In this document: positions 1 to 64,000 of the stretch, piece by piece
Position numbering within the stretch: the first letter of the stretch is position 1
Layout: each line of letters opens with the position of its first letter
Assembly: GCA_965235115.1 (NCBI GenBank)
Contig: OZ249443.1
Location: 2,418,001-2,482,000 of the forward strand
DNA from: Laetmonice hystrix
Taxonomy: Eukaryota
Length of the DNA: 64,000 nucleotides
Reading direction: 5' to 3'
Program-made: the position numbers and the translations under genes
Notes under the pieces: model-generated
Databases searched by the model: none
Told to the model about the DNA's origin: nothing
Seen by the model: only the letters and a program-made list of their open reading frames with translations

Positions 1-1466
1 AGCAGAACACACCAAAAATATTTTGGAACAAAGAGAAACATCATGGTCTCTCATATAATGCAGGCAAGATGGACCTCTCAAGTGTGCTGCAACGTTTGCA
101 TTATACGTAAACCGAAGTTTGGGTTCCCAAAGCTCTCTTCAGTCTGGTGGATAGGCCTAGGCCTATTAGGTTTTATGAACGTCGGGAGGTTCGGAGAAAC
201 CAGACTTTCCACCTTATACGCTATACTCTGGGCAATAAAGGTGTCCCCAAAAATGCACAACCATATTTGTACACCTGTCACATTTGCGAGCTTCACATAA
301 GTTATAGAGAATCTTTTTTTCAAAAGTAATTGTCTTCATTTTATCCCAATTGGTCAATGCACTCATGAATTATGGTCAATATACGGTAGGCCTATAGTAG
401 GCCTATAGGCTAAGCCTACGTAGGGATATAGGCTACATTGACACCATTACAAATCTTTAAATACCATAAAGATAATATTTGAACACCAGTCACTAGTAAT
501 CTACGAACAACGGTCTTAGGGGCCGTCAAAAACAACTGTAGGCCTAACGCTCAGGGGGTGGGGAGGGGTCTTGGCCCATGAATGATGCCCCATCAAGGCT
601 CAGACTCTTGGCTCTAGTCTAGGCAGATCTCTATGTCCATGCGTTATTGTCCATTAATATAGCTCCACTGAAAAGCCGTAACAGACGGTGGGAGTGTCAG
701 ATTTTGGTCAGAATAGCGTTAGGCGTACGTAATTTATGAACGGCCCCTTTGACTTAGGGAAGTTAGGCCTAGACTCTATGCCTACCTGCAAATGTGCACC
801 GGAAGTCAACGTTGCGTGTGGCGTTGGAAACCCTAATTGCCTAGAGCCATGAAGTTGAACAACATGCCTGTACAGCCTGTAGGTCTGCCCATTTATCACC
901 ATCTATCGAATATAGAGGGATATATGGAGGGATGTACTTGAGCTGCCTTCAAAAGTTCGTCCAGACGGTGAGAAATTGTTCACAAAAGATCAGATTTACA
1001 GCACCACGAGTTGAAGCCACGCGAGTCCCAACATACGTCATACCGACCTGTTCCTGTTATCAACGGTAGATGGCGCTACGGACTAGCGGGTGTCTGACAG
1101 CGCCACACCGCGGCAAAGTAAGGAACCATCAGTGCTACATCACGAAGAATTTCGATGCAGAGTCGGGGGATCATATGGGCTACTACGATCTATCCTAGAT
1201 TTTACCACATTTTACGATTAAATGTAATTAGGTCCCTACTGCGAACTGAGTGACCTCCTCGGGTCTGTTCGCGGTGCATGGCTGCAGTGACAGATGGTAA
1301 AGAAAGGGGGGGGGGCAGGGGCGGATCCAAGATTTTGCAAGGGGGGGGGGTCGAATTTCGTTTCATTTTCTAATAGTCCCCCATATATCATGCGAGCGTC
1401 GAAGGCGCGAACCTTCGAGCGGGGGGTCTGGGAGCCCTCCCCCAGAGAAAATTGAAAATTAAAGTG

Positions 1467-2017
1467 CCCATTACAAAATTAAAGGCCAGACTGTGATAAA
1501 ATAGTTTATTGTGGAGGTAAAATGACACATTGCGCGCAGAACTGCGCCAGGCGTATGTACACTTAAAAATGGAACATGTAAAAAACTGTTAAGAGCCTAA
1601 GTAAAAGGTAGGAGGCCGTAAAAACTTGTTAAGAACCTAAGTAAAAGGTAGGAGTCCATAATATTCAGATAAATAGATTAAGGGTTGTGGTGGGTGGGTA
1701 AAAAGAAACCCGTGTGGGCTGTCCGATGCCTTCGGTGCAAGTGTTGAAACAGTGGACGGTGTCCGTATGCTGCCGCTCCGGCGACACGTGACCTTGTCAC
1801 GTGATAGTGTGTGGTTTTGGCCGTTTGTAATGTCCCGCGATTACATATCATCATGCAATTGCAGGCCCCATTACAAAATTAAAGGCCAGACTGTGATAAA
1901 ATAGTTTATTGTGGAGGTAAAATGACACATTGCGCGCAGAACTGCGCCAGGCGTATGTACACTTAAAAATGGAACATGTAAAAAACTGTTAAGAGCCTAA
2001 GTAAAAGGTAGGAGGCC
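1467..2017 (-). repeat. 3' split-direct-repeat block B1-A2-spacer-B2 of the Ngaro element
   Basis: The 151-bp B repeat at 1467-1617 equals 1867-2017 (offset 400, no mismatch seen). The 168-bp A2 at 1701-1868 equals A1. B carries minus-strand AATAAA (plus tttatt near 1505 and 1905). The spacer has an imperfect extra copy of the B end (1619-1657). Confidence 0.95.
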
Positions 2018-2029
2018 AAACCGTAGGTA

Positions 2030-3942
2030 TTATAAATTTTGAAAGGCTTTGTGGACGGACGTCTGCTGCATTACATGTGGGCGGATATAGTTCCTAACTG
2101 CCTCCGTCCTCCAGGTGCCATGGCTCATTACGTCCTGTATGTTGGCCCCGCCATGGAAGGCATAGGACGCACCCCCACGGCGTAGGCTGTGGAGGGAGAT
2201 GTGCGCGGGATCTTGTCCCACCCTCGTCAACAGGTCTGCCCATAGGAGATTTCATGTTTACAAACATGGGGGTGATTCGCGCATGCGCATGACTGGCGCC
2301 ATGACTCTGGCTGGCAGAAAGTACACACCAGCAGCTGTGTTTACTACCACTGACCACAGAGTCCGTCGGAAACTATGCTGCAATCATGGATAATAACTGG
2401 TCCGTGTACGTTCTAAACCTAGATAGGCTACAGACACTAAAGAGCGATGTAAAGCCAAACTTCAGTATGATGGCAGTTTGATTTTTAACTGACCCGTATT
2501 TCGACAAAGAAGGGTGGACTCGGGCCAGTCGGGCCCAGTCAGCCCGCGAGCCGTCACAGCTTCTTGACCGCCCGGCCCCCAGTGTTAGTTGACCCGGTTG
2601 CACTCTACCGACGAGCCGTACTGAGAGCGCTGGTTGGCATGCTCTCTTTCACTTTCAGTTTATACGTATGTAGTTTCTCATGTTTTTTTAAAAAATGAAT
2701 CCCTAACATTTTGTTGCATGGGACTGGGGAAACTTTTTTGACGAATAGACAGATGGAGGTAAAATACCCCCCCCCCCGTCATCTAAATTTGGGTAAAAAA
2801 GGGGAAGGTAACCACCAGAACACAAGCACGCGTGTCGGTGTACCCAGGTCCCGGCGTTCACGCAGCCACCCCCGGCACCGTGCATGCTTACACCCGTGGC
2901 CTGGGGCCCGTTGCATAAAAAAATCCCCGCCCGCTCCGTAAACCACCCAGACCTGATCTGTCCAGCCTTCCTTGACCTCGCTAATAGTGCTTAGTATGTA
3001 TACTGTGCAGGATACAACCATATTTGGTTGTTCTTCGAAAAACGTGCATAAACAGACAAAATACGGAGAAGAATCTGTATTGTTTACAGTGCATCACTGG
3101 CTCCATTGTTGACTTTCTGCCAGCCAGAGCGCTGTAGGTGGTTACGTAACCACCCCCGCTATCGGAAGTGACGTAGTGCCTGAAACCTCCTATTGGCGAG
3201 CGATGAAGGGGACGGTCATGGTATTCCCGTCCTGATACTGCAGCAGGGGCTGGTCCATGGCCCGGGTCGGCGATACCTGTAACAGGTCATTGTAGGCTTT
3301 GAGCGGGCAGAGGGGCGAGCCAGGAATCGCCACCAGATATACCGTGGTCGGAGTAGCTGATGTTTGCATCGTCTTCGACCACTTTAATGAGAGCAACAGG
3401 CCATGTGATTGGACCTCAATATCACCACGTGTCAGGTGGCGGGTAGCATCAAAGGCAGCTACAGACTTTGGGGCTATGTTGCTCTGCCGGACAAAGCCAC
3501 AGAACATAACAAGTAGGGCGAAACGGATTCTCCGGGGATATTGCAGGCAACGAATATGTTCCAAGCACCGCTTGAGTAGGTCCGGGGATACCGGGCGCTT
3601 GGCCCGCGGGGTGTGCCTAATGGTCAGTTCCAGGCCTCTAACCGCAGTCGCCACTTGCGCTGAGTTAAGCGCCGACGCAGGGAGGCCCGCCAATCGGAAG
3701 TAGGTCCTAAGGTGGGCCATGTGGTTCCTTATAGTGCCCGGCGTCAGTGAGTGCCGCGCCAGATATTCCAGGTACCAACATATATGGTAAGGCTGCGGGG
3801 CATCATATGCGATGTCAATCCTGACGCAGAACGCGACGTATAATCGGATCGCGCTCCGTCGATTAGCTGTCGTCCCTGGTCTGTGGGCCTGCCGCTGTCT
3901 GGACGTGGCTGCCCGGGCCAGGGTTGCAGTAAACGCATCTGT
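2030..3942 (-). pseudogene. Tyrosine recombinase of the Ngaro element, interrupted by a 948-bp TIR element
   Basis: N-part GFVRQSN (catalytic R) and KWSKT (K). C-part HSLRRGG (HxxR), HGTW and RNY (catalytic Y). Removing 2244-3191 plus one AT restores ...FIARQ-WADLLTRVGQD..., a continuous 321-codon frame. Confidence 0.92.
2244..3191. mobile_element. 948-bp non-autonomous TIR element with AT target-site duplication (ISL2EU/PHIS-like)
   Basis: TIR AGGAGATTTCA / TGAAACCTCCT (11 bp, 1 mismatch). AT on both sides (2242-2243, 3192-3193). Perfect 18-bp subterminal inverted repeat CTCTGGCTGGCAGAAAGT (2305-2322 / 3112-3129). No transposase ORF. Superfamily is inferred from the AT TSD. Confidence 0.85.
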
Positions 3943-5910
3943 TCAGAGAAAGGCAGAAAATGAGAACAGAGCATCGTCAACAGCGACATGTTTTAAGTTC
4001 ATTTGTATTACAAAGTTGTCAGCTAATGTTCTGGATTCATCTGATATGGTGACTCGGCTCAGGGCGTCAGCCACTACCATTTCTTTTCCCGGGATATGGC
4101 AGAACTCATACGACACTTGCTGTCGAGCAGAGTTGTACCAGACCGCCCGGGCGCAGGCCGCCAGGATGGGGTCCCGGGCACGCCCGAAGCGGAAGGCCTC
4201 GACGCTGGACTGGTTGTCACACATTATCTGAATGACGCCCCCCGCGTCCGACTTGCTTGTAAAGACCCTGGCGGCGGCCAGGCAGTTTATAGCTTCCAAG
4301 TGAGTTATATGGTGAGCCGCCCTCATTGCGTCGGGGAAGCGATATGCATAGTAGCGTGTGCCATCAGTGGCGCCACCACCTTGGAGGCTGGCATCCCCCC
4401 AGATGCGCCGGACAACAGTGCCTGTGGGGATAATCGCCTTGCCGTTGTAGGTTGGGAGGAAGCGGGCAAACCACGCGAGGTCTGCCTTCATTCCTGTATT
4501 AACCACGATTGTGTCGCCCTCTGCCGCTCTGAGTGCGGCCAGTAGTCTTCCAATAAAAAGTCGAGCAGGCTGGACGACTTTTGCCAGCTGGTTGACCAGG
4601 CCGACTATTCTCTGTAACTGTTTAACGGTAACAGTTTTCTTTAGTGATGATTGGGCCAAACAGTACTGTATTTGTTGTAGTTTAGGTTCTGGAATCGTCA
4701 GTAGATTTGTTTCTGGTATCTATATTAATACCCAACCATTTAACCGCGGTGAACGGAGGCTGAAACTTGTTGACCGCGATCTTCAGTCCGAGTTAAGGCA
4801 GCAGTTCGATTGCTTGTTCGTAGTGTTGATTCGCCTCCCGATGTGGTGACAGGAGGATTAAATCGTCCAGGTACATATGTCCCGTAATGCCTTTCTGAGC
4901 CAAGGCTCTAATAATAAATTCGGCCACCTTCTGCATGACATAGGACGACATCCTAGCCCCGAACGGTACAGCTTTATCAAAGTAATATGCCCCTTCGTGT
5001 TCCAGTACGAGAAGAGGCCAGTCCAGGGGACATACTGAAAAATGTCTGTATGCGCGGCTAAGGTCAATTACTGCCATTTTGACCCTGTGGCGACCCATTT
5101 TGTTTATTGTGTCAACAGCTGTCGGGACTGAGGGCAGGCTGTGCTGTACCTGTTGTCCGTTGAACATGTGCTTGTTTATGTTTTCATTAATCCCACCTTC
5201 TGGGTAGGAGAGATCTACGATGACCCTGCGCTGAGATGGGTCACTTTTTTCACGGGTCATCATTGGGCTGACTTTACACCAGGGCACAAATGGTGGAGTG
5301 CGATATGGTCCGCTTATGGCCCCATGTTGGAGTTCAATATTAATGTATTCGGTCACGTGGTCTGTATGGTGGGTAGCTGAGGGATGGTTATATGTCGTTT
5401 GTGCGTTGTACATTGGGCCACCATCATACTGCAGGGGGAATCCAAATTTAATTCCCTCGATTACCATTTGGTCATCATCGTGGCCTGTGGCGAGTTCTTC
5501 CCATTTATCTATGTTGAGAGCTGACGGGATCTTAAGTCTTGCTCCTTTGTAGTTCGGGACGCCGGTTGCCCTAACGGTGTCATATATGTGAGCGGTACAG
5601 TGGTCAACAAACATGGATGGGAATGGCCAATTTGCGTAGTTATTACCGTTATCACAGGGATTATTATGGTAGTCACTATCAGTGGGGCCAGGTAGCTCAT
5701 TTGCAACTAGGTCAAGTATGCTATCGAGGTAATGGGGGTCTTCTCTTCGAGGGTAGGGGTGGATGTGTGGGTATCCAATGTTTATTAAAAACCCGGGTAA
5801 CACTAAGCTTACACCGTCTGCATCTGTGGCTGGGTCCGAGTCATGTGACCTGCTTGGTGTCACATGGCCCTCTGGCGGCTGATCGTGTGGCAATATGTCT
5901 CGTGGTTGTC

Positions 5911-6526
5911 TAGCTGTCGACTCTAGGCGACTGGCGGGTTGTAGAACCCGCTTAGTGGTGTGACCGAGCCTGGGCTCAGTGTGACCGACGACGTTGAGGG
6001 CAGTGTCTGTGGTGGACACCAGCTGCTGTCTGGAGTGCGCGTCTCTAGCTGTCGACTCTGGGCGACTGGCGGGTTGTAGAACCCGCTTAGTGGTGTGACC
6101 GAGCCTGGGCTCAGTGTGACCGACGACGTTGAGGGCAGTGTCTGTGGTGGACACCGGCTGCTGTCTGGAGTGCGCGTCTCTAGCTGTCGACTCTGGGCGA
6201 CTGGCGGGTTGTAGAACCCGCTTAGTGGTGTGACCGAGCCTGGGCTCAGTGTGACCGACGACGTTGAGGGCAGTGTCTGTGGTGGACACCGGCTGCTGTA
6301 TGGAGTGTAGTTCTCTGGCTGTCGACTCTGGGCGACTGGCGGGTTGTGGAACCCGCTTAATGGTGTGACCGAGCCTGGGCTCAGTGTGACCGATGACGTT
6401 GCGGGCAGTGTCTGTGGTGGACACCGGCTGCTGTATGGACTGTAGATCTCGGACTGTCGACTCTGGGCGACTGGCGGGTTGTAGAGCCCGCTTAGTGGTG
6501 TGACCGAGCCTGGGCTCGGTGTAACC
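5911..6526 (-). repeat. 135-bp tandem repeat (~4.6 copies) encoding 45-aa repeats at the Pol N-terminus
   Basis: ctgtcgactct recurs at 5914, 6049, 6184, 6319 and 6454. Peptide GHTEPRLGHTTKRVLQPASRPESTARDAHSRQQPVSTTDTALNVV. Confidence 0.95.
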
Positions 6527-6553
6527 GGTGGCATTATTATTATGTTTCTTACG

Positions 6554-6598
6554 GCGCGCCTGCGAAGAGTGTTCGGCAGGCACGCAGCTTAGTTTTTT
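6554..6598 (-). promoter_or_regulatory. Candidate -1 programmed ribosomal frameshift signal (gag to pol)
   Basis: A_AAA_AAC heptamer (6598-6592) directly before the gag TAA. A 6-nt spacer, then hairpin GCGTGCCTGC...GCAGGCGCGC (6585-6554). The -1 frame is the RT frame. Confidence 0.72.
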
Positions 6599-7815
6599 GG
6601 TCTGCCGTTTTCATTCCCCCACTGTCCCTTGCGTTCCCGGTCAGTCCACTGAGAGTTTCGGGCGTGGGCGTGTTCAGGCTGCCTGGCCATGAGCCGCTTT
6701 TTACGATTACAGTGTTTTGCAGAGTGGTTGCACTCTTGTCCCACTCCATAGAAACATACGGCACAGTAGTGTGTCATGTGGAGGGCGCCCTCCACATGCC
6801 CGTGTGGTTCCTGACAGCCGTCGTCATTAAATGCAGGGCAGGGGGTGTCCTTTACATCATCTCGGCGGCCTTGCAGCCAAGAAAGTCTCATGCGCTCAGA
6901 AGCGAAAAGGCTACGGTCATGCCAGGTTGCTTGACCGTCGCGGACATAGTCCATGCACGTGTGTGACCAACCTCTGACTGCCCGCCACGCTAGGGTGGCC
7001 GCGTCCTCAGCTACCTGTGACAGGTGAGTGACCATAGCACCGGCCTCACTGTGGGGGTCTAACTGTGACTCTAACATTCGTGTGTAGCCGCACACGTACT
7101 CTGCTAACGTTATGTCTGTGCCAGCTTTCCTAGACTTAACCCTTTTCTTCATATCAGGGGGTAGATATTTATGTGGGCGTGTAAGTTGGCTGAATGGGAG
7201 GCTATTCCTACCTGTGGGTGCTCCCACTGTCGGGTACTGACGTGCCAGGGCTTGGTCCCCCAGTCGGCGGGCGTGAGGGTTGTCCATGATGTCCCGTGGG
7301 TCCAGGTCATATTCACTTTCGTCGTCGTCGGTATTGACCGAGGAGTCCGTTGTCCGGCGTCGCCTTATTCTGCCTGAATTGGTTTGGGCCGGTGTACGGC
7401 ATTGGGCAGGCTGTGACTGGCTGGTAGATGGTGCTTGGCTAGTGGTGGGCCTGTCCTGCGTTGGGGCCGGTGTGCGGCATTGGGCAGGCTGTGACCGGCT
7501 GGTGGGTGGTGCTTGGCTAGTGGTTGGCCTGTCCTGCGTCTGGTTTGGCCGGACCTCAGGTAGGCGGGCGTTGACCGTGTCGCACAGGCTCGTTAGCATG
7601 CGCTCCAGCGCCTGAACGCGGGTTTCTACCTGGGAGAGTTGGCTTGCCTTTGGCGCCTTCTTTTTTCCCGGCGTCGTAGTCGTTGCAGACGGCGAATATT
7701 GAGGAATGTTTTCTGCTCGTGCGTCTAATTCCAGGCCGTCGCCACTTTCTTCGGGCCGGTCGGTTTCGGTCTGCGCCGTTGCCATAGTTTGCTGGCGAGT
7801 TGCCCTGCCCGTCAT
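6589..7815 (-). CDS. Gag-like ORF1 of the Ngaro element (408 aa from the first ATG at 7815)
   Basis: Open frame 7932-6589. Low-complexity S/T/Q/P N-terminus. C-terminal Cys/His knuckle region CPAFNDDGC...H...HYCAVC...HSAKHC, typical of DIRS-order Gag. Confidence 0.85.
   Translation of the reverse strand: MTGRATRQQTMATAQTETDRPEESGDGLELDARAENIPQYSPSATTTTPGKKKAPKASQLSQVETRVQALERMLTSLCDTVNARLPEVRPNQTQDRPTTSQAPPTSRSQPAQCRTPAPTQDRPTTSQAPSTSQSQPAQCRTPAQTNSGRIRRRRTTDSSVNTDDDESEYDLDPRDIMDNPHARRLGDQALARQYPTVGAPTGRNSLPFSQLTRPHKYLPPDMKKRVKSRKAGTDITLAEYVCGYTRMLESQLDPHSEAGAMVTHLSQVAEDAATLAWRAVRGWSHTCMDYVRDGQATWHDRSLFASERMRLSWLQGRRDDVKDTPCPAFNDDGCQEPHGHVEGALHMTHYCAVCFYGVGQECNHSAKHCNRKKRLMARQPEHAHARNSQWTDRERKGQWGNENGRPKN
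7386..7539 (-). repeat. 78-bp (26-aa) in-frame duplication within gag
   Basis: QDRPTTSQAP(P/S)TS(R/Q)SQPAQCRTPA occurs twice; DNA offset 78. Confidence 0.9.
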
Positions 7816-7845
7816 GATTCGAAGTGTTCGTCGTGTAAGGCCTGT

Positions 7846-8013
7846 AAAAGAAACCCGTGTGGGCTGTCCGATGCCTTCGGTGCAAGTGTTGAAACAGTGG
7901 ACGGTGTCCGTATGCTGCCGCTCCGGCGACACGTGACCTTGTCACGTGATAGTGTGTGGTTTTGGCCGTTTGTAATGTCCCGCGATTACATATCATCATG
8001 CAATTGCAGGCCC
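7846..8013 (-). repeat. 5' split direct repeat A1 of the Ngaro element
   Basis: Identical to 1701-1868 (offset 6145), from aaaagaaacccgtg to gcaattgcaggccc. Confidence 0.95.
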
Positions 8014-8566
8014 AAATACCCGTTTTCCTGGCATCTGGGAACAAAATCAAAGGCATACGGGCATTAGGCACTCTATTTATTTTTTTTATATTTTTTGAGT
8101 TGGGGGGGGGTTCGTACGAACCATTCGAACCCCCCTGGATCCGCCCCTGGGGGGGGGGGGGGGGTCCAACACATGATCAAGTAAGGAAAACGTAGACTGA
8201 GTTGGTTTTTTTTTGCGTGATATGCCGTTTATTACAGTAGACATGCAGTTCTATCATGGAATACAGATTCCTCATAATACTGTGACGACTGCTACTCTGG
8301 TCTAGATGTGTGGGGAACCATACACAAGTATAATGCATCTCTATATCTAAAATATACGTCCTCTTCTCTAAAATAGATGGCCCGAGGCGCCCTCTATCGG
8401 TGTACAATGACATTAACTCATGACGCATGCGTACGGGTCTGTAAAGGCTATGCATCAATCAACAGGTTATGTTTGTGCTTACATTCTATGATACAGATAT
8501 GTGTACTGATATTCCTCCCTATACACATGGATCACAATCGACACATTCTCATCACCTTCTATCGGT

Positions 8567-8662
8567 AATCACTATGGCAACACGTCACCATGGGATACAA
8601 TCACTATGGCAACACGTCACCATGGGATACAATCACTATGGCAACACGTCACCATGGGATAC
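8567..8662. repeat. 32-bp minisatellite, 3 copies
   Basis: aatcactatggcaacacgtcaccatgggatac at 8567, 8599 and 8631. Confidence 0.95.
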
Positions 8663-9956
8663 TTCCTAACACTTGAAACGTGTCAATACAAATATTTATA
8701 GACACATACGAATACGCCCCATGCACACACCCCTACAAACATTATTGGTTCGCCTTTAGGTTAACGCTATCTAAGGTCAGGCCGGGGTCAAAATATTAAT
8801 GAACCCCTCGAGCCTTCTACACAGTAGTTGTCTCGCGCATTAAGTACAGATCCTCGGTCACCGGGCGTTCCTATTGGAGTACCCAGAACGAGGCTAAATG
8901 GCTTAGGACGTGTTCTTAAACTACAGGATATTTTAACATCGTACTCTGTAGAATCTATACGTAGACGTCAGCGTTCGTGTAGAATCTATACGTAGACGTC
9001 AGCGTTCGAACGTTATTACAGATCAGGCCATGAAGGTCACTCTCACATGACCTTCGCAGCTGCTGAGGTTATTTCTTTTCCATATGTTTTCGTTGTTAGG
9101 GCTCATGACAACTGCCTCAAACTCACTTAAGACACGGGTCACAGGTTCTTTTCATCACTGTCGCGTTTCACGATACCATAACTCCAGCTATGACGTCACA
9201 TCATAAGCAACGTCGACGATGTGATGTGTTTAACATGTATAGCTTTAGTGGAACTCTTCAGCGACTTGCCATCATACAACACGTGGACAAAACCACTTAC
9301 TCTTAATGCTGGACACTTAAAATAGCCCAATTCGTTCTCTTCCTCCTAAATTCGAGTAGAATTTTGTCGCAACTCTGAATTTCAATATCCCACCAGACGG
9401 CACTGAAAGTCTGGGCGGGAACCGGTCCAAGACCTTGTGTTACCTTCACCAGCGCCCTCTGGTGAGTAACACAGACATTAGAATTGGTTATCACTCGATA
9501 ACAACCTGAACAACATGACGCAACAAGAACATGTGTTCTCCCGTCTACAGATAACACTCACGACTTTACATACGACCTCCCAACACTCACGACTTTACAT
9601 ACGACCTCCAACAAACGACCTGTCAACATACGTCATATTACAAAACGACAAACACTGCGTTCTCATAGCAACACCGCTAACATGGTTCGGTAGTCAACCA
9701 CAACAGTTATCACGTGATCAACCCTTAGAAACAAGCTTGTCATCCAGTCGGCAGCTCTAGCCTAAATGTTGACAGACTATATAAAGGACTGTGTCCGACG
9801 ACCATACTGCTGACATTCATTTATTGCCTCCCCAGTAGAATCAGAGTGTTTCTCTATATTATCTTTGCATGATATCATACGGCCATCATTGGCCTGCGAT
9901 CATTGGATAGGACTTCATAATCCTTGTTATTCCCACATCGTAAACTTCACTTTTCC

Positions 9957-10193
9957 CAGTGGTGGATCCAGGATTTCATGAAAGTGTGGGGGGGGGGGGG
10001 ATTTTCTTTTCAGGAACGCCGGAGACGTGTTTTCTGAACATAATTATAGAGTAGAAATTTCTCCCAAATCTTTCAACGAAATTCCATTATTTTTATACAT
10101 GAAACATAGAAAATAGGGAAGCGTTTGGAAAATTGGAGGGGCCAGGGCCGGGTACCCCCCCCCCCCCCCTCCCCTCCCCCGAATCCGCCACTG
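9957..10193. mobile_element. MITE with CAGTGG(T/C)GGAT TIRs
   Basis: CAGTGGTGGATCC (9957) / GAATCCGCCACTG (10181-10193). Poly-G and poly-C subterminal tracts. No clean TSD. Confidence 0.6.
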
Positions 10194-10340
10194 ATTCCTA
10201 TTCCCAAACCTAAACCATAGCTCCTAACGTTGGTATACTACGACGGGGAATAACCCCCCCCCCCTCCTAAGGTGATAACCGCTTCGTATTGACAGCTCAT
10301 GTTGATATGCATCAGGGTCAATCTGACAGAAACTTTAAAA

Positions 10341-10381
10341 CGCCACCTGGTGGTCGTCACGCACACAGCGCCCCCTGGCGG
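10341..10381 (-). promoter_or_regulatory. Tandem pair of CTCF-like motifs
   Basis: The reverse complement reads CCGCCAGGGGGCGC (10367-10381) and CCACCAGGTGGCG (10341-10353). Similar motifs occur at 9450, 22378, 27850, 35896 and 51162. Motif match only. Confidence 0.4.
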
Positions 10382-13300
10382 ATGATTAGAGCATGGCTGA
10401 GATATTACATAACTACAGACTACCATCGGTTCAGCGTACTTTAACTTTGGTCTTTCCCCGCAATATGTCTTATACAAGAACATCTAATCTGAACAATAGC
10501 ATTAAAATAATCAACTACTATTGTTATCAACTATTGTAGGCGTACTACTCAACAAACGTGAATCATGGTATTCAACATGTATGCAGTACTAACTCCCACT
10601 CCATACTGACAGGAGCTACTTCTAGTTCCACGGTCTATTCAACCTTCGTCTGTTAGCACAACAACTGGCAACAGTACTAACACAATCACATATATCACTT
10701 CATATACTCTGCTACATATCACAAAGTTCAATACTTAGTATTCAATCTAACAAACAAAAAAGGCCAAGCCTATCAGTTCTCACAAAAATCAAAGAAAATT
10801 CAGCTCCCGATCTCTATCAATATACATGTATGGTCCCTCTTTGGCCAGTGCAGCAAACATACGAATAGTATTTCTCTAAAAATATTCACGCATTGGTGAC
10901 TATGTATTAATGATGATACCGGTCAGGTACAGGTTACGATATACTAGTACAGTGTATTCCATGTGTATGTACTAACTCAGACTGGCCTGCTAAACAATGC
11001 CAGTATCATGTGACCGTTTCCATGAGACTGGTTCAGACAACGCAAGCACTCTACATTTTGTTGAGTCATGTAGCAGACGCCATGACGTCATTACGTTCGG
11101 AGTCCGCCAAAAGATCAAAGTACAAATATATGCTGTAAAATAGCAAAGGCCGAACTGTTCTAGGCCATTGTGCAGTAGTACATGAATTGCTCACCAGTCT
11201 TGCCGCGAATCAAATTGTGCAAAACTTCAGTCAGAAACAGACTTTTACTGCGACCTACCTTGACCTTGGCGAGGCCACGTCCTTGACCTCCACAAGGATT
11301 GTTTGAGTTTGGTTCGATTTGCATCTACTGACAGATTCTTTGGTGTTTGAAAGCAATAGCTTAGCATGTCGAGAACACGTCAAAACATTGACGGGAAAAT
11401 GTCCTTTCTTTTCCTGACCTTCTCACAGCTTCCCTGAAACCTGCAGGTGAAGGTGTTTACACTGTTCTCCTGACCAAACAATCGGCTTCCTTTCTTACAA
11501 AATACCAAATAATAAATAACGATGCTAACTTCTAGTAATAATGACAATGGCAGAACATTCCTTGTAGTTATATGACAATACATGTTCTACTTTCTTTTTC
11601 TCCCGTAAACCTTTCAGTTGTATATCAACTGAACCTAAAAAAAAAAGAAACAAAATAAAAAATATTACCAGAATTGCATACTTGTGGCGTGTATATAAGA
11701 TTATACGTATATCAAAAGAAAGATCTAGTACCTTTTGTTCCATAGCAAAGTGAAAAAAATACAAATACTTGAAATTATGGAATCTATAATACATAGAAAT
11801 CAGACTCGTACTGAGAAATACACTCTTGTTATCTCAGTAACACATAACGACAAACAAGATCTGTGCTTCTTCCCAGACTACACACAGACAAATTCAGTTA
11901 TAATCAAAACATATAGCAGGTTTCAAAATGCCCCTGGAGTAGTGGACTTAGCCTAAGTGCGTAGCCGAAATTCAATGCGTCAGTGCTAGATATGAGAGAA
12001 CATGTTTTTGTTCACTTTAATACGAGCTTCGTGTAAGGATCCTTCATATAATGCTGATTTATCAATAGACTAAAGATTTGGAGGAAGACTAATACAATCA
12101 ATTTGATAAATAACTCGTTAATCAGCATGTTTCCAACCTCAAAACTCCGTCAGAATAATAAAAGGATCAGCAGGTATTGGAAACAGTAAGGATGTCTAAC
12201 TCCAGCCATCTCAGGGACAACGTATTCCTTGGTTGGTGGCCCCCCTGGTGGTAGTCACGGGAACCAGGAGATTATGTTTGTAGTTCAGCGTAAGGCCTCG
12301 AGAGGGCGCCACAATCAATCTAACGCAGCAATATAATATACTAGTTCGATGAAGCTTTTTTTTCAGGGTGACACCTTACACCTTGACTGATGGTCACGTG
12401 AGATCTTGATAATTAGGTCAAATAGACATGTGTCTGAAACCAGATGAAATCTTCTATCAGACAATGATGTGATAGCTGTTAGTCCCAGTGTCAGGAACAT
12501 CTGATTTACTGTAGATTAGCACTAACAAGGCATTCAGTGATCTCTAATACTCACTGTGTCATTACTGACGGGCCTTTACAAACTGGCTCACCCCTCTGAG
12601 GGTAGGGATTGGGGGTGAGAGGCCACATCAGCCACAAACTTCTCGCATTCAGCATCAACCATATACGTCCGTCAAAAGCTTTATGACCTTCCATGTAGGC
12701 AACGTTTCGTTCCTGTACGTTTCCAGCACAGTGCCACATGTTAGTTTTATAAATGATTTATTACTTCATTTTGGGACATTTTCCTTGTTCTATCAAGATT
12801 CAGTAACATCGAATACCATGATTGTACCAATCCGTCTTCCATGTACCCGGTACAACCCTCTGGGTGACCAGTGGTGAGACCGGGCACCCAGACCATCCAC
12901 TGGCCGGGAGGAGAGAGGAAGGGGGCATTCCCTGTCTAAAATCGGCACAATCCAAAACGTCCAACTTTTCTCCAATTTTAGACTGAATATAATTCCCTTT
13001 TGGCCTGAAGATAATCTTTGTCAAGATGTTCACCAATATTTCTGTAGTTATTCATGTAGTTTTGGTTCTGACTTTCATGGGATTTTGAAAATGGTCTCGA
13101 ATTTGCAAATGTGCCCGACTCCACATTCCCGGTACTTTGATTTAACCTACAGTTTTCCAGCGATCCTGTCAGCAAAACCTGATCATAAACCCACAAAATA
13201 AGGCTGTTCAGATCCTGTTCGTACCCTAACATTAACTTGATCACACTCTTACTGGCAAGGCTATCACCCTCAATCATTGAACATATAAATACTGGTCAGA

Positions 13301-14782
13301 AAGATGTGCTAGAACAAACAACCCTATGTGTCCAATCAGAACTTTCCATATCAATGTGAAAATCAAAAATATATGGACAACTTGAATAATGCCTGACCCA
13401 TCCCCCCCCCCCACCCCTCACCCGTCCCCCCTCACCCCTCACCCCTCACCCAGGATACAGTCTCAGGTTGAAATATTGTAACTGTATCAAAGGATACACC
13501 AAAACTAGAACAATAATATAGCAGTATACGCTTAGTTACACTAGCCCAGGTTACAAGCAGGTTTGTCTAGATCAACTAGCAACAATATTTTCTGAAAACA
13601 ATGCCAGCTTTATCAGTATGACAAGATCGTCTAACATATATCTGAAAAGGATCTACATTATATGTACCGGTATAGCATCTAAAATAATACCAGCTACACA
13701 AATATCGGATAAATATGCGTAGCACTCAATATATATAATATACAATACATATACTTGGCGTTTCTCAATGCTACAAATATATGCTTCTCTAATGTTGCTC
13801 AAACTGAGCCTTGGTCTCTCAATTCACCACTGAATATAAATATATACTAGCTATCACAATGTGTCTAAAGATATATGTATATTTATTTATATAATATGTA
13901 ATAGGCAACTATGTATAACAGGCAACTATACGTGTCTATTAGATAACATCACCCATCTAGTTACCTACTGAGATACATGATCTAGTTACAGATCTGCGCT
14001 CACAAACCTGTCTCAACACTTCATACCAAAAATCACATCTCCCTCTCCATGGTCTGTACACTATACACACAGAAATAGCCACACAGTGGGCCATCCCACA
14101 AACAAGTCAGTACTGATGCATCCAGGGGAAAAAATTCCGAACAGAAATCAATAATATCGTAACAATAGTGTAACATTGCATTCCATTGCTATCAAAACCT
14201 TCACTCTCTCTTGAACGAATCTTTTAACTCCTCAAAACTGCGACTGTTACGGATAATCTAAGAAAGGGGTTTTTGGGAATGACTCTTTTAATCCTTACAT
14301 GAATTCCTTGCCTGAAATTGTCCAAGAATTAGGATGTAGCCCGGATGCACCATGACTGGACTACTCATAGTCTTACTATAATAACCCAGGTGTGATCTCC
14401 TCTGATTACAAAATAAAGCTGACAATATCAAAACAAACTTCTCAAGTCACGATAGAGTCTGCAGCTACACCTACCACTGTCTGACGACTCGCAGCAACTT
14501 GAGAGGCACCGCGGGAGATCACACGCTGGGTACGTACCAAACTATATGACAATACAACAAGGGCAAGCATTTCTCACAGCTCACTATACCCTGGTCTCTA
14601 GCAGGGTGCTGGTCCCGTTTTGTACATTGGCAATGATGCCCAAATATGGAGGCACCAGCCATGATAATAATGTTATGATGCCATGTGTGTCCAATCGACA
14701 GTCTGACCAACGATGGAAGTACAAATTGCTGAAAACCATTCTGTCAGGTCTGTGCATCCCAAGATCTGTCCAAACTAAGCAA

Positions 14783-15148
14783 CAAAATGACGCCACTGTG
14801 TCCCAACAAGGCATCAAAATGACGCCACTGTGTCCCAACAAGGCATCAAAATGACGCCACTGTGTCCCAACAAGGCATCAAAATGACGCCACTGTGTCCC
14901 AGCAAGGCATCAAAATGACGCCACTGTGACCCAACAAGGCATCAAAATGACGCCACTGTGTCCCAACAAGGCATCAAAATGACGCCACTGTGTCCCAGCA
15001 AGGCATCAAAATGACGCCACTGTGTCCCAACAAGGCATCAAAATGACGCCACTGTGACCCAACAAGGCATCAAAATGACGCCACTGTGTCCCAACAAGGC
15101 ATCAAAATGACGCCACTGTGCCCCAACAAGGCATCAAAATGACGCCAC
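14783..15148. repeat. 32-bp minisatellite, ~11.5 copies
   Basis: gacgccactgtgtcccaacaaggcatcaaaat, period 32 from 14789 to 15141. Confidence 0.95.
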
Positions 15149-15460
15149 ACATGTCCGAAGTAGGCATCAAAATGATGCAATGATGTCTTGATGGATACAA
15201 ATCTTAAAGTTGATGTACAACAAACCGTAAAGGCATGAAACATATGCAGGACACACTAGTAGTTTAACTGCATGCCTCATTCAACTGTCCGTACTACACC
15301 AGACATTTAGAGTTCACAAACAGACCTTCAACATTAAGTTGTATGTTCACCATCCAACCAAACATCACTGAAGTTATGTATGGTACCATTAACCATGATC
15401 AGATTTGTGCATACATACAGCAAAGATGGATCGTGCCCTCAGGCCTGTTTGGATCAGGGT

Positions 15461-15800
15461 CTCAGAACTGGGTGGATCAGGTATTGAAACTGGGTGGATA
15501 GGCCTTCAGAACTGGGTGGATCAACTCTCAGAACTGGGTGGATCAGGTATCGAAACTGGGTGGATCGGCCCTCAGAACTGGGTGGATCAACTCTCAGAAC
15601 TGGGTGGATTGGCCTCAGAACTGGGGGGATTGGCCTCAGAATTGGGTGGATCAACTCTCAGAACTGGGTAGATTGGCCTTCAGAACTGGGTGGATCAACT
15701 CTCAGAACTGGGTGGCTTGGCCTCAGAACTGGGTGGCTTGGCCTCAGAACTGGGTGGATCAACTCTCAGAACTGGGTGGATTGGCCTCAGAACTGGATGG
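15461..15800. repeat. Mosaic minisatellite with 21-25-bp variant units
   Basis: The core ctcagaactgggtggat recurs with ggc-, caact- and caggtat- linkers. Confidence 0.9.
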
Positions 15801-16333
15801 ATGAGGCCCTCAGACCTGGATCAAGCCCTGGGGCCTGGATTAATCAAGCCCTCTGGCCAAGTGAATCAATGTGTGGAATTTGCTTTCAGTATTTCAAAGT
15901 ATACATTGAGAGCATGACTGGTGACAGTCAGTCTTGGTGGAAGATTACAAGGTATATCTCAACCCTGTACATCATTCTGGCTGGACAGAGTACTATGGGC
16001 GATATTAGAGCTCTTAACCGAAACTGCCAGCTATTCTTGTGACCCAGCTTTTTTATAGTCCCTTTCTAAACATCATACAATACAGGAAGTGGAACTACTA
16101 GAAATACTTGAGGTTCACCTTCAGGAACAGAGGACACCAGGCCTCAGGGAGACTTCTGATACTGCGACGTATTTCTGAGATCATCAAAAATGTAAATACA
16201 TGAACCCAGCCCCATTTTTGTTAGCATCTCTGCATACACCATTCCTTTGGTTACCTAAGTGTATAAACTTCGGAAAGCGGTTCTAGTTTTTGAATTTGTA
16301 GTGGAAGAAAACATGGAAAACTGGTCATGATTA

Positions 16334-16726
16334 GGCCACATAAAAAAATGACTTGTTTAGCGTCCCCGCCTGACCTGAGAAATGTCCCCGACCTGGAATT
16401 ATTTAAATTTTTTATTTTTCCAAAGAACCCCTAACATAAAGTGTAAAAACTGTCAAAACAATGTTTCCCTGCCCATTAAGAACAGTACAAGTTTAACTTT
16501 CACTTGAACAAAGATTTAAACAACAATTTTAATGTTCTAGCTTGAAACTTTCTGTACCTTCCTAACTTGCCTTCGCTCCATGAATACTGTATGTCTTCAC
16601 CCTCCAGCTATGCAGCCACTCAATTTATAGAATAAAAAGTAAAAAAATAAAAACATCCTGCCCGACCTGGAAAAACTGGAAGAGGTGGACGCTAAACTAC
16701 AAAATGTAGTAATTTTTTATGTGGCC
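16334..16726. mobile_element. 393-bp MITE, TA TSD, GGCCACATAAAAAA TIRs
   Basis: TA-ggccacataaaaaa...ttttttatgtggcc-TA. Shared subterminal gtttagcgtcc in inverted orientation. Confidence 0.8.
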
Positions 16727-18604
16727 TAACATATTGGTCCCATTAGAGATTATGAAATGTGTGCCACTGTAAACAACTACTGTTGGGGAGTTGTCCGGGA
16801 CCACAGATCCAATATCGCTCAAACATAATCCTCAAATTGATGTTGCTATCATACTCTAGTACATCCACAAAACATCTTCAATTTATCTCACCCAGATAAA
16901 TTAATATGAACTGATCAGTGGACGATGTTTTTGTGAAGTAAAAAGATCTCCCGACCCACTCTCTGCCTCCTCCGTCATAGAGCAATGTCTCCATCTACTG
17001 AACCACAACAACATGTTCGATGTTTGTGACATCCATGCCAAACCTGGCCAATAAGACGATACTTACAACCCAAGTAAACCTTGTAGGTCATTAGAGCAAA
17101 CTAGTCGAGGGGATGGGGCATGTACTGGGACCCTTTTGGTCCTTTTAGAATGAAGGCCCCTTGGCCCTTTTAGTCGGAAGGCAAGTGTCTGACAGTCAGT
17201 ATTTCTGTAGATGACAAATACTGAGAGCCAAAATGACCTTGAACTTGTCTGTCCAGAGGTCAGTCTGACCTCTGGTGATATGTGGTGATAATGTTAATTG
17301 CATTTCAAGGTTTCCCACTCGGACCACTTCAGTTCATGCTCTTTTCCACAAAGTCTCATGAGCTGACTCATGAGCACAGTAAAATATCAGACTGCCTGAT
17401 CAAATAGCAATCCCTGTCAAATTTTTATACTCCTCTCAGAAATCAATGAAACTAACTTTTATCAGTAATACCACAGTAATATTTCTAATTTCTAATTTTT
17501 TAACTTTCTCCTCAGAGGAGAAGACTTCAGTTGTGCGTCATCTGACCATTTTGAGTCGACAACCTGATCACAACATTATATTCAACAAGTTTTTTCACCC
17601 TTCCAACTCAACTCCATCTTGTCGCTGTCATATATCTACATCACTGCAGAAAAAGCTAACATTTTTCAACATCAATTCACAAAGCATGAACAGAGATGCA
17701 GATCTTCCTTAACGAAGACCCAGATTCCGAGTCCAAACTCCTCAGCTTTGGTACACACTATCACCTCCTGTTGATTTCAGTGAGAAATCCTCAGTCCTTT
17801 AAAACTCTCCAATCTACTACAAGAATCAACAACAAAATAAAGTACTCTCTATCACAATTACCGGTAGAAGGCCAATGCAAAATTATGCCCGCATCTCATC
17901 ACTGCTAACCAGCGTCAAAATATGTTAACTTCGTTTTTGTTAAATACGGATGCTTTCACAGCATATGTTTTGACACAAGAACATTTAACCAATTTTCAAT
18001 AGTGTTACGAACAACTGAAGACGACCAGTATTAACAGTAACTGAACCATAACTCTGGGAAGCACTATTTCATGAACTTTAAGACTAGTGAAAATTTGCTC
18101 CTTATCAAGCCCACAGATTTCCAATAAATTGCTTGGATTAAATGTTCAGATAGCTTTTTTATACTTTCAGTGATGAGATTGAAAGCCATAACACCATGAA
18201 TATTTCGAGTGTTTGCTCTGTATTGCTAAATGGTTTCTGCTCTCCCAGAATGTATCAATTACAAGGCATGTTGATTTACAAATTTATAGACTTAACCTTT
18301 GGTTCCTGATCCTCACATCAAATTACTTCTAGCATAATCATTTCACTTGAGAAACTGCCACACCTTCCAACAATATCCTTGCAATCTGAGGCACTACACC
18401 ATGACTTTTCTAACCTGTATGACTTTAACAGTGGTTCTCCCCAAGCAGACCACGTATAGTGGACCACACAGTTGTCAGACTTGGACCAGATCGAACCTAT
18501 CAACTATGGTCACACATTCACGAATACATTACACAGACAATCTTCCCAGTGCAGACCCAGACTTTACTTTCTTGTCTTCATCCTGTTGTTGTTTAGACGG
18601 TTGT

Positions 18605-20641
18605 TCACCCTTGGCTGGACGATGATGCACCATTGGTGAGATCTTGCGGATCACCTCCTTCCTCTCCCGTGTCCCCACTCTCTCCCACTGCCGACTCACC
18701 TTCTAAAACCTCGCCGCCGGCCCGCTGAATCAACTTGTTCCGATGCATGAGTTTCAGATGGTTTCGGAGTTCATAGTGAAAGGTGAAGATCTTGTCACAA
18801 AAGTTACAGTGAAATTTCTGCTCGGTGGAGGCGTGCACCCGGCGGAGGTGACAGAAGCGTGAGCTTGGGGCATAGAACACTTTCCCACAAACGTTACAAG
18901 GGTATGCCTGTTTCTGCGTGTGTTTAGCATTGGTATGCAGTGAGAGGCACTCCTTTGACTTGAGCAGCATGCCACAGATACTGCACTTATAACGGAGACC
19001 CATCGCTGACGACACGGTCACACTTGGCTTGTGATCCTCCGGGGAGCTAGGGGCCAAAGTCGGGCTGCTACTGTTATCCTGACTCACTGGTGGACTTGGT
19101 TGTTGGGTGGTGGAGCCACCCAAACTCTGTGGATCAGGGTAAGCAGCCCAGAAGTTGGAGACATCAACTCCCAGCCCGACTTGGCTGGCACTAAGTGAGG
19201 CCATCTCCATGTGAGCGGTGTCAATGTGGCGCAGCAGCTCTGACTGGAATGCGTAAAAGCGAGTGCAATGCGGACATTTATATTTCTGCTCCATGCTGGT
19301 ATGTGTGCGCTTCTTATGAGAATGAAGTGAGCTGGCAGCGTAAAAAACCTTGCCACACTGCTTGCAGGGATAAATGGTTTTATGAGTGTGTGCAGTGTTC
19401 ATGTGAATCTCCAACATTTTCTCTGATTTCAAAGCACGACCACAGAGCTTGCAGGGTACAGGTTTATCCCATGATGCCTCACTGTTCTCCTTTGAACCCT
19501 GACCCTGAAGGTCAACTCCTGTTGGGTTGACCCCACTTCCCACGGAGCTGTCCCCAGGAGATGAATAGTGCCCGTTGCGTAGATCTTCACCGTAAACATG
19601 ATCAGGATAGACGTCCTGCAGTTTATCCAGGTTGTTCACGCCAGGATCAGTATGTTGTTTGTAGGGAGAATATTTTTCCTCGTGTTGAAACCCTTCACTC
19701 TCAGCAATGTCCATACCATACAAGGATCTGGCTGCATTTGCAGCCATCGTGGATAATATTAGGGCTGATTCGTAGTTGCGTGCATATGCTTGGTCGTAAA
19801 TAAATGTCGCATCTAAGCCAGGCTCCTGTTTAACAATGGTTGAGTTGGGATTTGGTGTAATTTCCATTTCGTTGCTATCTTTGTTCCCAGTTTGGTCCTT
19901 CAGTCCCGGCTCCTCTGGACTCGTACTTCCAGAGTTTCCCATACTCATGTTGTCATCGGGTCGTGTTGAGGTGACTTCGTAGTTCATAGATACGCTGGGG
20001 CTGGTTTGTGTTTCGGTACCCAGACTCCTGCCTGCCTGCCTAAAGGTTTCATCTGATGACATGCTGGCGTTGCTGTCCGTGTTATCCAAGTATTCACGCA
20101 TCCTTTTCTCTAGCATTCCTAAAGGCCGAGCTTCAATGAAGTTGCTTCTCTTGTTAGAATCTTTTCCTTCATTCACATTTGTCTCAAGCTGCGTGCAGTC
20201 TGTTTCGCTTTCTGCATCACTGCTTTCAAATGATTGTAGATACCTGTAATTCATTTTTCTGACTGGTTTCTGGGTTTTCCTTGATTTTCTTGGTGGCAGT
20301 GCAAATCCTCCATTTGTGGCAGCAGAGTTGGTTTCTTGCCGGTTCTCCCCAACGAACGAATTGCTGGTAACTTTGGTTCCGCTGTCAGTTGTCTTCTCAT
20401 CATCTCGGACAGCTGATCGCACCACTTGCTCATCCAGCAGAAATGTGGCGACCTTTTCACTGTCAGAGCGGATGTGTAGACTCCCAATAACCTCCAAAGT
20501 TCGCTGGAATTTGACACTTCCCTCACAGAAAGTGAGGATGGTCTTGCGAAGGAGATCTGGGAGGCTCGGACACAACACCCGGCAATCCATAATGGTGTGT
20601 GCTGTAGATGTCAGGACATCTTCACCCCTTCCGCACGGCAT
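18605..20641 (-). CDS. C2H2 zinc-finger protein, 678 aa, six fingers in two triplets; single coding exon
   Basis: Open frame with an acceptor (ttgcttgtttcag|) at 20646 and ATG at 20641. Fingers CKLC..HMNTAH, CKQC..HKKRTH, CPHC..HIDTAH, CSIC..HTNAKH, CNVC..HLRRVH, CNFC..HLKLMH. A candidate upstream UTR-exon donor (|gtaagt) lies at 22270. Confidence 0.9.
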   Translation of the reverse strand: MPCGRGEDVLTSTAHTIMDCRVLCPSLPDLLRKTILTFCEGSVKFQRTLEVIGSLHIRSDSEKVATFLLDEQVVRSAVRDDEKTTDSGTKVTSNSFVGENRQETNSAATNGGFALPPRKSRKTQKPVRKMNYRYLQSFESSDAESETDCTQLETNVNEGKDSNKRSNFIEARPLGMLEKRMREYLDNTDSNASMSSDETFRQAGRSLGTETQTSPSVSMNYEVTSTRPDDNMSMGNSGSTSPEEPGLKDQTGNKDSNEMEITPNPNSTIVKQEPGLDATFIYDQAYARNYESALILSTMAANAARSLYGMDIAESEGFQHEEKYSPYKQHTDPGVNNLDKLQDVYPDHVYGEDLRNGHYSSPGDSSVGSGVNPTGVDLQGQGSKENSEASWDKPVPCKLCGRALKSEKMLEIHMNTAHTHKTIYPCKQCGKVFYAASSLHSHKKRTHTSMEQKYKCPHCTRFYAFQSELLRHIDTAHMEMASLSASQVGLGVDVSNFWAAYPDPQSLGGSTTQQPSPPVSQDNSSSPTLAPSSPEDHKPSVTVSSAMGLRYKCSICGMLLKSKECLSLHTNAKHTQKQAYPCNVCGKVFYAPSSRFCHLRRVHASTEQKFHCNFCDKIFTFHYELRNHLKLMHRNKLIQRAGGEVLEGESAVGESGDTGEEGGDPQDLTNGASSSSQG

Positions 20642-21342
20642 GGGACTGAAACAAGCAACAGCCACGGCTTTAATCTACATCTTGTCTGCATTTTGAAATT
20701 TAATTTTTACCTCAACACATAGCGATTTTTAGAATAATCTGACATGTTCAAATCTTTCTTCTGCTACTCATCAGGCATTTTCTTCTCAGTAAGAAAAACC
20801 TTCGTCCTGATTTTAGCTACGATAAAATTTAGACTTTTACCTTTTGAATGAATACATTTCTGCTTTCTTGAAAGATGAGGCAAAACATTATGAATTAAAG
20901 TACGGGGTATTCATTTTATCAAAATCTCGAATTAATGTAGACAGTGGAATAGATGGCAAATTCACAAGACCCAATATGTGTTAAAACTTAAAAGATGCAG
21001 ACAAAAAATTTCCCATTGCTCATCAATTTTTTGTGTGACCTGACAGAATCCTAGGTTTTTTCAAAGCACACTCATGTAAAATCAAACCTTTTTTCATTCA
21101 TTTACACAAATTACAGCGATCTTAAGGAGAGGAAATATCACTCTGTGAGTCAAATATTTCCCCCTTCAATCATTCATTGGGTGTTGACCAAACACCCCAC
21201 ACAGTGTCGCCTTCGGACTCAGCGCGACAAGTTTTCTGTCACAGATAAACACCCACCATGAGTAGTGGGGTGGGGTTGGGAAGCAAAGTTAAGAGAGGGA
21301 GAGGAAGGGCTGAAAATACGGAATGACCTCCTCATTCATCAG

Positions 21343-21936
21343 GGCCCGGTTTCTCCAAACATCTCAAGGAATTTTGAGAACGTGTGCTCAACTGGCGTGC
21401 TCAAGGCGTACTCAGCGGTTGCTCGAAGCATCTCAGGCTTGAGAACCCGTTCTCAACTCTAGACATAGATGTCTATGCTCTAGACTATGCAAGATTCTAT
21501 TACGTCACTGATGACAATGAACGACGTCACTAACGACAATGAACGACGTCACTGGTGACAATAGATTACGTCACAATAACAATAAGTGTGTCAAGTTGTT
21601 TGAGCGATTGTCTGCTGGCGCGTATTTTTATACACGACTTGCAAATGTTCCTGCCGACTTTTGCGGTCGTTTTTTCACATTATTATTTCACAAAGACACT
21701 CATGAAAGGCAAAGTTGGGAAAGGAAGGAAGAGAGTTGCTAACTGGAGTGTGGAAGATGAGTTAATTTTAATTTCAGATGATGGTGCTCAGAGTTGAGCA
21801 TGCTATGGGAGCATACTCAGAATAAGGCAGTTGAGCACATACTTAAGTACGTGAAAAAGTTTCGAGAAACGCCTCCGTGCTCAAGTTGAGCATAAGGTAC
21901 TTAAGTACGCCTTGAGATGTTTGGAGCAACCGGGCC
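21343..21936. mobile_element. ~600-bp MITE with GGCCCGGTT TIRs and CWG flanks (PIF/Harbinger-related)
   Basis: 30-bp inverted match cagggcccggtt(t/g)ctccaaacatctcaagg at 21340-21369 / 21910-21939. Flanks are CAG and CTG. It has the same termini as the 58788 element. Confidence 0.8.
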
Positions 21937-22269
21937 CTGACCTTCTTTTGTCATCACACACTTCATATAATTGCCATAGCAACACGCTACTGTCAACACA
22001 AGATGAAGAAACAAACAACCTGCCTTCTTTTGTCACACAACGCGTCGTTGTTAACGTCTGTCTCACAAACGCGCATATTCTTTCTACCCACAAATATGCA
22101 CGCCTGATAATTCACCTATTATCGCTCAGCTTGTTTTGATTTTTGCGTTTTATGTCTGATATCCTACCGTTTTTTCCTTCAGACTTTGGAACGGTCTGCT
22201 GTCTAGACATCATATGAATAAGACATGAATGTTGGATTTAGAAGGCAGCGACTATAATTTCGATACTTA

Positions 22270-22944
22270 CATACCGTGTGCACTTCAAGCTTCCATTAAT
22301 TAACACTCAAAGTGTGAACCACTGGGAACCCCGTTCCGCTTGTTTACGTTTTCGATGTGACATTCGGTCGGTTCCTCCCGCCAGGTGGCGCATGGAATTG
22401 TTTGCGTGCATTCCCCCAGCATGACTCATGAATCCGGGGATACCGCCGACTACACGGCGTTCCCGCTCTGTCTCTCAGCCCCAGCGTCCGGGAGTAACTG
22501 TAGTACGGAGTAACATGATTTCACAGGGGTGGATACGATCAGGGTTGGGAGAATATCTATAAAATGTTCAAGGGAAAACGTTTCAACTTTTCACTTCACA
22601 CTCACAGTCTTCAGTGAAATGGCCCAGTCAGGCCCCTGCGGCTTCGCCTGCTGCGGTCGAAATACGTTAGATTTATACTGAAGTTTGTTATTCTATTTTA
22701 ATGAGCATTCAATCTCTTCACCTTGTTTTCAGAGATATTCTTTCATCCGAACGTTGGCCTATCTTTTTTTAGGTTAGTAATTCTGTCCAGCTATAGTTTA
22801 TCCATTAGCCGCCAGGGGTCGGGGTTAGAGCAGTGCCGCCTGGTGGATTTTGTGAGGTGTATCTCTCATCCACTCCACACGGAGGCTGACGTTCGGTGGT
22901 CTACTCGTCTCGCTCACACGCGCGTCGAAAGGCTTGTGGGAAAG
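22270..22944. promoter_or_regulatory. Putative bidirectional promoter between the zinc-finger gene (-) and AGPAT (+)
   Basis: Divergent gene arrangement, CpG-rich, CTCF-like CCGCCAGGTGGCGC at 22378-22391. Confidence 0.5.
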
Positions 22945-25900
22945 ATGGCGATGGACTTCACACATATCGTTGTCTGGGCCTCTCTTCTGTTTTGTATCTG
23001 TCTCTGGAGGAAAAGTCACATCTTCAGATATTATCTCAAACTGATGTACTTCAACCTGGTGGTTGCTCTGATCACTGGGGTTGTGCTGGTACCGATCATC
23101 GCTTTTAAACCACGAGATGTACGCAATCTGAGGTAAGATGGCTCGGGTCGGGCCCCGGGCCCCGGGCCGTGGGGCTCCGTGCCGTGCCGTGCCGTGGGGC
23201 CGTGGGGGGAGCGCAGGGGGCTGCAGACCCGGCGCTGTTAGCTCGCCACGCCGGTACCTTCACGGTACCCCGACTGGGGCACTACTCCAGCCACTCGGTG
23301 CTCAGTGCAACTGCTACTGTAGGTGTAGCTGTACAGGGCCTGGGCCGGGGGCACTGCCCTTCCTAAAAATAATTTGAGAGGCCTGGCGCCCCTACCGGGC
23401 TACCCCTGCCTCTAGACTAGAGAGTGACCTAGTAATAATATGGCAATGCCATATCCCCAGCCATATGCCAGGATATGGATTCTGTAAAAATATTTATTAT
23501 GGATAATATTATAAATTAGGCCAATTCCATATGTGCCACTACAGCATTTGATATATTATCGGTTCTGAGGCCGCAGTTCTGCCCTCTATATTAAATTATC
23601 AGTGTTGCCAACTCTCACGGAATTTCAGTGACCCTCACAGATTTTTATGGGCATGGTCCATAAGCTCACGGGGGATACTCAATATCTTACGGATTTGTGG
23701 GAAAATGGCCTATTTCACTGTAATTTTTACCCAATATGGCTTGGTCCGCTGCTTTTTCCTTCATATTAAACTACATGTAGGCCTATCAGCTACTGAAAAT
23801 GACAATAGATACATGAGACACTGTACATATTTATCAAAATATTAAGCCCCAAATGCACCATTTTCAACATAAGATTTCAAATTTTTCTGGGGGACATGCC
23901 CCGACCCCTTACTATAGCTTCACACCTTCTGTGTTAGCCGTGCTCACAGATATTTTTTTTGCCAGGTTGGCAGCACTGTATTATAGGAAGTTCCCCACCT
24001 ACATAGCTCTACCTAGGCCTTAGCTTGCGCATGAGGGGGGGGGGAGGGGTAGTACTGGTCTCCTACCTCTAGAAAAAAAAATATTTTGTTTTTCCTTACT
24101 GATTGTAAAATTATTGAGGAGCCTTTTTAAACTTGGCTTGATGCCAAGTAATTCCCAGCTATGTACAGCCATGACAGTACAATTATTGAGGCCGAGTCTA
24201 GAACTTAGATCTATGTGAATGTCCTTCATTTAGTATAAGTCATTCGATCATTGACTTGGTGATGGTGGCAGCAGGCACGAAAAGTACCATGTGCTCATTC
24301 ACTTTCACCCAAAGATAAGATAACGGTAGTGATAACGTGATGTTAACCAACCGTCATATTTGATCATACTTTCAATATAAAGGTTATCGTTCTTCTCATC
24401 AGATGATAAGGGTCTGGTGCCCTCTTCAATGACTTAGAAGTACCCATAGTCAGTAGAGCTAATATTGGTCATGATTGAACTAGGATTTGAAACCCCCCTC
24501 GGGGCTCGAAAAAGATCTACCAGTTTTATTTGCCTGAACTTGCCCTTCGGGCAAGTTGTAACCAAGACATACTACACAAACCTTAAATTTTACTTGCCCG
24601 GAGACATATTCTAGTCGTCTCAGACAATCGGACACAGGTTTTTTCGAGCCCTGCCCCTTTTATCATTATATATGATATAACTGAAGTAGGATATTGAACT
24701 TGCCTCTCATAATTAACTTAAATACATATAGATCTGAATTCTGTAAAATAACCTATTATTAACATTCGGGTTTTAAGTTTATATGTAAAACATGACTATT
24801 CCTTGTTATTGCAGGCTTGTGGCTTGGATGTGGTCTCACGCATTCCGTAAATTCAATCTCCAATATGAAGTACGCGGTGGTGACAATTTGATCTCAGACA
24901 AACCCTATGTACTCGTCAGTAACCATCAGAGTTCACTTGATGTGCTAGGTAAGGCTCCATCAGAGAAAGAACTTTCTCATAATCTCAGTACTTAGTCATA
25001 AATTCTAGCATACTGGATATTGAGCATGCCCTGATTTCTCCAGATTTTCCAAATGATCAAATTTTATACTAAATCACAGTGTCTTGATTAAAAACAAGGT
25101 AAAGTCTGAAGTTCAATGCTCTAATAGTTCAATTTTTTTAAATTTTGATAATTTTGATAACGTTTAAATTGTTTATCTAGTGCTGTTTATCTAACGTGTT
25201 TCAGCGATGATGAAGCTGCTACCTGACCGCTGTACAGCTCTGGCTAAGAAAGAATTGCTTTATGCTGGAACATTTGGGTTAGCAGCCTGGCTGTGTGGTC
25301 TGGTCTTTGTGGATCGCATTAACCGGGATAGGGCACGTCAGACCATGGGCAAAACTGCCCAAATAATGCACAGTAAAAATGTTAGTAACTTGCTTTCTGA
25401 CCTCATTAAGGATACATGTTATTGAGATATTTTACTCATATCCTAGTCGCTTGTTAAAATTGTTCAAACTTCAATGCTTTAATGGTTCCTTGTGAGACTT
25501 TAAAGAGAGAATTGTCCTCTGAGCCTGTTAGTGTTATACATTGTAATACTAATAGGCACACTGAACATTATCTTCCAGATTAAGTTATGGATATTCCCTG
25601 AGGGAACTCGTCACCTTGGTGACAGCCTACTGCCGTTTAAGAAAGGTGCATTCCATTTAGCTATTGATGCTCAGGTGAGTCCGTGTGTAGAGTTTGCTTC
25701 CCCTTCCTTAGGGCCGTAGCTCAGGCGTGATGTCATGTCTGGGTGAACTTTAAAAAACTATTGCCAAGATAATCTATAAAAGTTACTATGAAGTATCTCG
25801 GTCGTTTCAGCATGTAAATATTCTTTACCTTTCCCTGGTTTGTTAATACTTGCAGGTATCAATCATACCTATGGTACTCTCAACCTACAGAAACTTCTAC

Positions 25901-26299
25901 GATAAAAAGAAAAAGATTTTTGAACCAGGTACGTACTTCAGTAAAAGGTTTCACACTGTGTCCATTTGCATTTGTCCAAGTTATAAAGGCGGGTAGCGGC
26001 CCAGTTGTATTCAGTCAGTTATGTCATGAATTGGTACTCGGGTAGAAACAGGCCATTCAATTTCCACATAGTTTGTACTTTGCCACAGGCAGTCCGAGTA
26101 TGATAGTTTGTGTTTTATTTCAGGTCGGATCATTGTTCAGTGTTTGCCTCCAGTCCAAACGACAGGTATGACAACCGATGACGTTACAGATCTAACAGAG
26201 AATGTCCGCAGTCAGATGATCAACGTTTTCAAAGTCGTCTCCGAGGAAGTCATGGCAACCAAGGAGGCCCCAGAGCTTGGCGAGAATAAAGTAGACTGA
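22945..26299 (+). CDS. AGPAT1/2: 1-acyl-sn-glycerol-3-phosphate acyltransferase (AGPAT1/2, PlsC family), 6 coding exons
   Basis: Exons 22945-23132, 24815-24948, 25205-25380, 25579-25674, 25856-25928, 26124-26299. All introns are GT-AG and phase-consistent. Motifs NHQSSLD, FVDR, FPEGTR, IIP; N-terminal hydrophobic segments. Confidence 0.96.
23600..23978. mobile_element. hAT-like MITE in AGPAT intron 1
   Basis: TIR CAGTGTTGCCAAC / GTTGGCAGCACTG (1 mismatch). The TSD is not clean (aattat / tattat). Confidence 0.7.
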
Positions 26300-28154
26300 A
26301 ACTTTAGGTTACACTTGGTAATTTTTATTTAACTGTTACATGTACTGGTCTACACAATAGCCATGAGTTGTAATTTTTTTATTGGCTTGCTATTTATATT
26401 GTAGATAATGAATGGTGTGATTTTTGCCAGTTGATTGAAAAGAAAAATACTCAAATCATCTCAGCAATTCTTTTGATACAAGTACTACCAAAATATTCAG
26501 GAAAGACTAAATTATGCAAAAGAATATTTGAAATATAGAAGAAATACTAAGGACTTAATCCAAGACTCTTGCACGTTTAGAAGATGAAAAATTGTAGATT
26601 ACAGAACTAGTTGAAAGCGAGAAACCTAGCTGTAGGAGGAATTTCAGTACACAATGATTGTTTTCTCGACAGTCAGCTGTGGACATGTTCACGACTATCT
26701 TATGATGGAACAGATGGGGGACACTCAACAGAACCTTATAGACACACAACTTACTGAGGGTTTCTAAAAGCTTTCACTACCAGTCCAAATATAAGGCATT
26801 TTTTCATTCTTTTATTTATACTGGGAAAATTTCCGCTACATATATGGGATACCGGTTTTCAAAAATGCCAAGTTCAAAAAGCTACAATTGATCAACTTTA
26901 CAAATTGTAATTTTAAAAAATGACGCTAACAGGAATGCACGAGACCATTGTAATGGTGGAATGGGACGGTGATGGATTGTACAACAGAGATTTAAAATGG
27001 CCAGTCCGACATTTGGGTTTAGAGTTATTCCTTGGAAGTATGTCTTCCCTTATTTTTTATCAATTGCATTTTCACAGTTTGTATTTTCGAGGCATATTGT
27101 ACAGTGCTCTCAGCATAGTTTTTTGGTATGCTTTTGATTCCTGTGTGATATGAAATCACAGATTGAAGGTCAGTGACGTTTAAAGAAGAATCCATGATTA
27201 AAATATTTAAGAGCAGATTTGTTTAGTGAATTGTGTGAGTGATCTAAGGACTCTAGTGACTGTTTGACTGTCTGTAAACAGTTTGTTATATGTAAGAAAG
27301 AATTACATGCCAGATATACATACCAATATATCTAGATACGTAGCAGTGATTTAAAAAATCTAAAGATGTTGTAATAATAATATTGGAGGAGTTGTGGTGG
27401 GAAAATAAGTATTGATTGTGCTACATTTGATTGTGAGACATTGTAGACATTTAAGTGATCTAGTCATGATCTAGTCAAGGAACCGGTGCTGGATAAGTGA
27501 AGGATAATTTATTTAAGGTGGGTCATTTATCCTTGGTAATAATGATGTGAGAAGATGTTGAGATTGATTAAAATGAAATTGCAGATTATGTAAGGAATAT
27601 TCAATGTGATTGTTGGCTAGACGGAATATGGATTTGTAAATACTACCTGGTATATATCTGTAGGCTTCACCATTTATTTCATAATATTGAAATGTGATAT
27701 CATCTCTATTAGATAAAACTCAGGATGATTACAAGTCACACATAGATCCAGAATCTAAGGTTTCAGTTGTTTATAGAAGCCCCCGGTGAGTTGTGGGTAG
27801 ATGTCATGTTTTGCTCACCCCGCGTTCCCCAGTTTCAAGTTAAGTCTGACCACCAGATGGCAGGTCAGCCCACCTGTTCAAACACCGTCTGGCTGACCGA
27901 GCCTTCACTGCCAGGATTACCACAATCACGTGCAGCGTTCGTTGTCCTAACACACTGTCCACCAGTTAGTGTTTCTATTATTAAAGTCAGTCGTACACAT
28001 ACCAATCTGACTCGACTCAACTTCATCCAACTGTTTTATGACTTGAAAACTTCTACTTTAAGCCAGTTAAATTAAGTCTAGCTGAGGCTGAGTTTTCAAG
28101 GCATGTAGACAGACCTGTTGAGGTTAGTCAGTTCAATAGGTGTGTGCCCTGTTA

Positions 28155-29290
28155 GTTTCAGTCTGGGAGAGGGTGAATGTTGTAATGTTCAGGAGGTGGT
28201 ATTGAGGCTGGACAACTGTACTCTAGGGGCCACAGTTTCAGTCTGGCAGAGGGTGAATGTTGTAATGTGTTCAGGAGGTGGTATTGAGGCTGAAGAGCTG
28301 TACTCTAGGGGCCACAGTTTCAGTCTGGCAGAGTGAATGTTGTAATGTGTTCAGGAGGTGGTATTGAGGCTGAAGAACTGTACTCTAGGGGCCACAGTTT
28401 CAGTCTGGCAGAGGGTGAATGTTGTAATGTGTTCAGGGAGTGGTATTGAGACTGAAGAACTGTACTCTAGGGGCCACAGTTTCAGTCTGGCAGAGTGAAT
28501 GTTGTAATGTGTTCAGGAGGTGGTATTGAGGCTGAAGAACTGTACTCTAGGGGCCACAGTTTCAGTCTGGCAGAGGGTGAATGTTGTAATGTGTTCAGGA
28601 GGTGGTATTGAGGCTGAAGAACTGTACTCTAGGGGCCACAGTTTCAGTCTGGCAGAGGGTGAATGTTGTAATGTGTTCAGGAGGTGGTATTGAGGCTGAA
28701 GAACTGTACTCTAGGGGCCACAGTTTCAGTCTGGCAGAGTGAATGTTGTAATGTTCAGGAGGTGGTATTGAGGCTGGACAACTGTACTCTAGGGGCCACA
28801 GTTTCAGTCTGGCAGAGGGTGAATGTTGTAATGTGTTCAGGAGGTGGTATTGAGGCTGAAGAACTGTACTCTAGGGGCCACAGTTTCAGTCTGGGAGAGG
28901 GTGAATGTTGTAATGTGTTCAGGAGGTGGTATTGAGGCTGAAGAACTGTACTCTAGGGGCCACAGTTTCAGTCTGGCAGAGGGTGAATGTTGTAATGTGT
29001 TCAGGAGGTGGTATTGAGGCTGAAGAACTGTACTCTAGGGGCCACAGTTTCAGTCTGGCAGAGGGTGAATGTTGTAATGTGTTCAGGAGGTGGTATTGAG
29101 GCTGAAGAACTGTACTCTAGGGGCCACAGTTTCAGTCTGGCAGAGGGTGAATGTTGTAATGTGTTCAGGAGGTGGTATTGAGGCTGAAGAACTGTACTCT
29201 AGGGGCCACAGTTTCAGTCTGGCAGAGGGTGAATGTTGTAATGTGTTCAGGATGTGGTATTGAGGCTGGACAACTGTAGGGGCCACAGTC
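28155..29290. repeat. 82-bp minisatellite, ~14 copies
   Basis: ttcagtctggcagagggtgaatgttgtaatgtgttcaggaggtggtattgaggctgaagaactgtactctaggggccacagt, period 82 with small-deletion variants. Confidence 0.95.
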
Positions 29291-30044
29291 CCTTGAAGAG
29301 ATGATTGATTGTAAAACATGAAGAAACGCCCCCTTCTCTAAGTAAATCTAGTTATTGTGGGTGTGTGGAGTGTGCACATACCTATTATTGACGTAACCAC
29401 GGTAACCGTCTCCCACAGGGATACGATGACTAATGATGTGTTGTGACCCCAATCTGACCTTGGTCTATATTCATATCTACTTCCCACCACGCAGGGTGTC
29501 GATGGTGCAACTATTGCAATGGTTGTATTCATGTTAGCTTATAAAATTATTTATATGATGTTTGCTTCATTGGTTGAAGGAAAGGGTAGGACTTTTGACA
29601 CAGTTTTTAAGGCATAGATTATTATACATGTACGGTACGTGTAGTTAGTTTCTGTATAAGGGTGTATGTGTAAATACCATGTATCTTGTATAGAACGCGA
29701 GGTGATCTCCGTCTGTGTACTCTTCAGATTTGCGTGGTCATCCTGTGAAAAACTGGTCAGTATATGGCTGTTATTTTGGTCGAAATCTACCAATAATCAT
29801 TTTCCAATTTATTTGACAGCACCAGTCAGTATCTTCTACCCGGTATATTAAAATATAGCACGATTTACCGTTAAAAATCAGTCTGATAAAAGGAAGTACG
29901 TGTATTCTTAGTACATTAGAAATGCACTGCAGTGCGTTTCTTCAATGAAAGTTAATATTTTCCTACAAAAATGAAGTTTTTCGGTCTACAGGATTTCCTA
30001 ACTGTATCCACTTTCTATCTCCAGAAACTAATTGCTATTTTCGT

Positions 30045-32920
30045 ATAGATAGATAGATAGTTTTATTTCCTGGAAGCATACAGTATCGCCGAGATGCAAT
30101 ACACATACAGGTATACAGTATTTTACACAGTGATGCTTTCAGGGGGTACGCATTAGAGACATAACTGTCTGTGACCTCCATACACACAGAAACCCCAATA
30201 CAGTGCAGGAAAATAAGGGAAACGCGGAGGTAATGAGTACCCAGAAACTACATACATATAAGTAGAGTAAAAGACAGCAGTTGTGTCGCAGTTAGCTTGT
30301 ATGTCTTAATTAGATACCATCCTTTCCGTATAAGATAAAGAGATGTCAGTTGTGCCACGAATACGTAGTTACATACAGTCAGATATATTAGGTACATACA
30401 TTTTGTTGAAGCTTGATCACATAATTATCAATCAATAGTTTGCCATAAGAGATTTCCTAAGATTGTGCTTGAATGCTTTAAGTGTCCTAGCACCCTTTAG
30501 AGATTCATCTAGACCCATCCATAATTCCGGGCCACAGTATAGGAAACTTCTTTTAAATAAGTCCGTGTTGAATTTTGGAATTCCCAGATCCTTGCAGTGC
30601 CTAGTATTATAAGCATGTACATCCTGTTGGAAGTGAAATAACTGGAGAAGTGGTGGTGGGAGGGAGGCATTTACATAGCGATATACAAAAGTAGCCACAG
30701 ATTCCTTGTACAGGTCAGTAAGTTTCACAAGGCTTGACCTTTTGAAAAGGGGAGAGGAGGGTTCATTATACGTTGCACTATTTATATTTCTAACAGCCTT
30801 TTTCTGTAGGACCTCGAGCCTTTTTATATACTTTTTATAGGTATTTCCCCATAAGAGGTTTCCATACGTTAAGTAGGGATGTACAAGACTAAAGTAAACT
30901 TGCCTTAGGTGATTTTTAGACAGCACATGTTTTGCCGCATTCATGGCATGTATACCACTTGCCATTTTCTTAGAGCAGTGTTCAATGTGTTTATCCCACG
31001 AAAATTTGTCATCAATATAGATGCCTAAAAGTTTAAAATAGTGGACACGTTCTAATGCGACACCATCCAGTAGCAGATCGATACCATCAGACATATTTGA
31101 TTGGTCCCTAGAGAAAACCATGTACTTTGTTTTCAGTGAGTTAACTGAGAGCCGGTTGGCCCTAAACCACTGCGATAGTTGTTTCAAATCATAATTCATC
31201 TTTTCAGATTGGGAGCCTGTACCTTTACATAGAAGAGTAGTGTCGTCAGCATAGCTCCCCGGTTTACAATATTTCAATGACTCATGTAGGTCATTAACAT
31301 AAATTATAAATAGAAGGGGCCCAAGTACCGACCCCTGGGGCACACCACAGGTAATGACCTTTTCTGTTGACCTAACATTTTTAATAGCGACATAGTGTCT
31401 CCTATTGTGAAGATAACTTTTGAACCACTCCAGGGCCTTTCCCCTAATCCCGTAGTGATTCAGTTTATATAGCAGTATAGAGTGATTAATCGTATCAAAA
31501 GCCCTGGAGAGGTCCAGATACACTGCGACACAGTTTTCCCTTCTATCCAAGGAGTTTAGGATCTCAGAAGCAAAATCAGTTACCGCATCAATTGTGGAGT
31601 GTTGTGGTCTAAATCCGAATTGACTTGAATGCAGAATATCATGCTTCTGTAGGAAGGCATAGACCCGCGTATGCACCGCCTTTTCTAGAATTTTTGAAAC
31701 ATTGGATAGCAGGGAAATAGGTCGATAGTTGGAGAGAAGCTCTCTACATTTTGCCTTGTAAACAGGAATTACCTTGGCCAATTTCATACTGTCCGGCACG
31801 ATACCTTGCTGGAGCGACATATTTACAATTTTAGCGATAGGCACGCAACATTCCTCAGCAGTCTGTTTCAAAATAACAAGGGAGATACCGTCATCACCTG
31901 AGCTTTTCTTAGGTTTAAGCATTTTTAAAATTTTCACTATCTCGTCAGCAGTGGTTGGTGCAAGGAAGATTGAATCTCTAACTGGTTGGGATTTCATATA
32001 CGACTCCGGGGAATGATCCGGTTTAATTATGTTCTCCGCAGTCACCCTACCAATGTTTTGGAAGTAAGAGGCAAATTCATTTGCTATCACAGATTTATCG
32101 CTCACCTGTTTACCATTAATTTCAAGTTCATTTGGAATAGACATCTTATTATGTGTCCGTCCAACTATGGTATTGATTATTTTCCAAGTTTTACAAACAT
32201 TATCTCCAAACTGCCTAAGCAGGTCACCATAGTACCTTTCTTTACAACTGCGTCTAGTCTTGTTTAACAGGGTCCTATAGGCAAGATATTTACGGTACTC
32301 AGCACAATCTTTGTGTTTGCCTAGAGACTTTTTAAAGAGGATTTCACATCTCCTTGACGACTTAAGAAGTCCAGGCGTCATCCATGGCTGCCTAATAATA
32401 GATCTATAGGGTATGGTGACTCTTTTTTCAGGTGCACATTCATCAATTATGTTCTTAAAGTGGTGAATAAATGATTCATAACATTTGATAACACAGTCAT
32501 GCCTTAGTAGCTCTTCCCAGTCAGATACCTTGAGGGCGTTTGAGATTTTGTTAACTTGTTCATATTTCATTGGACGCATATTAAAAGTCAGGGGAACTTT
32601 TTTCTTACGTTGGGATTTTTTACCCATACATACAATTATTGGCAGGTGATCAGACATGTCAACCATAATAATCCCAGACGAGATATTTACAAACCCCTTA
32701 CATTTCACATACAAATTATCAATAAGGGTTGCAGACGTGCGTGTAATTCTAGTAGGTCGCGTGATAGTCGGTAAGATACTCGAGCTAATGAACATGTTTA
32801 AGAGGGTGGACACATTAATGTTTGAGTTCTCCTTTACATAATCAAAATTCTGGTCGGTACCAATGATGACATCATTGTTGGTTTGGGCAATACCAGTGAT
32901 GATATCCCACCAACATTTAC
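30045..32920 (-). mobile_element. 5'-truncated CR1/L2-group LINE (partial endonuclease, intact RT frame)
   Basis: Frame open 32954-30432. Endonuclease remnant IIGTDQNFD...PTRIT...SATLIDN. RT motifs NYRPISLL, QFGFR, LDLSRAFDT, GVPQGSVLGPLLF, YADDT; C-terminal HAYNTR. The 3' end is AATAAA followed by (CTAT)4 at 30045-30066. The 5' boundary is approximate. Confidence 0.93.
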
Positions 32921-33855
32921 GAAAGAAGTGCCAAGTGCTATAGCTGTAATGGTGTTAATGCCTGGTTTTACATTAGTGGCAGAAATATTACAACAGTTTG
33001 CATTACAAATTAGCATTTGTACAAAAGTGTACATTCGATGATAAAGAGGCAGATAGTTTTACAAGACAAGAAACTTCATGTTCAGGGTTTCCTACAAGCC
33101 TTTCTGGGGGCGGGCTGGAGACATTTACTCCCCACCAAAAAAAGCTGACTTTTTTTAAAAGATTATAGTTGTTTCCCCTTTTACAAAAACAGGAATAGAT
33201 TTATACGAATTTTAAAGCTGGAAATAAAACTGTGAATGCTTTCCTCACATGTTCCATTAACAAATTTTTCAGGTGACAGCCAGGTTCAACCTCGGATATA
33301 TGTGTCGTTAATGCACGTTATATTCTGTTATTTTATTGTAAAATTTGTTGACATACGTGTACGAGGTGCTGGCCCCAATAATTCCCAAACCCAAATTCAC
33401 GATTAGAGATAGTTATATGTAAGGACACACGTCTAATTCAACATTCGTTAAGATTCTTGTGGTAGTTAGAAAGTGAGCAGTTGTCAGTATTCGTTTTTAT
33501 ATAACAAAGTCACACCCTTTGAGCTTAGCGTATAGACCATGCTTACTGCCTTGTTTGTTGTATGTGACTTTTTAATTAATAATAAAAAAAAATTCTTAAT
33601 GGGATCTCAGTTCAGGCTAGTGGCTCTCGCAAAGAAAACCTTTTAGTATCAGTATGAATCAATCCAAGTTGTTACAATCATCAATAAAATCACAGCATGC
33701 AAATTTCAACGCTTGTTCAGTCTTCATTCAGTTCATCATGTTCTGTCAAGATATAAGTACAACCAAAAGTGGATACTTCATTTAATATTTATTTTATAAT
33801 ATACATTTCTCAAACTTCATAATTCCCATGTGTTGTGTAGCACATTGCCTTTTCA

Positions 33856-34154
33856 CAGGGTTCCTACAGTCATGAAAAGTCAGGGAAAATAAAATTCGGT
33901 TTTACAGGCCTGAAAAAGTCATGGAAAATAGAAAAACGTTGCAAAGTAATGAAAAAGTCATGGAATTTGAACTTTCTCTTGAACTACATTTTTGTTTCTG
34001 TTAGGCCTAAACTGTAAAGTTCCATGATGTACTAGGGAACAATTCTGGGATTTTAGCGTATTGTGTTAATTTTATCGGAATTGGTTATGAAATGTGAGAG
34101 TATTGTTCTGGAAAAGTCAGAAAATTTCAATTTAGCCATCCCGTGGGAACCCTG
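33856..34154. mobile_element. 299-bp MITE, CAGGGTTCC TIRs, 5-bp TSD TTTCA
   Basis: CAGGGTTCCTAC / GTGGGAACCCTG. TTTCA at 33851-33855 and 34155-34159. Internal gaaaagtcatggaa repeats. Confidence 0.8.
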
Positions 34155-34541
34155 TTTCAAATGTAAAAGTATCTCTGGATTAGAAAACCAGTGTGTTTAT
34201 CCATTCTCTTGGAGACATGCTATGTTATTGTATAGCTCTAAATCTTACTTGGCATCTCTCATTTTTAAATCTATTTTTCTGTTCTTCAGAACTGATGACA
34301 AAAATATTGTTGTCCTTTTAACACTAAAACATTTGATATTTAACCAAGGATAACTAATCAATGCTATTGTTGCAACTTTTCTACCTTGGCTACAGTGACT
34401 TTTCATAAAACTGCATGGTCAAATAATAGTTGATCCAAAGAGTACAGGATGACGTGTTGAGATGGGATGACGGGGACTCTTCCGATGTGTGAACACATTG
34501 TAATAATGGAAATGTCCTTAGTGCTGTCCTTAACCTTTTCT

Positions 34542-35501
34542 CTATTTGTAGTACAACTCCAGGTTCTGTCCATCATGAATTTCATCTAAATTTAAGTCAA
34601 GGCACAAAACCAGAATCTTTCTCATGTATGGACATGAGGTGATTAAGAAATGTTTGTATTGAGACCTGAAAAAAACACTAATGGTTCTTCCAGCAACTTT
34701 AGGTGAATACCAGGAAACCAATGGCTAAATATAAAGAACCTCGTATTTCAGTATGTTTGTTAAACCCTACAAGTTGCTAATTATAATTACTATTAGCTTG
34801 AAAGGATACAATCTGCAAGTGTTACGTGATCTTTGAAAATGGTGTACCTGAAAAAAAGAAGTTTTCCATTATCTGTTGTAGACGTTAGTTCAGTCAAAAC
34901 AATAATGATGATTTCTAGATAGACTGTAAATTTGTTCAAACCATTTCTATACAACATTAAACAATGTACAAATATTAGAAACTTAATCAATCAAGAGAAA
35001 CTCTACATGTTCAACCTACATCAGTCTACAATATTTTTACACAAACCATTTTTTGAGGACAATCTTGTCATGGCGAGTTCCAGTTTGTGCAGCAATCAAT
35101 TTCTTCAGGTCTCCAATTGTGTCCTCAGGACTTGTCATGGTCAAGGTCAATTTAATGAAAATCATTGCTAGGCCTACTTAGATGTTAATTAAATTGAAAG
35201 CAACAATTCAATTGATCAACAGTCACTGAAGAATTCCCATGGATTGTAGGATTTTGTAGATTGCTAAATTAGAATGCAGTTAGAAGGACAGAAAAATGTT
35301 TATCTTCTTGAATTTCTTCTCCTTTTTCTTTATTCTTTGAATAATCACGTGGTACATGTTATTGTACCTAAATTTTCATCTACTGTGTATTACCATTATG
35401 ACGTTTTTATAATTTCCGGTTGTTTGTTTTTTGTTTCAAGGATACTTGCACTTCACCCGCACTTTCTTTCCCAGACGGTCGTTGCATGTTATTTCCAACA
35501 T
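34542..35501 (-). CDS. UBL5: Ubiquitin-like protein 5 (Hub1), 73 aa, 4 coding exons, two U12-type introns
   Basis: Exons 35501-35446, 35130-35047, 34847-34810, 34585-34542 join to [73 protein letters not shown] (222 nt), with the diagnostic C-terminal YY. A non-coding first-exon donor lies at 35807. Confidence 0.98.
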
Positions 35502-35807
35502 TTTCAGTTATTCTGAAAAATATAACAAGATTCAAGAACATAAAGCATACGATAGTCTGATTATCATAGTGCGGATACGACTCGAGTGCGTACTCACGAC
35601 CAACGGCGCGGACCCGACCAATGGCAATGGCCTGACCGAAGTGTGGGTGATGGGCGATAATAAGAACATATATCTATTAAAACAGGGAATAACATCGGAC
35701 AGGGAGAGAAATGTTACGGATATCCCGTAACCTACAATCTATAAACAGTTATGGAGCTATGTAGTTACAACAAAATGACAATGCTGTCCTTAAATTGCTT
35801 TCCTTAC

Positions 35808-36048
35808 CGAATGTAAATGTTTTCGTCACCGTGCTTCTGCTTCCACCGCTAACTGGTGGCGCCCCCGTGTGGTGGAAGTATGCACTGACAGTCAGCCGCC
35901 AGGGGGCGCGGTGATCCTCCGACCTGACCAATCAGATAGCTGTAAACATTCAGCCCAATCGTAAACAACATGGCGGCGCCCTGATGGAGGGAATGTTCAA
36001 AACTGGCGGTGTCTTACTTTGGACAAACTCTGTGAATTACGGGAAATA
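35808..36048. promoter_or_regulatory. Compact bidirectional promoter of UBL5 (-) and CNTRL (+)
   Basis: First-exon donors at 35807 (-) and 36049 (+). Two CCAAT boxes (~35927, ~35955), CTCF-like CCGCCAGGGGGCGC (35896-35909), YY1-like AACATGGCGGC (35967-35977). Confidence 0.65.
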
Positions 36049-36640
36049 GTAAGTACTGTTGCCCTTTCTCCATGTCACTACTCAGATAAGATGGCTTTCT
36101 GTAACAGGAACACTGGGATACTTGGCAGGGACTTACTCATTTCCCACACCCATGAATTGAAAGTTGCTTTGTTTTGTTGACGGTCAAGGGACAAGCCACA
36201 ACTTAAACTTTCACACAAGTTTGGGCACGCTTCAGTTTCTCCTCTTACTTAGTTACTAAGTCTTACACTTCTTAGCTGTGCTTTCTCTATCTTCAGGGGG
36301 GTGTATGACCGTAGCTGTTGTATTTACAGTTTTATCTTAGTACTAGGGAGAGCGGAAAAAACCGTACTAACTACTATCCTGTCATACTCACATTCATAAA
36401 AACTGCTGTCACAGGGCCCAAGGCCAGGCCACTGTGTCAGTGCCTAGAATGTCGCATTGTTGATGATAGATTCATAAACCATGTTGTTTCAGAGTCAGAC
36501 TCACAATGTAATGGTCGAGTTTTACATGTCTTTACCCACCTAGGAAGCTGTGAGAATGACTGTGTGACCCAGTTTGTGGCAGACAGATAGAGGTTGAGGT
36601 GTCGGGAGTTTGTAAATCACGGGACGGAGACCTTTTAATC

Positions 36641-39600
36641 ATGGAGTCGCGTGACCTAGGTGAGAGAAGTAATAGATATCAAGTTAATGTTCCTGTAAGG
36701 GCTATGGATCACATGTTACAAATTATGTATTACATCTTTAATTTATGCTGACTATCACAGAGATTACCTTGGTATTATCAAGATTACCTCCCTAATCTCA
36801 GCTGGAATGGCAACCCCAAGTTAATGTTGAGGTGTATGCTATAAGGAAGTCATTGACTGTCTTTAGAAGGTGCTCCGGCAGCAGGTGTTCGATACATCTC
36901 GGAGGAACTGATTCAGAAAGTCTCCAAACAAAACCACATCGAGATGATTACTACTCTCAACCTCACTCTCAGTAAGGAGGGAGGGAAAAAAATAAAGGTA
37001 ACTTTATTTTTATAGTACTTATTGCAACTAAACATGTTTTATTTTAAGAAGTGTCTACAAGCACTTCATTTCTGTGACATCTGTGGTATGTTGCTTGGAA
37101 GTGGAAGGAGGTTAAAACAAAACATATGTATTATCAAAAAGTTATTATTAACATAAATCAGTCAAAAGGCACAGTTTTTAATGACTGAAATTTTACAGTT
37201 AGATGGAAGGTAGGCATTTAAATACAGTGTTTGTGTTGGACTGTTGGTAGGTCTCCCATGATAACATTCTTGAATATTTGGTGAAAAAAAACTAAAAATT
37301 TGTCAACATTTTAAACCTCAATCCTATCTCTGTCCCTGGCCTGTACCCTAAATCTCATGGTAATGGTAACATCAGAGAATAGCCATTGTTTGTTATCATA
37401 GTTCATAGAAAACCTTGAGAAGCTGAAGAAGTTGCAGACTCTAAACCTGAGCTGTAACATGATTGAGAAGATGGAGAGATTGGACAAGCTGACCAAGCTG
37501 CGAGAGCTCAACCTGTCGTATAACTTGATATCACGGATTGAAGGCATTGAGACACTTACCTCTCTACAGGTGAGTCACGTGGTGTGCGGGCGTGTACAGG
37601 TCAGTCACTAATATATGACCATAATTGTTTTTTTTAATTTGATATAATGATTTTATGCCTTTAAATGACAGGAACCTGGTTTGTTTTACTCTCCTCGTAG
37701 ATCTTAAATCTGACTGGGAACACAATAGAACACATTCCAATATGGCTGGCCAAAAAGCTGAAGTCATTGAGATCATTTAGGATAGCTAAGAATAATATCC
37801 AGTCGGTGAGTATATTTAACCTGCTCTAATCTTGTGGTGCTCGAGATCATATCATACAAAATTGTATTTTGTTTATAACCATTGCTGAACTGGAGAACAT
37901 TCTCCTTCAATTTAATTTTTGGTCATATTTTTCTGTGAAACATACATGATCAAATGGTCCCTGAGAGTTAACAAAAATAGCATACATCTCAACTGTAACC
38001 ATTATACATTGACAGCTGAGCGAGTTGTCGAAGCTGCGGACATTAAAAGATCTGATGACATTAACAACAGCCGAGAACCCAGTGTGTCAACTTCCCCATT
38101 GCCGCCTGTTTCTGGTGTTTCACCTGAGAACAGTGGAAACCCTGGACGGTCAGCCGATTGATTCGGATGAACGTACGACAGCGCAGGCTCGATTTGCTCA
38201 AGGTACAACTTCAACTAGAGGAAAATAGTGACTGATATTTTCTCTGTTCCTGACAGGTGGATATAGTTGTCTTTAACTGAGGGCTGGACGGAAAGATGGA
38301 ATACAAGATCTAAAATAAAATACTATAGCAGCCCCAAATTAATACTGACATTAAACAAGATCTGTTCAGTGTTGGTTGTAGAGCCGATAACTTGATCAAA
38401 ATGAGATGTCCCAGTTAGTTTTGCAGTGTAGTCCTTCCCGTGTATTGTACAGAGCAGCGAGAGCTGTACCTGTTTATTTGAGAGTTCTGTGGTGTATCCT
38501 TACGTTCCGTGTTTGTACAGAGCAGCGAGAGCTGTACCTGTTTATTTGAGAGTTCTGTGGTGTATCCTTACGTTCCGTGTGTTGTACAGAGCAGCGAGAG
38601 CTGTACCTGTTTATTTGAGAGTTCCGTGGTGTATCCTTACGTTCCGTGTGTTGTACAGAGCAGCGAGAGCTGTACCTGTTTATTTGAGAGTTCTGTGGTG
38701 TATCCTTACGTTCCGTGTGTTGTACAGAGCAGGGAGAGCTGTATCTGTTTATTTGAGAGTTCTGTGGTGTATCCTTACGTTCCGTGTATTGTACAGAGGA
38801 GATTGACCACCTGGAGCATGAACTGGAGCAGCGAGAGCTGGAGATGCAAGTTCTCCAAGAGGACCACAACCGTTCCATGCAGGAGGTGGAGAACAACTTC
38901 CAACGAGAGTTAGAGCGACAGGAGAAGCTCAAACAGACCGGGGCACGGCTCAAGGAGCTTCAGCGAGAGCTTGACACAAAGAATGACATGGTAGGGGTAT
39001 TACACCTGTCAGGGTCCCGATGACAAAGTTCTGGGCATCTAGGGATTCTCAAACAACTGATTTGTAGAAAATGCCATGTACAAAATGATATTTTTCATCA
39101 TTTTTCATGATTTCTTTTTCACATATTAATATATTTCTAGCTGAAGAAGAGAACGAGAGAACTAACCCGTGCATGTGAGAAACACTACGAGTTGGAACAA
39201 GAACTTGCCTTTTATAAAATCGACCACAAGTTTGAGACCCTTGGCCGGGTGCCAACACCAGAGAGTGGGGTATGTTACACATGATAATGTTTTACCATGA
39301 GTGGGTGTGGATTCTGGGCTAGGATAAAGTATGATCATATCAGTTTGATCATCTCATCCATAGTTTATGGTTTTATGGATTTTATTATATATTTTATGTC
39401 ATTATGTTATTTTATTATAATATTTTCTGGTATTTTATGTAATTTTACATCTCTTCATGACAGAGTCAAGAGGAGGACGCGAGAGAAGAGAGTCCATACA
39501 TCGGCAAGGGTCGCTTCAAAAAGAATCAGTTGGCCCGGGAGGGTAGAATTGCTGGGGCTCAGCAGGCCCAGGCTGGGGTCATAGGTCAGGGTGGGGGTGT

Positions 39601-42600
39601 GGATGAAGGGGGGAGACAACACCTACATGAGGAGCTCGACCACGAGCTGGACGAGAAACGAGCTGCTATTCTCTCAGGTGAGTCTCAGATAGACATTATG
39701 AATCATTTATTTAATGTGAGGTTTTGTTTAAATTCTGGAGCACAATTAATGTTTTGATTGAGGTTTATGTTGATCTGTTGTTTTTAAGGTCCACAAATCT
39801 TTCATCATATTCTCATGTAATAAGTTTACCCTTTCGATTCAGCCCAGGACAAGTTAAAGAGGCTTCATGACGAGTTGCAGCAAACTGAGGGTCAGATTGG
39901 TCGAGCGTCAGAAGAATTAGAACGGATTGTCAAATCGCAGCCACCACAGGCAATTTCAGAGGAAGCCAAGGAAGTAGTGAGGGCACGGCTGGAGAGAAAA
40001 ATAGACCAGGTACAATCAGTGGCAGGTTCACGAGAAGAGAGGAAAATATATCTAACTACATGGAAGGTTGCACTGCTAGCCAATATAGAGTCGAAATAGA
40101 GAGGAGAGTAAATTATATTTGATGTTTTTTCAGGTTCATTTACTGCGGGACGAAGCAGACAAGATAGAGGAAGAAATGGAAAGGACAGAGACGGAGATAC
40201 AGCAACAGGAGCAGGAGATTGGGAACCTACGGGGGAGACTTCATGGAATGGGGTCACGGGACTCGCTCTACGTAAGTAGATATCACCGCCATGATAATGG
40301 GGTCACGGGACTCGCTCTACGTAAGTAGATATCACCGCCATGATAATGGGGTCACGGGACTTGCTCTACGTAAGCTATACGAGCTGTCTTGCCAAGCTCT
40401 AGGTATAAATTACTGTTGTTTTCACAGAGTGTCGTCAGTAAGGAAGTCGCCGACAGGGAACAACAGCTAAGTCTGACCAACCAGACTTACACTACCATGC
40501 AGCAGAAGTTGGAGGAAATGTTGACAACCATTGCCCGTGAAACTGACAATCTGAAAACACTGGAGCACGAACTTAGACAAGGTAGAGTGGAGAAAATGGC
40601 TTTTTTTAAACTTTTAAACTTTTTTTAAACCTTTATAAAAGGTTTCCCTGGTAGTTTTAAGTGTTAAGACCCCAGACTGTATAACAAGGTGAGGTGTGTG
40701 TATGTAGGTCAAGTTGAGCAGAACGATGAGATCCGTGAAGAGTTGGAAGCGATTATTGGTGGACTCCAGGATTATCTCGGGGACGTCCAGCGGAGAGCTG
40801 ACCACCAGAAACTGGACATGGACCGCCTGGTCAGGGAGCGGGAGGAGCTCCGGCAAAGATTAAACCATGCCATGGAGGAAGCAAACCGCCTCCCGCAGGC
40901 TGAGGAGGAACTTGCCAGGTTACAGGAGGTAAATATATATATACATACCTGCACATTATACATACAGAACACCACATTGATTAATCATCAGGGTACACAA
41001 AAGTCCTCACTTCTATTTGTGAGTAAATGTGAGTCGTATGGCTATAGTTACACCTTACTTAGGAAGGCGGGTCAGGACTTGGGTAATCGTCGCCCCCTGT
41101 TATTATTGTACAACACCTGGCAGGACTCTGGTAACCGTCGCCCCCTGTTATTGTTGTACAGGACTCTGGTAACCGTCGCCCCCTGTTATTGTTGTACAGG
41201 ACTCGGGTAACCGTCGCCCCCTGTTATTGTTGTACAACACCTGGCAGGACTCAGGTAACCGTCACCCCCTGTTATTGTTGTACCCGGCAGGACTCGGGTA
41301 ACCGTCGCCCCCTGTTATTGTTGTACCTGGCAGGACTCGGGTAACCGTCGCCCCCTGTTATTGTTGTACCTGGCAGGACTCGGTTAACCGTCGCCCCCTG
41401 TTATCGTTGTACCTGGCAGGACTCGGGTAACCGTCGCCCCCTGTTATTGTTGTACAGGACTCGGGTAACCTTCGCCCCCTGTTATTGTTGTACAGCACCT
41501 GGCAGGACTCGGGTAACCGTCGCCCCCTGTTATTGTTGTACCTGGCCGGACTCGGGTAACCGTCGCCCCCTGTTATTGTTGTACCTGGCAGGACTCGGGT
41601 AACCGTCGCCCCCTGTTATTGTTGTACAACACCTGGCAGGACTCGGGTAACCGTCGCTCCCTCTTATTGTTGTACCTGGCCGGACTCGGGTAACCGTCGC
41701 CCCCTGTTATTGTTGTACCTGGCCGGACTCGGGTAACCGTCGCCCCCTGTTATTGTTGTACCTGGCAGGACTCGGGTAACCGTCGCCCCCTGTTATTGTT
41801 GTACCTGGCAGGACTCGGGTAACCATCGCCCCCTGTTATTGTTGTACAGTACCTGGCAGGACTCGGGTAACCGTCGCTCCCTGTATATTGTTGTACCTGG
41901 CAGGACTCGGGTAACCGTCGCCCCCTGTTATTGTTGTACCTGGCAGGACTCGGGTAACCGTCGCTCCCTGTATATTGTTGTACCTGGCAGGACTCGGGTA
42001 ACCGTCGCCCCCTGTTATTGTTGTACCTGGCAGGACTCGGGTAACCGTCGCCCCCTGTTATTGTTGTACAACACCTGGCAGGACTCTAGTAACCGTCGCC
42101 CCCTGTTATTGTTGTACAGCACCTGGCAGGACTTGGGTAGCCGTCGCCCCCTGTTATTGTTGTACAATACCGGGCAGGACTCGGGTAACCGTCGCCCCCT
42201 GTTATTGTTGTACAACACCTGGCAGGACTCGGGTAACCGTTGCACCCTGTTATTGTTGTACCTGGCAGGACTCGGGTAACCGTCGCCCCCTGTTATTGTT
42301 GTACCTGGCAGGACTCGGGTAACCATCGCCCCCTGTTATTGTTGTACAGTACCTGGCAGGACTCGGGTAACCGTCGCTCCCTGTATATTGTTGTACCTGG
42401 CAGGACTCGGGTAACCGTCGCCCCCTGTTATTGTTGTACCTGGCAGGACTCGGGTAACCATCGCCCCCTGTTATTGTTGTACCTCGCAGGACTTGGGTAA
42501 CCGTCGCCCCCTGTTATTGTTGTACAACACCTGGCAGGACTCTAGTAACCGTCGCCCCCTGTTATTGTTGTACAGCACCTGGCAGGACTTGGGTAGCCGT

Positions 42601-45600
42601 CGCCCCCTGTTATTGTTGTACAGTACCGGGCAGGACTCGGGTAACCGTCGCCCCCTGTTATTGTTGTACAACACCTGGCAGGACTCGGGTAACCGTTGCA
42701 CCCTGTTATTGTTGCACCTGGCAGGACTCGGGTAACCGTCGCACCCTGTTATTGTTGCACCTGGCAGGACTTGGGTAGCCGTCGCCCCCTGTTATTGTTG
42801 TACAACACCTGGCAGGACTCGGGTAACCGTCGCACCCTGTTATTGTTGCACCTGGCAGGACTTGGGTAGCCGTCGCCCCCTGTTATTGTTGTACAACACC
42901 TGGCAGGACTCGGGTAACCGTCGCACCCTGTTATTGTTGCACCTGGCAGGACTCGGGTAACCGTCGCACCCTGTTATTGTTGCACCTGGCAGGACTTGGG
43001 TAACCGTCGCCCCCTGTTATTGTTGTACAACACCTGGCAGGACTCGGGTAACCGTCGCACCCTGTTATTGTTGCACCTGGCAGGACTCGGGTAACCGTCG
43101 CACCCTGTTATTGTTGCACCTGGCAGGACTTGGGTAACCGTCACCCCCTGTTATTGTTGTACAACACCTGGCAGGACTCGGGTAACCGTCGCTCCCTGTT
43201 ATTGTTGTACAGCACCTGGCAGGACTCGGGTAACCGTCGCCCCCTGTTATTGTTGTACAGTACCTGGCAGGACTCGGGTAACCGTCGCCCCCTGTTATTG
43301 TTGTACAGTACCTGGCAGGAGTCGGGTAACCGTCGCCCCCTGTTATTGTTGTACCTGGCAGGACTCGGGTAACCGTCGCCCCCTGTTATTATTGTACAGT
43401 ACCTGGCAGGACTCGGGTAACTGTCGCCCCCTGTTATTATTGTACAGCACCTGGCTGAGCTGGAGGATTCGTTGGCTGGTCAGCGTGATGCGAACACTTC
43501 ACTGACCAGACAGCTGGAGGAGACGATGCATCAGGAGGAGGAGGACACAGCTGATCTCTCGAACCAGCTGCACGATGCTCAGGGCCAGCTGGAGCGGCTT
43601 CAACGGGAACTCCGAGACCGTGAGAAACAGGCTCAGGTATGACATGAGTAGGGGAGATAGTGGCTGAGATAGGGTATGAGCCGGGTGAGCTGGGGAACTC
43701 AGGGACCATGAGAAACAGGCTCAGGTAGGACATGAGTACCTGTAGGGGAGACAGTGGCTGAGATAGGGTACGAGCCGGGTGAGCTGGGGAACTCAGGGAC
43801 CACGAGAAACAGGACATGAGTACCTGTAGGGGAGATAGTGGCTGAGATAGGGTACGAGCCGGGTGAGCTGGGGAACTCAGGGACCATGAGAAACAGGCTC
43901 AGGTAGGACATGAGTACCTGATGGGGAGATTGTGGCTGAGATAGGGTATGAGCCGGGTGAGCTGGGGAACTCAGGGACCATGAGAAACAGGCTCAGGTAG
44001 GACATGAGTACCTGTAGGGGAGATTGTGGCTGAGATAGGGTATGAGCCGGGTGAGCTGGGGAACTCAGGGACCACGAGAAACAGGCTCAGGTAGGACATG
44101 AGTATCTGTAGGGGAGATAGGGGCTGAGATAGGGTATGAGCCGGGTGAGCTGGGGAACTCAGGGACCGTGAGAAACAGGCTCAGGTAGGACATGAGTAGG
44201 GGAGATAGTGGCTGAGATAGGGTATGAGCCGGGTGAGCTGGGGAACTCAGGGACCACGAGAAACAGGCTCAGGTAGGACATGAGTAGGGGAGATAGTGGC
44301 TGAGATAGGGTATGAGCCGGGTGAGCTGGGGAACTCAAGGACCACGAGAAACAGGCAGGACATGTCAGAACATGGCATTGTGGCATGTAAAACTGTTTTA
44401 CCCTGTCAGGACCTGGATGCAATTCAGTGTTACGAAGTGTAAGGATTTCGAGATGGTCGATATTTTAATATAACCTCAAAGTCAAAAACAGCTACTTCAG
44501 GGTCAGTTGCAGGATGTAGCATGAACAGTGACTTTGAACATGATCATATAGTTACTGTGGTATCAGAGAATTAACACGTTCCTGGCTGCAGGCTGATCGG
44601 GAGACATATGAAAAACGTCTTCAAGCTGAACAGAGGAAGCAGAGGACGCTAGCTGAGCAGGCGAGAGACACTAAGAATAGAGAGGATGAACTCCGTATAC
44701 TGCATGAACAACTAGCCAAACTTCAGGTCAGACTGTGCAGGTTTTCTACCCGTACTCCATCTGAAAATACAGTGTATATATGTCGAGTGGAGCTGTTTAC
44801 CATGTATAATATACAGTATAGTATAAATAATGATTTTATGACAGGGTACAGTGTATACACATGTCGAGTGGAGCTGTTTACCGTGAAGTATAAATAATGA
44901 TTTTATGACAGGGTACAGTGTATACACATGTCGAGTGGAGCTGTTTACCGTGAAGTATAAATAATGATTTTATGACAGGGTACAGTGTATACACATGTCG
45001 AGTGGAGCTGTTTACCGTGAAGTATAAATAATGATTTTATGACAGGGTACAGTGTATACACATGTCGAGTGGAGCTGTTTACCGTGAAGTATAAATAATG
45101 ATTTTATGACAGGGTACAGTGTATACACATGTCGAGTGTAGCTGTTTACCGTGAAGTATAAATAATGATTTTATGACAGGGTACAGTGTATACACATGTC
45201 GAGTGGAGCTGTTTACCGTGAAGTATAAATAATGATTTTATGACAGGGTACAGTGTATACACATGTCGTGTGGAGCTGTTTACCATGTATAATATACAGT
45301 ATAGTATAAATACATGATTTTGTGACAGGGTACAGTGTATACACATGTCGAGTGGAGCTGTTTACCGTGAAGTATAAATAATGATTTTGTGACAGGGAAG
45401 CAATGTAGATCTACAGAATCAGTTGTACGGACACCAACAAAGACTCAAGGACCAGAAACGGCAGAACGTCACTCCGGATGATCTCAGACGACGTCTGGAT
45501 GATATCTTTAGGTCTCTCAAGGCTGGCAGGGTGCGTACAAACGTTTTATGTTTCATTTTATAGTCATTTTTCTGAGGAATTAATCAGGGTTACTTAAGAT

Positions 45601-48600
45601 GATGGCTAGGAGAATGAAACAGAAAATTAAATTGTCCTGTAAGTGAGCTTTCAATATCTCTAGATTACGATAAATGTAAGGGAGTGATTGAGAAGGTCAC
45701 GACATAGATTAATGGGTGTCCCGAGTGACCTTGACCTAGTTTGTTGTTGTGTAGGGACCTGGTGAAGGTCGGAGTAAGGAGGACCCTCATGACCGTCCTC
45801 TGGAAGACTTCCATGGCAAAGTTGCCCACGAGATGAACAGGAGTTTTCGTGAGCTGGACCGCGCCAGGAAAGCTGTAGCCAAGGTAACGACCTGATTACC
45901 TGACGTCATCGGGAGTTTTTTTTAATAAATCTAACAGGTCTAACACTGACAGCTTGCTCAGTCAGGGTCAGTGTGGAAACTTGGTGTATTTTTGGTATGC
46001 AGTGTTTGAGTGGTTTAGTTAAAGAAACATTGTTTTGTAGGCTGAGGCCGAGGCAGGAGCATTGCGAGAACGGCTAGCTGAGGCCAGTGAACAGGAACGT
46101 AAGATTGCAGACATGGCAGTCCAGGCCCAGGTATGTTTGTATCCCACCGGGACCTTTATCAAAGTAACGATCATTTCCCGATGTTAGTGTGGTGATGAAA
46201 AACTTGGAACGAGTAGTAACAATCATTTCACTGACAGAGTGGTATTAAAAAAAACTTGAAGGACTGAAAATATTTTGGTTACACGTTGCCATAGGTGGAC
46301 GGAGACCGACGGGATATGACAAGATTGGAGGAGGAGCTTGACCAGCTGAGAGATGAGCTTCACAGAGAACGGGTCAGTAGAGCTCAGGGTCAAACTTCCT
46401 GAGAAAAAAAAAATCAGGGGAAAATGATGAAACAGGAGTTGCTATCCTAACTGTTACCTCTTCAAGCAGGGATGAAAGTTTTCAGGAAATTTCCTGAAAT
46501 CAGGAAATTTGAAAAAATCCCCCCCCCCCCCAAGAAATAACACCCAAAAAAGGAAATAGGCCTAGATCTATAGGCAAAAGAGGTAGGCCTAAGCCAAGGC
46601 TAAGTATTGCCCTGGACTGTGTGGTGGGCAATTAATATCAAATGAAACAATATCCCCTTCCAGGACGTTTTTTAACACCATGCAGCTCAATATATCTCTA
46701 CCTGCCAAAGTTCGTTTATAGATGGGGATATTAGAGTGGCTCAAACCCGTCCAGTGTCACGGGTGCCACCGTGCATAGGCCGGTCTGCCGGGGGTGCTGG
46801 TCCCTGTAGCTGTGGTGACATCGCTTACATAGACCGGCCCGCGTGGGCTGACTTCTACCGGCACGCGGTGGCGTCTGTCCCGTCTGGCAGGCACGGCCCC
46901 CGTGTCGCTGTGGTGAGAGTGACTCACCTCAGGTAATGACTTCAGGCAAAATTGATGGTCAGGCAGCTGCGAAGCCCGTTGATTCAGGCTTGCCATTATG
47001 CCATATCCATGCGCGAGTTTTGCCTGAGCGCTCACTTAGTGATAGCAACGAGACTATAGACAGACCGGTCTGTCTAGTCCCGGTGATAGTGATTAGGCTG
47101 ACGAACTACGCACCATCACAATGTCACTCCTCACAGGAAACTGGGTCAATTTAGTTCTATGAATCTGCCTATATATATGTCAGTAAGTTCTCATAATGTG
47201 TTCTTGCCTATAAATTTGAGGATAGTGGCATTACGTAAGTGGTTTTCACTGAAGTTTTGGGGTTGTCAGGACTTTTCATTACATTTGTCGATCAGTGCAG
47301 GTGTCCTGATAAGACCGGAAGTGACAATTTTCACAACAACATGAGTGGCACATGGACACACGGGCTGAACCACTCGACTCAGCGAAGCCTGTGTCGCTTG
47401 GCTGAGAGCCGCTGAGGGTCGTGACTGCTGAGGGTCAAGACTGATGGACAGCCTGTGTGGTCAGTCTAACACATGGAAGCTGTTTGACAACGTAATCGGT
47501 TGCATTTTGGACGCTAAAAGCCGACTGGATTCCAATGTTGGAGAGAGACGGCAGAGCCAGGCAGAGGTTGACACTGACTGTGACTGAGTGACAGGCAACA
47601 GCCTTGAACAGGGGCATGGACTGATGAGTGATGGAGTCTATCCAGCAAATTTGCAGGGGTGGGGGGTTGAGGGGGGTGGGGGGGTGGGGGGGGGGGGGTG
47701 GTGACTAAATACTGAGGGCTAGGCCCTATAATATATAATAGCTAGGAGGCCTTATCGGATCATGATTGTCTGCTGTTCCTAGCCTGACTTTTTTTAAGGG
47801 GGGGGGGGTAAGCCTTGGATGTGCGCATGAACAAATATTAATTATGGACATTGGCCCCCGCCGCTCCCCCCCCCCCCCCCCCCCCCCCCCCGGTCAGAAT
47901 TTCAGGAAATTTTACAGCTGGCCACTTTCATCCCTGTTCAAGTGATTCCAGTTTATTATACGTAGTTCTCTGTCACATTGATCTATCGGCTTGTCAATGA
48001 AAACATATTTTGATGAACAGCCTGGTGTAATTGTTTGCAGAGAAAATCTAAAAAGGCCAAGGTAGGTGATATGTAATTGCATAGCATGTGCTGTGACTGG
48101 AGTTTGTGTGTAAAGTTTAAGTGTTAAAGTAAGTGGTTTAACAGGTATGTCTGGTAGCGTAAGGTATTGCTTTGTATTTATTGTAGGTAAAAACATCCAA
48201 GATAACTCTGCATGTGGTCTATGCTTGACGAAATTCTCTGTACGTGAGGTTCTCTCACAATCAATTTCAGCTATAAGCTGGCCTTACAAAGTTGTTTGTT
48301 CTAAAGAATTTCCCTGGAAAAAGGTGATGAGGCAGGCGGGAATTTTTTAACAAATGTTTTCCATACATGAAAAGTGGAAATGGCAGCCATCTTGAAAATG
48401 GAAGAATTTCCAGGCACAAGGTGTCATTCTGCCATGTTACCACTGAGCTTCAGTTGCCATGAATCACTTGAAATCTTTAGCATGAACCTGAACGCCATAA
48501 GTAAATGTGACCAGCTACAAACATTTCTAACCTTTACTTCATGTGTTTATGGCTTTATGGCCACTTGGTTACAATATGGATGTTATGTCATGTAGACTTC

Positions 48601-51600
48601 TTGGATAACATTAGTATCTAGGTCATTGTGACCCAGTTACACTATAGAGTGACCAATAGGATTGATTGTTTCTCCTACCACAGGCTAACCGAGACGTTCC
48701 CAAGGTTCAGCTCCTGGAGCCAACCTATCAACCCCACACTTCTGCTTCCATGGTAACAGCGAGCTCGGAGACGGAGACAGAATCCACCATTCCATCGTCA
48801 CAGTGGTCGGAGAGAAGGGACGAGTTGTACGACGGAATGTCGCCTGAAGAACAAGAACTGTTTGATGAACTTCAGCGTGAGATTGAAGAACTTCGTAAAC
48901 TTCTTTCACTCAGAGACAGTCAGGCAGCTGATAAGGTAAACAAAAATATTTGAACATCTGACTTGACCTCAACAATGTTTGATGTTTCTGTTTTTGAACT
49001 CCCTGACAACTTTTTTAAGAATCAAACTCAATGTCAGTAGATCATAAGATCATTCTTATGGTCAGTACTCAGTGACAGACTGCCACATGTCTGAGCCCAT
49101 ACACTGCTCAGAGTGCTCAGACGTGCCTCTGATCCTGGTAGATTGAGAACTTTATTACCGTAAAACCTTGGCTGGCTTTGATCCAAGCAGAGTGGAGGTC
49201 CACAGGTAGGCCTGACGTTCTAGAGATTCCAGTATTCTAAGTTATGTGGTTTCATCTGTCCTACAGCCAGAACCTAGGATCCAGGCCAAGGTAAGAATAG
49301 CACACTGAAATCTGACCTTTGAACGGCTGGCAGGGATTATAATCGGATTGGCTCTGGGCCAGGTGGGAAGATATGGTCTTATCTAAAACCAGCTGAAACT
49401 ACGGCTGGCTTAACATTTTAAGTTAATTTAGTTTAAAGTTAATTTCTCAAAAGATAACTTCGCTGAAAAGAGCAAGATTCCATTAATCATTCACTCTAAT
49501 TATTTTTTTGTTTTTCGATTGGTTTTACAATTTTGTGTTGATTGAATTTTCTCAAGACTTGATGATGTTGGACTAATTTATTCCTTAAGGTAGTCGTTAG
49601 TTACTAATTGAAGTTACAAGTTACTTGTCACTTCGGATGTTTGAAGAACGTGTACAGAGAGGTTGTTTTGATAGGCACAGCACAGTAACCATTACTAACA
49701 GAATCCCAGGTCAGTCAGAGTTGTAACGTGTACCGAGTGACCTGTGCCTATAGACCCCTTGCACATGACGTCAGCAATATGATGCGTGCACAGCTTGGGT
49801 GTAAAAAACAAAGAAAATGGGTGGTCCCGCCACCTGTCGGAAACCTTACTGAATTTTTCTTTTGAAATGCACGGGCATCAGGGGTAACCCAATTACTTTG
49901 ACAATGTCCCTAAAGAGAAAAGTTGTATAGTCCTCTACAGGAATCGAACCCAGGCCCTAAGATTACTGCACCCATTCGCATAGCATAAGGTGTCGACATC
50001 CATGAAGTAAGCGTAGCCGTGTATTTTCACCCATGACGTCACCAATGTTTGTAAACTTGCAAGGGGTCTATATGTCATACACCAATAACATTTCCTCCTG
50101 ACTGCATTATTAACATCACCCATGTTGTGATGACAGTGAGCAGTTCCAGTCAGATCTGAATGAGGACAGTTTTCTCAGGTGTTTCCCTGATATTTCAGGT
50201 GGTCCAAGCCCAGAAGAAAGCGAGCCAACTGAGGGACCTGATCAACAAACGACGTCGTCGAGAGGGCAGTAGGCATGGCCGCAGGAAGGTCAGTAAATAG
50301 GTCGTAAAGATTTGGAATCAATTCAGAGATTACGGTAGCCGTACAGTATTAGTTGAGATGATATTTGTTTTACAAATGACAGGCATGCACATCATGGACT
50401 TTGTCCGATCTATTGCTAAAAAAAACCATGAAAGATGAGGGGTTGAATTTTGTCTGATTTCAAGTTTACGAGTTCTTCCTTCTCATTCCCTGATCATACT
50501 GCCATTGCACGGTACCACAGTAATATTAACGTATGACGTTTGTCTGACAGCCTTACAGTGACCGACGTCTGCGACAAGCTGCTGAAGATCTGGCACGGGC
50601 CCAGGATGAGATTGACGGCCTGCACCATGTCCTCCGACAGAAGGATCGAACCGTGCAGGCAGAGATTGTCAACGCTGACAAGTCACAACTCACCATAGGT
50701 ATGGGAATGTTAGTTTTTGTAGTCACAGATTGGTTGGGGAGTCATAGTGTTTGTGAACGTTAGTTTTTGTAGTCACAGTTTATTTGGGGAGGTCATAATG
50801 TTTGTGAACGTTAGTTTTTGTAGTCACAGATTGGTTGGGGAGTCATAGTGTTTGTGAACGTTAGTTTTTGTAGTCACAGATTGGTTGGGGAGTCATAGTG
50901 TTTGTGAACGTTAGTTTTTGTAGTCACAGTTTAGTTGGGGAGGTCATAATGTTTGTGAACGTTAGTTTTTGTAGTCACAGATTGGTTGGGGAGGTCATAG
51001 TGTTTGTGAACGTTAGTTTTTGTAGTCACAGTTTGGTTGGGGAGGTCATAGTGTTTGTGAATGTTAATTTTTGTAGTCACAGATTGGTTGCGAAGTCATA
51101 ATGTTTGTGAATGTTAGTTTTTGTCTCGTCCTGACAGATTGGTTGAAGAGGTTACATTCACCCACTAGATGGCAGCAGTGTATGTACTGAGTCTGGGCGG
51201 TCTTTTTTTTTTGCTTTTAAGATTTCAGTGGATTGGCACTCAGGCCTAAAGTTAACATGACTCACATTGAACCTGTCTAGGAATAAATGCTGTTAACAAT
51301 TCGTCCCTGTCCTCTTCCAGTCTATTTTCAACTTGACTTTTTCAGCGTTTTGTGGTTGTTTTGCACCCAGAGATGTTCATTTATTTGGTAACAACTGAAA
51401 TCTCTTTAATATTTGGAGGTGGTGTTCACAATCTCGGTACTCCTTGTACTTTGAAATGTTCTAGATTCTTTGTGTGGTGTTTAGGAATGGTTGAAAGGAT
51501 TTTAATTGACTCACCTAAAGACTGTCAGCGCACAATATTTTCGTGAAGAGAATAATACAGAGTTATTCTCATTTATATATCTCGGTGGTATTGGCAGTCC

Positions 51601-54600
51601 TCAAGTTTTTCTCCTGTTCTTTTTTTTCTTCTCTGTATATATAATTTTTAATATTTGAAGGTAGACTGCAGATAATGTTTGTGTTGTAGAAAACCCTGTG
51701 GTGATCCCACTGAGTATTTGTCGTATGTTCTGTAATGTTTGTGTTGTAGAAAACCCTGTGGTGATCCCACTGAGTATTTGTCGTATGTTCTGTAATGTTT
51801 GTGTTATAGAAAACCCTGTGGTGATCCCACTGAGTATTTGTCGTATGTTCTGACAGCTGACCAGCAGAAAGAGATCGATAACCTCCATGATATCTTGGAG
51901 GACCAGCGTTCAGAGATCGTACGACTTGACCAATTGCTTGACCACCTCCATGGCCAACCACAAGGTCAGACAAGGACACCTTTTCTATGACCTTCCATCA
52001 AATTTTCAATTTTTTCTGTCTCTGACTCAGACTTTGAAAAAATGTCTTCGTGAGAATAAAAGATCTTATCTTTTAGATGTGATGATATATGTCTTTGATA
52101 AAACATGTTTGTCATGTCTGTGCCGTAAATGAGGTTCTATATGAGTTCATCCTGGCCAAGTTTTTCAAATGCTGAACACCTTTGATTGGCTGGCTGCTAC
52201 AATAAGCTTATCACAAACTTTGAAAAACGGTGTCCTGATCTTGTGTACCCTGGCAGGTAGTATCCAGGGTTACGACACAGCCGTGCAGGCCTTACGACAA
52301 GACGCAGCCAACCTCCGCACATCCATCTCCCAGCACGGACCTCGCATCCAGAACTTGGGCTCACCCAATGGTCGTACCCAGTACAGGCCAACTCAGGTCA
52401 GCTGTGGAATAGAAGACTTACTTAACATTCTATAGTTACATTACATATGTAAGAAAATGTAGCTTGTGATAGAAACAATATTTAGAGGATATGATAGTTA
52501 ATGTAGGTTGAAGCTGTCTTCCTTATTAGTTTAAAACCAGCACTGAGAGCCCTTGAAGAGTTGAGCCTGTGGAAGTGTTCTAGTATCAGAAGATCTTATT
52601 CCATGATCTTCCCTTCCTTCCAGCATCCTCCATACCGGCCAGGAGACGGGCGGCCCTCCCATGATCCCCAGAATATTGGGCCCGGGGGGTACGCCCCCCA
52701 ACCTCTGCAACCCCAGCCTGGACACCAGAGTATGCCTCCTAGTTACCCATCCGCGCCACCAGGGGGCATGATTGCTCCACCAATGTATGGTAAGGAAGAT
52801 TTCTATAATCCTGCAATAATTCCTCCTTTTTAAATTAAAATCTTGATTTATTAGAATACTCCAGTCATGTAAAGAATATAAAAATAAAAAAAATTGTTTT
52901 TTTTTTGTTTGTTTTTTTCAGGGCCTCCTCCAACAACTTCCAATGGTTATTTCCATCCTGGAGCTGGACAAGTCCATGTTGGCCCTACCATGGGGGCCTC
53001 AGGTGGGTTGGTGTCAGCCCCACCTGCACCCCCTCCACCCAGTGGTATGACCTATGTGACAGCACCCCTAATGCAGACACCAGCGACACCTGGTGGCTAC
53101 AGGACACAACAAATCTCAGGTAACCTCCACCGACACTCGGAAGGAGATTTGTTTTAAATTATTTTGTCAAAACTTTTAAACAAATACAGCAAAGTAATCA
53201 CATGAAACCGTCTTCATATAACCTTCTTTATATAATTTTTTTTTAAAGATTTTTTTAAATTTTATTTTTTGATAATCATGACCACAGAGGGTGGGTACCT
53301 ACCATCGACACCAGTAGCAGGGTCAGGGATGCAGGTCGTCGTGAATGACCCCAATACCCTTGTCCGAGCATCCTCTCTCCCCATCATGGTTAGCACCCCG
53401 CTGGGGGCGGCCAGCCACAGTAAGTGCTCCGCCCTGTCTTAGTTCAAAAATTTCATTTTTATCTGCGTCTTGATAATGACCCTAAAACTTCCACTGAATT
53501 GTTCTTGCCAGCAGACTAAACGTGCCGTAGATCCGTCAGGATAGCCATAATTCTTTGCTTGATAGAGTTTTCAACATTAATATGTTGATGTCAGTGTTGT
53601 ATGTGTTTTCTAGCCGTGCAGGCCGTCAGTCCTGTGAAGGGAATCCTGAAGACTGGTACGGGGGACGGTGCAAACATCACAGATGGTGCGAATATCTGTA
53701 ACATCCCGGAACATCATGATCTGGTAAGTTATGTACTCAGGGCAAGGTAACATCTCAGACAGTGCCATCTGTAACATCTCAGACAGTGCCATCTGTAACA
53801 TCCGAGACTGTGCCATCTGTAACATCCTAGACTGTGCCATCTGAAACATCTCAGACAGTGCCATCTGTAACATCCAAGACTGTGCCATCTGAAACATATC
53901 AGACAGTGCCATCTTTAACATCCTAGACAGTGCCATCTGTAACATCCTAGACTGTGCCATCTGTAACATCCTAGACTGTGCCATCTGTAACATCCTAATC
54001 TGTGCCATCTGATAGCAATCTCTGACATGTTGCAGGAGGATTACATCGCCAAACTCCAAGCCAAGGTCAAGTCTCTCAAGGACAAACTACGAGGACGAAC
54101 AGTTAGTGTTGCTCAGATCTTTTTCACCATAAACCATTTGATAAAAGTTAGGATGTATGGAACATGACAGTACGTTAAGATGAACCAAGTATTGATCCTA
54201 ATGTTATGAGTGAATGTGTTGTAGGAGTCGCAGGATGACGCTCGCCATGTGTTGTTTGAAGATGACAGAACAGAGCGGCAAGCAGTCCGTCGTCTGAAGG
54301 CAGAACTAGAGGTCAGTCTTCTACACACCTTAGCCCATCCTGCACACACTCTCTTAGCTTCTATATGTACTTTATTTCATAAGTAAATTTTATGTTTGTA
54401 TGTTAAGTTTGTAAATTTAAAGTTACTCCAGTGTAAAGGATGTCGTAATATGTTGTAATTAGGAGCGTCGCGGTGAGCTGGAGGGCCTTGACCTTGACAT
54501 TGAACGTCAGAAGAGAAGTCTGCGAGACATGAAAGAACAGGAGAAAACATTACGCTTCCAGCGGCGAGCAGCACGACGACAGCTGCAGAAATTACGACAG

Positions 54601-57600
54601 GGACAAAGATCCAATGAAAGGTAGATCATTCTAACACCCTGATGGCAGTGAGGGAAGGCACACTCTTCACATCGTGGCAGTTCCCTGACATTCTAGTAAA
54701 AGTTTTGTAAATGGGGACCTTTAGTTTACACATGTAGATTGAGTTTGGTTTCCCAGTAAAATCTCTGGCTCTCTTCAAGGTCACTCCTGGAAGATGACCT
54801 TTACAATGACGTCGATGAGCTTGACCCTGACCTTGACTACGACCCGACCTCCAAGGAAGGTCGCAAGCCGTACCTGATGGACGAGATAGATTGTCTGGAG
54901 GACACCCTGGCCAGGAGAAGGGCTGAGCTACGGGAATCAAACAGTCTCCTCCGGGAGGCTCAGGCACATTTTGACACCGTCAAAACTGAGGTATGTAGGG
55001 GATCTGACAGGAAATATAATGACAGCAGGGCGTTTTAAAAAAAGTCTTTTGTATTGGTCTTTATTTCAACTTTCCCTCTTAGTCACCATTGCCCCCATGT
55101 TTGCCACTTTCCCATGCCAGCCCCTCCCTCCCCCCCCCCCCCCCCCCCCGCCTTTACCAAATCTTCATCTATATCTGGAGGACAGTTTGATTCTGTTCAT
55201 TCCGAACCATCTTACCATCATTATCAGTGTTTCCATAGTTGTCAGATTTAGATTTTGGTGCGGTTCCCTCCTCAGATATTGTTATTTGGGGTCATGGTGG
55301 CAGTCCACGTGATCTGAGAGTTTATTTGTTAATAGGCCAGGATGACCATCCAGGAGTACACAGAGGCCAAGACGAGCTACGCCCAAACATTGCAGGATGC
55401 GGAGGAGATAGAGAAACGAGCTCATGACACTGGCGTGGAGCTCGTCAAGGCCCAGGAGGAGCTTGACTATCTGAAGGCTGAGCTGAGTGAGCTACGGAAA
55501 GAGAAATCATCCAATGAGGACATGATGAAAGAAATCCGCAAGGTTATCTCGGCCAAGGACGCCGAGTTCCAAGGTTTTGACGGTAAACTCAAGGAGACAC
55601 TGACAAGGTTAGTCAGTCATCACAGAACTCAATCGGTACAAATAGCATCTGCAAAAAGAGCAAGTTGGCTGCTGATGTCAGCTGGAGTAATTAATATCAT
55701 CTTTGTTTATTCGTTCATGTTTAAGAAATAGTGAGTTAAAAATGATCTAAGATGGTCTTGTTGGTTTATAGGCTGGCCAGTGTGCAGACCGAGTTAGCTC
55801 AGGCAGAGGAACAGCAGCGCGAGCGTGTCCAGCGAATCACAGAGTGCGAGCAAGTCATTGCTCTTCGTCACAAGGAAATCGATGCCGTAAACGAAAAGGT
55901 CATTTTCTGGGTCATGTTCTTGTAATTATACCAAGTCGGAGGTCAATAATTCAGAGTAGAAATAATAATATTTATAGATAATGTTTTAGTGAGAATGTGT
56001 GAGCAATGATTCATTGTTACGGAATATACAAAGTAGAAAAATTAAGGTTGACAATGACATGAGTATCTTGTATTGTTTTTTCCCCCTGAACAACACAAAT
56101 GCAGTAAGATTTGAACAGACACGATCCTTGCAGAAACTTATAGATTGATAACCTGATTTATCCCAATCAAAGATCGCTGACCAGAGGCGAGAGTTGGAGA
56201 GAGTCGACCGTGAGACTGGAGTGAAGGAAGCAGAGTGGGACGTCTTCCGTAAAGCGCTGGAGAGTAGACAAAATCAGCTGCAGGATCTCGGTCATCAAGT
56301 GGAACAAGATATGGTTGTCAAACGACGAAACATGCAGGTGAGAGATGTTCGGGTAACATTTACGTTAAAATCACAGGATATCCTGAGTAAACGATGAATT
56401 ATTTATACCTTCAAAAATCTCAGACCAGTCTGTAATACGATAGCTCACTCTGACCGTGGACTTTTTTACTCCCAGACCATTGAGGATGGCCTGGAGGAAC
56501 TCCGACAGGAGCGTCTCCATATCGAGGGAGACATCCGTGACAAAAAGGTTCAATTGAACGAGGTAAGTGAACTCTGCAACCATGCACTGAACTTTACCTC
56601 TATCTCTGCATGCACCAGAATATGGGTGAAACTGATCAAGAGTTTAAGTGGGAAAAGTCTGCTGCTTGAAGATTCACCTCAAAGAAAAAGATCATGTATA
56701 GGTTGTGAGGTAGTATGGATTTAAAAGATAGTGGACTGAACCATTCCAAGTCCATTAGACAAACAAATCAAACCGAGTTGATTGAGGACGAGTTAACGGT
56801 GTGAGTGATAATAGGTGACTGTGAAGGTCGATCACGAGGAAGCAGTACTGCAGAGTCTAGCCGCTACTACAACCAAACAACGCAGTGAACTGGCCGAGGT
56901 CAGGGAGCAAACAGAGCTACAACTGGCTGACCTTGACAAGGTCATGGGTCATAGGTCACAACTTCAGGCTCAGCTGGACGCAGGGACCGAGGTAACCTCT
57001 GTAGGCACTAGTCACGGCAGCATGTCACTCACAGCTAGGTCCCCCAGTCTCAGGGTCAGCTGGACGTGGGGACCCAGGTAACCTCTGTAGACACTAGTCA
57101 CGGCAGCATGTCACTCACAGCTAGGTCCCCCAGTCTCAGGGTCAGCTGGACGCAGGGACCGAGGTAACCTCTGTAGGCACTAGTCACGGCAGCATGTCAC
57201 TCACAGCTAGGTCCCCCAGTCTCAGGGTCAGCTGGACGTGGGGACCGAGGTAACCTCTGTAGACACTAGTCACGGCAGCATGTCACTCACAGCTAGGTCC
57301 CCCAGTCTCAGGGTCAGCTGGGCGTGGGGACCGAGGTAACCTCTGTAGACACTAGTCACGGCAGCATGTCACTCACAGCTAGGTCCTCCAGTCTCAGGGT
57401 CAGCTGGACGTGGGGACCGAGGTAACCTCTGTAGACACTAGTCACGGCAGCATGTCACTCACAGCTAGGTCCCCCAGTCTCAGGGTCAGCTGGACGCAGG
57501 GACCGAGGTAACCTCTGTAGGCACTAGTCACGGCAGCATGTCACTCACAGCTAGGTCCCCCAGTCTCAGGGTCAGCTGGACGTGGGGACCGAGGTAACCT

Positions 57601-60600
57601 CTGTAGACACTAGTCACGGCAGCATGTCACTCACAGCTAGGTCCCCCAGTCTCAGGGTCAGCTGGACGCAGGGACCGAGGTAACCTCTGTAGGCACTAGT
57701 CACGGCAGCATGTCACTCACAGCTAGGTCCCCCAGTCTGGGTCAGCTGGACGTGGGGACCGAGGTAACCTCTGTAGACACTAGTCACGGCAGCATGTCAC
57801 TCACAGCTAGGTCCCCCAGTCTCAGGGTCAGCTGGACGTGGGGACCGAGGTAACCTCTGTAGACACTAGTCACGGCAGCATGTCACTCACAGCTAGGTCC
57901 CCCAGTCTCAGGGTCAGCTGGACGCAGGTACTGAGGTAACCTCTGTAGGCACTAGTCACGGCAGCATGTCACTCACAGCTAGGTCCCCCAGTCTCAGGGT
58001 CAGCTGGACGTGGGGACCGAGGTAACCTCTGTAGACACTAGTCACGGCAGCATGTCACTCACAGCTAGGTCCCCCAGTCTCAGGGTCAGCTGGACGTGGG
58101 GACCGAGGTAACCTCTGTAGGCACTAGTCACGGCAGCATGTCATTCACAGCTAGGTCCCCCAGTCAGGGTCAGCTGGACATGGGGACCGAGGTAACCTCT
58201 GTAGACACTAGTCACGGCAGCATGTCACTCACAGCTAGGTCCCCCAGTCTCAGGGTCAGCTGGACGTGGGGACCGAGGTAACCTCTGTAGGCACTAGTCA
58301 CGGCAGCATGTCACTCACAGCTAGGTCCCCCAGTCTCAGGGTCAGCTGGACGCAGGGACTGAGGTAACCTCTGTAGACACTAGTCACGGCAGCATGTCAC
58401 TCACAGCTAGGTCCCCCAGTCTGAGGGTCAGCTGGACGTGGGGACTGAGGTAACCTCTGTAGGCACTAGTCACGGCAGCATGTCACTCACAGCTAGGTCC
58501 CCCAGTCTCAGGGTCAGCTGGACGTGGGGACCGAGGTAACCTCTGTAGACACTAGTCACGGCAGCATGTCGCTCACACCTATGTTACAGCTAGCTTGACA
58601 TGGCCATAATAGCTAAAAAAAATATACAACTTGGATGGTACAAGGCTTCAAATCTTTATAACATTATAGTAATAATATTATTACAAGAAAAAAAATTCAA
58701 GAAAAAAGGTGGGGTTTTTTATGCGCTTGAAATACAAATGTTGTCATGCCTGTTTATGTAGTCTTTTTCAGCACTGCATGTGACCTGGGCCCGGTTTTAG
58801 AGAGGTTAGCATGATCTTAACTTAAGCTCTGCTTAGCCTTTTAGGACCCCTGATTGGCTGGTCCTCTGCTGCTCAGCTTCAACCAGCCAATCAGGGGTCA
58901 TAAAAGGCTAAGCAGAGCTTAAGTTAAGATCATGCTAACCTCTCTGAAACCGGGCCCTGGTATTCAGGTTCTTTTATACGAAAATTAACTTGCAATCAGT
59001 AGCTGAACTGAAGGTGTTTACACTTGTGTTGTATTATTTACCCACAGACAGTGGCCGAACTGAAGGTGTTTACACTTGTGTTGTATTATTTACACACAGA
59101 CGGTGGCCGAACTGAAGGTGTTTACACTTGTGTTGTATTATTTACACACAGACAGTAGCCGAACTGAAGCAGCTGAAGACAGAGATTGGTCAGAGAAAAG
59201 TTGACCTTGAGACTCTCAAGGACAAGTGTGACGGTCAGCGGGAGGAACTGGAGAGCCTCCTGACTCAGCGTCACGCCCTGGAGGGGGGCGTACTGGGACT
59301 CCGCAAGGAGAAGGTCTCACTGGAGGAGACTCAACGGATGGCAGAGAAACGGCTCAAACAACTTCAAAGGTAGGGCGGATATACTCGGAAAACATAAAGA
59401 AACTGGCCAGAATGAGAGACTGTCAACTACGTCTTTTAGAGAAGCCACTCATAATTCCAATATTTTATGTGAACTTTAAATCAGAATAAAAGAACTTCAC
59501 CTTTTCTTCTCATCAGGATTGTTGAAGATGTTGAAGTCTGAATTGCTTCATTATTACCAAAAGTTTTGTCTCAATGTTTTGTTTGTGATAATCCAGGAAC
59601 CAGCTCCAAGCTGAAGACTCGATCAAAGCGTCACAAAGCCAGGCCATCCAGATGGAGCGGGACCTCCGTAACATTGAGGCAGACATTGACGATGCTCGCC
59701 GTGAGAAAGCTTCTGTCAAACAGCAAGTGGCCAACATAAAAACCTTCCTTCAAGGTACACCCTCCATTTATTGTAACATTTTAATGAAGTTCTAATCTGA
59801 CTTGTATAAAGAGCAGTGTGAATGATGAGTCTATGTTTTTTTCGGACAGATGGCCAGCACGAGATGGAAAGAGTAAAGGCTCAACTCAAGGACACAGAGA
59901 AACAAGTCGAGATGTTGACCCAGGTCAGTGCTGCCACCACCGGCAGGGGCAGGAACTACGGACCGTTCATGGGACAGGGGTACCACCCGCTCAGTGGCAC
60001 CCCCTACTGGGGAAACTGGGAACTAAAGTGGTGGTCATACCTGTAAGCTAGTGGGCATGACATAGGGTTATTAATTTATGGTAACTTCTCCACGAAAGTT
60101 TTGGGTAAGAGTTAGGGTTAAGGATAGGGATAGGGATATGTTGGGGAGGTCTAGGGACCGGGGTTAGGGTTGAGGTCAGGGATGGGGATAGGGATAGATC
60201 TTTACTTACGACCAAATTTCGTGGAGTTGAAGTTGCTATGAATTATATACCGACATCAGAAAGGTACAACAAAGGCAGAGTTGTGTAAGGTGGTGCAGCA
60301 CACGTTGATAATGGTGATATTGATCAGTACACGTGTACTTAACATGTACTCAGCCAGGTCAGGCTCAGAGGAAGGTATGAGGGCATAGTGTACATTGAAA
60401 GTTCGGGAACAAATGTCAAGGTTAGTGAACACAAAAACTGAGTGGGTGAAGTGTTGAAAGCCTCACACACCTATAGAGGCACACCCTGGCCCACATAGAG
60501 GTCTATTCAGTCCACCCATTGTTTGACCTCACACACCTATAGAGGCACACCCTGGCCGACATAGAGGTCTATTTAGTCCGCCCATTGTTTGACCTCACAC

Positions 60601-63600
60601 ACCTACAGAGGCACACCCTGGCCCACATAGAGGTCTATTCAGTCCACCCATTGTTTGACCTCACACACCTATAGAGGCACACCCTGGCCGACATAGAGGT
60701 CTATTCAGTCCACCCATTGTTTGACCTCACACACCTATAGAGGCACACCCTGGCCCACATAGAGGTCTATTCAGTCCATCCATTGTTTGACCTCACACAC
60801 CTATAGAGGCACACCCTGGCCCACATAGAGGTCTATTCAGTCCACCCATTGTTTGACCTCACACACCTATAGAGGCACACCCTGGCCCACATAGAGGTCT
60901 ATTCAGTCCACCCATTGTTTGACCTCACACACCTATAGAGGCACACCCTGGCCCACATAGAGGTCTATTCAGTCCACCCATTGTTTGACCTCTCACACCC
61001 TATAGAAGCACACCCTGGCCCACATAGAGGTCTATTCAGTCCACCCATTGTTTGACCTCACACACCTATAGAGGCACACCCTGGCCCACATAGAGGTCTA
61101 TTCAGTCCACCCATTGTTTGACCTCTCACACCCTATAGAGGCACACCCTGGCCCACATAGAGGTCTATTCAGTCCACCCATTGTTTGACCTCACACACCT
61201 ATAGAGGCACACCCTGGCCCACATAGAGGTCTATTCAGTCCATCCATTGTTTGACCTCACACACCTATAGAGGCACACCCTGGCCCACATAGAGGTCTAT
61301 TCAGTCCACCCATTGTTTGACCTCACACACCTATAGAGGCACACCCTGGCCCACATAGAGGTCTATTCAGTCCATCCATTGTTTGACCTCACACACCTAT
61401 AGAGGCACACCCTGGCCCACATAGAGGTCTATTCAGTCCACCCATTGTTTGACCTCACACACCCTATAGAAGCACACCCTGGCCCACATAGAGGTCTATT
61501 CAGTCCACCCATTGTTTGACCTCACACACCTATAGAGGCACACCCTGGCCCACATAGAGGTCTATTCAGTCCACCCATTGTTTGACCTCACACACCTATA
61601 GAGGCACACCCTGGCCCACATAGAGGTCTATTCAGTCCACCCATTGTTTGACCTCACACACCTATAGAGGCACACCCTGGCCCACATAGAGGTCTATTCA
61701 GTCCGCCCATTGTTTGACCTCACACACCTATAGAGGCACACCCTGGCCCACATAGAGGTCTATTCAGTCCACCCATTGTTTGACCTCACACACCTATAGA
61801 GGCACACCCTGGCCCACATAGAGGTCTATTCAGTCCACCCATTGTTTGACCTCACACACCTATAGAGGCACACCCTGGCCCACATAGAGGTCTATTCAGT
61901 CCACCCATTGTTTGACCTCACACACCTATAGAGGCACACCCTGGCCCACATAGAGGTCTATTCAGTCCACCCATTGTTTGACCTCACACACCTATAGAGG
62001 CACACCCTGGCCCACATAGAGGTCTATTCAATCCATCCATTGTTTGACCTCACACACCTATAGAGGCACGCCCTGGCCCACATAGAGGTCTATTCAGTCC
62101 ACCCATTGTTTGACCTCACACACCTATAGAGGCACACCCTGGCCCACATAGAGGTCTATTCAGTCCATCCATTGTTTGACCTCACACACCTATAGAGGCA
62201 CGCCCTGGCCGACATAGAGGTCTATTCAGTCCACCCATTGTTTGACCTCACACACCTATAGAGGCACACCCTGGCCCACATAGAGGTCTATTCAATCCAT
62301 CCATTGTTTGACCTCACACACCTATAGAGGCACACCCTGGCCCACATAGAGGTCTATTCAGTCCGCCCATTGTTTGACCTCACACACCTATAGAGGCACA
62401 CCCTGGCCCACATAGAGGTCTATTCAGTCCACCCATTGTTTGACCTCACACACCTATAGAGGCACACCCTGGCCCACATAGAGGTCTATTCAGTCCACCC
62501 ATTGTTTGACCTCACACACCTATAGAGGCACACCCTGGCCCACATAGAGGTCTATTCAGTCCACCCATTGTTTGACCTCACACACCTATAGAGGCACACC
62601 CTGGCCCACATAGAGGTCTATTCAGTCCACCCATTGTTTGACCTCACACACCTATAGAGGCACACCCTGGCCCACATAGAGGTCTATTCAGTCCACCCAT
62701 TGTTTGACCTCACACACCTATAGAGGCACACCCTGGCCCACATAGAGGTCTATTCAGTCCACCCATTGTTTGACCTCACACACCTATAGAGGCACACCCT
62801 GGCCCACATAGAGGTCTATTCAGTCCACCCATTGTTTGACCTCACACACCTATAGAGGCACACCCTGGCCCACATAGAGGTCTATTCAGTCCATCCATTG
62901 TTTGACCTCACACACCTATAGAGGCACACCCTGGCCCACATAGAGGTCTATTCAGTCCACCCATTGTTTGACCTCACACACCTATAGAGGCACACCCTGG
63001 CCCACATAGAGGTCTATTCAGTCCACCCATTGTTTGACCTCACACACCTATAGAGGCACACCCTGGCCCACATAGAGGTCTATTCAGTCCATCCATTGTT
63101 TGACCTCACACACCTATAGAGGCACACCCTGGCCCACATAGAGGTCTATTCAGTCCACCCATTGTTTGACCTCACACACCTATAGAGGCACACCCTGGCC
63201 CACATAGAGGTCTATTCAGTCCGCCCATTGTTTGACCTCACACACCTATAGAGGCACACCCTGGCCCACATAGAGGTCTATTCAGTCCACCCATTGTTTG
63301 ACCTCACACACCTATAGAGGCACACCCTGGCCCACATAGAGGTCTATTCAGTCCACCCATTGTTTGACCTCACACACCTATAGAGGCACACCCTGGCCCA
63401 CATAGAGGTCTATTCAGTCCATCCATTGTTTGACCTCACACACCTATAGAGGCACACCCTGGCCCACATAGAGGTCTATTCAGTCCGCCCATTGTTTGAC
63501 CTCACACACCTATAGAGGCACACCCTGGCCCACATAGAGGTCTATTCAGTCCACCCATTGTTTGACCTCACACACCTATAGAGGCACACCCTGGCCCACA

Positions 63601-63912
63601 TAGAGGTCTATTCAGTCCACCCATTGTTTGATAGAGACACGGATCATGGCTCATTGGTTACCAGGACCACCACCACAGGACGATAAGTGGTAGACACGTA
63701 CTTCGCTCTTTGTCATCGTCATATTTTATTATGGTGGACTGTTTCATATTTTGAAAGGTTTTGGGTGTTACTAAAAGTCCTAGATGTGTTAACCCATCAA
63801 CCCCTGATCTAGGCCCCGCTCTAACCGATCTGACGGTTTCAGAGAGAGGCTGAGAGACGCCAAGCAGCACACCAACAGTTCGCAGCTCTCGAGGAGAGAG
63901 AGCGAGAACTCG
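36641..63912 (+). CDS. CNTRL: Centriolin (LRR N-terminus plus long coiled coil); 3' end beyond the window
   Basis: Exons: 36641-36659, 36867-36997, 37402-37569, 37701-37805, 38016-38202, 38797-38990, 39141-39269, 39464-39677, 39843-40009, 40134-40271, 40428-40581, 40708-40928, 43448-43636, 44592-44726, 45396-45530, 45755-45883, 46041-46130, 46295-46372, 48684-48935, 50199-50288, 50551-50698, 51857-51964, 52257-52396, 52624-52789, 52922-53119, 53288-53419, 53614-53723, 54036-54101, 54225-54311, 54463-54620, 54780-54990, 55336-55607, 55772-55898, 56173-56337, 56476-56562, 56815-56991, 59152-59369, 59597-59754, 59850-59923; tentative 63635-63689 and 63813-63912. Centriolin-like motifs GVRYISEELI..LNLTLSKEGGKKIK, HIPIWLAKKLKSL, YELEQELAFYKID, CNIPEHHDL, EIDCLEDTLARRRAEL. 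The start codon and last exons are less certain. Confidence 0.93.
38442..38798 (+). repeat. 69-bp array (5 copies) ending at a CNTRL acceptor
   Basis: tgtacAG ends at 38452, 38520, 38589, 38658 and 38727, then at the real acceptor 38796. Confidence 0.95.
40248..40375 (+). repeat. 49-bp array (2.6 copies) spanning a CNTRL donor
   Basis: Last 24 nt of the exon plus gtaag; donors at 40272, 40321 and 40370. Confidence 0.95.
41073..43455 (+). repeat. 39/48-bp array (~54 copies) spanning a CNTRL acceptor
   Basis: Unit aggactcgggtaaccgtcgccccctgttattgttgtac(ag)CACCTGGC. The last copy supplies the real acceptor at 43447. Confidence 0.95.
43616..44363 (+). repeat. 88-94-bp array (~8 copies) spanning a CNTRL donor
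   Basis: GAGAAACAGGCTCAG|gta at 43637 (real), 43725, 43903, 43997, 44091, 44185 and 44273. Confidence 0.95.
44768..45397 (+). repeat. 67-bp array (~9 copies) ending at a CNTRL acceptor
   Basis: Unit ...aataatgattttatgacag|GG. The real acceptor is 45395. Confidence 0.95.
46467..47936. mobile_element. 1470-bp non-autonomous TIR element with a 6-bp TSD in a CNTRL intron
   Basis: Perfect 13-bp TIR CAGGGATGAAAGT. TTCAAG at 46461-46466 and 47937-47942. Subterminal tcaggaaatt repeats; no recognisable transposase. Confidence 0.85.
49752..50069. mobile_element. 318-bp MITE, AGACCCCTTGCA TIRs, AT (or TA) TSD
   Basis: 12-bp perfect TIR. tgacgtca palindromes near both ends. Internal tRNA B-box-like segment (reverse of ggaatcgaacc near 49940). 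Confidence 0.8.
50709..51145 (+). repeat. ~52-bp array (~8 copies) from just after a CNTRL donor to an acceptor-like site
   Basis: Unit gttagtttttgtagtcacagattggttgggg(a)g(g)tcata(g/a)tgtttgtgaac. It terminates at ctgacag|ATTGGTTG (51137). Confidence 0.9.
51673..51852 (+). repeat. 60-bp array (3 copies) abutting a CNTRL acceptor
   Basis: The last copy ends 4 nt before the acceptor (acag| at 51856). Confidence 0.95.
53745..54010 (+). repeat. 24-bp array (~11 copies) filling a CNTRL intron
   Basis: Unit tgccatctgtaacatcctagactg. It shares ATCTGTAACATCC with the upstream exon (53694-53706). Confidence 0.93.
56962..58577 (+). repeat. 86-bp array (~19 copies) spanning a CNTRL donor
   Basis: ...GGGACCGAG|gtaacc at 56992 (real), 57078, 57164 ... 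58536. Confidence 0.96.
58788..58956. mobile_element. 169-bp almost fully palindromic MITE, CTG TSD
   Basis: CTG-ggcccggtt...aaccgggcc-CTG, with arms of ~75 bp. A CWG TSD points to a PIF/Harbinger-related group (inference). Confidence 0.88.
58997..59169 (+). repeat. 52-bp array (3.3 copies) spanning a CNTRL acceptor
   Basis: cacag|AC(A/G)GT(G/A)GCCGAACTGAAG recurs with period 52. The real acceptor is 59151. Confidence 0.95.
60080..60237. mobile_element. 158-bp MITE with AT TSD and telomere-like (ttaggg/ataggg) interior
   Basis: Imperfect ~30-bp TIR (ggtaacttc..tccacgaaa / tttcgtggagttgaagttgct). AT at 60078-60079 and 60238-60239. Confidence 0.6.
60461..63631 (+). repeat. 66-bp array (48 copies), highly homogeneous, ending 3 nt before an acceptor-like TAG
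   Basis: cctcacacacctatagaggcacaccctggcccacatagaggtctattcagtccacccattgtttga; 3171 bp / 66 = 48. Followed by tag|AGACACGG at 63634. Confidence 0.96.
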
Positions 63913-64000
63913 GTACGTAAAGATCCCCGGATTACCAGACGAGTTGGTAAACAATCCTGAAATGTAGCAGAAATCTAGCGGAAACCTTTCTCGTTTATTA

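Follow-up and report, generated by a model that had tools for sequence, protein, structure and literature searches.

According to excerpts of PMC3783388, PMC4157794, and PMC3266345, Ngaro retrotransposons are defined by the arrangement A1-gag-RT/RH-YR-B1-A2-B2 and by the absence of a methyltransferase; in all Ngaro groups, the tyrosine recombinase (YR) frame is either in frame with RT-RH or frameshifted relative to it (PMC3783388, excerpt). In print, YR is proposed to be reached by programmed frameshifting (Poulter and Butler 2015, as quoted in an excerpt of PMC13003380), and Xenopus Ngaro elements possess a fourth ORF encoding an SGNH hydrolase (PMC9210276, excerpt). In the Ty1/Copia elements of plants, the proportions of the retroelement proteins are set by a conserved alternative splice, which yields a Gag mRNA (PMC5580714, excerpt).

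Structure and state of the element

The window analyzed here, a 64,000-nucleotide stretch of the Laetmonice hystrix genome, contains a retrotransposon that is a Ngaro-type YR element of the order DIRS (Table 1). The genes gag, RT/RH, and YR follow one another in that order on a single strand, the split direct repeats are arranged as A1...B1-A2-B2 with the internal repeats behind YR, and the YR catalytic set R-K-HxxR-H/W-Y is present, interrupted in this copy by an insertion. Residues R151, K189, H267, R270, H290, and Y301 are invariant across the YR alignment (alignment A2). Pol ends approximately 45 residues past the last RNase H motif, and a search of Pol against one library, Pfam, gave no Dam or methyltransferase match at E values up to 1. 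The element thus equals Ngaro-like elements in repeat and ORF layout and in showing no sign of a methyltransferase, whereas the SGNH hydrolase ORF of the Xenopus elements is not found in its family. A DIRS1-like assignment would need inverted terminal repeats and an internal complementary region, whereas the split repeats here are direct; for a PAT-like one, the split direct repeats are present, but a methyltransferase domain was not detected with Pfam. In VIPER elements the order is gag, YR, RT/RH, whereas YR is the last ORF here. Excerpts of PMC6681497 are consistent with that VIPER order.

The copy in the window is dead: RT is interrupted by a stop and by a frameshift, and the catalytic end of YR is severed by an insertion of 948 bp. 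The insertion is missing from five sister copies, and the joint 2241-3192 was seen in two sequence runs. Pol is open over 933 residues in sisters L012 and L013. Pfam returned no match over 3943..4719, the segment comprising the RT end and what we take, from its motifs, to be RNase H. Gag, which is homologous to the first ORF of other families, consists of a low-complexity N-terminal half, a conserved core, and a Cys/His-rich end. A heptad segment comparable to the one in the N-terminal half was found in most of 17 families and in 8 RefSeq N termini by a crude scan without control. Judged by eye, most of 18 families have slippery-type runs close to the end of gag. The production of Gag-Pol by frameshifting, as proposed in the initial annotation, gains support from the slippery A_AAA_AAC found at the stop of gag and from a hairpin (z -3.1) that follows it directly.

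Table 1. Positions in the window of the features of the Ngaro-type element, including the predicted splice sites
Feature	Position	Strand	Evidence or remark
Split direct repeat A1, 5′ end	7846..8019	-	99% identical to A2 at 1701-1874
gag ORF, 408 aa, ATG at 7815	6589..7815	-	Homologous to first ORF of other families
Predicted coding exon 1, 201 codons + 1 nt of Gag	7212..7815	-	
Heptad (coiled-coil-like) segment, Gag N-half, ~aa 57-78	7582..7647	-	Crude heptad scan without control
Predicted 5′ splice site, phase 1, within conserved Gly of Gag G-[K/R] motif	7206..7214	-	
Predicted intron, 3273 nt: Gag core, RT, RNase H	3939..7211	-	Predicted from the sequence
Slippery heptamer A_AAA_AAC at stop of gag, predicted site of -1 frameshifting to Pol	6592..6598	-	Sequence
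Hairpin directly 3′ of gag slippery site	6552..6588	-	z -3.09, 0/200 shuffles fold as well
135-bp tandem repeats, Pol N-terminal spacer	5909..6530	-	Copy number varies between sisters
Reverse transcriptase, early end at TAA 4793-4795	4793..5920	-	Pfam RVT_1, E 1.4e-8
RT end and presumed RNase H, after one-base insertion near 4706-4710; stop TGA 3943-3945	3943..4719	-	
Predicted 3′ splice site, pyrimidine tract + CAG, overlaps Pol stop	3939..3965	-	
5′ part of YR exon, with SAM-like helices and the catalytic Arg/Lys	3192..3938	-	Pfam integrase SAM-like, E 0.0013; Arg/Lys invariant (alignment A2)
Insertion, 948 bp, short terminal inverted repeats, 2-bp AT duplication	2244..3191	.	In this copy only
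YR 3′ part: HxxR, H/W, catalytic Tyr, stop	2030..2241	-	
Split direct repeat B1	1867..2017	-	100% identical to B2
Split direct repeat A2	1701..1874	-	99% identical to A1
Split direct repeat B2, 3′ end	1467..1617	-	100% identical to B1

Candidate splice sites and their conservation

Both splice sites named in the initial annotation were confirmed. The donor CAG/GTAGGA at 7212/7211 on the minus strand lies 604 nt past the gag ATG, i.e., after 201 codons and 1 nt, in phase 1; in sister L012, it is the sole site scoring at least 3.5 across gag and the 600 nt upstream. The acceptor at 3939/3938 consists of a T/C-rich tract and CAG (AG at 3940-3939), is likewise in phase 1 with respect to the YR frame, and is preceded by 66 nt free of AG. 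As had been stated, YR lacks a start and shares the frame of RNase H, with the TGA at 3943-3945 between them, its first Met being codon 75. In the five sister copies covering the region (97 to 99.5% identical), the stop is retained rather than replaced by a sense codon, the YR frame lies directly behind it, and Met is at codon 75 in all. Joining the two sites would yield a 520-aa Gag(201)-YR protein in the uninterrupted sisters. In this copy, the predicted fusion would fall short of the whole YR claimed in the initial annotation, since the insertion stops the frame at 3190, ahead of HxxR, H/W, and the Tyr. Two sequence runs, which are contigs of flat, DNA-like depth, lack the 7212-3938 joint and have no bearing on expression.

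Since the sisters are too close for a conservation test, divergent families were taken instead. Donor, acceptor, and phase are maintained across families 25 to 57% identical in YR, and it is this conservation that supports the splice interpretation overall. Specifically, a YAG in phase 1, positioned 18 to 21 codons ahead of a fixed YR anchor, is present in 27 of the 33 families of this genome (background 7.4%), compared with one family for phase 0 and none for phase 2. T is enriched upstream of the acceptor in these 27 families (at -5 in 22, at -11 in 19, and at -9 in 17). The flanking residues vary (D, E, G, A, or V after T, L, P, S, A, or V), with YAG constant. The six families without an acceptor in the search interval include four that have their own ATG. 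In a held-out set of 25 metagenome loci, with at most 40% identity to any family of this genome, the same rule was satisfied by 14 (background 9%), and a wider interval by 23 (background 25%; other phases, 1 to 3 of 25). The interval was chosen post hoc and the families are related by descent, so that the binomial P values (2e-25 and 1e-13) overstate the case.

At the donor, the conserved Gag glycine is encoded by GGT in 17 of 18 sequences, against a background of 76/397 (19%); in the remaining one, GGT stands two codons before this position. At seven other conserved Gly columns, GGT occurs in only 1 to 5 of 11 to 12 sequences. A strong phase-1 donor just ahead of the Gag core was also found in five of the seven held-out loci with a Gag-core match. 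The predicted Gag-YR join gives an open frame of 484 to 556 aa in 17 of 18 cases, the remaining one being a broken copy, and donor and acceptor phases agree in all 18 tested. As a candidate spliceosomal GT-AG intron, the segment combines consensus sites and a matching phase with conservation beyond protein needs. From these features, together with the structure of the element, we infer that the splice is used in RNA: the family of the window element very probably makes YR by splicing 201 gag codons in frame onto the start-less YR, bypassing pol.

Genomic copies and database models were also inspected. Copy L059 lacks exactly 271 nt, running from GT to AG, and the deleted segment ends at the acceptor. 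Its donor lies inside RNase H rather than at the gag donor, its family is 32% identical in YR, and the junction shows 1 nt of exact microhomology (3/4 imperfect), so that it may represent a DNA deletion. None of the other internal deletions, several of which are one event seen against multiple sisters, ends at the acceptor. No processed Gag-YR copy was found by an RH-YR DNA search (6 full-length family matches among 11 candidates scored) or by a donor-region search (8 matches in 7 copies, none of which stops at the donor), and among the best 125 of 350, 150 of 171, and 150 of 209 YR candidates only one decayed copy had an open frame of 480 to 560 aa. In two RefSeq models from Branchiostoma, P0165 and P0182, the sequence leaves Gag at the Gly of [K/R]-G-K, which aligns with the donor column, and YR follows; four other database proteins have Pol joined to YR. 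These RefSeq entries are automatic gene models, possibly ab initio. Separately, a scan of viral contigs yielded one distant locus.

Other routes to the recombinase

Synthesis of YR by ribosomal recoding from Pol, through TGA readthrough here and programmed frameshifting elsewhere to give Gag-Pol-YR, is in our judgment very unlikely. A single in-frame stop does part Pol from YR in the window element, L080, and L057, and downstream of the TGA lies a moderate hairpin (z -2.2, more stable than 195 of 200 shuffles); Poulter and Butler 2015, as quoted in the excerpt of PMC13003380, term the frameshift probable, and in L059 Pol and YR form one open frame of 1129 aa. However, as in described Ngaro elements, the YR frame is variable: among 25 elements it takes all offsets relative to Pol (same in 6, +1 in 9, and -1, the most frequent class, in 10), a pattern that speaks against either readthrough or frameshifting being the shared route. 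Single-stop readthrough, the alternative given in the initial annotation, is feasible in only 3 of the 25. The published model, with YR overlapping RT/RH in the -1 frame, does not fit the same frame plus stop found here, and a slippery heptamer is present in the Pol/YR overlap of only 1 of the 25. In several elements, the YR frame opens only past the Pol stop. Recoding would moreover require two serial events and leaves the fixed YAG phase and the GGT donor codon unexplained.

Equally improbable is a real splice with the fusion as an incidental product, the main one being either YR translated from an internal Met or a non-AUG codon, or an RNA with a regulatory role that reduces Pol. Of the 27 acceptor-bearing families, 13 have a Met in the open frame ahead of the YR anchor, frequently some 10 codons past the acceptor, and in these an almost complete YR could be translated without Gag; splicing in Copia is described as setting protein ratios (PMC5580714, excerpt). 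In the family of the window element, by contrast, a start at codon 75 would lose the N-terminal SAM-like helices, and in L070 the first Met lies 257 codons past the acceptor. The phase match in all 18 cases matters only if translation crosses the junction and hence counts against an incidental fusion.

Least likely is that the signals are chance or by-products of protein constraint (the G-K/R motif in Gag and the Thr-Asp at the beginning of YR): GGT-AAG and ACA-GAT are possible codings of Gly-Lys and Thr-Asp, and the test interval was picked after the fact, but GGT followed by an A-starting codon is found in 17 of 18 sequences at the donor versus 3 of 49 other G-K/R pairs, YAG stays while the acceptor residues vary, and the pattern was reproduced in the held-out set.

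The predicted Gag-YR protein and its meaning

With the Gag-YR splice in use, unspliced RNA would serve as the genome and as the mRNA for Gag and, via the predicted -1 frameshift, Gag-Pol, while spliced RNA, lacking pol entirely as well as the remainder of gag, would direct synthesis of a Gag(N)-YR protein of approximately 520 aa in uninterrupted sisters. The retained N-terminal half of Gag with its heptad segment may, speculatively, recruit YR to the cDNA or into the particle. Retroviral and gypsy-type env mRNAs and foamy-virus pol provide precedents for a 3′ gene expressed via splicing, with few or no gag codons retained. Expression of a 3′ gene by excision of pol and an unspliced RNA acting as genome would be shared, whereas the predicted Ngaro fusions join 160 to 230 aa of Gag to the integrating enzyme. 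The env-like expression suggested in the initial annotation is therefore a loose analogy, because about 200 aa of Gag would be kept. With Ty1/Copia, the common feature is a conserved alternative splice, its product there being Gag alone versus the recombinase predicted here. Whereas the published Ngaro route is a frameshift, the conserved sites here point to a spliced Gag(N)-YR fusion. In the literature searched, no report of a gag-YR splice was found; more may be said in Goodwin and Poulter 2004 and in Poulter and Butler 2015.

Several RefSeq proteins termed "uncharacterized" from Branchiostoma, Glandiceps, and Mizuhopecten (XP_078682739.1, XP_078682969.1, XP_077986280.1, and XP_021350861.1) combine an N-terminal heptad extension with YR, and two mappable models have the join at the same Gag glycine as the predicted donor; these automatic models are not annotated as retrotransposon products. 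The chances appear about even that, in animal Ngaro elements, Gag(N)-YR splicing is ancestral and general, that the Gag coiled coil is a packaging tag co-assembling YR with Gag, and that many "uncharacterized" invertebrate RefSeq proteins are such fusions.

If true, the conserved splice would replace the published frameshift model for translation of the start-less YR, and its exact junctions, as given here, could be checked in RNA-seq. The true form of the enzyme would be a protein of approximately 500 to 550 aa carrying the N-terminal half of Gag, which would be relevant to its biochemistry, the free drift of the Pol/YR frame offset would be explained, and a set of invertebrate gene models would be re-labelled as retrotransposon products.

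Structure of the window element and its sisters

Within the window, gag, RT/RNase H (RH), and tyrosine recombinase (YR) follow one another on the minus strand. Because this order is combined with split direct repeats, and no methyltransferase was detected in the element, its layout, judged against published definitions alone (excerpts of PMC3783388, PMC4157794, and PMC3266345), fits Ngaro, an already known kind of element. The Pol frame starts just before the gag stop and includes RT (Pfam E value, 1.4e-8), and the YR frame continues downstream of the TGA in the same phase as RNase H; codon 75 is the earliest Met in YR. The donor lies 604 nt past the gag ATG; upstream of the acceptor are a pyrimidine tract and 66 nt devoid of AG. 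The two phase-1 sites bound a predicted intron of 3273 nt.

Features of the window element and nearby repeats (positions in the window)
Feature	Position	Strand	Basis
Split direct repeat A1	7846-8019	minus	repeat comparison
gag ORF	ATG at 7815 to TAA at 6589	minus	sequence
Predicted donor, CAG/GTAGGA	7212/7211
135-bp tandem repeat	5909-6530
RNase H part of Pol	ends at TGA 3943-3945	minus	sequence
Predicted acceptor AG	3940-3939
948-bp insertion	2244-3191
Inner inverted pair of insertion (23 nt)	2305-2327 and 3107-3129
YR catalytic end	2030-2241
Split direct repeats B1, A2, B2	1467-2017	minus	repeat comparison
Minisatellite, 32-bp period	14703-15244
Minisatellite, 22-bp period	15461-15806

Checked on the sequence, the coordinates of donor, acceptor, TGA, and frames in the initial annotation were correct, and its phase-1 match around an intron of about 3.27 kb was borne out, as was a YR lacking ATG in its first 74 codons and separated from RNase H by a single in-frame TGA. 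Its fusion of Gag to the whole YR holds as an in-frame phase-1 join, but in the window copy the join would not reach the YR catalytic end, which is split off by a 948-bp insertion. Owing to this insertion, a stop in RT, and a one-base insertion in RT, the window copy is a dead element. The 948-bp insertion is high-copy, with short inverted ends (AGGAG...CTCCT) and an AT duplication.

Five sisters across the whole region are 97 to 99.5% identical, and two of them are open throughout (Gag, 450 to 451 aa; Pol, 933; YR, 320); a seventh copy is missing most of YR together with the end of RH. The 135-bp tandem repeat, open in two frames, differs in copy number between sisters: Pol spans 933 aa in sisters L012 and L013 and is longer by two units in L014. 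The latter (G000:C7:4611165-4621164) apparently sits inside an ORF of another reverse-transcriptase-type element, with opposite-strand ORFs on either side. Elsewhere, loci L017 to L019 (G000:C1:26.80-26.83 Mb) form a tandem array of 4.1-kb period containing decayed RH-YR sequence, close to an ORF encoding a GDSL/SGNH hydrolase domain (L019:6410-7156). In the window element, a slippery A_AAA_AAC at the gag end followed by a hairpin (z, -3.1) supports a putative -1 Gag-Pol frameshift. Near the gag stop of L063, L065, L070, L071, L074, L075, L077, L080, and L081, G_GGG_TTT-type runs replace this heptamer and are a candidate second class of slippery motif.

Conservation of the acceptor and donor

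Searching the genome for YR yielded at least 128 matches (125 of 350 candidates scored), and 60 loci were fetched. The acceptor set of 63 loci, including three sisters, was reduced to 57 by leaving out one locus without a YR start, L059, and four loci in which a frameshift or deletion had misplaced the anchor, a fixed codon near the YR start; the 57 represent 33 families (<80% identity over the N-terminal part of YR). The acceptor rule asked for YAG 18 to 21 codons upstream of the anchor, preceded by 14 bases of which 7 or more are pyrimidines. Such a site was present in phase 1 in 27 of 33 families, in phase 0 in one, and in phase 2 in none, against a background of 7% when the rule was slid along flanking DNA. 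The base profile is that of animal acceptors (T at -5 in 22/27); the residues encoded there differ between families. Since the acceptor window had been picked after inspecting the data, a held-out test was run on 50 metagenome loci, 28 of which had a YR start (25 families). The same rule was passed by 14 of these families (background, 9%); in a window of -26 to -15, 23 passed (background, 25%), compared with 1 to 3 in other phases.

For the donor, 28 Gag ORFs were aligned as protein, of which 18 make up a group sharing a conserved Gly immediately upstream of the Gag core. This Gly is encoded by GGT in 17/18, with GGT two codons upstream in the 18th, and an A-starting codon follows in 17/18. 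By comparison, GGT accounts for 76 of 397 Gly codons, GGT plus an A-starting codon for 3 of 49 G-K/R pairs, and GGT at seven other conserved Gly columns for 1 to 5 of 11 to 12 each. The remaining 10 ORFs comprise one decayed copy that lost the site, seven with a phase-1 donor at a different position of gag, and two with phase-0 candidates only (scored by weight matrix). Among seven held-out loci with a Gag-core match, a strong phase-1 donor immediately precedes the core in five; for the remaining two, the scan covered sequence within the core. The predicted join is open over 484 to 556 aa in 17/18 (520 aa in the window family). The conservation in other copies that the initial annotation proposed to test extends, for both sites, to divergent families.

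In L052 to L055 (e.g., G000:C13:6356804-6366803), the Pol frame runs uninterrupted through 939 aa and its overlap with YR is ~250 codons, the Pol extension yielding no Pfam domains; YR has its own upstream ATGs, and both splice sites are present. A multi-copy RT-less derivative (L081, L083, L088, L089, and L164) retains gag, both sites, and YR; in at least 8 copies that make up a sub-lineage, a 199-nt deletion removed the acceptor and YR start. The distant split-repeat families L073, L079, L084, and L087, with a YR ATG and without a phase-1 acceptor, may follow a different expression plan; in L073 and L084, Pol is in frame with gag and begins immediately past its stop.

Indirect signs of splice use and possible other routes to YR

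Relative to its 99%-identical sisters, L059 (G000:C21:18661561-18671560) has an exact 271-nt deletion from a GT within RNase H to the acceptor AG, the only listed deletion with these end points, leaving Pol and YR joined in one open frame of 1129 aa; repeat B2 is missing. This suggests reverse transcription and insertion of a cryptically spliced RNA, and a DNA deletion is possible, given short microhomology. L059 informs on the acceptor only, in a family other than that of the window. Among 293 YR proteins compared, 23 carry at least 100 extra N-terminal residues: 17 are RefSeq models of Branchiostoma, Glandiceps, and Mizuhopecten whose N terminus is not Pol, four join Pol to YR, and two have unrelated N termini. 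For the Branchiostoma models P0165 and P0182, the unspliced Gag was identified (Gag-core HMM E values, 2.5e-12 to 8e-5); in both models, Gag is left at the [K/R]-G-K glycine. This residue, at the donor column, reads as Ala in these gene models, as expected of a phase-1 join.

Internal initiation of YR translation would accord with a Met upstream of the anchor in 13 of 27 acceptor-bearing families and an own ATG in 4 of 6 acceptor-less ones, but the window family has neither. For recoding from Pol, Poulter and Butler (2015), as quoted in an excerpt of PMC13003380, considered a frameshift probable, and readthrough of the window TGA would accord with a moderately good RNA fold past it (z, -2.2; 5 of 200 shuffles), yet among 25 elements the YR frame takes all three offsets to Pol (same, 6; +1, 9; -1, 10), a slippery heptamer occurs in one overlap only, and a lone stop separates the frames in only three. 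The splice phase stays constant while this offset drifts.

Proposed expression scheme

Within the main texts searched, no splice route to YR was found: "Splic" is absent from PMC3783388, PMC3266345, PMC8547959, and PMC9210276, and excerpts of PMC7192593, PMC6681497, PMC9341512, PMC2632668, PMC12477816, and PMC9940879 contain nothing on this route. With the structure, sites, phase, and conservation of the element established, the sequences make it very probable that splicing of the gag donor to the YR acceptor yields Gag(N)-YR, a fusion of the N-terminal half of Gag (201 codons in the window family) to the start-less YR, and that unspliced RNA serves as genome and as mRNA for Gag and Gag-Pol. 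The Gag N-half is of low complexity, and a crude scan without control showed it to contain a heptad segment in most of the families; speculatively, this N-half may tether YR to Gag particles.

Follow-up and report, generated by a model that had tools for sequence, protein, structure and literature searches.

Organization of the element

The window, a 64,000-nt stretch of the Laetmonice hystrix genome, carries an element that spans positions 8013-1469 with all its parts on one strand, in the order A1, gag, pol, YR (tyrosine recombinase), B1, A2 and B2. Its features are as follows.

7846..8013, minus strand: split direct repeat A1, located at the element's 5' end; its 168 nt match A2 with 100% identity
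6589..7815, minus strand: gag ORF, bounded by its first ATG and the TAA; a Cys/His zinc-finger-like motif lies in the C-terminal part, and the ending is P-K-N-stop
7206..7214, minus strand: predicted phase-1 splice donor in gag, cut 7212/7211, its alignment position and phase shared by 18 of 19 Gags
6598-6592, minus strand: slippery heptamer A_AAA_AAC in the gag register (sequence reading and enrichment in overlaps)
6591-6586, minus strand: 6-nt spacer containing the gag stop codon (sequence reading)
6585-6554, minus strand: predicted stimulatory stem-loop of 10 + 3 pairs with a 5-nt loop (folding)
4793..6610, minus strand: linker and RT of pol (RVT_1, E 3e-8), lying in the -1 frame and ended early by an in-frame stop at 4795-4793
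5909..6527, minus strand: tandem array in the pol linker, 4.6 copies of a 135-nt unit, a multiple of three, stop-free in the pol frame
3943..4719, minus strand: RNase H segment of pol, which the window copy has in a different frame (frame change near 4706-4720)
3939..3960, minus strand: predicted phase-1 splice acceptor at the YR start (pyrimidine tract and CAG), cut 3939/3938, the phase being 1 in all 13 families that have a YR
2030..3942, minus strand: YR ORF, split by a ~945-bp insertion (Pfam and copy comparison)
1469..2017, minus strand: split direct repeats B1 (2017-1869), A2 (1868-1701) and B2 (1617-1469) (repeat comparison)

The gag product had no match in Pfam and is labelled Gag from its position. 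Pfam detected the RT and weak integrase SAM domains in the element, with stronger Phage_integrase matches in related families; H-x-x-R and Tyr motifs are present in the translated YR of a sister copy. RNase H gave no Pfam match in the window family and was assigned by position and by homology among copies. No methyltransferase domain was found, the Pfam scan of the pol proteins returning RVT_1 only and pol ending at the RNase H region. Inverted repeats of at least 60 nt, the DIRS1-like criterion, were absent from the six loci searched. In passages of PMC8547959, PMC4157794 and PMC3783388, Ngaro elements are defined by the layout A1-gag-RT/RH-YR-B1-A2-B2 and the lack of a methyltransferase. By this structural definition (split repeats, gag-RT/RH-YR order, no methyltransferase) the element is of the Ngaro type, sharing its layout and missing methyltransferase with the Ngaro superfamily of the order DIRS.

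The window copy is broken by the stop at 4795-4793, the frame change near 4706-4720 and the insertion in YR, none of which the initial annotation had noted; sister copies have a pol of 933 aa. Damaged in both pol and YR, it could not make full enzymes. The ~945-bp insertion (about 2244-3188) is accompanied by a 5-bp target duplication and matched none of the other fetched loci.

The gag-pol junction of the window copy

The minus-strand gag 3' end reads CCA AAA AAC TAA, with the TAA stop at 6591-6589, and places A_AAA_AAC in the gag register. The RT-bearing frame, -1 relative to gag, opens at 6610 just past a TGA at 6613-6611 and overlaps gag by 22 nt. Its first in-frame ATG lies 332 codons downstream; an ATG 56 nt past the gag stop belongs to the gag and not to the pol frame. 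Beyond the 6-nt spacer, the predicted hairpin comprises 10 pairs (one of them G-U), a bulged C, 3 further pairs and a 5-nt loop. The initial annotation had described the gag ending with its in-register heptamer, the short -1 overlap, the lack of a nearby pol ATG, and the spacer followed by an extended 10-pair stem, and all of these were borne out by frame mapping and folding. The junction combines the canonical features of a -1 programmed ribosomal frameshift signal, namely an X_XXY_YYZ heptamer in the upstream register, a -1 ORF open at the heptamer and a predicted structure 5-9 nt downstream.

The 52 nt 3' of the heptamer fold at -22.9 kcal/mol (z -4.08), and none of 200 shuffles was equally stable. 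The junction helix has a free energy of -20.4 kcal/mol, with an empirical p of 0.007 against 150 sites within the same element. The two strands of the window together contain 515 canonical heptamers, of which that of the junction ranks third by downstream fold; the first two ranks go to overlapping readings of a single T-run, which lies near 8081 and outside the element. No pseudoknot was detected at the junction of the window family by a simple H-type search, which gave one plausible pseudoknot in the related locus L079.

Two other routes into pol were rejected for the window copy. Readthrough of the gag TAA would enter a frame-0 ORF of 221 aa that is derived from the array and ends before RT, and reinitiation at the ATG near 6533 would be in the wrong frame.

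Conservation among copies and related families of the host genome

The host genome (627 Mb) contains at least 7 copies of the window family, 98-100% identical over a 381-nt query. When these genomic copies were aligned, as had been suggested when the junction was first described, heptamer and stem proved to be retained in all 7 found. One of the seven carries three substitutions, one of which makes a pair G-U.

Sixty related loci were fetched, guided by Gag and RT searches: 8 without a Gag or RT match, 15 with a broken RT core and 37 with Gag and a whole RT core. These 37 loci form 14 families with RT-RH identities of 29-61%; the RT-RH tree has 31 rows, all host-genome elements, with 6 short rows omitted, and further searches mostly recovered the same families. 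Pol overlaps gag in the -1 frame in 32 of the 37 loci, the linker is interrupted in 4 and gag and pol are fused in 1; no overlap in frame 0 or +1 was seen among them. In-frame Gag-Pol fusions (L118, L165, P0132) were discarded as support, being single copies that differ from their shifted sisters by an indel where a comparison could be made.

The in-register sites of the 14 families are A_AAA_AAC (6 families), A_AAU_UUU (1), G_GAU_UUU (1), G_GGG_AAC (1) and G_GGG_UUU (5). A_AAA_AAC is in register in all five families of the window's clade; one decayed family has it as well. It is found at 6 of 329 overlap codons, compared with 1 among the remaining 16,211 codons of gag and pol. For canonical heptamers taken together, 9 lie in overlap codons and 23 in other codons. 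Fisher's test for the overlap enrichment gave p 4e-10, a value that is indicative only, the families being related. Given the encoded residues, the chance of exactly the A_AAA_AAC codons is ~0.085 per family. The distance from heptamer to gag stop ranges from 0 to 12 codons. Heptamer, register, overlap and conservation are real and lie far beyond chance.

Counted against the frameshift reading, 6 of the 14 families have the same -1 overlap with no canonical heptamer (five with G_GGG_UUU, one with G_GGG_AAC). The initial annotation had named related intact copies lacking the heptamer as evidence that would speak against it; its reading was not overturned on this point, all five families of the window's clade keeping A_AAA_AAC.

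From junction to RT the linkers measure 64-478 codons and are stop-free in the pol frame, an openness partly built in by the choice of intact copies. Long tandem arrays in these linkers have a unit divisible by three in 7 of 7 cases; one 14-nt two-copy repeat does not.

Downstream stems across families

In ten families, namely the decayed L109 and nine of the 14, the site is A-type, U-type or G_GGG_AAC; for these, a helix opening 5-9 nt downstream of the heptamer was compared with random sites of the same element. The junction helices were better, with a combined p of 1.4e-5, or 1.5e-4 when the window's own family was removed. Several observations count against a general stimulator. The stem is weak or absent in three A_AAA_AAC families, L076 (p 1.0), L109 (p 0.27) and L077 (p 0.17), and stems are non-homologous between families. 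Two-sided covariation was found at 0 of 20 pairs in 10 sister-family copies, and near-identical copies show only one-sided changes that keep a pair, together with one broken pair.

Relatives beyond the host genome

Scans of viral contigs and of genome contigs yielded no relative in DNA of other species. Five loci came from a metagenome scan, and a gag-pol junction is present in 2 of these. The first, L134, has an RT 35% identical and an in-register A_AAA_AAC at 5234-5240, followed by a stem of -20.7 kcal/mol (z -3.36); its -1 frame runs into RT across the 44-nt terminal overlap of the contig. This 5.6-kb contig (PJEL010015942.1) closes on itself. It contains the gag, pol and YR of an Ngaro-like element, and no additional repeats were detected in it; either a collapsed repeat or a circular form may account for it. 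The second, the decayed L138, has a run of 15 A's plus a C at the junction and no significant stem (z -0.4).

The A-run of L138 bears on a different origin of the pol frame, in which RNA polymerase, not the ribosome, slips on the A6 run and adds the extra base. The heptamer does contain six A's, one inserted A would likewise yield the pol frame, and in this relative the run has grown to 15. Polymerase slippage leaves unexplained why the codon register is fixed, why the final C never varies and why a stem follows at 5-9 nt; nor does it account for the A_AAU_UUU and G_GAU_UUU that other families have at the homologous place. We give it only the slightest chance.

Since an in-register A_AAA_AAC translates to x-K-N, the C-termini of public Gag proteins were read as a proxy for the heptamer. 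The sample comprised 156 homologues, including the best 150 of 2,767 matches, from which 9 lacking a whole zinc finger were dropped; the tree was built with FastTree on the cores, tails excluded. Forty-eight public proteins cluster with the window's clade (support 0.96). The motif [P/S/A]-K-N lies in the last 12 residues of 42 of these 48, compared with 10 of 1,452 other 13-residue windows. In three of the remaining 6 the motif is farther from the end, and one of the 6 reads in frame into RT. Median identity of the 48 to the host-genome Gags is 44%, with 2 of the 48 above 70%; the genomes from which they come may be few.

These data could also reflect a protein motif at the Gag end (K-N, or F or G-F in sister clades), with overlap and hairpin as by-products. 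The public evidence is at the protein level only, and P-K-N could serve a Gag function. What argues against a protein motif is the nucleotide sequence behind it: wherever the DNA is known (7 host-genome families and L134), the K-N codons are always A_AAA_AAC, and anything from 0 to 12 codons separates them from the stop. The residue preceding K-N in the 42 public Gags is, moreover, always P, S or A, each with a codon ending in A. A protein motif by itself would account for neither the register nor the spacing. A purely protein-level origin is highly improbable.

Predicted splicing of YR and expression of pol

The frame of YR relative to pol varies among families (0 in 4, -1 in 6, +1 in 3). Candidate splice sites were scored with an ad hoc scheme for acceptors and a matrix for donors. 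The acceptor at the YR start is the best of 312 AG sites in locus L069; homologous splice sites occur across L069-L117, and the acceptor is also present in L134 (1790-1815). From sequence, the conserved donor and acceptor predict a spliced Gag-N-YR message. The predicted intron removes the frameshift region, so that unspliced RNA would be left as the template for Pol. According to the passage quoted in PMC13003380, Poulter and Butler (2015) proposed programmed frameshifts for the Ngaro YR ORF. That proposal concerns YR, whose offset here takes all three values and whose splice signals are conserved instead.

The same scoring was applied upstream of RT. The initial annotation had pointed out that a conserved ATG or splice site there would contradict frameshifting, and neither was found across families: no shared ATG precedes RT, the first Met falling at codon 0-377, and no splice acceptor is conserved before it, the best AG sites differing in phase and position. 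Since this scoring detects the conserved YR signals, it is able to see splice signals, and it found them for YR, not for pol.

These results bear on the possibility that Pol is translated from a message of its own, reached either from the gag donor to a pre-RT acceptor or through an internal ATG, with the heptamer incidental. The element apparently uses splicing for YR, and most of RT would be retained if translation began internally at the in-frame Met of codon 332, which closely follows the first conserved RT motif. Against this stand the pre-RT AG sites, which mostly score below the YR acceptor, and the first Mets, which share no place. Splicing would, besides, need no open linker back to the overlap, no fixed -1 frame and no K-N in 42 of 48 Gags. 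We consider a separate Pol message unlikely.

Taken together, the data indicate that the gag-pol junction is likely to be a programmed -1 ribosomal frameshift signal, through which RT and RNase H would be made as a Gag-Pol fusion.

Candidate shift sites in other clades

At least nine families, five intact and at least four broken (L085, L086, L091, L095, L100, L103, L106, L107 and L111; decayed L139, L142, L143, L156 and L158), have an in-register G_GGG_UUU 2-4 codons ahead of the gag stop; the motif occurs at 0 of the 16,211 other codons counted in the 14 families. It does not fit X_XXY_YYZ. No stem was detected downstream of it (combined p 0.81 over nine families); G_GGG_UUU is usually itself the 5' arm of a stem, not upstream of one. 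Our guess is that it would act through a single-tRNA slip on G_GGG. As a shift site it did not appear in our literature search, as judged from the search listing, and, if truly used, it would represent an undescribed kind of eukaryotic -1 shift site. G-F is found near the C-terminus of 31 public Gags. One G_GGG_UUU family (L098-L101, L125, L126 and ~20 more Gag matches) has many intact 452-aa gag frames and few RT matches, which suggests a spread of pol-deleted derivatives.

H-F-stop or H-F-x-stop is the ending seen in a large sister clade of public Gags, comprising P0004-P0007 and about 45 more. F lies within the last 5 residues in 51 proteins and is preceded by H in 40. Such an ending is compatible with a U-rich shift site adjoining the stop.

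A third Ngaro-like clade (L159-L178) has pol in the +1 frame with an overlap of 179-512 nt in 12 of the 13 loci mapped among 20 fetched. Used as a negative control, it showed a canonical heptamer in 1 of 13 overlaps. Since pol is in +1 in this clade, the -1 frameshifting appears to be clade-specific. The two scanned loci that have a GDSL/SGNH hydrolase ORF (L159, L168) carry it upstream of gag; in Xenopus Ngaro, as described, this hydrolase is listed as an additional ORF.

A broader reading can be proposed tentatively, and we hold it to be possible rather than probable. Ngaro elements would follow a full retrovirus-like programme, yielding Gag, a Gag-Pol made by -1 frameshifting and a Gag-N-YR made by splicing. 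Their shift site would have diversified by clade: the window's clade would use A_AAA_AAC and a hairpin, a sister clade a non-canonical G_GGG_UUU inside its own hairpin, another clade a U-rich site immediately preceding the stop, and the third clade a +1 route.

Proposed expression of the element and comparison with known systems

On unspliced RNA, most ribosomes would end at the gag TAA. A minority, held up at the hairpin while AAA AAC is occupied by the Lys and Asn tRNAs, would move back by one base and then read the linker, RT and RNase H. For the recombinase, splicing would fuse the 5' half of gag to YR and take out the frameshift region. The overall plan would resemble that of retroviruses, with Gag, Gag-Pol by frameshift and a third product by splicing.

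PMC3835772 gives A_AAA_AAC as the site of MMTV, HTLV, BLV, EIAV and astroviruses, the spacer being typically of 6-9 nt, and describes the MMTV stimulator as a pseudoknot. The heptamer of the window element is identical to that of these viruses, and it likewise stands before a stable structure at such a spacing. The likeness to MMTV drawn in the initial annotation holds for the heptamer and not for the stimulator, which here is a predicted simple stem-loop. The window element also differs from the MMTV-type set in having neither a protease nor a DDE integrase, and its gag ends right at the heptamer. Parts of the frameshift review PMC5009743 place A_AAA_AAC among the shiftiest heptamers, report pol in -1 for 28 of 51 surveyed animal LTR elements, many with classical heptamers, and give G_GAU_UUU as a known umbravirus shift site. 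The -1 gag-pol arrangement is shared with these animal LTR retrotransposons; the survey covers LTR elements, and those parts of the review hold no mention of DIRS or Ngaro.

Literature searches returned no paper that shows or maps a gag-pol shift site in Ngaro or DIRS. Passages of PMC3783388, PMC6681497, PMC8547959, PMC3266345, PMC9210276, PMC7192593, PMC9341512, PMC4157794 and bioRxiv 2022.06.16.496473 contain none; the ORF-overlap tables of PMC9210276 may bear on the point. This agrees with the initial annotation, which was not aware of a Gag-Pol fusion of this kind having been shown for Ngaro/DIRS elements; the idea itself has a precedent, frameshifting having been proposed in review for Ngaro, at least for YR. 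Poulter and Butler (2015) and Goodwin and Poulter (2004) are said to have extended it to RT/RH. Priority for the general Ngaro frameshift idea may lie with these authors.

The reviewed proposal is shifted by the present results, in that frameshifting fits the gag-pol junction and splicing fits YR. The mechanism is textbook and likely real here; what is new is its mapping in a retroelement group where we found it undocumented. It bears on how YR retrotransposons express ORFs that have no ATG, a question unsettled in the literature searched. If the Gag-Pol frameshift holds, Ngaro RT would be packaged as Gag-Pol at a set ratio, in a retrovirus-like manner. The junction provides a 45-nt cassette that is directly usable in a reporter, and a Gag ending in [P/S/A]-K-N offers a simple protein signature of the cassette across a whole clade.

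Other repeats in the window

Long satellite arrays occupy positions 60338-64000, 56866-58709, 41063-43600 and 28086-29391, with units of 66, 86, 43/48 and 82 nt respectively. An 80-nt inverted repeat is located at 58783-58961.
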